Of a DNA stretch of 64,000 nucleotides, positions 1-64,000 are shown piece by piece. Each line of letters opens with the position of its first letter. The first letter of the stretch is position 1. The DNA lies in the NCBI RefSeq assembly GCF_030684315.1, contig NC_081369.1, forward strand, positions 28,045,754 to 28,109,753. Reading direction: 5' to 3'. The notes under the pieces were generated by a model. That model did not search any database and had not been told where the DNA came from. It worked only from the letters and a program-made list of their open reading frames with translations. The position numbers and the translations under genes were made by a program. Origin of the DNA: Stegostoma tigrinum (taxonomy: Eukaryota).

Positions 1-640
1 AGAGGGCCTAAAAGACACACAGACATGTTTCGAGTGAAGAGAGGTGTGCAAGATAATAAACTTGCAATACAGCAACAACATAGTGTGACTTACAGAATTA
101 GAAGAGCCCCTACAAAACAGCATGGATCAAATCAAATCTAGAAGTTTGAAATATGAACACCAAGATGACAAAAAAACAACGATAGAAGGAATACATTAGA
201 AGCAACTACAGTGAAAACTGAAGTGAATGGAGTCACACTGGAACAAACAGATAAGTTTGTCTATTTAACACAAATGAGAAAGGAAGATGGCAGATGTGAT
301 GCAGAAATGAATTGAGTGATAGAGACAGCATGAATATAGTAAAATGTAAGCTGCAACTTTCTATCCACTTGCCTGTCTGCCTCAAAAACCTGGATAACAT
401 GAAGTAAAGATGTGTGGAACAAAATAGAGGCCCTTGGAAAGTGATTGTCAAGACAGATGTCAAATGTCCATGCACCAACCATAAGACAAAGACCTAAGAT
501 ACATGAAAAGGTAACTAAAATTGCAAGAGCAAAAGGATGTGAGAACCAGGCAAGAAATGGTCAATGTTTCAGTCATTTAATCAGAGCTGAAAAGATAGCG
601 ATCCCTTCTTGAGGTCAGAAGAAGATGGTCAATTGCTCCA
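1..640 (+). mobile_element. Degenerate RTE-like LINE ORF2 C-terminal remnant
   Basis: Broken frames read like 'LEQTDKFVYL...DGRCDAE', typical of the RTE/BovB post-RT region; many stops; boundaries approximate. Confidence 0.45.
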
Positions 641-3049
641 GACAGAGAAGGGTGGCATGACAGGACAGCGGATTTCCTGGCAGAGGTAGCTGCAAACGAC
701 AGCAGCTATTTGATGGATAAACACTAGACAAGTTAGCAGCTCTGCCCTCCATCAACAATGCCACGGGATTGTTCATGTCCAAGACAGGGGAGACAGGGCT
801 TCACCTGAAAGTAGCAGTACATTTGGCAATGCAGCATACTTTCAGTCCTGCAATGCAAGGTTGGCCTAGGTTATGCCACAAGCCTCCAGAGATGAACTTG
901 AACTCAAATGATTTCCTGACTCAGAGGTCGGACTTTAACCAACTGAACTACAGCTTACGCTGATTCTAAGCGCAAAGAAGTCAAGTCATTTTAGAACTTA
1001 ATTGTCCAGAACACAGTACAAACGAAAATAATTTTAAAAATTTAAAATCTTTAAAAGAATGTCTTCATCTGTTTGATTACAATTCTCTTTGAGAGTCAAA
1101 CACTGCTAAAATAACTGGAGCCATGTACTGTCATTTGTTAAAACCAACTACCTCATTTTTCAATATGGACAATGTGGAAGATATATTGCTACTGTCATCA
1201 GGTACTGACTATTCAGATGAAGCCATTTGGCATTGTAATCAGGCAATCAAACAGATACCTCAGAAACAACGTGAGTAATATTCCCCAGTGTAGTTTCAGT
1301 AAGGAGCTTCCCTTTTACAAATCATCCTAGAATTCATTCATCAAGCATTCAAATGCAAATTGAACTCAAATAAGGAGAGAAAAACATAAAACCTTACCTA
1401 CACACGCTGTACAGGCAGTCCTCCCACAAGGGGAATTAAAACCTAACTCCTTTGCATATATTAGGTGTCGGCGTGACTCCATTAGGAGCATTTTAGCTGG
1501 AGTCAAAAAGTCATGGATTAACACTTCAATGCAGTACTGAAAGTGTGCCACCTTGTTCTGGAGTTCTTTGAAGCAGAATAAAACTGAAGCAATGAATACC
1601 TGTTCCAGTGGTTCAGATGGACAGCATTATTTGCTTAACAGTGAGCTCAGCCAAACCAGTGAGTCAACATTTGACTCTCAACCATCAAAAATAATCAACT
1701 GATTTCTCATCTCACTGTGTCAAGGATCTTTTGTTATCTGCACTTGCCTACATACTAAGTGTTTTGCAAAGGTAATCAGTGGAATGCAGTGCACTTTGGG
1801 ATGTTTCTACAAGACATGGCAATGCATTATAGAAAAGGAAGGCTTTCTTCTCACTTCTCATAGTTGAATATAACTACACCAATGGAACAAGTTTTAATAT
1901 CAGTGCTGAATCAATGAAGCCATGGAGGGTTGCACTCAGGCCTAAGATGACCACAAGAAAAAGTACATGTGTACTGACTTTACAATGATTACTCATACAG
2001 CACTTTTTGAGCAACAGCCTTAACGTTTTGCTTCCTGCTCTAAATTAAACAAAATAAGCATTCATGAGCTGTTAACAGGATGGGTAGAATTGGCATTAGA
2101 AGAGAATAGATTTGAATAGCATGAACAGCACAATAAAAGGTGGTTCCATGACCTTACAAAGCTAGACAGCATACAAGCCATGGTCTTTAATTTCACACAG
2201 CATTAAGCACAGCATAAATGCCACTGCCATACATTTCATGTCATAGTATTGCAGAAGCATATCATATTACACACAAAAGATGTAGCAACACCGACCCCAC
2301 CCTTTGCATGGGAGCAAGGAATGCAATCCAGGAATGAACCCCTCGAACACGTACCCTCAACCCCTCCTGCTGAAAACAAAACCACCCACAGATTGTTGAC
2401 TATGTGAAAGGATCTTAAGTGTTCTAGCTCTTGGAAAATAAAAAGTGCAAGTAAAAACACCCCTCTAGACCCAGCACCCCACATATTCTGCCCCCCTTTC
2501 ATATAAATCCAAAGCATTCATGCCCCACTCACTCCCTGCCACGATTCCTTGTCTCAATTCTGCCAAACTGCGTCTCTCTACCCACACTTATAGCCACCCC
2601 ATACCCTCTTTGCTCAACCATACCCACTCCAACCTCTTGCCCACCTTATAATCCCTGTTTTGTCAACACTTGACCCCTCTCATCCACTACCCTTTGCTAA
2701 TATGCCCTCCATAACACACTCTGTAACCATCAAGGCAAGATCTCATGAGTTAAAATGAGATGAAGTAAAGTTCTGAATGCAGTCATCTGACAACCACAGC
2801 CCTCAGAGTTTTGTCAAGAGACTGGAGTGAAATGGCAAGCATTCTTTTTTTCAAGCTGTACACAGTTGTTTCAAATTTAAAGGACAGAAGCTTTCAATGA
2901 CTTGACAGTTCCAATCAGTTAATCCATTTTTAACAGATTCATGACTACTTTTAATAATTTCAAAAGCACTTAACCTCAGCTAAAAGGATCCCTGGATCTT
3001 TCTTCAAAGATCCTTTACCTCTCCAAAAATCTCTGCTAAATTGAAAATA

Positions 3050-3245
3050 CTGCAAAAATACTGTGAATGTTGGAAATCTGAAAACAAAAAATAGAAAATG
3101 CCACGTAGCAGCATTTGTGAAGAGTGAAACAGAAAGTTGCTGGGTTCTGAAGAGGAGTCATATTTCAACTTAAAATGTCCTTGTTTTCTCTCTGCACAGA
3201 TGCTTCCAGGCCTGAGTTTCTCCAGTATTGCTGTTTCTACTTTTC
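3050..3245. mobile_element. Short Penelope-derived inverted-repeat element with decayed hammerhead-like core
   Basis: Left arm (...gcagcatttgtgaagagtgaaacaga) is roughly complementary to right arm (tctctctgcacagatgcttccaggcctgagtttctccag); central CTGAAGA at 3147. Confidence 0.55.
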
Positions 3246-3491
3246 CAGTAAATTTCGACCTTGTCCTGAAAGGCGCAAAACCCACAAACTGTATTTCAGA
3301 CATCTTAGTGGCACAACTTACAGCTGATTGAAATCAGCCCAACTTTTATACAAGCAGCTGCCTCCATGAACCACATCTACGAAAACCAAAATCCTCCCAT
3401 TACTCCCAACAAAAATGTGACAGTTCAAAGGTAGCATTTCTTCATTTAGGACTCTGACAGCATGGTGGCTAAGCCAACGACCCTCTAAAAC

Positions 3492-4355
3492 CATCTTCAA
3501 CTGCTTCATCAATGACCTTCCCTACATCATAAGGTCAGAAGTGGGGTTGTTCACCAATGATTACACCATGTTGAGTACCATTCACAACTCCTCAGATACC
3601 GAAGCAGTCCATGTTCCAGTGCAACAAAATCTGGACAACATCCAGGCTTGGTCTGACAAGTGGCAAGTAACATTCACACCACACAAATGCCAGGTGATGG
3701 CCATTATCAATGAGAGACAATAAAACCAACCACCCCTTGACATTCAATACTGTTACGATCACTGAATACTCCACTTTCAACATTCCGGGGTTCCATTGAC
3801 CAGAAACTCAACTGGACTCACCACTTTAACACAGTGGCTACAACAGCGAGGAATTACTGTGGCAAGTAATTCACCTCCTGACTCGCCAAGGTCTGTCCAC
3901 CACCTACAAGGCACAAGTAAGGAGTGTGATGGAATACTCCCCACGTGACTGGATGAGCACAGGCCCAACAACACTCAAGAAGCTTGACACCATCCAGGGC
4001 AAAGCAGCCCATATCCACAAGCATCTATTCCCTCCACCACGTGGTAGCAGCAGTGTGTACTATCTCCAAGATTCACTGCAGAAGTTCAGCAAAGATACTT
4101 CAACAGCACCTTTCTAACCCACAAGCAGCACAAAAAAGCGAACACCGGCACCTGCATCCTGACTTGGAAATACAGCACCGTTACTTGAACGTCACTAGGT
4201 CAAAATCCTGGAATGCCACCGCCCACCCAACGACGCCGTGGAATGCAGTGCAGCAGTTCAAGGAGACAGCTCACCACTACCTTCTCAAGGGCAACTTGTG
4301 ATGGGCAATAAATGTTGGCCAGACAGTGAACCCCACACCCCACGAGTGAATAAAA
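3492..4355 (+). mobile_element. CR1/L2-superfamily LINE 3' fragment (end of RT plus 3' tail)
   Basis: Translates to 'FINDLP...GLFTNDYTML' (decayed FADD) and 'WSDKWQVTFTPHKCQ'; ends in gggcaataaatgttggcc...gaataaaag. Confidence 0.75.
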
Positions 4356-4996
4356 GAGAAAACTGCATGAAAATTTAGACCTTAGAATCGGACATCTTAG
4401 CTACAAGCTGAGATTCCAAAATCTAAGTTTATTCATGGTAATGATTGGGAATGGATCTTACCCGAATAGTCAAGACCTCTAATATTTACCAGGCCCCCTG
4501 GTTGACAGCAAGTGAGAAAGGTGAATTTGGAAGGAAGGAAAAGGAAAGAAAAGATCAGATATTTAGTATGGCTGTGCTTAGAATAGACTCCTCAAATAGT
4601 TAGGACAATAACTTACATTCAAAAGAAAGTGAAAAAAATCAGGCACAGTAGTGAAAATACTCTACTTTTGAAGGGTACACGATTGATCAAACCTGTTTTT
4701 CCAATCTTATACACTTACGTACTTTTTAGTTAATAATCTCAAAATTGAACCAATGATGGCGCCACCTACTGATCAAATTTTTTTTTCTGATGCTTCTGAA
4801 GCAGTTATCAGGATTCATTCTGAAATAAATTTATCAGGGGCTCAAATAAGACAGTTTATATTTCACAAGAGTTTCCAAGTGAAGGTCCCTTCAATTAGTT
4901 TTTTGTTTAAAATACATTATTAAGCAAAACATAATTTAAAATTTTAGCATAAATCCAACGGATGCAGCACAGAATAAATAATTCAAGATTACTTAC

Positions 4997-5106
4997 CTGC
5001 AGAAATGGCTAGTTCTACATTGTCCTTAAACCGTCTCAGGCACTGGATGCAGACGTCCAATAACCCTTCTTTGTTAAAGACAGACACTGCTGTGCTGCTA
5101 CTCTCA
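4997..5106 (-). CDS. HEATR3: HEAT repeat-containing protein 3, coding exon 5
   Basis: 110 nt; (C)ESSSTAVSVFNKEGLLDVCIQCLRRFKDNVELAISA; acceptor ttttctgag, donor GTAAGT; phases match exon 4; resembles recalled vertebrate HEATR3 'ECSSRAVSIFNKEGCL'. Confidence 0.92.
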
Positions 5107-5951
5107 CTCAGAAAACAAGAGAAAAACATCAGTCAACCCTTCTATTCAATACAATAATCGTACACTCCATTAGTTTCACTTAGAGATGCTGAGACCCACA
5201 AACTTGCCAACTTTTCAAGCTTCCCAAATTAGACCCCATCATCAGGCTTATTTCTAAATCACGCACATGCATTGACAAAACACCAGTGTAGTTTGCAGAA
5301 AACAGTGAGGAACAATACATTGTTTACATTAATTTATAAAGATGTGAGCCACTTTGACAGCAACTATCGTATCAATAGTACCAATTCCTAGTTGTTGCTC
5401 ACAGGACAATTATGTTTGTGGGAACCTGAAAGGAAGTAGCGATTTTTGTAGCTGCTGCATTCAAACAACATATATCACAATCTAACTTGAGGTATTACTC
5501 AGCTATTCCACTGGAGCAGAATCAATAACATAAACCAAAATTCCTGGGGTTGATGTTCAAAGCCTACACACATCAAGGTGCCTATCTGTGGGAGGGGATC
5601 TGAAAACTATGAGTGTGCTGCCCACAATTTTATCTCTGTTGAAATCAATGAACAGGAAACAGTAAGCAACGCACCACTCACGAGAGTTCAGGAATTCTAT
5701 ATTCCAGTATTTTGCCAAAGACGATCAAAGAATTTACTAGGTAGCTGTTGGACATGAAATGAAAAGTTCTGCTTGATTCTGAGTGGTACCGCGGGCATTT
5801 TCCACAACACAGGCAAGTCATCTGAAAAGCCATTATTAATGATTTTACCGTACAAACTTTATTAGGAGCTAGCCATAAAATTGCTTCTGAAAATACAGAT
5901 TCATCACAGGCAACTCTGGAAAATTTTGTGCTTGAGGATAAGTAAACTTAC

Positions 5952-6064
5952 CACAAGTTCCAGAGAATGCTGATGGCCTCATTTGCAATGTCTTCTACAT
6001 AGGGTTTATCTGCACCTTTCTGCTTCTGTGAAGTGACCCTGTATGCATTTAATTCCACACAACA
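5952..6064 (-). CDS. HEATR3: HEATR3 coding exon 4
   Basis: 113 nt; CCVELNAYRVTSQKQKGADKPYVEDIANEAISILWNL(C); acceptor ttacag, donor GTAAGT. Confidence 0.92.
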
Positions 6065-6389
6065 CTGTAATCACAAAACAACAGAAAGACTTCAGAGATT
6101 GGAGTTCGTAATGGTTTTCTCAGTACATACTTAAAAGCATACAGCTAACTATTTGCAAGCTCCAGGGGATTCAAACATCTAAGAATAACACTCCAACAAT
6201 TCCACACAGGGAGAGCTTCCATCCTTAACTTTGCCAGTGTTCTAGATACCAGGCATTTTTCGCTAAGAAAAGCTGCCCCAAATGCCTCCCTCTTCTGTAT
6301 GAAATTGGTCATAATGACTGAATTGATAGAGGCCAAAAAGTGAAAAATTTCACACGTCCTTAGATACCAACAGAATCTGTTGGGTAAAG

Positions 6390-6515
6390 TAAAATAAAGA
6401 ACTGTAGATACTGGAAATCTTCAACGTGACAGAAATTGCTGAGAAGGTCAGCTGGTCTAGCAGCACCTACAGAGAGAAAGCAGAGTTAATGTTTTAAGTC
6501 CAGAAATCCTTCACC
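6390..6515. mobile_element. Short Penelope-derived element (half copy)
   Basis: aactgtagatactggaaatc...gctgagaaggtcagctggtctagcagcacctacagagagaaagcagagttaatg, same family as 21110 and 26760. Confidence 0.5.
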
Positions 6516-7889
6516 AGAACTGACAACACATTGAGCAGCTGAGTGTAAAAAAAATCAAGTTTGTTGATGATACAATGCTAGGCGGGAATGTAAACCGTAA
6601 GGAGGATTCAAAGAATCTGCAAAAAGATTTAGACAGGCGAAATGAGTGCGCACAAACACAGCAGAATGAGTACGACGTAAAGATATCGACAATGTAGGAA
6701 AAATAGAAAAACACCAGCTTTTGTTTTACAAAATAGTCAGTGTCTTTAGTATGTTGTACCTTAAAGGGCTTGGCTCTTCTTGGATCAATGGTCAAAATAC
6801 ATGGGACAGGTGGTAAATTCACCCTGATAGTTAGCAAATCACTCAGGAAAATTTACTCACGTGACTGACCAAAGTGCCACTCCCACACATGACAGATTCA
6901 GAATCTGTCAGCAGCTGATCTTCCAATCAGAAGTTGGTTTTCTCATGTTCCAAACATAGTTTCTCTCATTCCAAAGGCAGATTCTGTGATAGCAGCAAGG
7001 GCACTAAAAGGCAAAACTGTGTTTGGGCTGAAGCTGCACTGTCTGACCCAATAGTGGTGGTCCACAAGTGACACAGGGAGGAGTGCAGGGCTCAAAGAGC
7101 TAGTTGTATTGGGAGGGTCTAGGTTGGGGCAGTGCGAGGTTGGACAAAATGTTAAATAACAGCAAGTCTCTCATTTTGTGGCAGTCTTTAGCTCAGGTCA
7201 GTAATTCAACCCAGAAGTTTTGTAAACATATTGTATTGAAGGGATCCATTTCCTAGTAGAATCGGTCAGAGCTGTCAGCAGATCTGGTTGAGTCCAGTTT
7301 TCTGGAGGTTATTGTTGGGCTTCAGCAGGGGATTTGTGGGGGTGACAGTGGATCCTGTAGCTGCTAAGAGACGGGAAAGGGGTTTTGGAAAAGAGGCTTA
7401 TGTATTTATGGTTGGGGATGAAACAGGTTAATTTACAAGGTGTCTGCCACAGTTTACGTCAAACAAAACATGTTTATTTGATATCTTGAGTAAGAAAATG
7501 CTTAGAAACATTCCATTCATAATGAATTAAAATGTAAATTGAAAACTCCTGACTTAGTTCATCAACTACAAAACTTCAAATATGAACTATGAAATGTGCA
7601 CCCGTTCAGATTTTTCCATGATCCAGTTGTGGAAACAGAGTATTGAAGATTTATTTCTCACAAATTAGCACAAGTGCACCTTCCTTAATGGTTCAAGTTA
7701 AAAAGATTTAATAATGTATGTATACAATCTTTGGTACCTGTGCTCTCCCTGGCATTCAAGGAAGAACACTAAATGCAAAATGCAATAATGTACAACTCTA
7801 TCATGTCATAAAGGAATCACAGGAAATGTAAAAAGCCTCTGAAAATCAAACAGCATCCCTCAACAATGTCTCAGAAACAGCTCAAAAAA

Positions 7890-8525
7890 CATTCTGCGTC
7901 CAACTTTGGATACACAAAAAAAAGTTAAAGAGCAGTTGTGACAAACAATTAGAAAAGCAAGTGGTACATTAACCTTTATTATAAGGGTTTCGAGTCAATC
8001 GCTGAAGACTGCAGTTATACACAGCCTTGATGAGACTCTGTTTTGAGTACTGTGTATAGTTTTGGTCTGTTACAATTAGATAGATGTGCTTCTCTTGGAA
8101 AAAGTGCAACAGCAGTTCACTTAGTTGACTCCTAGGACAAGGGTAGTGACTTACAAGGAGATATTACATAGACTTTGTCCATATATTGCAGAGTTTAGAA
8201 GAATGAGAAATTAATTCATTGAAATGCATAAAAATACACAGAGCAAAGTCGATGTCAGGAGGATGTTTTGTGACTGTGGAGTCAAAATCTCGGGGATACA
8301 GTCTCAGAAGGTTGTGAACATTTGAAATTCTTGGCTGCAGACAGCTGTAAATGTACAATGCAGTTCAAGTAAGGGATTGATGTCGCATTGGATATTACGG
8401 GAATGAAGGGATGTGGGGATTGTGCAGTAAAGTGGAGCTAAGGGAAAAGATTAGCCATGATTTATTAAGTAGCAAAGTCGGCTCAAAGGAGCAAATGGCA
8501 TACACTTGCTCCTATTTATGTTCTT
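7890..8525 (+). mobile_element. Old CR1 LINE 3' fragment
   Basis: gagtactgtgtatagttttggtct (EYCVQFWS motif) and CR1-type 3' tail ...cttgctcctatttatgttct. Confidence 0.65.
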
Positions 8526-8612
8526 TTGGAGAAAAAAGATGCAAGGAAGGAAATTACCAGAAAAAAATGAAACATAAAAGTGTATTGATCTGAATTTTAC
8601 ACAATAGCTTAC

Positions 8613-8700
8613 CTCCCGCAACAATGCAGTAAGAGGAGTCATAACATCTTGCTTCACCATCTCATCACAAACATCATATCCTCCACAAGCACTAAGGTTT
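8613..8700 (-). CDS. HEATR3: HEATR3 coding exon 3
   Basis: 88 nt; (R)[29 protein letters not shown]; acceptor taacag, donor GTAAGC. Confidence 0.95.
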
Positions 8701-8980
8701 CTGTTACAAACAAACAATTCATTTTAGATACTTTCAGATTTACAACCTTCTCTTCTAAACATAATTGAGAATAGTTACGCTACAAGAAAGGCCTTTACTA
8801 GTCCATGCTGGACCTCTGCAAGAATAGATTGGCTGCTATCATTCCCTATTCTTTCCCTGCAGCTCTCCGCAACTTTTCTTTTCAGAGGCTTATCCAATTT
8901 TCTTCTGAAAGCCACAATTGAACCTGTTTCATCAATCCTTTCAGAAAGTACACTGAATTTTAACCACCCAATTTTTTTTT

Positions 8981-9296
8981 AGATTAGATTAGATTCCATC
9001 CAGTGTGGAAACAGGCCCTTCGGTCCAACAAGTCCACACAGCCCCCTTGGAGCATCCCACCCAGACCCATCCCCCAATGACCCACACACCCTTGAAACTA
9101 CGGGCAATTTAGCATGGCCAATCCACCTAACTTGCACATCTTTGGATTGTGGGAGGAAACCAGAGCACCCAGAGGAAACCCACGCGGACACAGGGAGATT
9201 GTACAAACTCCACACAGACAGTCGCCCGAGATTGGAATCGAACCCGGGTCCCTGGCACTGTGAGGCTGCAGTGCCAACCACTGAGGCACCGTACCC
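8981..9296 (-). mobile_element. HE1-type V-SINE (tRNA-derived)
   Basis: Minus strand shows a tRNA-like head with B box GGGTTCGATTCC, the V-domain (GTGTGGAGTTTG...GCGTGGGTTTCCTC..GGTGCTC..GTTTCCTCCCAC) and a (TCTAA)n tail. Confidence 0.85.
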
Positions 9297-9329
9297 TCCC
9301 CCCCGCCCCCAAATTTTCCTCACTACTTT

Positions 9330-10000
9330 GAGTTCATTTGCCAATCATTAAATTTATATCCACTGGTTCTTGGCTCTCCAATAATGGTAATTGTTTTTAT
9401 TTAGATCCCTTGTTATTTTCAGCACTTCTACCAATTCTTTCAACCCCTTTCTCTCTATAAATAGACCAAGCTTGTGCAAAGCATCCATATAACTGAAGCT
9501 CCTCACCACCAAAAATATTTCCTATCTTTTTTCTGCACCCTCTCTAATACCATGACATCTTTCCTAAATTGTGGTGCCCAGAATTGGATACAAAATCCAG
9601 TTAAGGTGGAACAAGTCTATCAAAGATTCATCCTCATTTCCTTGCCATTGTATTGAATGCCTCTACTAATAAATCCCAGCATCCCGTAAGCCTTTTTAAA
9701 CTACTTTTTCAACCTGCCCAAGACCTTCAATAATTTGGGCAAATATACTTCCAGGTCCTGGGCTCTTAAAACCTCTTTATTTTGCATCCCTTATTTTGTT
9801 TTGCCTCTTCTTAATTCGTTAATCCCTGATTTTGCAGTTATTTGCATTAAATTTTATCTACCTTATGTCTGCTCATTCCAACAGCTCTTCAAAATCCTCT
9901 TGGTGTTCACTGCTATTCTCCTGACCAGTTCATAACATTTCCAAGGCTAGTGTTAACTGCAGACTTTTAAATTCTGCCCCAATCAACCAAGTTTAAGTTA
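9330..10000 (-). mobile_element. Old CR1 LINE fragment (interrupted by the SINE; continues ~8770-8970)
   Basis: ggtgcccagaattggatacaaaatccag is the reverse of the CR1 'LEYCIQFWAP' region. Confidence 0.55.
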
Positions 10001-10057
10001 TGAACATGAGGTTATTAAGTTAGTTTTGGCACATGTAATGACATTTAAAAGATTAAC

Positions 10058-10230
10058 CTGAGTGCACCAGCCGCTGTCTCCCTCACACCAACACTTGGAT
10101 CAAGCAGCAGAGGCCCCAGACACCGAACAACGTCTTTCTGCAGAAACGAAGGGATCACCTTTTTCTCCTGGACAAGTTTTGAAATACTTGCACAGGCAAA
10201 TTCACGAATATCAGGATTCACACTCTGTAA
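10058..10230 (-). CDS. HEATR3: HEATR3 coding exon 2
   Basis: 173 nt; LQSVNPDIREFACASISKLVQEKKVIPSFLQKDVVRCLGPLLLDPSVGVRETAAGAL(R); acceptor ctgatag, donor GTTAAT. Confidence 0.95.
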
Positions 10231-12184
10231 CTATCAGAGAATAAAACTGTCATTAAATCATTGTGGGGATAATCATTTACTGTAATTTAACACAAACCCT
10301 GGAAACAGGAAGTTATTTTGGGCTGGTTAATTCTGATATAATGTGCTCAGAATGTGGAGGCTCCTGTGGTAATCCTCCTTGACATTGACACGGGATATTG
10401 TGCATTCCTCTGTCTTTTAGAAGCAGTTTGTGAATCAAAACAATTTGCACAGCTATCCACAGTTCATATAATTAAAACTTAAAGTTGAGTAATGTACAGA
10501 ATGCATCTTTCAGATTATGTTGGTTCATGTAAATTTCAGAGATTGTGTCATTAGGTGCATCAAGTAACGAAAGTTAAACATAGCTCGGCAATTATAGTTT
10601 ACAAATAAGAAATTCTCACCTTAAAATGATTGGCAAAGCTGTTAGGGTTAAAACACGTGGTCATGGGCAAAGATTACGCCAATTTAGACAATCTTATAAG
10701 TGGATTGTCATCTGGGCTTTTTCAATTCAATAACGTAACGCAGTTTTCTTCTCATCTTTCACCACTGTTCCCCCTTGGGAACCGCTTTCAGTTGCAATGA
10801 TGCCAAATTCTGGAATATTATCCCACACTGCACCAATTCTCTACCTCACTATTGTTCTTTACGACACTCCTTAAACTACTTCCTTCACTAAGTTTTGGGT
10901 CATTAGACATAGCATTTCCTTATGTGGCTCAGTGTTATATCTTCTTTTCTAACGTTCTTGGGAAGGAACTCAATAAGTTTTATTACATTTTAGGTACCAT
11001 ATGAACACAAGGTGTGATTTCAGACAATGTCTGGTCAGCTCTTTGAAGTCAAAGTGGCTAAAGGATGGCAATAATCCAGTGAAGTAAACTTAGATCCATA
11101 TCAATCATTTATAACTTGCTAACTGGCTCTGCAGTATTCCACACCCTGGGTGATCACGATCTGCTCATTGGGTCACTACTCCAAACTGAAGAGATTCTTA
11201 CTCAGTTTTACCAGTTCACATAAGTGAAGTTAATGCTTCATTGAGTAGAACAGAACTGGTGATCAAGCATAGCAATGATAACCCCCAGAGTACTGTCTAC
11301 ACAATCAAGGGCTCAAAAGACTTAGCTATGTCAATCCGTGCCTATGGTCTCTAAACTTGGGAAAATGGAGGAATCTGTTATATGCAAGCCTTATTAGGTT
11401 CAGTGCCATCAATTGCTTCTGTCACATTTACCTTCCTAAATTGCCAGATACAATGCCATATTTATTTATACAACATGTTCTCTTGACAACTAGGTACTCT
11501 GTCTTTTTACTTGCTCTCACAACATGCTTCTCTCAGAGGATGTAAACAATGCATTCTTAGCTCAAGGCCAGGAGCAAAATTTAAATAATGTTACAATATA
11601 GGCAATAAGCGAAAAGCAAAATTAAAGGCCAAATTAAAATACTTCCTCTCAGTTCGGAAATGCTTGGTCAAAGTGTAACAAAATGAATTCTACTTTGCTT
11701 GTAGGTACCTAAAAATGTGTTGTGAATGAATTTCAGCAAAAGCTTTGGACAACAAAAAAATTTCACAACAAGTTTTGTTCAGAGATTTTACGTAATCTGC
11801 ACATCACAATGTTTATTTAATTTTATCTGTGGATCATGAGCTTCTGCTGTAGATTCACAGAGCAAATGGGGGCTAAAGTACTCCTGAGGTGCAGTATGAT
11901 ATATTTTCCCCATTGAAGACCTTTTGAGCCTTAAGCAAGTGACTCCCTTAACAACACTGCTGCATTGTACTCAACAAGTCTGAGTAAATTTCAGTTTTAA
12001 GACCTGACTGTCACAATGCATCTGTTTATCTTTGCGTCTACCCCATTAAACAGCTGTCACGAGGGAATTCCCAACAAGTGGACGTGTCTGGTACGGTTAT
12101 CCATGATGGAACCCAGTGAAATTGACTGAAATATTTTACCCATTTAAAAAAACACGTTTTAAATCATTGATTATCAAATTGGAG

Positions 12185-12350
12185 ACAAAGAAAAACTGCA
12201 GATGCTGGAATCCAAAGTAGACAAACAAAGTTGGAAGAACACAAGACAGGCAGCATCTGGAGGAAAGGAGTAGTCGATGTTTTGGGTTGAAGAAGGGTAA
12301 CACCGGACACATTGACTGCTCCTTTCCTCCTAAATGCTGCCTGGATTGAT
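12185..12350. mobile_element. Short Penelope-derived inverted-repeat element
   Basis: aactgcagatgctggaatc...caggcagcatctggaggaaaggag ... ctcctttcctcctaaatgctgcctg inverted arms around TTGAAGAAGGGT. Confidence 0.6.
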
Positions 12351-13679
12351 TATCACACGTTTACCTCACATCATCCTGCTATATTTCTTCTTCAATCAAA
12401 ATCATCTGAAAAAGCAGATTACCTGATTATCATCACATGGCAGTTTGCAGGCGCATACTGCATGTGAACTGGGTGTCACACTTTCGAACAACAACCTTCA
12501 AACTAGCTAACAAACTGTAAAGTGCTTTGGGACATGCAAAAGTTCTGAAAGGCACTATCTATATACACAAGGTTTATTTCTTGCAATTCCATGCTTCAAT
12601 TTCTGCACCTTCCCACCCAACTACAAACTTCTGCTGTGAAAAACTAACCACTATCTCGATTCCAGCATCCGCCTGTTGGGCCCAGTACCATTAATACACT
12701 GCAGCTTCTGTTAGCCTCCCCAGCAGCTCCTTTATTTTCAGTGCCCTTTTCACCTTCCTCACTATTCCGCCTTCGAAAATTCTAATTTTATGTTTCTTAA
12801 TTTCAGGGACTTGTAAGCATATAACTGGCAATACAATCAATGCCAGAGCTGGCTAGATCACCTCAGGTGATCCTGTACCATCCACTCAATCACCAAATTG
12901 TTCTAACACTCCAAGAATACTTGCAAGGCAAGGATAACAAAAGGATCCTGTTCCTGGCAAATGTAAACTACCTTGCTCCTTTCTTCTGCTAAAATGCATC
13001 TTAATTTCAATGGCAAGTATAAAAAGCATGTAGATGTCATTTTTTAAACTTGAACTTTAAGGATACCTATTTGGCTGCTGCAGCTTTACTTTTCCAATTC
13101 GTCCCAACACTCTCAATCCAACCTCATATACTCAGTCCCTTACAGCCTGGACACCACCATCCTTACTTCACCATCACATAATTGAAAATGTAGTTGGTAT
13201 ACTTCTGGCAATGGCATCTCCTCCTGTCCTAAAATAGTGAATTGGGTGTGGCCAAAGCCCAATCATTAACACTCTTCCTGCATCTGAGTGGCTCGTCCTG
13301 GTTACTTGTGACGTCATTTACAGGGAGGGATGAGCTTCAGTATGAATATCCTCCAGTTTATCCCCTCAGTACTGCTCTGGACTGTATTCTTGGACAATTG
13401 TTTGTCCAACAGCAACTTACAGAAAAAAGAAGTCTTCACAAATTTAGCATTTGTAAAATAAGTCAACCCTGTCACTTTCCCAGCACAAGTTGCTCAGTGA
13501 TCACCAATTCCTCCATTGTGTCTTGCCAGTTTGGTCAGGTCCAAATTTTGATGCACCATTTTAATGTCCCATCAGGTCCAGTGCAGATTAGTTTATCCCA
13601 CCATAACAGTCCATAACTAGTGGATCATCCATCCTACTTCAAGCCTTAAGAACCCTCAGCGTCCTGATTGGATCAGTAA

Positions 13680-14003
13680 AAATTCATTCATGGAACACAG
13701 TCAACACTGGGCAGTCTAGTATTGTTGTCCATTCCCAATGTGCCCAGAGGGCAGCTGAGGGTCAACCACATTGCTGTGGGTCTAGAGTCACACACATAGG
13801 CCCAGCTGGGCCGAGACAGCAGTTCCCTTCCCCAAAAGGACATGAATGAACCACATAGGTTTTTCTGACAATTGACAATGGTTTCATGGTCATCACTGGT
13901 CACATAGCCCCAAATTTTGTTTTTACTGAATTGAAATCTAGGTCCCCAGAGCATTACCTGGGTCTCTCAGATTAATAGTCTAGTGGTAACACCATGAGGC
14001 TCC
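13680..14003 (-). mobile_element. tRNA-derived SINE with L2/CR1-like tail
   Basis: Minus head ggtgttaccactagactattaatctgagagacccaggtaatgctctggggacc; 3' end resembles the LINE tail at 4285-4355. Confidence 0.6.
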
Positions 14004-14469
14004 TCTTTCCACATTATACTCTACATAACGGGTAATTTATCCAAACTCAGTCTTCCACTAAACTTTTCTTGAACTTTCTTTGGCAGCCTGTCAACACATC
14101 AAATCGTTACAGAGTTGTCACTCAGCTAACTCAGAACACATGCCCGCAGGTTCTCTTTGAACGTGTATGAGTCTTTCAAAATCTCCATCAAACTCACTTG
14201 CTACCATCTACCTCATCTACATTAATGGGTACTCCCTTCACCCTCTGAAACGACACGAAACGTTTTTTAAAAGGTGGTTTTACTCGGTCTGGTGATGCCT
14301 GTTTCCCTTGGAGAGCATGGGGCATAGATTATAGTTTTCATTCATAAACAAAGTAACAGCCTAAGAAGACGCCTAAAACAATCGGGAACAAGTTAGTAGA
14401 TCCACATTAAGCCCAACAAGGGAGCAGCTGGGAAAAACAGAGGCCGGGAGAAACAGATCCGAAATTTAC

Positions 14470-14604
14470 TTTCTCAAGCAAATCCCCGGCCGGCGAGTAA
14501 ACTTCTCCAACCTCCTCCGCCTCCTTCTCCTCTTTGATGTTATTCTGTGGGCCGATTGGAGAAAATTGTGGCCGTGCGAATTTGTTGGTTCTCTTCTTAC
14601 CCAT
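14470..14604 (-). CDS. HEATR3: HEATR3 coding exon 1 (start codon)
   Basis: 135 nt; MGKKRTNKFARPQFSPIGPQNNIKEEKEAEEVGEVYSPAGDLLEK; Kozak-like cacggcATGG; donor GTAAAT; matches recalled N-terminus MGKSRTKRFKRPQFSP. Confidence 0.95.
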
Positions 14605-14750
14605 GCCGTGGCTGTCTGTGCTGAGCCGGGCTCAGGCACCACAACGTGGGACAGCGCGCACACATACACCCGCACACCGAGTCTGGACCGGCAGCAGCGT
14701 GAACGTCACGACCGGGGAGGAGACAGCGTGCATGCGGGCAGGAGCTCCTG
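14605..14750 (-). promoter_or_regulatory. HEATR3 5'UTR / CpG-rich proximal promoter
   Basis: Local CpG enrichment; CRE-like CGTCA at ~14704 and NRF1-like GCGTGCATGCGG at 14726-14737. Confidence 0.5.
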
Positions 14751-14751
14751 T

Positions 14752-15440
14752 AGGTTTCAGCGTTAACCCTGCCAGTGCCACTGGGGCTAGAGTTAACCCC
14801 AGCATTATCACTGGGGCTAGAAATAACCCTAACCCTGCTGTGGGCTTTAGAGTTACCCGTAATATTATCATTGGGGCTAGGGTTAACCCTAAAGCTGCTG
14901 CGGGCTTTAGAGTTAACCGCAATATTATCATTGGGGCTAGGGTTAACCCTAACGCTGCTGTGGATCTTAAAGTTAACCCAATATTACTGTTTGTTATGGA
15001 ATTAATCCTGATGTTGCTGTCAGTCTTAGAGTTTACCCCACACTGCCATTGATGCCGGAGTTAATGCTTACACTGCTCTGGCTCTTAAGAGTTAATGCTA
15101 ACACTGCTGTGGGTGTTACAGTTAACCCTAATATTGTCATTGCTGCAAGAGTTAACCATAACATTACTGATGGTGCTTGCGTTAATCGTAGCATTGCTGT
15201 TAGTGCTGGAGATAACCTTAATGCAGCTGTGAGTCTTAGAGTTAACCCTAATGTTGCTGTGGATCTTAAAGTTAAACCTAATGTTGCTGTTGATGCTAGA
15301 GTTAACCCTAATACTAGCCTTAATCTTAAGACTGCTATTGGTACTCACATTAACCGTAGCATTGCTGTTGGTGCTAGTGTTAGCTCTAACATTGCCATTG
15401 GTGCAGGTGTTTGCCCTAATGTTGCTGTTTGTATTAGCCC
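14752..15440. repeat. 30-bp-unit (60-bp higher-order) minisatellite with GTTAAC core
   Basis: GTTAAC or a variant recurs every ~30 nt (14762, 14792, 14852, 14882, 14912, 14942, 14972 ... 15091, 15121, 15151, 15181, 15241, 15271, 15301); about 22-23 units, decaying rightwards. Confidence 0.9.
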
Positions 15441-15947
15441 TCATGCTGTACAGCAGAGAGTTATCACCAAGTGTGTACTTTCTGTAACTGGAGGCAAAAA
15501 GACCAACACTTACATTGTTTGTGCAGCAAGAGGGAGAAATATGTTTGTCAAAATGGTTTAAATGACTCAGATGTGATGTTACAGCCAGAATGTTTGCAAC
15601 GCAGAATCAAATGATCCCATTAAAACCCTCTATAATTATGAGCAGAGGCAGCTAAATTTTTATTTGCATTTCATATCACATTTCAGTGTCAATGTAGAAG
15701 AGCTGTATCGGGAGCAGGAGTAGGCCAGTTGGCCTGTGGGGTTTCTGTGCCCTTTACTAAGATCGTGGCTGATCTGATTTCAGAATCAGCTCCACATTCC
15801 TGTCTATCCCACCACTCCCATACCCTTTCACTCATTTCTAGCCACAAATCTAACCACCCAAATCCTTAGAACTATTCAATGATCCTGTTTATCATCATCA
15901 TTATTATTTATGGAATGTGAGTTTCTCTAGCTGGGTTAGCAGACTAT

Positions 15948-16045
15948 TTTCTGAAGAAGAGTTTAGGCCTGAAATATCAGCTTTCCTGCTCCTCTGATGC
16001 TGCTTGGCCTGCTGTGTTCATCCAACTCTACACCTTGTTATCTCT
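15948..16045. mobile_element. Short Penelope-derived element with hammerhead-like core
   Basis: CTGAAGA(15951)...GAAA(15971) followed by tttcctgctcctctgatgctgcttggcctgctgtgttcatcc; reverse complement of the 31073 family. Confidence 0.6.
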
Positions 16046-16355
16046 TATGCCCTTTGCTTGTTGCCCTTGAGAGAGTGATGGTGAGCTGCCTTTTTAAACT
16101 TTTGCAATCCATTTTCCCACCACTGCCTGGGGAAGAGAAAATGATTCCAACACAGGAGGCAGTGGGCACCTTGTGTCTAGGCTGTGCTAGCTTGCTGAAG
16201 TAGCAAGTAAACTACTGCTTCTCCCTGTAGCCAGCACATTTTTAGGACTCTTGGGTAGTGTCACAGTTGGATAAAAAATTATATTCCAGGAATAAAGCAG
16301 CAAAGTAAGTTTGGATAAATTAAAGTTGGGAATCTAACCAAGGTGGAGTTTGCAA

Positions 16356-16660
16356 ATCATAGAATCCCTACAGTGTGGATGCAGGCCCTTTGGCTCAACA
16401 GGGTCCACACTGACCATCATAGCTTCCCACCCAGACCCATCCCCTATAACCCACCTAATTTACACATCCCTTAACACTACGGGTAATTCAGCTTGGCTAA
16501 TCCACCTAGCCTACACATCTTTGGACTGTGGGAGGAAACCGGAGCACCCAGAGGAAACCCACACAGACATGGGGAGAATGTGCAAATTCCACACAGACAG
16601 TCGCCTAAGGCTGGAATTGAACCCGGGTCCCTGGTGCTGTGAGCTGCAGTGCTAACCACT
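16356..16660 (-). mobile_element. HE1-type V-SINE
   Basis: Same head, V-domain and tail as 8981-9296. Confidence 0.85.
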
Positions 16661-17119
16661 TAACTGAACATTATAGACAGTCAGGGAGGTAAATAATGTT
16701 ATAGGAGGAATTTCACACTGTAGGGATTCTATGATCTTCTATGATAGTCCACTGATCTGTTTTCAATACACATTTTATGATGAAGGCGACAATACACAAA
16801 TAATTTAAATCTCCATTAATTCATTTCTTGAATTTGCTAATCTCCTTTCTTCCCTTCATATCTCCCTCCATATAAACAAGCTAAACTACACTCACAACCA
16901 TTCACTTGCCATCACAGGCGATATTGCTTCCTCTGCATCAATCACAGATAAACCAACATCTGCACTACCTTGTATCATGCTCCACCCACATTCCCTCTTT
17001 CCCCTTTGAGGGTTGATTACTTTTGTATATATCCCTGGGAAAAAAACTGTTTCTTAATTCATTCACAACTGTATTTCAAAATTTCTGCTGTCCAGCTTTC
17101 TGCCCTTCTTCAGTCATAT

Positions 17120-17365
17120 AATTTCTGCAGCTACACCAACTCAGGCTGGTCAGAAATCCAGTTTTGCTCTGGACAGTGCAACAACACTCAAGAAGCTCAA
17201 CAGCAAAGCAGCCTGCTTGGTTGGCATCCCCTCTCAACACTTGCAACATTCACCCACTTCACCAACTCACAGAGGTGGCAGTGTGTACCATCTACAAAAT
17301 GCACTGCAGCAACTCCACAACTTTTCTGAAGTACCTTCCAAACCCACCATCTCTACTACCTGCAA
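17120..17365 (+). mobile_element. L2/CR1-type LINE 3' fragment
   Basis: Similar to 3960-4120 (caacaacactcaagaagct...gtgtgtaccatctacaa.atgcactgcagcaactc). Confidence 0.6.
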
Positions 17366-17455
17366 GAATAATGGTATTGAATAAATGTATTGACTTATCA
17401 CCACCTGACATTAACCCTTATGACAGAGTCTAGGACTCAATGGGATAGTGTCAGA

Positions 17456-17757
17456 ATCATAGAATCCCTACAGTGTGGGAACAGGCCCTTTGGCCTAATA
17501 AGTCCACACTGAACCTCAGAGCATCCCACCCAGACCCATCTCCCTATAACCCACCTAATCTATACACCGCCCTGAACACTACAGGCAATTTAGCATGGCC
17601 AATCCACCTAACCCACACATCTTTGGCATGTGGAAACCCACACGTACAGAGGGAGAACGTGCAAACTCCACACAGACAGTGGCCCGAGGCTGGAATCAAA
17701 CCCGGGTCCTTGGTGCTATAAGGCAGCAGTGCTAACCACTGTGCCACTGTGCCACCC
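17456..17757 (-). mobile_element. HE1-type V-SINE
   Basis: Third copy, with a small internal deletion in the V-domain. Confidence 0.85.
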
Positions 17758-18794
17758 CATAATAAAGTGTGCCAATTTAAGACTGAGTTAAAGACAAATT
17801 TATTCTCAGAGGGTTGTGAATCTTTGGAACTCCTTGCAACAGAGAGCTCTGGGGGGTACACGCCTTGCGTTTCTTTAAGGCTGAGAAAGACAGATTCTTA
17901 ATCAGTAGCGGAATCGGGGGTTATGGGGAAAGGGCAGAAAAGTGTACGTGAAGATCAGTTATGATCCTATTGAATGGCAGATCAGACCCGAGGGGCTGAA
18001 TGATCTACTCCTATTACGATGGTCTTAAATCATAATTGAGATGTTTCTTTAAATCAGCAGCATTGCCTCAAAATGATAAAGCGACTGCTGCTGAACTTTA
18101 TTTTGTCTATTCTGTTTACATTTCATCGTTTATTTTGTTGTGAGGTACCTCTAGTCTTTTTGAAGTATGGAGAGTGTTGTAAATGTTGATAAAGATATTG
18201 ACAGTGATTCTTTTGTGATGAGAGACCTGAAATGTAGGTAATTAAAGGCAAATACACTGAGTGAGAATGTCCTGGCATCAAAATTAATACAGAATCAGTT
18301 TGATTACATTGAAGCAGATTAGACTTTTCTCTGTGTACCATAAATAAGGTGGAACAAAGTATATCCTCTGAGTGTTGAGAAATTTCAATTTCGAGAAGGA
18401 GTTGCATGATTTACCAGTGGATTTCTATGATAGCTCAGAAACCTTGGAAGCAATCAAGGCAGAAGTATTACTCAGGCCTTCAATCTGAGCTCAGAGAGTC
18501 TTCCCACATATTCAGCTCACACATGTAAATTACAGAAAGAACAAGTGTTTACCAAAAACTGAAAGGTGCTTAAACAGTCATGTTGAAGTAATTATTTGGC
18601 CCATATGTTGCACAATGCATATCGGTATACAGTGTTGGAAATCAAGCTGTTAAGGCAGAAAACATCATTCTTATGGTATATGCCCATTTTAGTATTTCTG
18701 TAAGAGAGCAGAGCAATTGAAATTTGCATGCCGAACAGTGGACGCAGTATGCAGTAGGTAGAGTTAAGGATTCTCACAGCCATTGAATCTACTG

Positions 18795-19040
18795 TCTAAC
18801 CATAGCCAGAATGGCGGTGGACAATTAAACAACTAACCAGAGAAGGAGAAGGAGGCTTCATGAATGTTCTAGTGGTCATTGATGGGACAGCCTAATGCAT
18901 CAGTGCAAAAGACAGGGTTGAAGCATTTGCAATACTTTTCAACCAGAAATAGGAAGTGAATGATCTATGTCAGTCTCTTCCAAAGTCTGCAGTATCACAG
19001 ATACTAGTTTTCACGTAATACAACTCAGTGTATGTGATAT
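18795..19040 (+). mobile_element. L2/CR1-type LINE ORF2 fragment, left part of a split element
   Basis: 'EWRWTIKQL...SAKDRVEAFA'-like text that resumes at ~21229. Confidence 0.55.
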
Positions 19041-21085
19041 TACATCTCGGTAAGCTGACTAAGACTCTCAAGTCTTTTCAGAAGAATAAAACACCCAAAA
19101 TAACAATTTACCAGCTTGAGTTGTATTCAGCTCTGTGTGACTTGATTGGCCAGGGCCTGCTAAAGGTGTTTGGGAGTATGATTCTGTTAGGTCGCATGCG
19201 CAAATCCATGATGAAAGGCATCATCACCTTCACCTACAAGTCAAAGGGGAGAGAGAGGAAATTAGAAATTGATGACTGATCTCACTGCTGAATGCAGACT
19301 ACAAAATCCTGTCTACAGTCATCACCAACTGAGTCAGGTCTGCTCTTGGTTTTGTGATTCACCCCGACCAAACCTGTGGTTGATATCTGACAGCCTCATG
19401 TTCCTTAGGGATATGATCGCCTCTGTGCAGGACAGGGGGGTGGGTATCTGCCTCATCAGCCTGGACCAGGAGAAGGCCTCTGACAAGATGTTGCACACGT
19501 ACATGTGGGACATGTTCTCCAAAATGGGCTCTGGGGAGGAAATCCACAACTGGATCTGACTGGTGTACACCAACATCAGTAGTGCAGTGTCAATCAATGT
19601 GTGGGAATCAGAAAACCTCCCAAATAGATTTGGAGTCAGGTAGGGTTGCCCACTCCCTGCTTTCTTGTTTTTATGCAATATAGAACACTTTGCAGAGTCC
19701 ATCAGTAAGGATGTGAACCTGAGAGGGGTGACTATTCCAGGCAATGGAGGCCTGCAGGTCAAAGCCTCCCTCTACATGGATGTTGTTGCCATTTCTGCTT
19801 AGATCTGCTGTCAGTGCACACACTCATGAGAACTGTAGTCCATTTGAACTGACATTGCGAGCCAAGCTAAATTGAGGCAAGAGCAAGGCTATGGTCTTTG
19901 GAAACTGGGTGCACGATTGTTTATTCCCTTCACCATCAGGACAGGTTATCTGAAGGTGCTTGGAATTTGGCTCTGACGGACTGATGTATATTTTAGGCAA
20001 AAACTTGGCAGGAGCATATCACCAAGATGAGGCAGAAACTGGGCAAATGGAGACACTGCTCCCTCATCCTTTTGTTGGCTGCATCAAGCTGTGCTAGACA
20101 TTGGGTACACCAAGTGTGATGATGGTACTGAGGTTCTACCTGTCCCCAGTATTGTGGAGGATGGGTCAGAATGCTCCAAGTTGTTGGGCGATTCCATATC
20201 CCGAGTACCTTGTGGAAACATTTGCTGCTGAAAACATTTTTGACCTCAACTCCATCAGGAAGTGGTCAGCACGTAGTGTCTTTGAGACCCTGCGGGGAAA
20301 GGAGAGGGTGGATCCTGTCATGTGATTCCCTGAGCACACTGTTATTGATGTTTGGCAGAATGCCTCATCACCAGAACTTTCCAACAAGGACCAAGGTGTA
20401 ACTTGGCTGGTAATGAGAAGGGCACTGCCTGTCAGATCCTTCATGCACAACTGGTCTTATTGCACCACTGCAAACTGTCCTTGAAGTGGCTGCACTATTA
20501 ATGAGACTGTCACATATCTCCTTCATGAATGCACCATTGCAAAGAAGGCTTGGAGAAAGATGGAATGGTTTTTGTCAAGGTTTGTGCAGAGCAGCTCTGA
20601 GATGCAAGTCTCTGTGCTCTACGGGCTATTCTTCCAGCTGCACACAGGAACAACCATTGACTGCACCTGGAAGACAGTCAAGTAAGTGAAAGACGCTTTT
20701 TGGACTACATGAAACTTTGAACTGTTGTAAAGAGCTGACCTTAACAGAGAGTTGCCGACTGGCACATTCCAAGGTCCAAGGCTACGTACTGAGGGACAAA
20801 GTAAAGCTTGGGTAGCTGTTGCCAAGGTGTAGTAGGGGAAAACCTCTGTCTAAAATCTTTGTGCTGAAGTTTAATGTAGGTCTATTAACACCCAAGACCA
20901 CCTTGATTTCTTTAAAGTGAGATACCTCGGTTCCTTTCCTGATTAGAAAATTCTCTTTGGTTGCAACTGCATTGAAGCTATAACAAGGAAAGTCAAAATT
21001 CCATTGTATTCACTGAAAAGTCTGTATAACCTGAGTTGTACTTACTTTTTTACTGATAGATAATTTATAAATAAAGTACATTAAA
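19040..21085 (+). mobile_element. Tx1/L1-clade LINE ORF2 remnant (RT plus zinc finger plus 3'UTR)
   Basis: Motifs 'LISLDQEKASD', 'GVR*GCPLP', 'LYMDVV' (YMDD-like), C-terminal 'CP*SGC...ETVTY...EC'; AATAAA at ~21070; multiple stops and frameshifts. Confidence 0.8.
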
Positions 21086-21109
21086 AGTAGCTTAGAGTAA
21101 ATTAAAAAC

Positions 21110-21235
21110 AAAAAGAACAGTGGATGCTAGAAATCAGAAAAACAGAAATTGCTGTAATAACTCAGCAGGTCTGGCATCACCTGTGGAGAGAAAATAGTTA
21201 ACGTTTTGGAGTTTTCAGTGACCTTTCTTCAGGAA
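21110..21235. mobile_element. Short Penelope-derived element
   Basis: aacagaaattgctgtaataactcagcaggtctggcatcacctgtggagagaaaatagttaacgtttt...cctttcttcag (minus-strand CTGAAGA core). Confidence 0.6.
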
Positions 21236-21530
21236 TAGCCGAAGGTACCAGATACTACAAATGCTATGGGCCCTGACAACATTCTGGTTGTCGTATTGAG
21301 GACCAGTGCTCTGGCACCATCCACACCCTGAGCCTTTTCAGTACAGCTACAACACTGGATTTACTTGACGATGTTTAAAGAAGTGTCCAGATGTGGCTGA
21401 CACACAAAAAGCAGGATGAATCCAACGCAGCCAATTATCACCCATAAGTCTACTTTCAGTCATCATGAAAGTGATAGAAGGGGTTGTCAATTGCACTACC
21501 AAACAGCACTTAGACAACAATAATATACTC
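21229..21530 (+). mobile_element. L2/CR1-type LINE ORF2 fragment, right part of the split element
   Basis: 'AMGPDNI', 'ANYHPISLLSVIMKVIEGVVN' (RT domain 1-2 type motif). Confidence 0.65.
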
Positions 21531-22559
21531 AGTTGGGTCCTGCCAGTCACCCAGCCCCTTGGAAATGCTGTGTTCTTTGACAAATGTGTGTTCATGAGTA
21601 CAGTCCAAAAGAGATTAACATGGATGTGGTGGACAAAGAATTGGACAATGTGCAAAGTTATATATCCTCCCCTGAAATTTAATGTTGCCAAGACCAGAAA
21701 GAAGAGGTACATTTCAGCAACAGGTTGGAAAGTTAAAAGAACATGAAGAAAATCAACTCCTACACACTCCATATCATGCGGTGGTGCTCTTACAGAAAGT
21801 ATTTTCTTCATCATCACTCCTTGGAGAAACTGGAAGGATAGATTGGAAGCAGACAGCCTGAAAGCAAAACTCCAAATCTGCACTATTTTCTCAGAAGAAT
21901 GCAAAGATATGTATTGATAGACTTCAGCTCTTAGGGAACAAGATGCCACAGAGATAGAGATAGATAAAAGTAGTTAATTGTCCCACTGCTGGTAAATTGG
22001 GCTGAAATTGTTGATGTGGCTGTTGGTCATTAGAGGACATTTATTCATTACCACACTTCGTATAAGTGATCAGTGCAATTTTTAATGGAAATTATTACTT
22101 AAGCTGCATTAATAATAATAATTAATACAATTGTGGCAGTGTTCTCTGCCATGCTCGTTTTTATATCAGTAGGCCTCAAGATCATAGCTATTTTTGTGCG
22201 CGCGCACATGTGGAGATTACTAAGCAAGGGGGGCTATCCAGTATTCTGGATTCCCGGCCTCTGATAGTGGCCGCTGCACACCAACATGATTAATGATACA
22301 TCCATTTTTGATGGAATAATTTCCATTAAAATTAACACTCTCTCTTATCCTATTTCTGCCTTGGTGCAGTGTTTACCTCTGCTCTCCAAGGCACGCAGAA
22401 ATAGTGTGTTACTGGCTCAACCATACACTATCAGTTCTGACTGGTCCCCATAAAGTGCTATGCTGTCCCATTCCTGACTGCAAAAAATAGGCCCAAATAT
22501 TTTCTCCACTGGAAATAGCTTTCTTAATCTGCTCTCTCCTGTCTTCTTCTTTCTAATCT

Positions 22560-23480
22560 CCATGAAGCATGAGGACCTTATGTACTATGTATCAAAAATT
22601 GAGACCACCTAATTCTGTGTCTCTGCTGCTTTTCTCCTGTCCCCCAAGTCCAGAGGGGCAAACTTCCTGCAAAGATTGCCTGCTGTATCTCTGAACTTAT
22701 ATCTTTCACTAGTTTCTGTGTTTTCTGCTCTCAAGCTCTCTGCAATCTCACCTTGTCTTGAGACTTTCCTTCTGCTCACTTTCTCTTATTCTCTTTGCAC
22801 TATTAACCATCTAGTTTCACTCCCTGGCTTCTATGTTATCTGATTCTCTCTCCCTGCGTTGTTGTCTCTTTAATTGGAGCATAATCCTCCCTCATTAAAA
22901 AAACACAAAATTTGAATCCTTTGTCCTTGTAAATTACCTCCCTTTCCTCTCCAAAGTCCTTGACAGTGCTGTTCCCTCTCAGTTCCAGGCCCATCTTTCC
23001 CAGATTGTGTTTGAATCTCTCAGTTTTAGATTCATGCCACTGTACCAAACTGTTAGTAAAATCAAATATGTCATATGTGACTGTGACAATGGTAAACTGT
23101 GGTTCTCATCCTTCTCTGGATTTGATAATTTCAACATTTGCCTTGATGGTTTCCAATGCTCTACCTCCAATGAACTTGAAATCATCCAAAATTCTTGCTG
23201 CTCAAATCCTAATTCACAGCATGCCTCATTACCTATCACCTCTGTGGGAATCCCAAATAAGTAATGCTTCAATTCTAAAATTCTCCTTTTAGTTTTTATC
23301 TCTCTATGGTCTTACCCTTTCTCATCTTTGCAACCTGCACTTGTGTAATTTTGGCCTCTTCAATACCACTGATTTAATTCTTCATAAAGCATTCAGCTGC
23401 TAAACATCACCATCGCCCTGCCTCTCTCAGATCATTGAAGCTATTCCTGCCTCTTTGACAAAGGTTCCAGTTACCTACAT
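22560..23480 (+). mobile_element. Highly decayed L2-like LINE
   Basis: Pyrimidine-rich L2-like text, e.g. ccttgtaaattacctccct...ccaaagtccttga (decayed NYRPIS..LSKVLE). Confidence 0.4.
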
Positions 23481-25434
23481 CTCTGCCTGGCTCAGCGCCA
23501 CATTTTGTTTTATCATGCTGCTGTGAATCTCTCGTTATGTCAAAGCCCTCTGTATGCTTATTTGCAAGGTGACTGACTTGAAACTGTTTCCCTTTCCAAA
23601 GCTCTGGTCAAACCTGCTGAGTGTTTCTATTGGAATGTTTTTATTTCAGGATCAATGATATTTTTATTTTGTACTTAATGTCACTTAAAAATAATATAAG
23701 TATTTAAGTTACATACAAGTTTTTGATTTGGTTGACAATACCAATTTCCTTCAATGTCACTTCACCACGATGTAGTTTTGTCGATCACCTTAATCCTCTC
23801 TCACTTGTCTATTTGCAACCAGATATTCAGCTGCAAAGGCTTTTCCTCTCACTCCTACACCTTCACATCTAACTTCTCTCAAGGATCAATCTGTGGCCTG
23901 CTCTGATTCCTCATCTATGTGCAGTCACGCAGTGAATGCCATCAAAACTGCAGTGCTGGAGTCGTAATTTGTTACACAAAATATTGGGAGGATTTATATC
24001 CTGGTTTTCAGTTCTGACTATAAACAACTCCCACCCAGACTCCATGGCGATTAAGTGTCTGAATTGGATTGTTGGCAACCATGTTTTCATTAGTTGACAA
24101 ATGTGAGGTTCCAACTACATAGGTGTCACTACTAAGACCAGCTACTGCCACCTCTGAAACAGTACCCATTGGGGCTCCTGCTTCTGTAATCTTCATAGAC
24201 TTGCAGATTTGAATATTCCAAAGAACTCCTCGCCAGTGACCCACATTCCACTGTGCAAACTTGACTCAGTCAAAACTCTACTGCATGTGTCCTTATTTAC
24301 AACTCCTGTCACCCAAAGGCACTATGTTTGCTGATCTATATTGGCACCTAGTAAATTCCAAGATGTGGTCTCCCTCACCAGTGGCAGCAACTAGACAATC
24401 CGCTGATCATGCAGTGCAGCACAAGGTTAGCAACAACTGCCACTTTGCTGTGACCTTTGCTTCAATATCCAAAGGAATAAAGTATAAACTTCATATGCAA
24501 CAGTTTGCATTACAAATGAAACAAACGATTGCTTCCTAAAAGTAGATTCAAATAGATTCATAGTGTCCTAAGAATCTATTTTTCTTTTCTAAATTTGTGC
24601 CATACAATCTTGAAATTTGTAATGTTGATTATTTTGTCCTGTTAATACAAACAAACAAGGATGGAAAATGCTCCTACAACTGAGCTGTTAATTTTCAGAG
24701 AACATTCATAGATGGAATGATAAACCAAAACTGCAGGAGGCTCAGCTACTACGAGTGGATTGAAGGGAAGCAGGTGTGCTTTGAAGTCCAGAAGATGAGG
24801 GCACAGGAGGGAATGGAAGTCTCGAAACAGTTTCTGAGGTAGCATAAGATGACCCTGCAAAGAGATGTGAATGGAAGGTTGAGAACATTCATTTAATGCT
24901 TCATAGACAGTATCACTACACTATGAACAAGGGGTGATGGCTGAACTGAAAGAAACAGATGAAGTTTTAACTAAGTTGGCATTTGAAGAGGATAGAAGTC
25001 AACTAACTGGCAAAGGCACTGGTGAAACTCAAAAGATGAGAAATGTTCCTAAATGCATCATTGTATATTTTGAAATCAGTGTGTTGGAAACAGACAACGA
25101 TGTAAAGATGGTAAGACGAAACCAGGGTGAAGAATGGATGAGATCTATTATTTGAAGTTCATCTTCTCAAACGGACTGAGAGTACATACAGCCAAGATGA
25201 ACAGCCAAGGAAAGAGGATGAAGGAGGTGCCAGAGCTTTTATCAATACTTCAAACGATTGCTCTGGTCTTCTTGGTGTCCAACAGGAGTTAATTGTAGTT
25301 CATGCAAAATAGTACTAGCATTTCATCTTAAGTGAAAATCTATTATTGGTTAAGTTTTCTCATGTATTTAACTGGGATTAATTAAAGAAATAAATTGCGT
25401 TATGATCATTGAGCAATCTTTTTCATATAAATCG

Positions 25435-25440
25435 TTTATT
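25435..25440 (-). other. Putative CNEP1R1 polyadenylation signal (AATAAA)
   Basis: tttatt on plus about 960 nt past the stop, TGTA just upstream on the minus strand; AU-rich, repeat-free 3'UTR-like sequence up to 26396. Confidence 0.5.
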
Positions 25441-26396
25441 GCTATGTACACAGGCCTACAAAATTTAAGTGCCTGAAAAGCATTTACAAAGTCATGATGC
25501 TTTTAAAATGTAAAACTTTAAATCAATCAAGTCATTAAAATACAAGGAGGCAAGAATAGAACTGCAATAGAATCTAGGATTGCAATGCAAGATAACAAAC
25601 AACTACAAGATTGTAAAGTTCATTTCTACATGGTAATACATAATTGAGGAGAAAATGATAAACTTTATATGCAAGTTTGCATGACAAATGATCGCTTCCT
25701 ATAAATACATTTGTACATAACACAATTCAGCAGATTGAAGGATTCAAGTTCTCAACTAAAGCTTTGGTGATCCATTTCTAATTCAACTTTGTCTGAATGA
25801 AATAAAGATACAGATGCCTTATAAGTTGTATTGGTGAACAGTAAAGGTAACTTAGTGACAAAACTTCTCAACTTTATATATTTATATAAAAAAAGGAAAG
25901 GTAACAATTTAAAAGAATAAAGGCATGCAACAATGGTTTAGCAATCTTGTTGGAACAGTTCCTGATATAGTCCAGCCCAATTCACAATGAGAATTGGTGA
26001 CAGTTTAAATCCGGAATACTGTACTTTGAATCTGAGTCACAAAATTGTTACAAAAGCTTATCCATAATAAAATGAGCAGTCCAACCCAAAAGTTAAAATA
26101 TAAAGAATCTAGAAGTTGCTAATAAATTAAAGTGACCTGGCACAGTTTAAATACAAGTTCAATATTGTATTTCATGCCAAGTGATTCTAAATTTCTAAAC
26201 TGGTAGCTGCAATACCAGATTTTACAAAATGCATTTCTATTGCTGTAGATTATTCTGTTTTCGGGAACTTTAGCTGAAAACTCCAATTTTGACATGAAAA
26301 AGGAACAGTGCATTTAGTGACGTGCAGTTTTTTTTTCAACTGAAGTTAACTTCCACTGTTTTCAAGATGCCATGGAACAAGTGGCACATGTATTCA

Positions 26397-26438
26397 TCAC
26401 TGGACGTGGGGCCTGGGCTTCAGTATTAGTTTTCCAGT
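26397..26438 (-). CDS. CNEP1R1: CTD nuclear envelope phosphatase 1 regulatory subunit 1, exon 6 (stop)
   Basis: 42 nt; TGKLILKPRPHVQ* then a second TGA; acceptor gtttag; six exons total 378 nt = 125 aa plus stop. Confidence 0.96.
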   Translation of the reverse strand, partial: TGKLILKPRPHVQ

Positions 26439-26759
26439 CTAAACGGATTAAAAAAATATTGAAGTTACAAAAAAATGGTTTCCAAACATTTATAAGAATA
26501 AAACGAAAGAGTTACTGCACAAAATAGTTCGTATTTTGAAAAGCATGATGATGTGAAATTAACAGCAAACTAAAACAGATTCATGAGCCAAACTAACGGT
26601 AATGCTGTGCAAGCTAAAAGGACTCAAATCATTAATGAATTACTGTCAACATGAGGGACACAAGCACATCCATGCACCTTCCCTCAAGCCTCAGGTTTTT
26701 CCTGAAAATGGGATTAATTGTCTTTTTTGGATGAAACCCAATATTTCTAAAAATTTACA

Positions 26760-26890
26760 ACACAAAAACAGAAATTGCTGGAGAAAGTCTGGCAGCATCT
26801 GTGGACAGAACAAAGAGTTAACGTCCAGGTCCAGTGATCCTTCAAATGAAAACTTTGTTTCGCATCTCCAGCATCCACAGTTGTTTGTTT
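26760..26890. mobile_element. Short Penelope-derived element
   Basis: aaaaacagaaattgctggagaaagtctggcagcatctgtgg...gagttaacgt; right arm ctccagcatccacagtt. Confidence 0.55.
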
Positions 26891-28234
26891 CTTAATCTAA
26901 AAATCTTATGCACATCAGGCCAAGGATTTGCATATTGGTAACTGCAACAAAAAATTTGTTCTGTTTTCTATTTATAGTTTCTGCTTGGTTTCTGTCTCCA
27001 TCCGCACTGCTTCTGTTTCACTCAATCCCCACAATTTCTCTCATTATCCTTACTGTTAGGTCAGAGCTGGCCCTGGCTCCAGAATGAGATTCCATTTACA
27101 TTATAATTGAATAAGAACGTGATGGAATTCAACAAATCGAAGTAATAGCAGACAGCGTGGACAGGGAAGTAACAGTGAAGAAGGGTATCTCAGCGTACAA
27201 CGGGACCATGATCAGATGGGCAAATGGGCTGAGGAAAGCCAGATGGAATTTAATTTAGATCAATATGAGGTGTTGCATTTCGGTAAATTGTTTACAATGG
27301 GAAATTGTTATGCAGTACAGCTACTGGTATGTGCGCTCAAAATCTGACAGACCAGTTATTGTTAAATGTTGTTTGGCACTTTACTGGGTCGTGGTTGTGT
27401 CAGTAACTCAAACAAATCACGTAACAAATCCATTTACAAAACACTACCACTGAATGAGACAATAAATGTGGAAAGAGTGAAATCCCTGTTTTGAGAGGCA
27501 AAAGACAACAGAAGCAATCTTCCAATGATACCAGAAGACAAATAGTCTCATTGCCAAAGATGAATTGAGTCAGTAACCCACATTAACGATTATAAAAGCA
27601 AAGTACTCTACAGTCTAGAGATCTGAAATAAAACAGAAGAGTCAAATTGGATTAGAAACATTAATTCTCACTCTCCCCACAGGTACTGCCAGACCTGAAC
27701 TTCTCCAAGACTTAGATTTTATTTCATGTTAAATGATTGCTGGAATACAATCAGATTTCAGGGAGATATTTTAAAAACAAATTTCTGGAAAGGATACGTG
27801 AATTTGAAATTAAGGACCGCTGTCTGAATTTGATGCCTTATTCAGTAACTAATGAAGTAACTCATTGATGAATAGTGGTTGTGATATTGTTCCTTTCCTA
27901 TTCAGGCTGCTTGGAATTTGCTAAAGGGTGTAAGAATAAGATGCATGGAAAACACAAAATGAACTGATCACGTCCTGCGCAGATGACAAGAGGGCAGATT
28001 CATACTGTTTTAAACAATTAAAATACTAAACTCTGAATTGCATTAAAACCCCTACAACTACTGACTTGAGGCTTGGACCAATTTGAAAGCGAACCATTGC
28101 AGCACTGTTATAGCTAGCCTGAAGTCAGTAACAGCTACCTTTAAACATGAATACATTGTTAATGCTTATGCTATGAGTGAACATGATGGAATTCAACAAA
28201 TCAAAGTAATAGCAGACAGCGTGGACAGGGAAGT

Positions 28235-29128
28235 AACAGTGAAGAAGGGTATCTCAGTGTACAATGGGACCACGATCAGATGGGCAAATGGGCCGAGGAA
28301 AGCCAGATGGAATTTAATTTAGATTGATATGAGGTGTTGTATTTTGCTAAGGCAAATCAGAACAGGACGTCGTACATTTAACGGTAAGGTCGTGGCCAAA
28401 CAAACAGACCTCGCAGTGCAGATTCATAGTTTTTTGCAAGTGGAGTTGCACTTAAGACAGGGTCGAGACAAAGGCGTTTGGTACCCTTAGCTTTATCGGT
28501 CAGTGCACTGAGTATAGAGGTTGGGAGGTCATGTTGCGGCTGTACTGGACATTGGCGAGACCACTTTTGGAATAGTGTGTGCAATTCTGGTTTCCCTGCC
28601 AGAGTAAAGATGTTGTGAAACTTGAAAGGCTTCAGAAAAGATTTCCAAGGAAGTTGCCAGGGTTGGAGGGTTTGTGCTAGAGGGAGAGGCTGAATAGACT
28701 GGGGCTATTTTCCCCAGGAGTGTCGAAGGCTGAGGGGTGACCTTATAGAGATTTAAAAAATCAACAGGGGCATGGAATAGGGTGAATAGCTTAGGTCTGT
28801 TTCCTGGGGTCGGGGAGTCCAAAACTAGGAAGTACAGGTTTAAGGAGACAGGGAAAAAAAAAATTTAAAAAGGGAGCTAAAGGGCAACTCTTTCACAGAG
28901 GGTGGTGTGCGTATGGAATAAGCTGCCAGTGGTGGTGGTGGAGGCAGGTACAATTACAATATTCAAAAGACACCTGGATGCATACATGAATAGGAAGGGT
29001 TTAAGAGGGATATGGGCCAAATTCTGACAGAAGGGACTAGATTCATTTCGGATATCTGGTCAGCTTCAGTGAGTTGGCCGAAAAGGTTTGTTTCTGTACT
29101 GTACATCTCCATGGCCCTATGACTCTGA
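28235..29128 (+). mobile_element. 5'-truncated CR1 (HER1-like) LINE
   Basis: 'QMEFNLD*YEVLYF', 'E*CVQFWFP', 'LRGDLIEI', tail ctatgactct. Confidence 0.85.
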
Positions 29129-29626
29129 TATAAATGTTTGTAAACTCAAAGTGAGAGTACACTTCTAACTGTTTATAAATTTATGACTTCCCTTCAGAAA
29201 AATACAGGAGAAAACATCTGATTTTTGGCAAAATTTTTGCTACAATGACAAATCAAGACTTTCAACCAGGCACCAAACTCTAGATGCAAAATATCACTTC
29301 CAAATCAGTGGCAATTTCAAACACATTTAAACACGACACTGGTTTTTAGCTCCTGGGCCCCCATAATTTGTTAACTGCTCATGCACTAAAACAAAGATTG
29401 TCAACATTTTTTCAGAATGAAAATACAAACAAATACAAAATGCTTCTAGATCTTAGAACAGTTTTGTTTTAAACCAGCAGCAAACAAATTTCAAACATTT
29501 ATTCGGGTTTTAAAGAAAAAGCAAATGATTGCTGGACTCAAATCAGTCAGGATTTCAACTTAAAAATAAAATGCCATGGGTTTTAAGCATTCTCCAGAAA
29601 GTCTGGCTGTAGTAACAGATACTTAC

Positions 29627-29681
29627 ATCATCACATGACATATTGTACTCCGCCAAAACAGTTCGACACCTTGCTGCAATG
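29627..29681 (-). CDS. CNEP1R1: CNEP1R1 exon 5
   Basis: 55 nt; (I)IAARCRTVLAEYNMSCDD; preceded by U12 branch point TTCCTTAAC; donor GTAAGT. Confidence 0.96.
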
Positions 29682-30084
29682 CTGCAAGAAACAGGTTAAG
29701 GAATGCCAATTATGTTTCAATTAAAACCGGAGATTCACAACATTGGTCCTGTTCTTTGAGCGGTTCTGCATAAGAAACCAGTTACTAACTCTAAGAATGA
29801 TAAATTTCTCAAGAGAACACAATAAAGAAAATTGTATTGTCTACCAATTAATATTGGTACCAATTAACATTTAATATTGATGTCAATTACTTTCGTAGCA
29901 GTCAAGTATATGCAAACTTCAGATGAATTTTTTTAAAACTTACATTACAAAACATTACACCATATTAGTGCCCTAAATGAAAACAAGAATCAACTTAGCA
30001 TAAGTATTTCCTGTAATACTTTAGTACATATTTGAATACTGAATCCCCTCGTCTCCCCAGACCTCAGTCCTTATGAATGGTGAA

Positions 30085-31420
30085 ATATAGAAATTAAAAG
30101 CAGCAGCAAGCAATTAGTCCTTCAAGACTGCTCCACCAGTGTTATGATCATTAGCTGATCATCCAAATCAATTGCCTGTTCCTCTTTTTCCCCCATATAC
30201 TGGCTAACTTTAGCCCCAAGTGCGATATGCAATCTTCCTTGAAATTATACAACATTTTGCTTCGACTGCTCAGTTTTAGCGAATTCCACAGGCTCCTCGT
30301 GATTTGGGCAAGGATGTTTCTCATCTGACTCCTAAATAGTTCACACAATATCCTTAGATCACAACCCCTGGTTCTGAACTCCCCATCATACTTCATCTCT
30401 CCTCTAGTCCTGTTAGAATTTTATCAGTTTTTGAGAGAACCCCCACATGCTTCTGAACTCCGGCAAATATAATCCTAATCTATTCAACCTCTCTTCATAC
30501 ATGCTATCTCAAGAATCAGTCTGGTAAATGTTAGCTGCACTCTCTCTGTGGCGAGAACGTTCATCCTCACAATGTTCCAGATGTGGTCTCACCAAAAGCC
30601 TTGCCCAATTTTAGCAAGACACCCTTGCTCCTGTACTCAAAAGCTTTTGCTCTGAAGGCCAACATACCATTCACCTTCTGCTGCACCTGCATGCTTACCT
30701 TCAGTGACTGGCAGACAAGGGCACACAGGTCTCATTACACATTCCCCCCTCTAAATTTGTAACAAGATAATAATCTGCCTTCCTATTTTTGCTGTCAAAG
30801 TGGATGACCTCATATTTATCCACATTATATTTCATCTGCCATGCACTTGTCAATTCACTCATTTTATCCAAATCACACTGAAGCATCACTGCATCCTCCT
30901 CACAGGTCACCCTCCCACCCAACTTTGTCTCATCTGCAAATCTGGAGATATTACATTCGATTCCCTATTTTAAATAATTAACTTATGCTGTGAATAGCTG
31001 GAGTCGCAGCACTGATCCCTACACCACCCCATTAGTCACTGCCTGCCATTCAGAAAACGACCATTTATTAGAGATAATGGGAACTGCAGATGCTGGAGAT
31101 TCCAAGATAATAAAATGTGAGGCTGGATGAACACAGCAGGCCAAGCAGCATCTCAGGAGCACAAAAGCTGACGTTTCGGGCCTGGACCCTTCATCATTTA
31201 TTAGACATGGTTTCCAGTCTGCCAACCAGTTTTCTTTCCATGACAACACACTATCGCAATCCTACGTGCTTAAACTTGACATACTAATCTTTTATGTGGG
31301 ACATGGCTAAAGTCTTCTGAAAGTACAGCCTCTTTGGGTCCCCTCATTGAGGATCGAACTCAGAGTCAAAGAATTCCGACAATTTGACAAGCACAATCTC
31401 ACTTTCCTAAATCCATGATG
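30085..31420 (-). mobile_element. CR1 LINE fragment (RT plus 3' end), interrupted at ~31070-31197
   Basis: ORF-track peptides 'LQCDLDKMSE..AWQMKYNVDKYEVIHF', 'SEWQAVTNGV'. Confidence 0.8.
31073..31196. mobile_element. Well-preserved short Penelope-derived element with hammerhead-like core
   Basis: Minus strand TGATGA-AGGGT-CCAG-GCCC-GAAA-CGTC; flanked by the direct repeat CATTTATTAGA (31062-31072, 31195-31205). Confidence 0.7.
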
Positions 31421-31784
31421 ACTGTCCAAAGAAATGGCAAAAGAACTGAACATATATTTCTAAATTGATAAAATTAGAAAGTCGCAGGTGAATCAAGAAC
31501 CCTGCAACAGATAGTCAACAGCACCTGGAAAGCAGGTGAGAAAAGCAGCCTGAAACAAGATGTCAGGATTACCTGAAGCAGTGACTGTCAACCTTTTGTA
31601 TCTTAGGCATCAATAATTATTTTGTCAAAAAACTCAGGTACTATCATAATAAAACCTCTACTTTTATGAAGGAGTATAATTTTGTTTACAAGTATTTTAG
31701 TATTAAGTACCAATGGATCGTTAAAATTTGCAATGAATTGCTGAGAATACATTAAATGGATAAACTGCAGAAAACAAGTTGAGA

Positions 31785-34030
31785 TAGTCATACAATGAGA
31801 CAACAGACCCTTTGGTCCAACTAGTTCATACTGACCATAATCCCAATAAACTACCCCCACCAGCCTGCAAATGCCTTCAAACATTTTTTATTCATATACC
31901 TATCCAAATGTCTTTTAAACATTGTAACTGTACCCAGATCCACCACTTCCTTGAAGTTCTTCCACAGATGAACCACTCTGTGCAAATAAAAATTGCCCCT
32001 TGTCTTGAAAAACTTTCTCCTCTCACCTTAAAAATACTATTTAAAAAAGGTGGTAAGGAAAAGCCAGAGAACTATGCACTACTGAGCCTAATATCAGTGG
32101 TGGGCAAGTTGTTGGGAGGGAATCCTGAGGTACAGGATTTACATGGATTTGGAAAGGCAAGGACTAGTTAGGGACAGTCAATATGGCTTTGTGAATGGGA
32201 AATCGTGTCTCAATAAATTGACAGATTTTTTTTGAAGTAGTAATGAAGAGGACTGATGACTGGAGAGTGGTGGCAGTTATCTATGTCGTAAGGCGATCGA
32301 CAAGGTTCCACAGGGCAGACTGGTTAGCAAGGTCAGATCATGGAATACAGGGAGAACTAGCCATTGGGATACTCAACTGACTCAAAGGTAGAAGACAGAG
32401 GGTGGTGGTGGAGGGTTGTTTTTTTCAGACAGGAAGCCTGTTACTAGCAGTGTGCCACAAGGATTTGTGCTGAGTCTGCTGCTTTTCGTCATTTATATCA
32501 AAGGTTTGGATGCGAACATAGGAGAAGTGCTTAGTAAGTTTTCAGAAGACACCAAAATTGGAGGTGTAGTGGATGGTATAAGTGCTTACCCCAAACTTCA
32601 ACGGCTGAGGAGTGACAGTTGGAGTTTAGGTAAATGTGAGGTGCTGCATTTTGTAAGAGGCAATGCAGGGCACGATAAGTTCACTTAATGATAATGATAA
32701 GGTCCTGCAGAGTGTTGCTGAACAAACAGACCTTGGAGTGCAATTTGATAGTTCCTTGAAAGTGGAGTCGCAGGTAGATGGGGCAGTGAAGGAGGCATTT
32801 GGTAAGCTTGCCGTTCTTGGTCAGTGCATTGACTACAGGTGTTGGGAAGTCAAGTTATGGCTGTACAGGGCGTTGGTGAGGTGACTTTTGGAATACAGCG
32901 TTAAATTCTTGTCTCCCTAGTACAGGAAGGATGTTGCAAAACTTCAAAGGGCTCAAAAAAGATTTCCAAGGACGTGGCCAGGGTTGGAGGGTTTGAGCTG
33001 TAGGGAGAGGCTGAACAAGCTGAGGCTGTTTTCCCTGGAATGTCAGAGGCTGACCTGATAGAGGTTTATTAAATCATGAGGGGCACGGATGGGGTGAAGA
33101 GACAAGCCTTTTCCCCGGGATGGGATATCTAAAACTAGATGGCAGAGGTTTAGAGGGTAAAGATTTAAAAGGGACCTAAGGGGCAACTTTTTAATGCAGA
33201 AGGTGTTGTGTGTATCAATGAGCTGCCAGAGGAAGTGGAGGAGGCTGCTCCAATTACATTTAAAAGGCATCTGGATGGGTATATGAATAGGAAGGATTTA
33301 AGATTATACTGACAAATGGGACTAGATTCATTTAAAGCTAGCTGGTCAGCATAGATGTGTTGGATTGAAGGGTCTATTTCCATGCTGTACAGCTCTAAAG
33401 ACTCTAAATGTCTCCTAATCTTGAAAACCTCCGCCCTTGGGAAAAAACACCGACGACCTTATCTGTAACCCTCATTATAGAGGTTTATGAAATAAGGTCA
33501 CCTCTCAACCTTGTACACTCCAGTGAAAGAAATCCCAGCCTATTCAACCCTTCCTTATACCTTAAACTTTCTATTCCCAGAAACACCCTGGTACATCTCT
33601 TCTGAACACCTCCAGCATAACAATACCCTTCCTTTAGCAGGGCGACCAGAACTGGACAGTATACTCCAGAAGAATCCTCACAAACATTCTGAATAAACTC
33701 AACATAACAGCTTAACTCCTACATTCATTGGTCTGAGCAACGACGGCAAGCACGCGATGCACCTTCTTAACCACCCTTTGTGATGCAAAATTCAAAGAAT
33801 TATGTGCCTGAACCCCTAAGCCTCTCTGTTCTCCAATATTATTCAAGGCACTACTCTTAAATGCATAAGTCTTGCCTTTGTTTGTATTACAAAAATGCAA
33901 TACCTCATATTTATTCAAATTAAACTCCAACTGCCACTCTTCAGCCCATTGATCAAGCTTTCTTTGTAAACAGATAACCTTTCTCACTATTCACTATACC
34001 AATCTTATTGTCATCAGTAAAATTACAAAC
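31785..34030 (-). mobile_element. CR1/HER1 LINE (host), split by an opposite-strand CR1
   Basis: 3' tail at 31785-32033 continues into ORF2 sequence from ~33407 ('WAEEWQLEFNLNKYEVLHF'). Confidence 0.75.
32034..33406 (+). mobile_element. CR1/HER1 LINE fragment (nested insert)
   Basis: 'KPENYALLSLISVVGKLL', 'VTSSVPQGFVLSLLLFVIYI...KFSEDTKIGG'; 3' tail ctctaaagactcta. Confidence 0.85.
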
Positions 34031-34099
34031 CATGCTTTCGATATTCTCACCTGTGTCATCTCTATTACCTGTCAAATGAGTTCATCCCTGCTATGTACA

Positions 34100-34910
34100 C
34101 TGCTGTTCCAAGGCAGTGGAAGAGTTTCTATGGTACTGTTTGGAATCAGAGGACTGGTCTATGTTCATGAACTCAGTGGCCAACATAAATGAGCATGCCA
34201 CAATCGTTACAGACTTGATTAGCGTGTAGAAGATGATGTGGCTAAGAAGTTAATCTGGATGTTCCCTGACTGCAAAGCAAGGATGAACCAGGAGACCTAT
34301 CGCCTGAAGTCCAGTTATGTGGCATCCAAGTCAGACGTTTCTTTACAAGAAATTCAGACATGACCAACCTTAAGGCCATTAGAACTGCCAGGAGCCAATA
34401 CAGGACTAAGCTTGAGAACCAAACAAACCCCACATAAACCAACTGTTTGTGGCAAGGCCTACAGAGTTTCAAAACAGAAAAATTGACAAAGATACACCCC
34501 TCCCTGACGTGATCAATGTATTCTACATGTCACACATCGGATGTCACTGAAACAATGTCACCTGCCCCGACCGCCTTGGATGTACCTGTTCCCTCAGTCA
34601 CTACTGCAGATGTTAGATTGCCCTTTTAGAGTGAACCCACAGAAAGTGACTGGCCTGGATGGAGTCCCTGGCCGTAGACTCAGATCCTGTGCCTACTTGT
34701 TGACATTTTGTAACGTCTCTAAAACAACCTGAAATCCCCACCTGCTTCAAGAAGAACACCATCATTCCTGTGCCAAAAAAAAAACTCATGCGGTGTACCC
34801 CAATGACTTTCGCCCGGTGACTCTGACCTCCAGTTATGAAGTGCTTTGAGCGGATAGTCATGGCTCACAACTCTAACCTTCTTGCCTGTCTTGATCCCTT
34901 GCAATTGATC
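34100..34910 (+). mobile_element. Rex1/Babar-like LINE remnant
   Basis: 'VNPQKVTGLDGVPGRRLRSCA', 'PTCFKKNTIIPVPKK', 'NDFRPVTLTS..MKCFER' are Rex1-type RT motifs. Confidence 0.75.
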
Positions 34911-35489
34911 CACAGAAAGAGTTAAATGATTAATTATGTAGTCTAACTCCTGTGCAACTAAGAAACTGTGGCCCCAATAAACTTTACCTTACATTCAGAA
35001 AAAAACAAGTCAGCCAGATCTTGACATGACACTCCCTCATACTCTAGAGCCTAACACATTTCCTCTGTGCCTGATGCCCAACAGCTCCCTTTCCAGTGAC
35101 CAGACCTGACGACCTCCTTGCAAACACTAAACCCCCACCCTTCTGGAAATGACCCCGCTACACAGTCAACACCCCTGGCTCATCACCTATTTCCAATATT
35201 TTGGTGTACAACAGCGCAATTCCTTGCTTTGGGCCCAACACCACCACAGGATTCAACAGCATCCCCCACCCTACTGCTGGACCCATTTTCTCTCACCCAC
35301 TTCAAGGTACTGTAAACACTCCATCACTTAGCTGGCCACTTTATGCCCTTGTACCCTACACCCCTCCCCAAGCAACACCCACCCCCTAAGCCAATCTCAC
35401 CTGACACCAGACTCTCCTGGCATCCTAACTTCATTCACATGGCATACTTAGTACATATCAGAAAATTGCAGATGTAACAAAACTTTGAG

Positions 35490-36330
35490 AGAATGAATGA
35501 GAGTTGCAAAGGGAATGCAAAGAGATCTCAAAGGGATTCAGACATGCTGAGTGAATGCACATAAGCTTAGCAGATGGAATATAAATTTCAGGTTTATGAA
35601 CTTTGGTAGAAGGAATGAAGGTGCACAATGTCTTTTTAAAAAGTAAGAAATCTGGAAGTGTTGATGTCCAATGGGACCCAACTATCCTTGGTCATAAGTC
35701 ACTGAAAATTAGCATGCAAGCACAGCAACTTTGAAAAGCAAACAATATTAACCTTTATTGCAAGAGTATGAGAATATAGACGCAAATAAGTCTTGCTTCA
35801 ATTGTATAGAAAATTGATGAGACTGCAACTGGAGTATTCAATGCAGTTCTGGTCCCCTTGCCCAAGGGAGGATATTTTTGTCAGAAAGACTGATTCCTGG
35901 AATTGTGGGACTGTGCTGTGAGGAGAGTTTCAGGAGCGTGGGCTTGAATTTCCTGATGTTGAGAAGACTTACAAAACTCTTAAAGAGGAAGAGAGTGGAA
36001 AGGATGTGTCCCCTGGCAGTTAGGGTCTAGAACTAGGGAACAACAGTCTAAGTGACAGGCAACCACCCATGACTGAAATAAGAGCATTTCCTTCGCCCAA
36101 AAGGTGGTGAATGTTTGGAATTTTGGATGCAAGCATCATGGAAGTTCAGTCATTAAGTAAATTCAAGACAGAGATTTACAAGATTTTGAGTTACTTAAAG
36201 CATTAAGTGATGTGGGGATACTGTGGGAATATGACATTTTAGGTGGATCATCTGCCAAGGTGCAGAGTAGAACAGGCTTGAGGGCTTGAATGGCTTTCTC
36301 CCACCCTTGGTCTCCTTTGTTCCTATGAAA
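35490..36330 (+). mobile_element. Old CR1 LINE 3' fragment
   Basis: ctggagtattcaatgcagttctggtcccc (LEY..QFWSP); tail ...ctttgttcctatg. Confidence 0.7.
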
Positions 36331-36400
36331 TCATTATTTGCCACCGAATTCTGAAAATTGCACTGATAACAATTTGCAGGACACACCAAAAAAAGGATAC

Positions 36401-36510
36401 ATTGATGGTGCAACCACTCTTTTATGTATTCCAGCAAAAAACAAACCAATAAGAGTAATACAACTGATTGTGAAGAATGGATGATTCCATAGTGATGTGA
36501 AAAAAGATAC
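36401..36510 (-). CDS. CNEP1R1: CNEP1R1 exon 4
   Basis: 110 nt; [36 protein letters not shown](I), includes the second hydrophobic segment; acceptor tcatag. Confidence 0.97.
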
Positions 36511-37723
36511 CTATGAAGGATTTAAAACAGATATGAATAATTTTAAGAACATTGTTTCTAAATAACAAATTGTGTAAGAGATCAAGTGGGCAAGGCTGCA
36601 ATCGTACCAAACAAATTTGAAGTGCCAGTAACATCAGCAATTTACAGAAACAAAGCTACCTATGTAACTTATAAAAATTAATTACAAATGTTATTCATGT
36701 TCCACGCATTCCTTGTATTAAGAATTTTCCATTTTGCAAACAGTAATTAAATCAAAATGAAACCCCCATTCGACAACACCAGTTGTTTTATTTAATATGT
36801 CATGACAACAATATGCAACAAATTAACCCATTCTATCCATGGGCCACATAAAAATTACTTAAAGAACTCTGGCAATAACCAACCCTCCTCCCCCAAACTT
36901 TTATTTTTCTATCCTTTGAGGGTTTTACATTATGGTTTCATACTGTCAGACACAGTTTAGTATCTCATTCAATACAACATGCTGGTGTTTAAGCCACAAT
37001 AACTTGTTTGACCAAGATCTCAGTTCTGCTGATTGTGATAGCATCTCTGCATCCAAGATTCTAACAAGAGTTTTTGGATCGTCATTAGAACTGGAAACCC
37101 TGGACAATTATTTCCTGCCATATAACACTGAAATCCATTGTACGTTACATCTTTATATCAAGCAATGACTTATGAATAGCATACCAATGTAAAAATCACT
37201 GAATTATGCACACTTGAATGAGGCTACATTTAAACAACAGGAATACAACAGGCACACATTGCCTCATGTTTGTTCATTAAAAAAAATGATTTGAGATAGA
37301 TGTTTAAGCTACAAAATTTGACAGTTAGCAAGTTTGATTTCTTTTGTTGCCCTACCAAGTTTCTGTATTTCTCAGAATGAACCTTACCATAACAGATACT
37401 TAAGTAGCCAGTATTCAGTGTAGCCATAATTTTGAGACATTTCAGAAATGTTCATTTGATTAGCAATGTTCTTTAGAACCGTTCCAGAAAATGAGTAGAA
37501 TTCTAATTTTTTTTATTTGAGGAAAGTTTCTCCTAACAAAAACTGTTTCTCAAACTTGTAGGAATGTGAAAGAAAAACTAGCCAGCTGTTATTAAACGGC
37601 AAACTGTTCCATTGAACCATTTGAAAGTGAACTTCTGCCATCACTAAAAATCAAACAGGTAATTATAAGACTCCAAACAAAATGTTTTGACAATTTTAAA
37701 CATGTATAAAAGCGTCAAATTAC

Positions 37724-37797
37724 CTTTTGTGTTTCAGGATCTATTAACCAGTTCCAGGCACCTGTGGCAGTACATACTGAAACAACTATGAGAATCA
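37724..37797 (-). CDS. CNEP1R1: CNEP1R1 exon 3
   Basis: 74 nt; (M)[24 protein letters not shown]; acceptor ttgcag, donor GTAATT. Confidence 0.97.
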
Positions 37798-38438
37798 CTG
37801 CAAACAAATGGTTGAACTTCAGTTACTCTTTTTCAAAAGTATATGTGGTTTACTACAACAGAAACAAGGAAACTAAAATGCAACTTTTCTATAGATAATT
37901 GGGTTAGATTCTTTGTGATGGCATTTTTAGCATGTGTCAACAGTGCTGAATAGCAAGGTGCCAGATCCCTCTACAAATTTTTGTTTTGTTTGCTATTGGT
38001 CATACCTGATTAGTACACTGTTGGGGTCTTAAATTCAGTTCATAAAAATAACGATGCGCGCAATCAACGTGAACACAACGACACTTTCAATCCATCATGT
38101 TTTCCCACATCTGGAGCGATTCAGTGTTTAATAGAAACAAAAACAGAACATTCTGGAAATACTCAACAGCTGTGGCAGCATACAGGCAAACAGGAACAGA
38201 GTTAAAAGTTCCAGGTAAGACTTTTGCAGTTTTGTTTTAAAACTTTGGATTTCCAGCATTTTCTGTTTTTATTTCGGGCTTCCGGAACAGCAGTTCAGCA
38301 CTTTTTGTTTTGGTTTGGGCGTTTCACAGGCCGGTTGATATTGAGGAGGGAATATCCCCACCACCAGAACTATATCGGGAAGTGCACCGCTCACAGTTAC
38401 GAGCAGTCCTTTTCTCAACTACAAATCGGAGAACTCAC

Positions 38439-38510
38439 TTCGCCACCGTCCCGTCGCCGGCTGTAAGCAGGAGATGTACTCGGTCAACCTCCTCTCGAAA
38501 GCCTTGAGAT
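38439..38510 (-). CDS. CNEP1R1: CNEP1R1 exon 2
   Basis: 72 nt; (D)[23 protein letters not shown]; acceptor ttgcag, donor GTGAGT. Confidence 0.97.
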
Positions 38511-38638
38511 CTGCAACAAAAGACAGCAACAACACGTCTAATTCAGAGAAGGCTCTGTACAGTACAGCTGACACAGCACCACCCCCAACCCAGGATCCAA
38601 CCCGAGGTGACAACTCACCATCCCCAACCCCAACTTAC

Positions 38639-38663
38639 CTTCAGCTTGTTCCAGAGAATTCAT
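38639..38663 (-). CDS. CNEP1R1: CNEP1R1 exon 1 (start codon)
   Basis: 25 nt; MNSLEQAE; donor GTAAGT. Confidence 0.96.
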
Positions 38664-41264
38664 CACCACAGTTACAGCCGCCACCAGGCGTAACAGCAAC
38701 AACACAACCAGTCAACACCACCTGGACAGCCGCCGTGCAACGCTCACCATCAGCCTTCCCTCCGCTCCCCCCGCTATCAGCCTCCAGAGGCCACGTCTGA
38801 TTGGTCACTCGCGACAGATTGCGCACCCATCATGTAAATGGGGTCCTGATTGGCCGCGGGGTGGCGTCAGGTGAAACAGTTGCGGAGCTGCGGGGGTGTT
38901 GGGTGTTTCCGGTTCCGGGTTGCTGACCGAGCCGACTGAAAGCAGACGGAGGTGAATTGCGGCTTCATTTTAATCTGAGGTGACGGCAGGGACGCAGAGG
39001 AAGAGAATGGGATAGTGCCGCCCCGGGGTTGGCGGGCGGGGAGGGAGGAGAGTGGATCTCTGTGCCGGATCCTCTTCAACCGGCCTATCCGTTTTCTGAT
39101 CGCTGTATTTATTTATTTATTTATATTTATTTGGTTGGTTTCGCAGCGCCCGCACAGGGTTTTGCTTTTGACGGCAGGCTTTTCCTTTGTTTCGGTTCGG
39201 GCGGCCGTGAGGCTCCGGGCCCCTCCCGCAGCAGTTCGGCCTCTGACGGAGGGAGGCCTTGGGACCGCTGGTTCTGTCGGCGCCCGGATAGTTTGCTGGC
39301 TGGCGGCTGGCTTGCCTAGTAGGCCCCTGTTCCGGTTAATTTAAATCCGCCTGGCCGAAGCAGACTCGGGCCTGTCATCCGAAACTTTTATTTGGCCCCC
39401 GAGTCGGAGGCCATGTTGTGAAGTCGCCCGTTTTCCCAGGGGTTGTCCTTCTCCCCCACCCCACCGGTGTTGTGGTCAGTTTTCGACACTCACCGAGGAA
39501 CAGATGCCAAAGCGGCGCCGTTACACACGGTTTGCATTGCACGGTTTTTTTTAAAATATATGACTCTTAGCACACTTAGGGGCAAAATGCCAACGATTTT
39601 CCTACTATTCCGCACTCGTATTTAAAATGTGTAATCGATGTAGAAATGTGCTTTCGATGTTAACTTTCACAAGTCCAACAATTACAAATTTTGGTGATTT
39701 GAAATAAAAACGCACAACACTCGGAATACTTGGGCCTGTCTAAATTAGGGCAAATGGTAAATTAGCATTATTAAACTCTCCATTCTGTGACTACGTTAAT
39801 CTCGTCTTTTTCCATCGTTTGAAGATTGAAGAATCAGCAACATAAATTGAGAAGTTCTCCTTATTTCTAATTACCTTAACGGGTGAGTTCTGATTTATAG
39901 TTCTAATCTTTTAGAATGTGTCCAATTGTTTTGGGAGGTTGCATAGAAATACCCTTGATAATCTTGAAATTATACTGACGAATGAAATATTTTCTTGTCA
40001 CATGGATTCAAAATTTAACCTTGTATTTTAATCTGGTAATGGTAGGTGCTTGCCTGGACATCGCTTCAAGTTTGGTTATCAAGATATTTAATACATTAAT
40101 GAAGACAACTATTTTGAAACAAGGCGTTGAATGATTTTTATGTTTTTTGAGTAGTTAAAGTTGATTTTTGATGGTGCAGGAAGTTTTAAATATGTGTACA
40201 CTGGATTGTCTTTTGTTACCTGATTGCCTCAGCACTTGAAAATTGTTCAGAAGTACCATTCTGCATAAGTATCATCAGGGGGATCAGTTTCCTGAGAGTT
40301 TCAACATAATTGTTTTATTGAGATTTGCTTCTTTAAAAAACGAAATATTTACCTAGTTATAAACTGCATTTCATGTTTGAAGATTCTGTTTATTACACTT
40401 TTAATTGTCACTGTAATAGGTGGTTGAAAAGGGTGGTGGGATAGTTTTTCCACGTGTGATCTGTTAATATCTGGTGAAGTTTGTTAATGGCTTATTCATT
40501 AATCAAGAGGGTGATGAAAATGGAAACAGTCAAAAAATTGCACTTGAAAGAGATTAACTTGTGGGGCTGTGGGATCAACTGCAGGTGTGACGGACTGATG
40601 TGCTCTGGGGAGTTGGCAGCAGCTTAACTGGCTTCTGTACCATAAATGATGTCTAAGACACGAATATGCTCACGCAAATACGTGTTATACTCTGGATAAT
40701 AATCTTAGGTAGCGACTATGTTCATGATATGAAAATTTTCATTTTCAAACTTAGGCTGTTTTGTATGCTTCTTTCCTCCCACTCTTCCATCAGCTGAAAC
40801 CGGATATTTAAAACTTAAATTTGAAATTATTTGAACATCCCGGTAGTTAGCATCTGAAAAGTGGGAAGACAGGTCACCATGTTACTACGGGTGTGAAGGC
40901 TTAAATCAGAGCTTGAGTCTAAATTTGTTAGCCATCAAAATTTAAGGGCTGCCTGCAGTCAGCTTTCAAAACATTTTCGTTTGGGTTTGAGGAGAAAAAC
41001 AGAAGGGAAGATTGTTTAGAATTGGACACACCAATCTTGGATAGGGCTAAGTGGGCTAAGAGACTGATAAATGTTCAATTGACTGAGATTTATGTAAACT
41101 TTGGGAATTGGTAAGTAAAATACCTGAAGGTGTTTTCAAACCAAAACTGATTGGGGAAATAGAATGCAAAAATAAGCTGCAAATGCTTCCAGTTATGTGG
41201 TATCCCAAAGTTTGAAATTTGTCAAAATATTCTTGGCTGGGAGTTCAAAACTAATACAGAATGA

Positions 41265-41450
41265 GAAAACAATGTAGAGCTGGAGGAACACAATCGGTCA
41301 AGCCACTTCAGAGGAGTAGGAAAGTTGACGTTTTGGGGCCAGGACCCTTCTTCACTTCTGAAGAAAGGCCCTGACCCGAAATAACAAATTTCCTACTCTG
41401 CCTGACCGCCTGTTATCTATGACTGCAGCATCTGCAGTTCTTACTATCCC
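41265..41450. mobile_element. Short Penelope-derived inverted-repeat element with two opposed hammerhead-like cores
   Basis: acgttttggggccaggacccttcttca (minus core) next to ctgaagaaaggccctgacccgaaa (plus core, 41358-41381). Confidence 0.65.
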
Positions 41451-42107
41451 ACAGTTTAACTTGTCTAGCACGTGGAATTTAGGGCCTATGTATTACGCAA
41501 GCGTCTTTTAAGTATATAGCACACGGAATGAAAATGGAAAATGAAGATGTGTCTTGATACACCAAGTGTTATGTCAAAAAGTTTACACAGTGATCTGTAG
41601 GATCTATCATCCTGTTTAGGTTTATAATTAGATGGCATTTTGCAGTTGGAAAATCCTGCTTGATGCCGTACTCACTTTAGATCACTTAGATCACTCAGCC
41701 ACTAGAGTTGCACAAGACAGAAATATAATTGTTTGATTGGGATGATGTTGCTGGTGTTGTGAAGATGTTGCAGCACTAACTACTTCATACTGTTTCCATA
41801 TAATACAAGCAGAGGTATTGGCTATGTCTGATATTCTCAATTTATTTGAAGGAACAGGGAGGGTTTCTTTGTAATTGGTTTTGGAACCTTTGCATCCCTG
41901 GACGTATTATGCTGCTTAATATCCTGCTTTTGGCTAAACTTCATTTTGATATTGCGTACGTCCCCTACAATTATAGTATTGTTCTACTGGAACAAAAATA
42001 ATTGAGGGTAGTGGATAACTTCCAAATGAAGCATATGCCAATAGACTGTTAGATCTTTGAAACAGTGCGTTAGTTTATTAGCTGGTTTACTATTTCCGTA
42101 GGCAAAG

Positions 42108-42166
42108 ATGTCTACTTGGATAAAACCGAGGGGAGGTCCATCACACAGACCCAGCCCAGATGGAAG
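42108..42166 (+). CDS. NCOA5-like protein, first coding exon
   Basis: Acceptor ttccgtag ends at 42101; ATG at 42108; MSTWIKPRGGPSHRPSPDG(S); donor GTAAGG; phase chain closes to a 1167-nt CDS. Confidence 0.72.
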
Positions 42167-42497
42167 GTAAGGATGATTTATTAAGGTGTAGATGTTTAGA
42201 TTAATATTGATAGCTGGTGCTGCACAAGTCCGGCAATGAAAGTTGGTTGGATCAGGACTCAAATCACTAAACTAACTTGGTTTAATAAGGATAATTATAA
42301 ATTTAATTAGCGTATATTGTGAAAAATGAATCCATATTACCTATTTTCAACTGTTAACTTAGCTGTATCTTTGAATTTCTGACTGAATTTTACACTCCAG
42401 TTGCACAAAGAATGAGGTTTTTAAGCTAATTTATGGAAGACGATTTTAACAAAAGGCTAGAGATTAACTTTGTATTTTCTTTTGTTCTCTTTTCTAG

Positions 42498-42545
42498 TTC
42501 CTATGCAACAGCGGAATACAATGTTCCGAGAGAATCCTTACCAAG
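42498..42545 (+). CDS. NCOA5-like coding exon 2
   Basis: 48 nt, phase 2-2; SYATAEYNVPRESLP; long polypyrimidine tract plus ctag; donor GTATGA. Confidence 0.68.
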
Positions 42546-42683
42546 GTATGAAAAGTTAATTCTGGGATAACAAAATAAATTGTCCAATTGCATTTGCAAT
42601 AACACTTTTTTTGTTCTGGAATGTGGGGCATCAGTTTGCCCAAGACTGGTGTAAAAGGGATAGGTTTTGTTTGATAAATCACA

Positions 42684-44345
42684 GGTAGGACTTAGACATT
42701 TAATGGTAGGCCCCTGGATAATGGTGTTGAACTGAGATACCTAGGGGTTCAGGTACACAATTCTTCAACAGTTACGTTGCAGGTGCACAGTAAGGGGTTA
42801 AGGCATTCAGCACGTTTGCATTCATTGTTCAGACCTTTGTGCATTGGAGTTGGGTGTTGTGTTGAGGTTGTACAGGACGTTGATGAAATCACTTGTGGAG
42901 TACTGTGTACAGTTCTGAATGCCCTCCTATAGGGTGGATATTATTAAGTTGGAGAGGATTCTGAAAAGCTTTACCAAGATGAGTGGTGTTCCACAGGGCT
43001 CTGTCCTTGGGCCTCTACTGTTTGTAATTTTTATTAATGACTTGGATGAGGGGATTGAAGGATGGGTCAGCACGTTTGCAGACGACACAAAGGTTGGAGG
43101 TGTCGTTGACAGTATAGAGAGCTGTTGTAGGCTGCAGTGGGACATTGACAGGATGCAGAGACGGGCTGAGAGGTGGCAGATGGAGTTCAACCCGGATAAA
43201 TGCGAGGTGATGCATTTTGGAAGGTCGAATTTGAAAGCTGAGTACAGGATTAAGGATAGGATTCTTGGCAGTGTGGAGGAACAGAGGGATCTTGGTGTGC
43301 AGATACATAGATCCCTTCAAAATGGCCACCCAAGAGGACAGGGTTGTTAAGAAAGCATATGGTGTTTTGGCTTTCATTAACAGGGGGATTGAGTTTGAGT
43401 CATGAGATCTTGTTGCAGCTCCATAAAACTTTGGTTAGACCGCACTTCGAATACTGCGTCCAGTTCTGGTCACCCTATTATCGGAAAGATATGGATGCTT
43501 TGGAGAGGGTTCAGAGGAGGTTTACCACGATGCTGCCTGGACTGGAGGGCTTTTCTTATGAAGAGAGGTTGACTGAGCTTGGACTTTTTCCATTGGAGAA
43601 AAGGAGGAGGAGTGGGGACCTAATTGAGGTACACAAGATAATGAGAGGCATAGATAGAGTTGATAGCCAGAGACTATTTCCCAGGGCAGAAAAGGCTAAC
43701 ACGAGGGGTCATAGTTTTAAGCTGGTTGGAGGAAAGTATAGAGCGGATGTCAGAGGTAGGTTCTTTACACAGAGAGTTATGAGAGCATGGAATGCGTTGC
43801 CAGCAGCAGTTGTGGAAGCAAGGTCATTGGGGTCATTTAAGAGACTACTAGACATGCATATGGTCACAAATTTGAGGGTGCATACATGAGGATCAATGGT
43901 CGGCACAACATCGTGGGCTGAAGGGCCTGTTCTGTGCTGTACTGTTCTATGTTGCTGGGACATGAAGCGTTTGAGCTATAACGATAGGTTGGGACTCTTT
44001 ATCATTGGCTGACTGTGGAGCTTCTTGAAGTCATGAGGTGGGGTAGGTAAGGTAAATAGTGACGGTCTTTTCCCTCGGGTGTGGGATTCAAAATTACGGG
44101 GCTTATTTTTAAGGTAAACTGAGAGGCGACTACTTCACACAGTGGCTGAAATGAGGAATGAACTACCAGAGGAAGTAATAGATGCAGGTACAGTTACAAC
44201 ATGTAAAAGACCTTCAGACAGGTACATGCAAAGGAAGGGTTTAGAGGGATACAGACCAAACATAGGCAAGTGGGGCTAGTTTAGTTTGGGAAACATAGCC
44301 AGCACGGACAAGTTTTACTGGCTCAGTGCTGTGTGACTGTGATGT
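42684..44345 (+). mobile_element. Older CR1 3' fragment (host of a young CR1 insertion)
   Basis: 'EYCVQF*MPSYRVDIIKLERILKSFTKM' resumes as 'LLG' after ~43950. Confidence 0.75.
42982..43951 (+). mobile_element. Young 5'-truncated CR1 LINE (RT domains 4-7 plus 3' tail)
   Basis: SGVPQGSVLGPLLFVIFINDLD...FADDTKVGG...WQMEFNPDKCEVMHFG; VRPHFEYCVQFWSP; only about two frameshifts; tail ctgtactgttctatg. Confidence 0.92.
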
Positions 44346-45028
44346 TGTGCAGAAATCATTTGTGTATATATAGTGCATAAAAGCCCTTGTAAAGGTTGTC
44401 TTGGCAGCTTGATCTTTCAATTAGCAACATAAGAATTTTCTGTGAATACTCTGTTGTAACTACATTGAGGATAATAATTCTTATCCTCTGCTTTCCCATT
44501 GCGGGAACACACAAGACTTGTATTGCATCACGTTTGAGGATGATTGTTATTACTGTAAGTATTATGAAACGACTGAATTCAGTAAAACCTTCAATGGTAC
44601 TTTGCTTATTCCACCAATTTTTACTGGTGTTTAATGCCTCCACTTGAGGGCTCAAATTTACAGTATTCACAGCTTTGCTCCAAATCTAGACCTGCTCAAT
44701 GAGTCTAGTGCAACTCTACTTGACTTGTTTTTAATTGAACATGGATGAGTTTAATTTCAGTAAGGGTCAACAGATTAGGGAAGCTTGACTTATTCTTACA
44801 TTACCTTCCAGTAGTACTCTGAACTTGTTTGAGGTGCATCATTGCCACCCCAAATGAGGTTCATTAACTTGCGACTTCTGCACAATTTCATTTCATGATG
44901 TTTTTGGAGTCATCTGTAGGTCTTGTTTTTAAATAGAGATTTCTTGGGTATTGATATCTAGGATATTTAGTTTTAAGATTTTATTTTAAAAGTTAACTAT
45001 TTTGGTTATTGTTTTATGTTCTTCATAG

Positions 45029-45100
45029 TATACTTTCAACTTGGCAAGATCTAGAACAAGACCGATCACCTTTGGGCGTTGCAAGAGTTGATCCCTACAG
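45029..45100 (+). CDS. NCOA5-like coding exon 3
   Basis: 72 nt, phase 2-2; ILSTWQDLEQDRSPLGVARVDPY(R); DRSP and DPYR echo the NCOA5 N-terminus; acceptor ttcatag, donor GTGTGA. Confidence 0.68.
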
Positions 45101-45139
45101 GTGTGAGATAAATAACTTTCTGGTGATCCCAGTGATGAT

Positions 45140-48100
45140 GGTCATAGAGTCAGAGTCCGACAGCATGGAGACGGGGCCCTTTTGGCCCAAACTGGTCCAT
45201 GCCATCCAAATATCCATTCATATTAGTACCATTTCCCTGTACTTAGCCCATATCCTTCTAAACCTTTACTATCCGTGTATTTGTCCAAGGGTTTTTAAAT
45301 GTTGTTAACGTACCCACCTAAACCACTTACAATGGCAGCTCATTCCATTTGCTTACCATCCTCTGTTAAGGAAAAATGTTGCCCTCCCGTGTATTCTTTC
45401 CCCACTTGCCTTAAACTGATGCCGTCTAGCCATTGATTCCCCAACCCTGGAAAAAATATTGTGCATTCACCCTATCCATTGCCTGTCATGATCTTGTACA
45501 CATCTGTAAGATCCTCCCTCAGTCTCCTACATTCCAAAGAAAAAGGTCCAAGCTTGTCCAACCTCTCTATATAATTCAGTACCTGGCAACATTCTTATAA
45601 ATTTCTTCTGCACTCTTTCCAGTGCAATAAAATCTTTCCTATACCAAGGTGACCAAAACGGAACAGAATGCTCCCAAGTGTGGCCTCACCAAAGTCCTGT
45701 ATAACCGCAACATAACTTCCCAATTTCTATTCTCCGTGCCCTGATTGATGAAGGCCGGTGTGCCAAAACCCTCCTTCAGCCCCCTGTCTGACCTGTGCTT
45801 CTACTTTCAGAGAATCATGCACCTGAACTCCTAAGATTCCTCTGTTCCACTACACTCCTTAAGGCCCTACCATTCTCTGTGAAGCTCCCCCTAGATTTGA
45901 TTTTGCAGAATAAAACATATCACACTTGGATCTATTACACTGCATTTGCCATTTCTTAGCCCACTTCCCCAACTGATCAAATCTTGCTGCAATTTCTGAT
46001 AACCTTCCTTGCTGTCTATTTTAGAGTCATCCACAAACTTACTAATCGTGCTTTGTACATTCTCGTCCAAATCATTGATATAGGTAACAAACAGCACACA
46101 AATAGGACCCCTGAGCACATCACTATTCACAGGCCTGCAGTCCGACAAGCACCCTTCCACTATTACACTCTGCTTCCTACCATCAAGCCAACTGTGTATC
46201 CAATTGCCAGCTCTCTCTGGATTCCACGTGCTCTAACCTTCCAGAGCAGCTTACCACGTGGAACCTTATCAACAGCCTTACTGAAATCTGTACAGAGTAT
46301 GTCTACTGCCCTGCCCTCATCAACCTTCCTGGTCACTTCGTCAAAGAACTGTCACAAATTTGTGAGCTCTGTACTCACATGTACAGAGCTATGCTGACTA
46401 TTGATAATCAAACGGTGTTTTTCCAAATGCGTGAATGTCTTATCCTTCAGAATTTTCTCAAGTGACTTACCTACTACAGATATTAGGTGTACTGGTTTAT
46501 AATTTCCACTTTCCAGCCCTTCTTGGTAGCACATGTTGTGCCCTTATCCCTTCAGTCTTTGGAAACCTCATCTGTGGCTGACAATGATGGAAATATACCA
46601 GCCAAGGCCCCTGCAATTTCTTAGCCTCTTGCAGGGTTCTTGGATATATCTGGTGAGGACCAGGAAATTTATCCATCTTCGTACATTCCAATATTTTCAA
46701 CACCACCTCTCCTGTGAATTGGACTATCCCGAAGATATTGCCCCCTAACTTCTCCAAGTTCCCAAGTCGTCTTGTCCGCAGTAAATAGAGGAGCAATATT
46801 CATTTGAGACCTCTGCCATCTCTTGCAGTTCAATACATACATGTCCACTTTAGTCATTGAGTGGTCCTATTCTCTCTCTAGCTATCCTTTTCTCCTTTTA
46901 AAGAATCTCTTTGGATTCACCCTAATCTTCTATCTCGTGTCCCCTTTTCGCCCTCCTGATGTCCTTCTTCAGTAAACTTCTGTATCCCCTATATACCTCC
47001 AGGGATTCCCTTGATCCCAGCTGCCTGTACCTGAGCTGTGCCTCCATTTTTTTTGGGTCAAAGCCTCAATAACTCTCTTGTCATGCAATATTCCCTACTC
47101 TTGCCAACCTTGCTGTTTGCCCTCACGAATGTATCGACCTTGAACTCTAGCATCACACCCTTAAAGGTCTCCCACCTGTCAGAGGTCCCTTTGCCTGCAT
47201 ACAAACTACTCCATTCACCTCCTGCAAGCTTCTGTCTAATTCCATCAAAATTTGCCTTGCTGTAGTTTAGTACTTGAACTTGTAGACTTGTTTTGTCCCC
47301 TTTCATAAGTATTTTAAAATTAATGGCACATGGACACTGGTCCCAAAGTGCTCCCCTACTGTCACCCCAGTTACCTGTCCTGTCTGATTTCCCAACAGCA
47401 GATCGGGTTTTGCCCCTCCCCTGCTTAGGACCTTCTATATACTAATTGAGGAAATGTTCCTGAATACGTAACAAATTCCACCCTATCTAAAGCCTTCGCA
47501 CTATGGCAGTCCCAGTCTGTTAGGAAAATTAAAATGTCCTACTCTGACAACCTCGTTGCACCTCCAAGCCTCTGCAATCTCCATGCAAACATATTCATCT
47601 AATTTGCGTTAACTATTACCTGTCAGCCCTCTTGCATTGAAATAGATACAATATAATCCAACAGGCATTCTACATTCCCTGTCTTGTTCCAGCCTGACTT
47701 GTCTCTTCAACTTGCTATTTCTGATTACTGTGTCTCCTCCCAGCCTCCCACTTGCCTCCCTACTTTGGGGGGTCCTACCCCTACCAATCCAGTTTAAGCC
47801 CTCCGCTGTAGCATTGGCAAATCTGCTTGCCAGGATATTAGCCCCTGTCCAGTTCAGGTGCAACCTGTCCCTCTTGACCAGGTCACCCCTGCCCCAGAAA
47901 ACATCCCAGTGATTTGAAGAATCTGAATCCCTGCAACAAGTCTTTAGCCATGCATTCATCTGCCTTATCCTCCAGTTCTTACCCTCATGAGCACGTGGGA
48001 CTGGAAGTAATCTGAAGATTACCACCATTGAGGCCCTGGTTTTTTTTTTTCTCTAGCTGCCTATAATCACTCTACAGGACTGCATCCTTAATTCTACCTA

Positions 48101-48240
48101 TCCCATTTCTGCCAGTGTGCACAATGACTTCTGGCTGCTCACCTTTCCCCTTGAGAACATTCTGCAGCCCCTCTAAGACATCCTGGACCCTGGCAGCTGT
48201 GAGGCAACACACCCTCCTGAATTCTTGTTTGCTTTTTGTC
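45140..48240 (-). mobile_element. Long degenerate CR1 LINE with ORF1 esterase, ORF2 endonuclease start and RT
   Basis: 'VIVHTGRNGIG' and 'RDRLHLN' (SGNH-esterase-like ORF1), 'CIYFNAR' (APE start), 'GNYKPVHLISVVGK', 'ISKFVDDSKI'; 3' tail at ~45145. Confidence 0.85.
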
Positions 48241-49284
48241 TTCAATGTGAATTTTGGTAATTTCCACATGTAAGTAATGGAGCACTATTTTCTACTTGGA
48301 ATGATTTTTATATAAGTTCCTCGCTGCTCCAGTCAAAACCCACGAAACATTGCAATCCATTTCAGAGCAGGTAATTTTACTTGACCTTCCTGTTAATTTT
48401 TGGTCTTAGGTGTCAATAACTTTACTCATAAAGGCACATAGCAGTCGAAATTTATTTCACTTGCAACCTTTGCATGTCAAATAGAAATTGTATTATAATG
48501 CTCTAAGTAGATCTAATAAAGTCAGCATACTTTATCTACCACACCCTCCATTTTATGATAATTAATAGACTAATGAATGGTTTGTGGTTAAATGGTTTAG
48601 CAGCTCAGTTTACTTTTTATAACATGGATCGGGGATTTTTGGGACTATACTTGATTCTGAGCTTTATCCTTGGGGTTCTTGACTTCTAGAATCAGATTCG
48701 AACTAGTTAGGACTAATTAAGAAATAGCTCTCAATCGTTTACTGATGGAGTAGATTTCTGGATGGAGTCTTGAAAACTAAAGCCACAAAATTTTAGAACC
48801 AATCATCTCTCTCACCTGTCTTAATTCCATCTGTTTTCCCCTCTCTTTATTCCATTTTTGATTTGGTATTAAATAGTCTAACTTAAACTTCCAGGTTTAC
48901 ACTTCGCTGCTTGTGACGACTTAAGTGCTTTCCTTTTTAATTACAAGTTCCGCAGTGTTTTCAGAAGGCATTGCAATGGAATTCCTAACGGCTACACATT
49001 AGTGTAAATTTTGCTTGTATTAGGTCTGTAAACTGCCTTCTATTGTTTTCCCAACTGACTGTGAAATCCCTTGGCAGTGCAAGGAAGGCACATGTGCAAA
49101 GCCAGATCGAAATCCACCTTTATGCATAATTGGAAGTAGACCAAAATAGGAACAGAAGTTGAGCATCTTGCTGTTGAGGCCAATTGCTGTTTTGACCCCA
49201 TATTCCTGAGGGAAAAAATTGTTTAACCGCCAAACATCTTCATTTCTTTGGTTTTATCCAAATTGAGTACCTGCTCCTGAGTGT

Positions 49285-49810
49285 TCTCTACCATTCAACA
49301 AGATCATGACTGAGCTGTTTCTGTTTGGAATTTTCCATGCTTGTCTGCCCCAAGTAACCCTGTGATTCCCCGCCTAACAAGAATCTACATCTTCAGAAGT
49401 ATTGTGACCCCACCTCTTGTCCATTTTGGAGGGTTCCAAAGTGTCTCAACCCGCTAATAACCTTTCTATGCCTCTACCATAATAAGGCACCTGCTAAAAT
49501 GCTGCTCCCAGTTCTGGACCGATCCACCAGATGAAAACATTCTTTCCACATTGACCTTAGCAAGATGTTCAGGATCTTGTCACTCTCAATGTTCTGAACT
49601 CAAATAGAAACAAACCCATCCTGTCTGTCTTATCCTTGTCAGATAACCTGCTCATTCCAGTATTTCAGTTGCAAACTTTCTTTGAATGGTACCCATGAGT
49701 TTCTATCCTTCCTTTAAAAACAGGAGACCAAGACTGCAGGCAGTATTTGAGATGTAATCTTAACAATGTCATATATGACTGAAGCATAAATCTTAGTTTT
49801 GTGTACTGTT
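49285..49810 (-). mobile_element. Old CR1 3' fragment
   Basis: ggagaccaagactgcaggcagtatt is the reverse of the YC.Q.WSP motif. Confidence 0.55.
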
Positions 49811-50439
49811 GATCTCATCATAAATATAGGAGCAGGAAACAACACAGCACCATCCAGTGCTCAGGCCCCATCTTTCCATTCCAACAGGGCTGCAAGCAGG
49901 AATTCATCTTACTAGGCTCAAGTGTGTGGCTATCTAACATTTGGGCAGTTTAAACATCTGAATACCAGCTACTGTTCTTGCATGCATCCAATCCCATCAG
50001 GCTCCAGTGGCTTGATCTCAGATCTTTCCTTGAAAAGGACAGTGGGAAGAGAAGAGGAGCGTTGTAGACTGTGTGGAAAAGAGGTTTTGGGCTAGCATCA
50101 CTGCAAATACCAGTGGCCATTTTAATGGCCATCTCACTGTTCTGGCCAACTACTGTTTCAACCCCAAATTCCTCAGGGGGCAAAAAAAATGTTTAACCAT
50201 TAAATGGCTTCATTTTTGCAGTTTTATCCAAAGTGAATACCTGCTCCTGAGTGAAATGGAGCCTGTAAATGATTGTTCTGCATTAGCAAAATTGTTTTTT
50301 TACTGATGTTCCAAATCACGTTTTTGTCATTTTAACACAAATTTGAAAATAAGTTCACTAAAAGAAAACAAACTAGGTGATTGTATCAGTCGGTGCAAAT
50401 TGGATATCTATTCTTGCTGTTCTCTCTCTTGCTTTTCAG

Positions 50440-50516
50440 GACTCAGGAAGTGTTGGAATATTATGGTGGCTATACTGAACCTTACAGTACAGAGGATTAC
50501 AACTACACTTGGAGCG
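50440..50516 (+). CDS. NCOA5-like coding exon 4
   Basis: 77 nt, phase 2 to 1, which is exactly what links 45100 to 55040; TQEVLEYYGGYTEPYSTEDYNYTWS; strong acceptor, weak donor GTATAT. Confidence 0.65.
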
Positions 50517-53500
50517 GTATATATGATTAGCATCTGCTTCCTGTAGCATGCACATGTTTGCTGTAAATTCAAACTCATTGTAAAATGATTGAAAGCAAGT
50601 AAAGCTATATTTGTTGAAAGGCTGCTGTCTAGAATGTTTGCTAATAATGTTTTATTTCATGTCACAGCTAGGATTATTTAGGAAGCAACAATAGAATTGA
50701 GTCCCCAAATGAATACAAAACTGCAGAGGGACTTCTCCAACTGTTTTAAAAAACGGTGTTTGATTACATGAAAGCAGTGAAGTCTACATGAATATAAGTA
50801 CTTGTGTGGGTAAACATCCTTGCCTTGACATTTATTTGACACGTGTTATTTTGACATGTTTTATTTGGGTTAGTTTGAGGGCCTTTTAGTAGTCCCTCGT
50901 TATGACAATATGTTCCTTAAAAGATTCCCTGACCTTTTACTCAAGTCAAGATGAGTTGCAATTGTCAGACAAAATGGGGCTTATGATTATCTTTATTGTT
51001 GTTATTTTTAACTGGTATGGATGAGTAGAATTAGCAACTGTTTGGAGGTTGGGGCATCGCAGGATGACGTTCAGAACTGGATAGAAAGATGTACCATTAT
51101 AGAAGGATTGATAGGAGACCAGTTTCATTTGCTGACTTCGATCATAAATGTGAAATATTCAGAGGAGTTCCATGCAGAGGAAAGATTTGAAAACAATTTC
51201 CTGTAACCCATTGGGGGTTGCAGATGGAAAGATACTACCAGATGTAGCTTTCTGATGAAATGGGGGGGTGATTGAAGATGCTAGGAGGAGGATGAGGTTC
51301 AGCGGATTACTGAAATAATAGGGAACAGTCATTGATATTTCTCCACTCTGGGTGCCTCCAATTGTACCTTCCCATTCTTGCCTTTCCCCTTCACCCTTGA
51401 CAGAGTTCTTCCTTTGCTTCCCTGTATGCTCTTTTCTGTTGCCATTCCTATGCTTTGAGCTGGTTGTTAATGAGCTGCAGCCAAGAGTGTTTGCCTGCGT
51501 TTTATTTACAATCATTGGGTTCTCTGCAAATAACCTTTCTCAAGTGGGTTTTTGCCACATTGGTCATTTAGCCTCTGAATCCTTTTGCAGCATTCGCTGA
51601 GATTCAGCTCCAAGGACCCTCCACCTCTGCTCGCCCTCCCCTCCCCAATACCTCTCATTTAAGCCGTGATTTAAAAGGAACAGTTAACCCATTGTCATTT
51701 TGTGGAAAGCATGTTCCCAAACTTTTATCATTCACAGCAGATAAACTGTTTCTTGTTTTGCTCTAAGGTTAGTTATTAGACTGTGCTCCCAAGTGTTCGA
51801 TTCCATAATTGGAAAACTAGTTTTCGTCTACCTACTCGTTCCTCTAAAGACATGGAATGTTTAACTATCTAACACTTGTAATTTAACCCCTGGTCTTCAA
51901 GTCTAATTCTGAAGCCAAGATATCTTCCTTGAGGTTTGGTTATAACCAGAGTTTGTCCAACTGCAGCACAACCTTTACATGGATAATTAACAAAAAATGA
52001 AAATGCTACAGCCAAGAAATGAAAGACTGAAACTGAGTTGCTGCTGTAGACAGTTAACATAAACATGGCTGATCAAATGGTTCCCTCCAGACCTGTGTGA
52101 CCATTCGTGATGCCTCCCTGAACTATATTTCCATAAAGGACAGCATTCTGTTATTTTCTACATCTGTTGGTGACATTCTATTGCTTTGTGTACTCGGGCG
52201 CAAGGCTTCTTTGGATGCCACTGTCTCTAGCTTTTCAATTAGAAATTGCCCTGTTCTAATCTTTCTAAAGTTGCTGACTTCTCATTTTCCAACTTTGAAA
52301 TGCATTGACCAGGATTTTGCCTATTAATCTTTTTATGCTGTAGCAGTTTTATGCATCTACACGACTCAATGTTGCCCATCTTTGTGGCATTTGAGCAATT
52401 GTATATGACGCTCTTATCATCTCATCAGAACTGTTAATAAACAGTGAATAGCTGAGGTCTGAACATAAACCCTTGCAGACACCGGTAGTCACATTCTGAC
52501 GAGTTAGAATGCTTGCCCATTTCAGAAGGGCTGTTGTGGCCCAGTGGTAGTTGCACAGGGTGTATTGTAACATCTTCCAGGTTGATTTTTTTTTTAAATG
52601 TACTGCTAATCAGACTCTCGCTGCGCAGCTACTTAAACAGTTCAATAATATGCCATCAATTCCATTACCTTTGACTAACTAACAATATGAAGGATTTCAT
52701 CAAGTCTTTAGAAAGGTCAATAAACATCTGTTTACACATCTGCAGTGAGTAAAGGAAAAAGGACAATAGTTCTGTGGAGAGCATTACTGAAAGATGCAAC
52801 CTTTCCAGATGATGGGTTCGATGCTGGGTAATGAAAAACTACACTTCCTCATGGGAACCTAAATTTAGGAGCTGCATTTTATAAATATATAAATAAATAG
52901 GACCTCTCTCTCTTCAGACTGAGATAAGAAATTTCTGTTGATGGTTTTCAGTGTTTGGAATTTTCTGCCAGATACAGCTATACATGTTGAGGTGATTGAT
53001 GAATTATTGTATGAGCTATTTTTTTCATCTACAAGGGACTTGAGCAGTAGGCAGGAAATTGGAGTTCAAGCAACCATAAAAGGAGATACAATTTCATTGT
53101 ACAGTGGAGCTGTCATAGTGAGTTGTTAGAGTTGAATGACCTACTCCTCTCATTTCTTATGATCTTATTCAATTGGGAGGATAGTTTGTGCAAGGTTAGA
53201 GTGCTCATCAGTGCAGGGGGTTCTGTAGTTTTGGACAGTGGGATTTTGGATCTCATGTGGAACAGAGTTTCCAACATGGACATCGACTGATTGGAGCAAT
53301 GAACTGACTGACCTGCTTGTGGAACTGCTGCTCCCTGAAGTGTCAGGGTTTCAATTGTTTCTGCATGTGGAACAATGTTGTGAATTGTTGGTGTTTTGGG
53401 GTCCTAGAAAAGAAAATACTTCACTGGGTTGAACTCATTAAAGGACATTGTCCTTTAATATAGATGATGAAGTTCTGTCAGCTGTATTGCTTAGATTACC

Positions 53501-54539
53501 AGACAGGGTGCATCAAACAACATGTACCATTTGTACTGGTTTCAGAGCGATATGCTTCGATTTGGTGCTGTTGCTTCAAGTATTTGGTAGAACTGCACAC
53601 TGAATCGAGCAATTTAGATTGAGGCTGGGATTTAAGAGACTAAATTGATTAAAATTGTGGCTGTTCGTACCTTAATGGCTCTGCATTTGTTTTAACTGGC
53701 AGAAAAGTCCATGAAACTTAGAATTGTCAGTTCTGCTGACAAATGAAGGAAAATATTGAGGCCCTTTTAAAGAAGGAAATATGCTAATTACATAGTGACT
53801 GGGACACAACCAGGTTAGGAGGATGCAATAAGTTAATTATTTACCAGCATCCTTCCAGTTCTGTGAGGTTTGCATATGGCAAACAAATCCGTTTCAGATG
53901 GGGTGTCTTTGTGTTGAACAGCTTTGCAGCTGACTGAAATTGAGAAGTTCTGCCACAAGTGCTGGACATGAAGCTACTAAGAGTATTCATTGGTGTCGGT
54001 TATCAAACTGCTGTAGCTACTGGTCATCGTGGTGATGTTCACCAGCCCACAAGTCACAGTATAACAACTAACCTGGGAGAGAAATAATGTAGAACAATTG
54101 TATTTTTGTGTTATCGCTGTTCAGTCTGGTCACAAAGTCACCAAGCTGCCTGAATATGAAGTTTGTATGTCAATAATTACATAAGCAGTATGTAATTATA
54201 ATTTCCTGACAGCAGGAAATCAAGTGGTGGTGGTAAGATATTAACATGAAGATAGATTAATTGCCATCTCCTTTTGAAGTTAACAGTTGTCTTGGATTTG
54301 CTCATTAAACTGCAGACTGTAAATATGTGAAGAGGTACTTTGCTTTATTTTGAAAACTTACTGAGGCATGAAAATATTTCAAACGAGAGGTTGAATATTA
54401 TTTAAAAATAAACATTTCTCCAAGAACCACAAAGCACATCAGATTAACATTAAATATTGCATTAATCTAAGCAATTAACAGAAATTCTTCCCCACCACAA
54501 GATGAAGCAGCATGCTTTTTGTACCAAGACATCAGTCAT

Positions 54540-54960
54540 GATTCACGTAGTAGCGCACTTGCCTTTTTGAAGCAGAAGGTTGCAGGTTTAAGTCCTGTTC
54601 CAAGACTTGTGCGCAGCCATTTAGGCTGATACTCCATTGCAGCACTGCAGGAGTTCTGCACTGCCACTGGTAATGTATTTTGGGTAAGGGATTAAATAAT
54701 GCCCAGTGTTCCAAAGTAGATGATCCCTTTAGACTATATTGAAGAGTGGTGTTGTTGGGAAGACATGTTATTCATGTACTGGTCAATATGTATCCCTTTA
54801 ATGGCAACACAAAAATTAAATTATGGCTATTTACATACTGATATGAGAGTACTTTTGGTGTGCAAAATGGCTGCCACATTTCTTGAGTAGCAAGAATGAC
54901 TAAGCTGAAAATACTTGGTGAAATGCTTCAATGTATCCACTACTCAAGAAAAAATACATA
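54540..54960 (+). mobile_element. Deu-domain SINE (SacSINE1-like); other fragments at ~790-950, 1680-1850, 12400-12580
   Basis: tRNA-like head gaaggttgcaggtttaagtcc, then ggctgatactcc.tgcagcactg.gg.gt.ctgcactg and tgtgcaaaatggctgccacatttc. Confidence 0.55.
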
Positions 54961-55039
54961 GAAATGTCAGACTAAATTTTCATATCAAATGAAACTGTTC
55001 TGTTTTAATTGTTTAACTATTGTATATTTTTGTTTACAG

Positions 55040-55169
55040 AAGACAGCTGCAGACAAGAAGACAGTCGCCGAGATGAGCTTTATCAGCAGTTTTACAGAGA
55101 GATAGAGGATGACTACAATAAAGAAAAACATGCTGACTGTGTAGTTATAGCACTAAGCAAGCAACAGGG
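55040..55169 (+). CDS. NCOA5-like coding exon 5
   Basis: 130 nt; (E)DSCRQEDSRRDELYQQFYREIEDDYNKEKHADCVVIALSKQQ(G), resembling recalled NCOA5 'ERRREELYRQYFEEIQRRFDAERPVDCSVIVVNKQ'. Confidence 0.9.
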
Positions 55170-57359
55170 GTAAATTTCCTTGGGATTGTTATTTTGTTAT
55201 TCTTTGGATATTGCAAACTCATGCCCTACAAATTTCTATCCTGCTCAGGTTTGTGACTGCAATTTGAGACTGATTTGATGCCAGTCTTCAACTGGAGAGA
55301 ATTATCTGTGATTTCATTTGAAGAATTTGCATGTTCACTTTTTCTTAATTATTGTTAGGGATGCTACTTGAAAAAATTTTAATTAATGATGAAGCGGCTT
55401 ATTTCATGACCACAATTAGCATTTTGGTTCCAGGGAGAATGTCACTGATCTTCTACAGCAATTATGCATTTAATATCTTGTTTAAATCCAGTTACACTTC
55501 ATTCAACTATGTTTGAAAGGCTACCTCCATGAAAGCAAGAGCACAAAAAGGTGAAATTCACAACACTTGACATTGTTTGAGGTTTCCATCCTTCGAGACT
55601 TAATTGGTTATTTTGAAGAAGCAAGGAATCATTGATAAAACTTCTAGATATCCATTTTTAATTGCATAGCAGATGTACAGTCTGTCAGTTTTTATCAAGT
55701 AATGAAGATGGTTAATACCAACTATTCCACTGCTATTCTGACTGCTAACTCTGGGCTATTGTCTTTCCTGTGATATTCATATTGTAAGTTGCAGTGTTGA
55801 TTAGTTGACTTAAGTGACAAATAAGTAATGGTTTGAGCAATGAGGTTGAACTAGAAGCAAAGTTTGTGAACTAATCAACACTGAGTCTCTTGGTGACACA
55901 TGGGGCTGGCAGTATTTAAACAGCAAGATTGATAGAGCAGAAAACCAAATTTTTCCATAGAGGACATTACAGAATATTTTGTAATGTTGATCATCTGGAT
56001 CAATAAATATGAAGAATTTGGATTTTTTGAATTTTGCAAGTAGCTATTTATTTGTACTTCCTTTGGTGCTGTGGTTGCAACTAGTGCAAAGAGAGGCTGC
56101 TGTCTTTTTTGTTTTGAGAAAACATTGTACTCTGCAATAGCTGGTACTGTCTGTGGCCAATATTTGTGCGTCCTTTGGGATTTGGTGTGGTTACGTGATG
56201 AGGGCATGATGCGTTTCATTTCAGTGACTGCATTGTACAGGTGCATTTCACAATTACAGAGCCGTGGAGTAAGATTTAGTTTTTTAAAGTGGATATCTGT
56301 GATAATGACAGCTGTGATAAAACCTATCAATCACTTGACCTGGAAAACAATTGGGTATTTGTCAGGAATTTTGAGGCATGTTGTGTAACCTGGGACTTGG
56401 AAGAATGAGGTAGTTTTGATGGTGAAATGAGTCATGTTTAAATTGGATTTTGTGAAAACTAGATTGGGGAAGGAAACTACAGTGAAGTGTTCAAAACCTA
56501 GATATTCTGATCTTTGGATGCTTGGAGGTTAATGTAACAGATTTCTGATGTCTAATCAGTTCTTGTCAGTTGTATATTTCACTATACAATGTTCAGCTTG
56601 CACATTTGACAATGTTAAAGTGGTCAACCTGGACAATTGGGATCCCTTGGTTTCTGTCAACGGTCGAAGCGTTATTCTAATACTATTGGCATATCTACTC
56701 CATTATGATAAAGTCATTTGTCTCGATTCATCTAACTTCCTTTTTGCGCAGGAAATTAGCTTTAAATTCAGTTGTGCTGAAGCAGGCCAGACACTAATAG
56801 TCATGTAGTCATACTGGATTGAAACAGGCTTTTTAGTCCAACTCATCAATGCCAAGCAGGCTTCCTAAATTGAATTAATCCCATTTGTCTGTATTTGGTC
56901 CATATCCCTTTAAATCTTTGCTACCTTTGCACCTTTCCAAATGTCTTTTTAATGTTGTAGTTGTACCCTCCTCTATTTTGTCTGGCGGTTTGTTCCATGT
57001 ACATGCCAATTGAAGAAAAAGTTGCCTTAATTTGAAGTCTAAATATCAGAATTTGCTATCTTCATTGCTTCTGTTCTGTCTAACTTCTGAACAGTTTTCT
57101 ACAGTGTCTGTTCTAGACTAAAATATCTTAATTGGCTAACTAGCCAACTTACCATACCTTTGATATTCATTGCTATGTTGTTCTGGAGTTTGGATGCCCA
57201 GCGACTTAACGTTGCTTTGTTTTCAAAGTTGAAGCTATAGCCCTCCGTTGTCCTTGTAATCAAGCTGTTCTTTAAGAAAAGAACATTATTTTGGTTTCTG
57301 AAAGCATTGGTTACCACTTCAGCAAAGCCTTTGATGGGATCCCTTTATAGGAGAGGGAC

Positions 57360-58045
57360 AAAGAAGGTAAAAGCACATGGGATCCAGGATAACTTGGCAA
57401 TTTTTATCCAAAATTGGCTTAGCAGGAGACAGAAGGTGGTGGTACAAGGCTTTGTATTACTGGAGGACAGTGTCCAGAGGCATACTACAGCAGTTGGTGC
57501 TTGGTCACTTGTTCATGATTTATATATAATCATGAACATGTATAAATGATGCAGCTGTGTCTGTGGGGGATAAGTTTTCAGATGACACGAAGATTGGTTG
57601 AATGGTTGATAATGAAGAGGAAGGTCATGGATGACAGAATATAGATGTTTTGTCAGAAAAGTGTGAGGTGATGCATTTTGGAAGAAATAATAAGGCAAGC
57701 CTGAATGGAAGGACACTAGGACCTCAGGAAGGGAGGGATTTTACAGTCTTCGTCCACAAATCCCTGAAGCTGGTGGGGCAGGTTAGTAAGCTGGTTAGCA
57801 TATGGGGCACTTGCCTTGATCAGTCAAGGCATGGATTATGAGAGCTGAAACGTTATGTTGAAGTTGTATGTAGGATGTCATTGCACTGGAGGGGACACAA
57901 GAGATTTACCAGAAGGTTGCCTTGGATGGAACACAAAGCTGGGTGTGCTGTGGTTGTTTTCTTTTTGGAGCAGAGAAGGTTGAGGGGAAACCTGATAGAG
58001 GTGTATACACGATTGAGGGCATGAATAGGGTGAATAAAAAGCAGC
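57360..58045 (+). mobile_element. Degenerate CR1 LINE fragment
   Basis: 'KVKAHGIQ..FIQNWL', 'KFSDDTKIG', 'EKCEVMHFGR'. Confidence 0.75.
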
Positions 58046-58225
58046 TAAGTTTTTAATGTTTGTTCACAAAAAAATTCTCATCTTCGTGTATTTTTATTTT
58101 AGGGTCTTACTCTGTGGCTTTGATTTTTGTGAAAAATTGTAATTGTGTGTATTACTAGCAGCTTTAAGTGTTACCGATCTTATTTGAGTATCTAATTGGA
58201 AAATGTCCACTCTTTCAATTTTAAG

Positions 58226-58425
58226 GGACTATGCCAAACTGGTAGGACGACGAGTCCAAGAACTGGGGCTTCTCGTGGATCTTGTGTACCTTAAATTAGA
58301 GTTGGCTCTTGATACTGCTTTGAAAGATGTTCGAGAAGAAGGTTCCCCGTTTTGTGTCGTCGTTGGAGGAGAACACCAGTCTCTGTCTTCTTGCACAGTG
58401 ATTATTTTGTATGCTGGTCACAAAG
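58226..58425 (+). CDS. NCOA5-like coding exon 6 (anticodon-binding-fold domain)
   Basis: 200 nt; DYAKLVGRRVQELGLLVDLVYLKLELALDTALKDVREEGSPFCVVVGGEHQSLSSCTVIILYAGHK, resembling NCOA5 'DYAESVGRKVRDLGMVVDLIFL...GSPFAIVI..QHQ..SCTVNIM'. Confidence 0.92.
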
Positions 58426-59661
58426 GTACATATACAATACCCGTAAAGATACTTGTCGAATTCTTGAGGTGCAGTGGCCCAAAAGTGTATTTTGCTTTCA
58501 TTTTGCTTTTGTATAGTCTTATTCCTAGGTAATTTGATGGTCGTGTTTTATTATGAACTAAATCATGTTTTCCCAAAATGTTTGTGTTGTTGTGTGGTCA
58601 TATTGAAATATTTCCTTCAAAAGTGTTTTAGTGGAATTGTTTATTTGTAAACTTGGTAAAAAATATGAGATTGGTTTTTACAACTGTTTCTTTTTCAAAA
58701 GGCAAGCAACAAGTGCTGTTGAGTTTTTGCTTTTAAGAAAGAATACCTCAATTTGTAGGAAATTTTCCCCCCATTCTTTGGCACTTGTGGCAGTAAAGCA
58801 TGCTTCCTGGTGCTTGGTTTTTGATGACCTGACTGAAGTTGGAGTTTACTAAGGAGTGAGTGCATTCGGACTGTTTAAATTGTCTAATCCATTGTTCACA
58901 GACTCTCTGTATTCATGTGATCAGGCTGCTAGGTATCACTGGGCAGTTAATAGAGGAAGTTTTAGTTTTGTTTTGTCTTTCCTGATTTGAAGGACAGTAA
59001 ACTTTTTTCCCTGTAGGCTAAGCTTCATACTTCAAAGCTTGGATTATAGGATAACTTTAACTCTTCCAATTATACTTTAAAAATCAATATTAATTTACAG
59101 GTACTAAAAATGTGTATTTAAATCATTGTTTCATAAATCATACTTGTTTCAAATATTATCAAGATAACATCCTTTTGATTTTCAATACACAAATTATCAC
59201 TTCAGTTTGCTTCTGAGATCTGCGCCAGGCTTGAAATTTACAACTGATGTGCCCAACCTAAATGAGCTGGAGTCATGTAGCAATTATATCATAGCTAGCT
59301 TGTGGCGTGAGTATGGTTGCACAGATCCAAAACTTCAAGTTCAAATTGCCTTTTCTTTTTAAGGTGCATATAACCTAAATCTTTTACATAAAGCATTAAA
59401 ACTCTTTTCATTTCCCTTCCCCCGTGCGCCCCCACCCCATCACCACCACCACACAAAATGCATATTTAGGTTCTTCTCTTCCTCCTCTTTAATTGTTTCA
59501 CTCCTTTTCTGCATCTTCATCTTTCTTTCCTCCCAAAAATACCATCTTCGGCTTATCCACTGAACCGTTTCTCTTAAGTTAGAAGAATATATTGACTCAT
59601 TACTTAACATAATGAAGAGCTTTCATATCAGATGAAAAGTTAAGTTATCTATCTTGAACAG

Positions 59662-59943
59662 AACATCGTAATATGCCTTTGGAAGATGCTTTGGACCTGA
59701 TTTCACGTGAACACCAACGCATTTTTGGTGAAACTCTGGAAAAAGAACGTCTTGAGATCGCACACAAAGCAGCCAATTTGGCAGATGATTATCTTCATCG
59801 TGAGTCTTACGATGAAAGTCATGTTGTGCCCAGCAGCATTCGACATCTCCTGTTCCTGCTGGGTGATGGAAAACATCTGTATGCTGAGGAGCTTCAAAAG
59901 GTGATTGACTATTTGAACAAAAGGAAAGAGGCCCTTGAAGGAG
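59662..59943 (+). CDS. NCOA5-like coding exon 7
   Basis: 282 nt; (E)HRNMPLEDALDLISR...IRHLLFLLGDGKHLYAEELQKVIDYLNKRKEALEG, resembling NCOA5 'HRNMPQADAM...LINLLADNRYLTAEETDKIINYLRERK'. Confidence 0.92.
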
Positions 59944-60500
59944 GTTAGTTGAGTTAATAATTCTGCCTGCACGGAGTCCATACTGATGGAACTCACTTTA
60001 TCAGCTATCTCTTAAATTGTTTTATTTCTTGCATTTACAATTTAAACTGAAAATCAGTATTAAGCATTTTGTTTGTTAACCTTGAGGTTTTTGAGCAATA
60101 GTTAAATACAAAATTAGGAGAATCTGACTAATTGAACTTCTAATGATTACAACTGTGACCATTGCACTGTCAATGAAGGAGTTGCTAGATTCGTAAAGCA
60201 GCAATTTCAAAAATGGTATTTTGCCTCTTTGTGTATCTGATGTTCAAAATTAAGGCAAAGATTAATTATGAACGCCCTTATTCCATGGAACAGTACCAAT
60301 ATTCAGTGCCTAGATCCATAATTCTGTTAACGGCTCCAAAACACACTGGCTTCAAGATCACCACATGTAGCCTTACGGATGTGGTTCAAAATTTTGGAAT
60401 TTGACTTATGAACATACTTTCAAATGTGCTACTTTTGATAATTGTTACAAACGTGATTTGGAATTTGGTTGTCTGACACATTGTACTTGTGTTTTCATAG

Positions 60501-60566
60501 AAGCTAACAGTAATTGGCAAAACTACCAGGAAGGAGGAACTGAACTTTATCAGTGGCCACATGATC
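60501..60566 (+). CDS. NCOA5-like coding exon 8
   Basis: 66 nt, phase 1-1; ANSNWQNYQEGGTELYQWPHD; acceptor ttcatag, donor GTAAGT. Confidence 0.78.
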
Positions 60567-60753
60567 GTAAGTGACCATATTTCAAACTTTTAGTGAAATG
60601 TTTGATATGGCTATTATTCAGTTTTGATACTTTGATAAACAAAGTAGGATCAGAAATAGACCGTTTGTGGAATTGAGTTTCTAAGAGGCCTGAATTAAGA
60701 TAATGCAAGCTGTCCATTAGTATGCACTAATGTTTTAAACTTTTACTTTACAG

Positions 60754-60945
60754 CTTCTCTGGCACAACAACCCACTGGAACTGAAGGTTACTATGATGTT
60801 GGCAGTGTTCCACAGCCCTCTAGCAAGCCTAAACCCCTCCTTCCAACACCAGGCAGACCACCCCTTTTGGGTCATGCTCCTCTTGCTCAGAAAAAACCTC
60901 CACTTTTGGGTGATCGACCAATCAGGGCTCTTTTGCCTGCTCCAG
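60754..60945 (+). CDS. NCOA5-like coding exon 9 (proline-rich)
   Basis: 192 nt, phase 1-1; SLAQQPTGTEGYYDVGSVPQPSSKPKPLLPTPGRPPLLGHAPLAQKKPPLLGDRPIRALLPAP; branch point cactaat plus tttacag. Confidence 0.85.
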
Positions 60946-61544
60946 GTTAACATTTCTTCACTTAATTAATATGCAACTTTTTGCCTTAAATAAAACTGAT
61001 CACACCGCATTCTCACTTGGGCCCCTCACTGACTACTTGGATGTTTTGGAGATGAACTAATACAGCAAATTTCCTGTATTTTGGATATGTAAGGTTTACT
61101 TTATCCAAGAGTGCCTGTTCACAAGGTGCCGCCTAAAGCTTGCTGTAATTTCAAGCATTGCAAGATTGTAAAACTGCAAATTGAGCTCAGATTTTCAGTT
61201 TTGTCATCCCATTTTATGAGCCATTTTGTTCAGAATAATTAACTTAGCACTTCCAAAATGTATTTATGGTATCCTTTACTGTGTCATGGAAGGGATAAAA
61301 GTCAGAACACTTTGTAGAGCTATTTTAGTCAAATTTTCTGCCAGGGTAAGAGTCCAGTTCTTGTGAAAAGCTCAAGGACAGTGCCACTTCACAGCTGTTT
61401 CCGACAGGTCTTGAGTCTTTCAGTAAGAGAATGAATGTGTGTGTTGAGTCAGGTTGTGGGGTTGATTTTGGAGGGATCAGTTTTGGTGTTCCATTGAGTA
61501 ACTCTAACTAATCTGATTAGAGCAAGGACTAACCATCAGTATAG

Positions 61545-61900
61545 GATAGAAAGAACTGCCAATGCTGGAGAGAGAGAGATACAACAGTGTGGAGCTGGAG
61601 AAACACAGCAGGCCAGGCAGCATCAGAGGAGCAGGAAAGTTGATGTTTTGGGTTGTGACCCTTCTTCAGAAATGGGGGAGCGGAAGGGAGCTCTGAAATA
61701 AAGAGGGGTCAGGGTTGGGCTGGGGAAGGTAGGTGGGATGGTTATAGCAAGTAGGTAGGGATTGGTGAGTAAGGTGGGAGAGAAAATGGACAGGTCTAGG
61801 AGGTGGGGATGAGGGGGAGGATTGGTCTTGGGATGAGGCTGGGGGTGGGGAGATTTTGAAGCGAGTAAAGCCCACATTGAGGCCATTGGGTTGTAGCAGT
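61545..61900. mobile_element. Penelope-like element fragment
   Basis: Same terminal module (gagctggagaaacacagcaggccaggcagcatcagaggagcagg...cccttcttcag) followed by a G-rich body. Confidence 0.65.
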
Positions 61901-63255
61901 ATGTTTCCTAGGTATTTCCAGGTAACTTGAGTCTGTCCGTTTCAAGCCATTGATAATTGCAGCAAGTCCCATGCAGTGGAAAACAGCCCCACTGAAGTTT
62001 AAATTTTTTTTTTGGTATTTGCACTGTGTGTAAAGGCATACGAGGGGTCACGATGTGCACCTCCAACTTGCATCCTATTTCTGAAGATTTGGGACACATC
62101 TTTAATTTACATGTACCAAACACTGGGGGTCATCTGTTTTAAAGTTAGAAATGTGAAGGAATAGCTGAAGCAAAGTGATTCAAATGATATTCTGCAATGT
62201 GTCAGCAGAGTAAAATTTATCCTTTTTTTTAAAAGAAATGCAGGAAAAATACGTATTCTGAACTGAATAAATGTGACCATAAATGGATTAGCACACAAAC
62301 TTGGAATAGAGGCAATGCACACTTTTTACAACGTCCAGAAAGAATTCACTAGTTGCATATAGGAGGAAATGTATTTGGATACAGATTGAAATGATTCATG
62401 AAACGATGAACCTCTAAAGGAAATCATGACAGCAAAATTCAAGTTTGGAATTGAACCTATAAAAGTTTTCCTAATGGTTACCAACAATGACAAAATTTAG
62501 ATGGATCATTTTTGATTTCATTTAAATTTTCTCTAACAGGCTATAACCACTAGGAGTGTGGTAGTAATAATTGTTTGTGCCCCACCTGTTTGCAATCATT
62601 TTTAGCTGAGGAGATGAGTTGTTACATGTCCAATTTTGTTAATGATGCAAACATGAGTGGAACACCAAGTTGTCAGCATGCAGGCTGCAAAGGATGGGGC
62701 AGATTAAATGAGGTGACAAATGGACTACAGCATTGGGCAATATTAAATGTTTGATGTATGGAGTTTGGGTAAGCGTTGGGCTGTTTACGAAAGAATGATG
62801 GTGATCCACATCTTGGAATACTTGCTAGTTTAGTCTCCTTGTACAAGGAAGGATATACTTGCCTTTAGGTGAAATGAACGTTCCATGTTAGAGATGAGAA
62901 ATTTCTTCCGAGTGTTGTGGAGTTCTCTTCGCCAAAGTGGTGTAAATGTTCAGCCATCCAATATATTCACAACAAAGGTTGGACTTTTGGACACTAAGAA
63001 TTAAGCAATGATGAGGGGCATGGAGAAGTTGATGATGGTTAATATATATTTCACTTGCCATCTAACTCATGGGTTGTATGGCTGACTCTTGTCTGTTCTT
63101 ATGGATAATCTTGCTTTGTATTCTTGTCAGATTGTTATTTTAAAAAAAAACATAAATAAAACAAAATAAGCATTTTGTTAAACTGCAGCTTGAACTTGTT
63201 GCTAGACTGATTTTTATTTTACAGGAAGTAAATATTTTTATTTCTTTTATTTTAG

Positions 63256-63296
63256 GTCATCCATTAAAACTAGGTGCTAGACTCCAGCTGCAGTAA
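63256..63296 (+). CDS. NCOA5-like last coding exon (stop)
   Basis: 41 nt; (G)HPLKLGARLQLQ*; strong polypyrimidine tract plus ttag; followed by repeat-free 3'UTR-like sequence with ATTAAA at 63882 and 63891. Confidence 0.7.
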
Positions 63297-64000
63297 GGAG
63301 CACAACTTAACACATCAGAATGCACACTGCTTTAGAGAGGAGTTTGTATATCCGACAAAACATTGTTTGAAAAGCACCGGAAGTCCAAGATATTGTACTG
63401 AATGAATACAACGAACACCTTGAATATTCTCAGACTGAGTTGTGAACTGTAGTATTTTAGAAAGATCCCATTGTCAGTTAAAGTTCCTTTTGAAGGTGTA
63501 TGCCCAATGTCATGTATAAGGACCATTTTTTTGTAACTTTTAAATGTCGCCATAAATGGTTTTGGAAGGGTTGGGAAAACCTTGATAAATGTATCTTTCA
63601 CAGTGGTTGTTTCATTTGTTAGATGCTTGTTAAAACATTTCTCCATTCTGTTTTATGAGAACTTTTTAAAGATTTTATTGTATGGTGATACCTTTTTATG
63701 GAGTCTCAAAGCACTCTGACATGCGCACCTTTGTGTTGCTGAAAGCAAGTTGAGTAAAATCGCCGTACAGTATTATCTTGGCCAGATTTGTACAACTGTT
63801 CACTTAACTGCTTTTTTTGTACTGAGCATTGTAACAGTGCTGCATTGATTTGATGACAAACAATATGTTCAGTATATCCCAATTAAAGTAATTAAATTTC
63901 TTTTAGTGTATTGATATACACCTGTTAAATGAAGTTTCTAATGATTTTGCAGGAGGAGGGAGAAAATTCCACAATCACTTCAGAAGTTAGTTCTCAGTGT

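Follow-up and report, generated by a model that had tools for sequence, protein, structure and literature searches.

Is the NCOA5-like gene on the plus strand of this stretch of zebra shark (Stegostoma tigrinum) DNA simply the shark form of NCOA5, or is it a second, ancient member of the family, and if so, which vertebrates retain it and what might it do? The gene occupies positions 42108..63296 of the window, by which we mean the whole analyzed stretch of 64,000 nucleotides, and is called NCOA5L here.

The first-pass annotation had described a phase-consistent gene of ten exons and about 388 amino acids, and the description is borne out. The ten coding exons join in phase into 388 residues with a single terminal stop, all nine introns are of the GT-AG type, and the product matches XP_048402827.1 of S. 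tigrinum (labelled 'NCOA5-like' by NCBI) at 388 of 388 residues, confirming NCOA5L as a real gene. Exon 1 (42108..42166, with the ATG at 42108) is followed by exon 2 (42498..42545), the alternatively spliced 72-nt exon 3 (45029..45100), and the Tyr/acidic exon 4 (50440..50516), which has low model confidence. Exon 5 (55040..55169) encodes a helix and the beginning of an anticodon-binding-like domain, exon 6 (58226..58425) the body of this domain (PF03129, residues 118-210), exon 7 (59662..59943) a long helix and a helical hairpin, exon 8 (60501..60566) a poorly conserved linker, and exon 9 (60754..60945) a Pro-rich tail that is disordered in the predicted structure. The predicted exon 10 with the stop codon (63256..63296) gives the same C-terminus as in other shark and ray proteins, and ATTAAA signals are located 3' of it at 63882 and 63891. 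Splicing was checked against contigs from four runs, presumed to be RNA, from related species that are about 95-99% alike in the exons rather than from S. tigrinum itself. All eight joints among exons 1-9 are present at the predicted sites in these RNA-like contigs; the joint of exons 1 and 2 was found in all four runs. Exon 3 was included in two of the four runs and skipped (exon 2-4 joint) in all four, and its skipping produces the 364-aa isoform XP_048402830.1.

A splice acceptor lies six bases upstream of the ATG at 42108, thus an untranslated exon must precede coding exon 1, and the sequence offers a candidate with a donor at 38951. Between the 5' ends of NCOA5L and CNEP1R1 there is a CpG-rich island (38251..39750; GC 0.49-0.59, CpG observed/expected 0.65-0.95), likely a bidirectional promoter shared by the two genes, judging from its composition. 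CNEP1R1 (26435..38663, minus strand) is arranged head-to-head with NCOA5L, and its coding exons were placed at 38663-38639, 38510-38439, 37797-37724, 36510-36401, and 29681-29627, with the last one near 26435. The second synteny marker is the 5' part of a minus-strand gene at 4990..14604 (start near 14604, more exons near 10113 and 8648), which we take to be HEATR3-like from its motifs; Pfam gave no family for its pieces within the window. Both neighbors are on the minus strand, as had been claimed.

The central region of the product had been described as NCOA5-like but clearly diverged, in agreement with our comparisons. The 195-residue core of NCOA5L is 41-47% identical to seven jawed-vertebrate NCOA5 proteins, and it matches the human NCOA5 structure PDB 1V95 (KIAA1637, also CIA) both by sequence (E 1.3e-15) and by predicted model (Z 17.8, rmsd 3.3 A over 125 residues). 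The two proteins share the anticodon-binding-like domain, the subsequent long helix and helical hairpin, and an overlapping IxxLL/LxxLL helix. Outside this core they differ. The Arg-Asp repeat is absent from NCOA5L, as had been noted, but that account was incomplete, since the N-terminal loss also includes an RNA recognition motif (RRM). This domain, with hnRNP C and RALY as its closest relatives of solved structure, occurs in NCOA5 of the non-amniotes ray, frog, hagfish, and amphioxus and in none of five scanned NCOA5L proteins; it belongs to the ancestral NCOA5 and was lost by NCOA5L. The different C-terminus is also real: the NCOA5 motifs ELQxKI and NxDNP..KAL occur in 0 of 29 NCOA5L proteins, versus 15/15 and 12/15 of NCOA5 and outgroup proteins, respectively, and the NCOA5L tail carries LLPTP and LLGxxP motifs instead. 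The same fold is found in the anticodon-binding domain of class IIa aminoacyl-tRNA synthetases and their relatives (PF03129; HisRS, ThrRS, ProRS, GlyRS, POLG2, GCN2), as illustrated by one HisRS (Z 16.5, rmsd 1.5 A over 95 residues); identities to these domains are 11-21%, NCOA5L has no catalytic domain, and RNA binding by its anticodon-binding-like domain is putative. That the introns in the core sit at the same positions as in NCOA5, as the first-pass annotation had it, is hinted at weakly by one-residue indels in proteins, at residue 128 of the window product in two teleost NCOA5 and at residue 195 in two hagfish records.

In the gene tree, NCOA5L forms a clade of 20 rows (support 100/100) and jawed-vertebrate NCOA5 a clade of seven rows (99/97), each including both cartilaginous fish and mammals, and the NCOA5L branch is about twice as long or more. 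With amphioxus as an outgroup, the two clades split inside a vertebrate clade that excludes it (100/98), and the result was unchanged without six long-branch rows. A true NCOA5, apart from NCOA5L, was found in a cartilaginous fish, the devil ray. The gene did not group with tetrapod NCOA5, and its identity with NCOA5 is rejected by the AU test (p-AU 1.8e-8), as are a shark-only duplicate (p-AU 5e-11) and a mammal-specific duplicate of NCOA5 as the source of the mammalian NCOA5L (p-AU 3e-84). We thus uphold the proposal of a separate, ancient vertebrate paralogue and regard it as practically certain that this paralogue is present in mammals. The hagfish sequences, whose position would assign the duplication to the first or the second doubling, lean toward NCOA5L (84/81, 94/87), although the AU test does not reject other placements (p-AU 0.089 and 0.125).

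The tree and the presence of both paralogues in cartilaginous fish date the duplication after the amphioxus split and before the shark/bony-fish split. Human regions 16q12 and 20q13 are paralogous, and paralogues of SALL1 and TOX3 lie near NCOA5 at 20q13. The available text of PMC7272322 places SALL1 and TOX3 themselves within the human CNEP1R1 region, and the timing agrees with the two early doublings as given in the part of PMC7269912 that we could consult. An early local or segmental duplication would fit the tree equally, as the tree gives the date of the event and not its scale; given the paralogous human regions and the timing, we consider it improbable, and a likely origin of NCOA5L is an early vertebrate genome doubling.

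The same tree changes the view of mammals. The first-pass annotation had the copy kept in sharks, perhaps also in bony fish, and gone from the mammalian lineage. Retention in bony fish holds (gar, coelacanth under the entry si:ch211-216l23.2, and cypriniforms), and NCOA5L is also found in amphibians, squamates, tuatara, turtles, and alligator. Its absence from mammals does not hold, as full-length orthologues that group with the shark gene are present in databases for monotremes, marsupials, xenarthrans, carnivores, pigs, camelids, megabats, moles, and cricetid rodents. The database entries cover platypus, echidna, opossum, koala, armadillo, sloth, anteater, shrew, mole, and pangolin, then cat, dog, bear, seal, pig, alpaca, and hippo, as well as fruit bats, hamster, deer mouse, and vole. 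The placental isoforms break where the shark gene has its introns, at residue positions 19, 35, 128-129, and 195, indicating intron-bearing orthologues. A 2026 preprint, in its accessible part, reports that most carnivorans possess an additional NCOA5-like gene. Loss of NCOA5L in the mammalian ancestor might seem to agree with the absence of human, mouse, and rat proteins among the matches listed and with the human, sheep, and cattle gene lists, which in the portions available contain no gene between ZNF423 and CNEP1R1. It is ruled out by the intact mammalian orthologues, the tree, and the AU test above, and we leave it next to no probability.

Instead, the losses seem patchy: no primate, murid, ruminant, horse, or bird protein is among the 120 listed of 351 matches, and two whale models look broken. 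Teleost copies, which are known to exist, are likewise absent among these 120. We conclude that some lineages, humans and whales among them, have likely lost NCOA5L, and that repeated losses within placentals, human included, are probable. The notion of a clean mammalian loss gives way to one of probable repeated losses, open to dating.

NCOA5L has gained a conserved tail, encoded by exon 9, which contains LLPTP (60837-60851, residues 340-344; pLDDT <50), two LLGxxP (60864-60881 and 60903-60920), and LLPAP (60930-60944). LLPTP is present in 24 of 29 NCOA5L proteins (44 copies, compared with a shuffled mean of 0.04) and in 0/15 NCOA5 and outgroup proteins; for LLGxxP, these numbers are 24/29 and 1/15. 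Between shark and amniotes the tail (residues 336-378) is conserved at 25-28 of 43 positions, a higher share than in the folded core (86-104 of 195), but in cypriniform fish and cricetid rodents the motifs become weak. According to the available text of 10.1101/2021.05.22.445248, LLPTP is the motif by which SETD2 binds RRM2 of hnRNP L, with flanking residues that matter for binding, and PMC3420021, as far as accessible, gives [S/G][I/L]LGxxP as the ligand motif of PTB RRM2. The tail thus resembles both the SETD2 SHI, a ligand of hnRNP L/LL RRM2, with its repeated Leu-Leu-Pro, and the PRI ligands of PTB RRM2 in Raver1 and Matrin3, with repeated Leu-Leu-Gly-x-x-Pro, all in disordered Pro-rich regions. 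The tail, a putative ligand, differs in that its carrier has neither an RRM nor a SET domain and in that Pro replaces Ser/Gly ahead of Leu-Leu in the shark. The strict PTB motif is found in 12/29 NCOA5L proteins (its high-affinity form in 3/29) and not in the shark protein, whose two LLGxxP both have Pro in front.

By this analogy we tentatively suggest that the tail docks RRMs. A Pro-rich segment that misses the strict PTB consensus might instead attract WW, SH3, GYF, or EVH1 domains, or a proline-directed kinase and an F-box protein recognizing a degron. Myc-type degrons carry a second Ser/Thr four residues on, and the shark sequence, which continues with GR after LLPTP, has no such residue there. 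LLPTP does appear in papers on Myc and FBXW7 degrons, in the excerpts available; since the conserved feature of the tail is the Leu-Leu pairs and not the prolines alone, we consider such partners unlikely.

Exon 7 provides the second functional clue. In the predicted complex, residues 235-288 (59778-59939, plus strand) form a homodimer interface with a score of 0.60, compared with 0.01 for the best of three controls, with at least 97% of contacts common to the runs and a pLDDT of at least 84. In calibration, the mark was reached by 21/30 microbial homodimers and 0/23 monomers, and by 17/29 eukaryotic homodimers (7/16 in animals) and 0/30 monomers, but the score expresses model confidence only, and just one of seven eukaryotic dimers without an older solved relative passed. 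Positions 255, 259, 261, 262, 268, 276, and 280 of the interface are hydrophobic also in NCOA5 and invertebrates, whereas positions 239, 260, and 277 differ by clade. We therefore lean toward two NCOA5L copies pairing through the exon-7 helical hairpin, a model prediction that would make use of the IxxLL/LxxLL helix (59838-59861; overlapping motif at residues 255-262, LxxLL at 258-262), which falls within the interface.

Combining these parts, NCOA5L is an expressed, conserved sister copy of NCOA5, likely of genome-doubling origin and with likely placental losses, that may act as a dimeric nuclear adaptor with a tail docking RNA-binding proteins; the probability of this reading as a whole is roughly 0.4. 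The repeated LLPTP/LLGxxP motifs would contact RRM2 of hnRNP L/LL or PTB-type proteins at its helical back face, and a dimer would offer several such sites. NCOA5L, itself devoid of an RRM, would in this way modulate splicing or co-transcriptional RNA processing.

Two other roles make use of the same hairpin. NCOA5L could be a nuclear-receptor co-regulator with the Pro-rich tail as an activation region, as the overlapping motif is kept in most NCOA5L proteins examined and as Sauve et al. in 2001 reportedly located the receptor-binding motif of NCOA5 in this very helix. NCOA5 was also named for receptor binding, according to the available text of PMC12863189, but the same text has NCOA4-7 appearing to act apart from canonical receptor activation. 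Moreover, the motif leucines fall in the predicted interface, and crinoid, spider, locust, and fly retain the pattern, as would suit a structural element; we regard the receptor role as unlikely. Even less favored is a brake on NCOA5, in which NCOA5L would pair with it via the common hairpin and alter or dampen its complexes: the conserved interface residues and the lack of the RRM and both C-terminal motifs agree with such a role, but the predicted complex covers only the NCOA5L homodimer, some interface positions are clade-specific, and a pure inhibitor would need no tail more conserved than its core.

The adaptor reading can be extended to the whole family, at the price of becoming a doubtful one. 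The NCOA5 family would then be a dimeric hnRNP C-like RNA-processing factor whose supposed nuclear-receptor box is the dimer interface; after the first genome doubling, one copy would have lost its RRM and become a multivalent hnRNP L/PTB-docking subunit able to pair with NCOA5. Placentals such as humans, mice, ruminants, and whales, and perhaps also birds, would then have lost this copy repeatedly. If true, the placental losses hid NCOA5L from human- and mouse-centered biology and left a natural knockout series. The comparison also bears on human NCOA5, as regards a possible function of its LxxLL helix as a dimer interface and a possible role of the family in RNA processing.

The absence of a functional study had been anticipated, and our literature search found no study of NCOA5L beyond one sentence in the 2026 preprint. 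The existence of the gene is no surprise, since automatic annotations already contain it: the database entries 'NCOA5-like', si:ch211-216l23.2, and Xenopus LOC100145527 are the same gene, under automatic labels for which we found no functional description. It is an unstudied pan-vertebrate gene, easily missed by human- and mouse-centered catalogues, and tractable species carry it, including Xenopus, bony fish, dog, pig, and hamster. The label NCOA5 is attached to some gar, echidna, and chimaera entries that nevertheless fall in the NCOA5L clade.

The gene at 42108..63296 (plus strand), here called NCOA5L, is by sequence comparison a second NCOA5 and an uncharacterised member of a known family. 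It is already present in automatic annotations across vertebrates. Our literature searches (subscription papers lie outside their coverage) found no study of NCOA5L beyond one sentence in a 2026 bioRxiv preprint, on an additional NCOA5-like gene that most carnivorans carry, and nothing under the names ch211-216l23.2 or NCOA5LP. Titles and abstract openings of the listed papers on NCOA5 (paralog, YLPM1, neosin, dimer/LXXLL) held nothing on the gene, nor did the literature on CNEP1R1 with ZNF423 and HEATR3.

The core of NCOA5L has 41-47% identity to seven jawed-vertebrate NCOA5 proteins, compared with 43-55% to bony-vertebrate ‘NCOA5-like’ proteins. We built a tree from 194 core columns of 38 proteins, with rows hand-picked from about 450 candidates for taxonomic breadth; similarity decided the assignment of five rows (four fish, one mammal), and the devil-ray NCOA5 was used as a substitute for the zebra shark's own. 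NCOA5L forms a clade of 20 rows (support 100/100), and jawed NCOA5 a clade of seven rows including the devil ray (99/97). Both clades fall inside the vertebrate clade, with amphioxus outside. The placental and teleost branches are long; removal of six long-branch rows left both clades unchanged. By AU tests, we rejected the window gene being NCOA5 itself (p 1.8e-8), a shark-only duplication (p 5e-11), and a mammal-only duplicate of NCOA5 (p 3e-84). The first-pass annotation had proposed a second NCOA5 paralogue, to be checked by a gene tree with an amphioxus outgroup; the two separate vertebrate clades and the first of these rejections uphold that proposal.

Its headline, that the gene is missing from mammals, falls: named mammalian orthologues nest with the shark gene and branch in the order of the species, and an origin restricted to mammals is rejected. 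Database searches gave named orthologues in platypus, echidna, and several marsupials, and, among placentals, in armadillo, sloth, anteater, shrew, mole, pangolins, many carnivores, pig, alpaca, hippo, fruit bats, hamsters, deer mice, and voles. The placental isoforms break at shark intron positions (19, 35, 128-129, 195) and are therefore not retrocopies. Other tetrapods with the gene include frogs, salamanders, a caecilian, squamates, tuatara, turtles, and alligator. The earlier surmise that bony fish might also retain it was correct, with orthologues in gar, coelacanth (a database entry named si:ch211-216l23.2), and cypriniform fish.

NCOA5L has likely been lost patchily among vertebrate lineages. 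No primate, murid, lagomorph, ruminant, horse, afrotherian, or bird was named among the best 120 of 351 matches to a profile weighted towards placentals, with which other placentals reach 519-734 bits; existing teleost copies are likewise absent among these best 120. The fin whale and narwhal genes are partial hypothetical models with gaps off the intron positions, which look as if the predictor had stepped over lesions. Three placental-like NCOA5L fragments in the protein set (P0331, P0400, P0424), two of them with stretches resembling another reading frame, are probably pseudogene remnants. The name NCOA5LP may denote a human pseudogene. Neither NCOA5 nor CNEP1R1 is listed in the supplements of two human pseudogene and gene-loss papers (nine of eleven files of PMC6886504 and one file of PMC10195156).

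In the trees, hagfish and one lamprey protein tend to side with NCOA5L (84/81; 94/87 for hagfish by itself), with the alternatives unrejected (p 0.089 and 0.125); this placement, if true, would put the duplication at the first doubling. Divergent NCOA5-family proteins near the base of the vertebrate clade (P0320, P0340, P0325, and P0432, lamprey and hagfish among them) could date it. NCOA5L is likely an ohnologue, a reading that rests on the timing of the duplication and on the paralogy of human 16q12 and 20q13. The timing of the early vertebrate doublings follows PMC7269912; no chromosome assignment was found in the text of Simakov 2020.

The gene has ten coding exons in consistent phase, separated by nine introns that are all GT-AG, and its 388-aa product is identical (388/388) to Stegostoma tigrinum XP_048402827.1, labelled ‘nuclear receptor coactivator 5-like’ by NCBI. 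Nine exons are evident from the window sequence; the tenth, exon 3 (72 bases, 45029-45100), was passed over by a splice-matrix scan and recovered by comparison with homologues. Its omission gives a 364-aa isoform. Contigs from four runs presumed, but not recorded, to be RNA (four studies, related species) were mapped to 42050-62040; being contigs, they carry no information on tissue, level, or start site. They contain all eight joints between exons 1-9, plus a joint from exon 2 to exon 4. Two of the four runs include exon 3, and all four skip it. Exon 10, beyond the mapped stretch, encodes a peptide that is the C-terminal end in other shark and ray proteins. Scanned individually, single exons matched no Pfam family.

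Within exon 3, Arg-to-Trp and Arg-to-Gln changes common to zebra shark and whale shark, at positions constant in eight other sharks compared, disrupt an RDRSP motif resembling those in the NCOA5 N-terminus; the exon is possibly decaying. An AATAAA at 60989, 44 bases past the exon-9 donor and downstream of an in-frame stop, makes a shorter 3' end without exon 10 possible. Intronic repeats at 42700-44300, 45200-48300, 57300-58050, and 61400-61900 have very high contig depth, and their reading frames resemble LINE reverse-transcriptase fragments.

The structure model is confident about residues 90-290, both ends being disordered. Residues 118-210 form an anticodon-binding-like domain (PF03129), and in fold comparison human NCOA5 1V95 ranks first (Z 17.8, rmsd 3.3 A, 125 residues), ahead of class IIa synthetases. 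An N-terminal RRM, with hnRNP C and RALY as its nearest solved structures, is carried by NCOA5 of ray, frog, hagfish, and amphioxus (P0290, P0294, P0432, P0307). It was found in none of five NCOA5L scanned, nor in five amniote NCOA5 proteins (four squamates, one mammal: P0108-P0111, P0289). Apparently, the RRM was lost independently in both paralogues. The devil ray NCOA5 isoform X2 (P0290) has its C-terminus swapped for a region that matches GDSL/SGNH hydrolases weakly, under the Pfam cut-off; this may be a transposon-derived exon that was captured, or an artefact of the model.

None of the 29 NCOA5L has either of the two C-terminal motifs of NCOA5. LLPTP occurs in 24 of these 29, with 44 copies against a shuffled mean of 0.04, and in none of 15 NCOA5 and outgroup proteins, and LLGxxP in 24 of 29 versus one of 15. 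The shark tail has LLPxP twice and LLGxxP twice, matched in 17 and 8 of 20,000 shuffles, respectively. Shark-amniote identity is 58-65% for tail residues 336-378, as against 44-53% for the folded core. The ESM Atlas, which gives taxa for the family at phylum level only, held no usable match for the tail.

Structure prediction joins two copies of the segment 88-296 through residues 235-288, with a score of 0.60 against 0.01 for the best of three controls; the runs agree in at least 97% of contacts, and pLDDT is 84 or higher. The mark for a dimer was reached in calibration by 21 of 30 microbial homodimers and by none of 23 monomers; the eukaryotic figures are 17 of 29 homodimers (animals 7 of 16) and none of 30 monomers, with only one of seven reaching it where an older solved relative is lacking. 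Structure searches found no solved relative of the helical hairpin, and a comparison of the exon 7 model alone with 48,161 chains turned up generic helices but no match at Z of 8 or more.

We favour, at a probability of roughly 0.4, a dimeric adaptor acting on splicing, because of this predicted dimer and the tail motifs resembling those of SETD2 and PTB ligands. NCOA5L would pair through residues 235-288, the LLPTP and LLGxxP motifs of the dimer would dock RRM proteins of the hnRNP L/PTB type, and the adaptor would thereby act on splicing without an RRM of its own. In SETD2, the motif LLPTP contacts the back of hnRNP L RRM2 (10.1101/2021.05.22.445248), and [S/G][I/L]LGxxP binds PTB RRM2 (PMC3420021; PMC13370473). 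Against such docking, the shark tail motifs fall short of the strict PTB consensus, flanking residues matter for SETD2 (10.1101/2021.05.22.445248), and the motifs weaken in certain fish and rodents. The predicted interface takes in the IxxLL/LxxLL helix (255-262), and the hydrophobic interface positions are preserved in NCOA5 and invertebrates. Among the rival readings, a receptor co-regulator (PMC12863189) seems to us unlikely, and a heterodimeric brake on NCOA5 or binding of the tail to other Pro-motif partners somewhat more so.

CNEP1R1 (start 38663, minus strand) lies head-to-head with NCOA5L, and beyond it, from about 14604 on the minus strand, is a gene that we take, by its motifs only, to be HEATR3-like. 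A CpG-rich stretch (38251-39750) lies between the 5' ends of CNEP1R1 and NCOA5L. NCOA5L requires an untranslated first exon because a splice acceptor lies six bases upstream of its ATG, and we infer that the two genes share a bidirectional promoter. A human chromosome 16 deletion report lists ZNF423, CNEP1R1, and HEATR3 with SALL1 and TOX3, and its list has no gene between ZNF423 and CNEP1R1 (PMC7272322). The NCOA5L model of the caecilian Rhinatrema (P0246) has the CNEP1R1 first-coding-exon peptide (window 38663-38639, minus strand) spliced onto NCOA5L exon 1. This chimera suggests that the two genes adjoin in a tetrapod, and that their first exons were exchanged when the shared promoter was inverted or mis-assembled. 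Immediately upstream of the HEATR3-like start, a degenerate 30/60-base tandem array (14762-15429) has several open frames.
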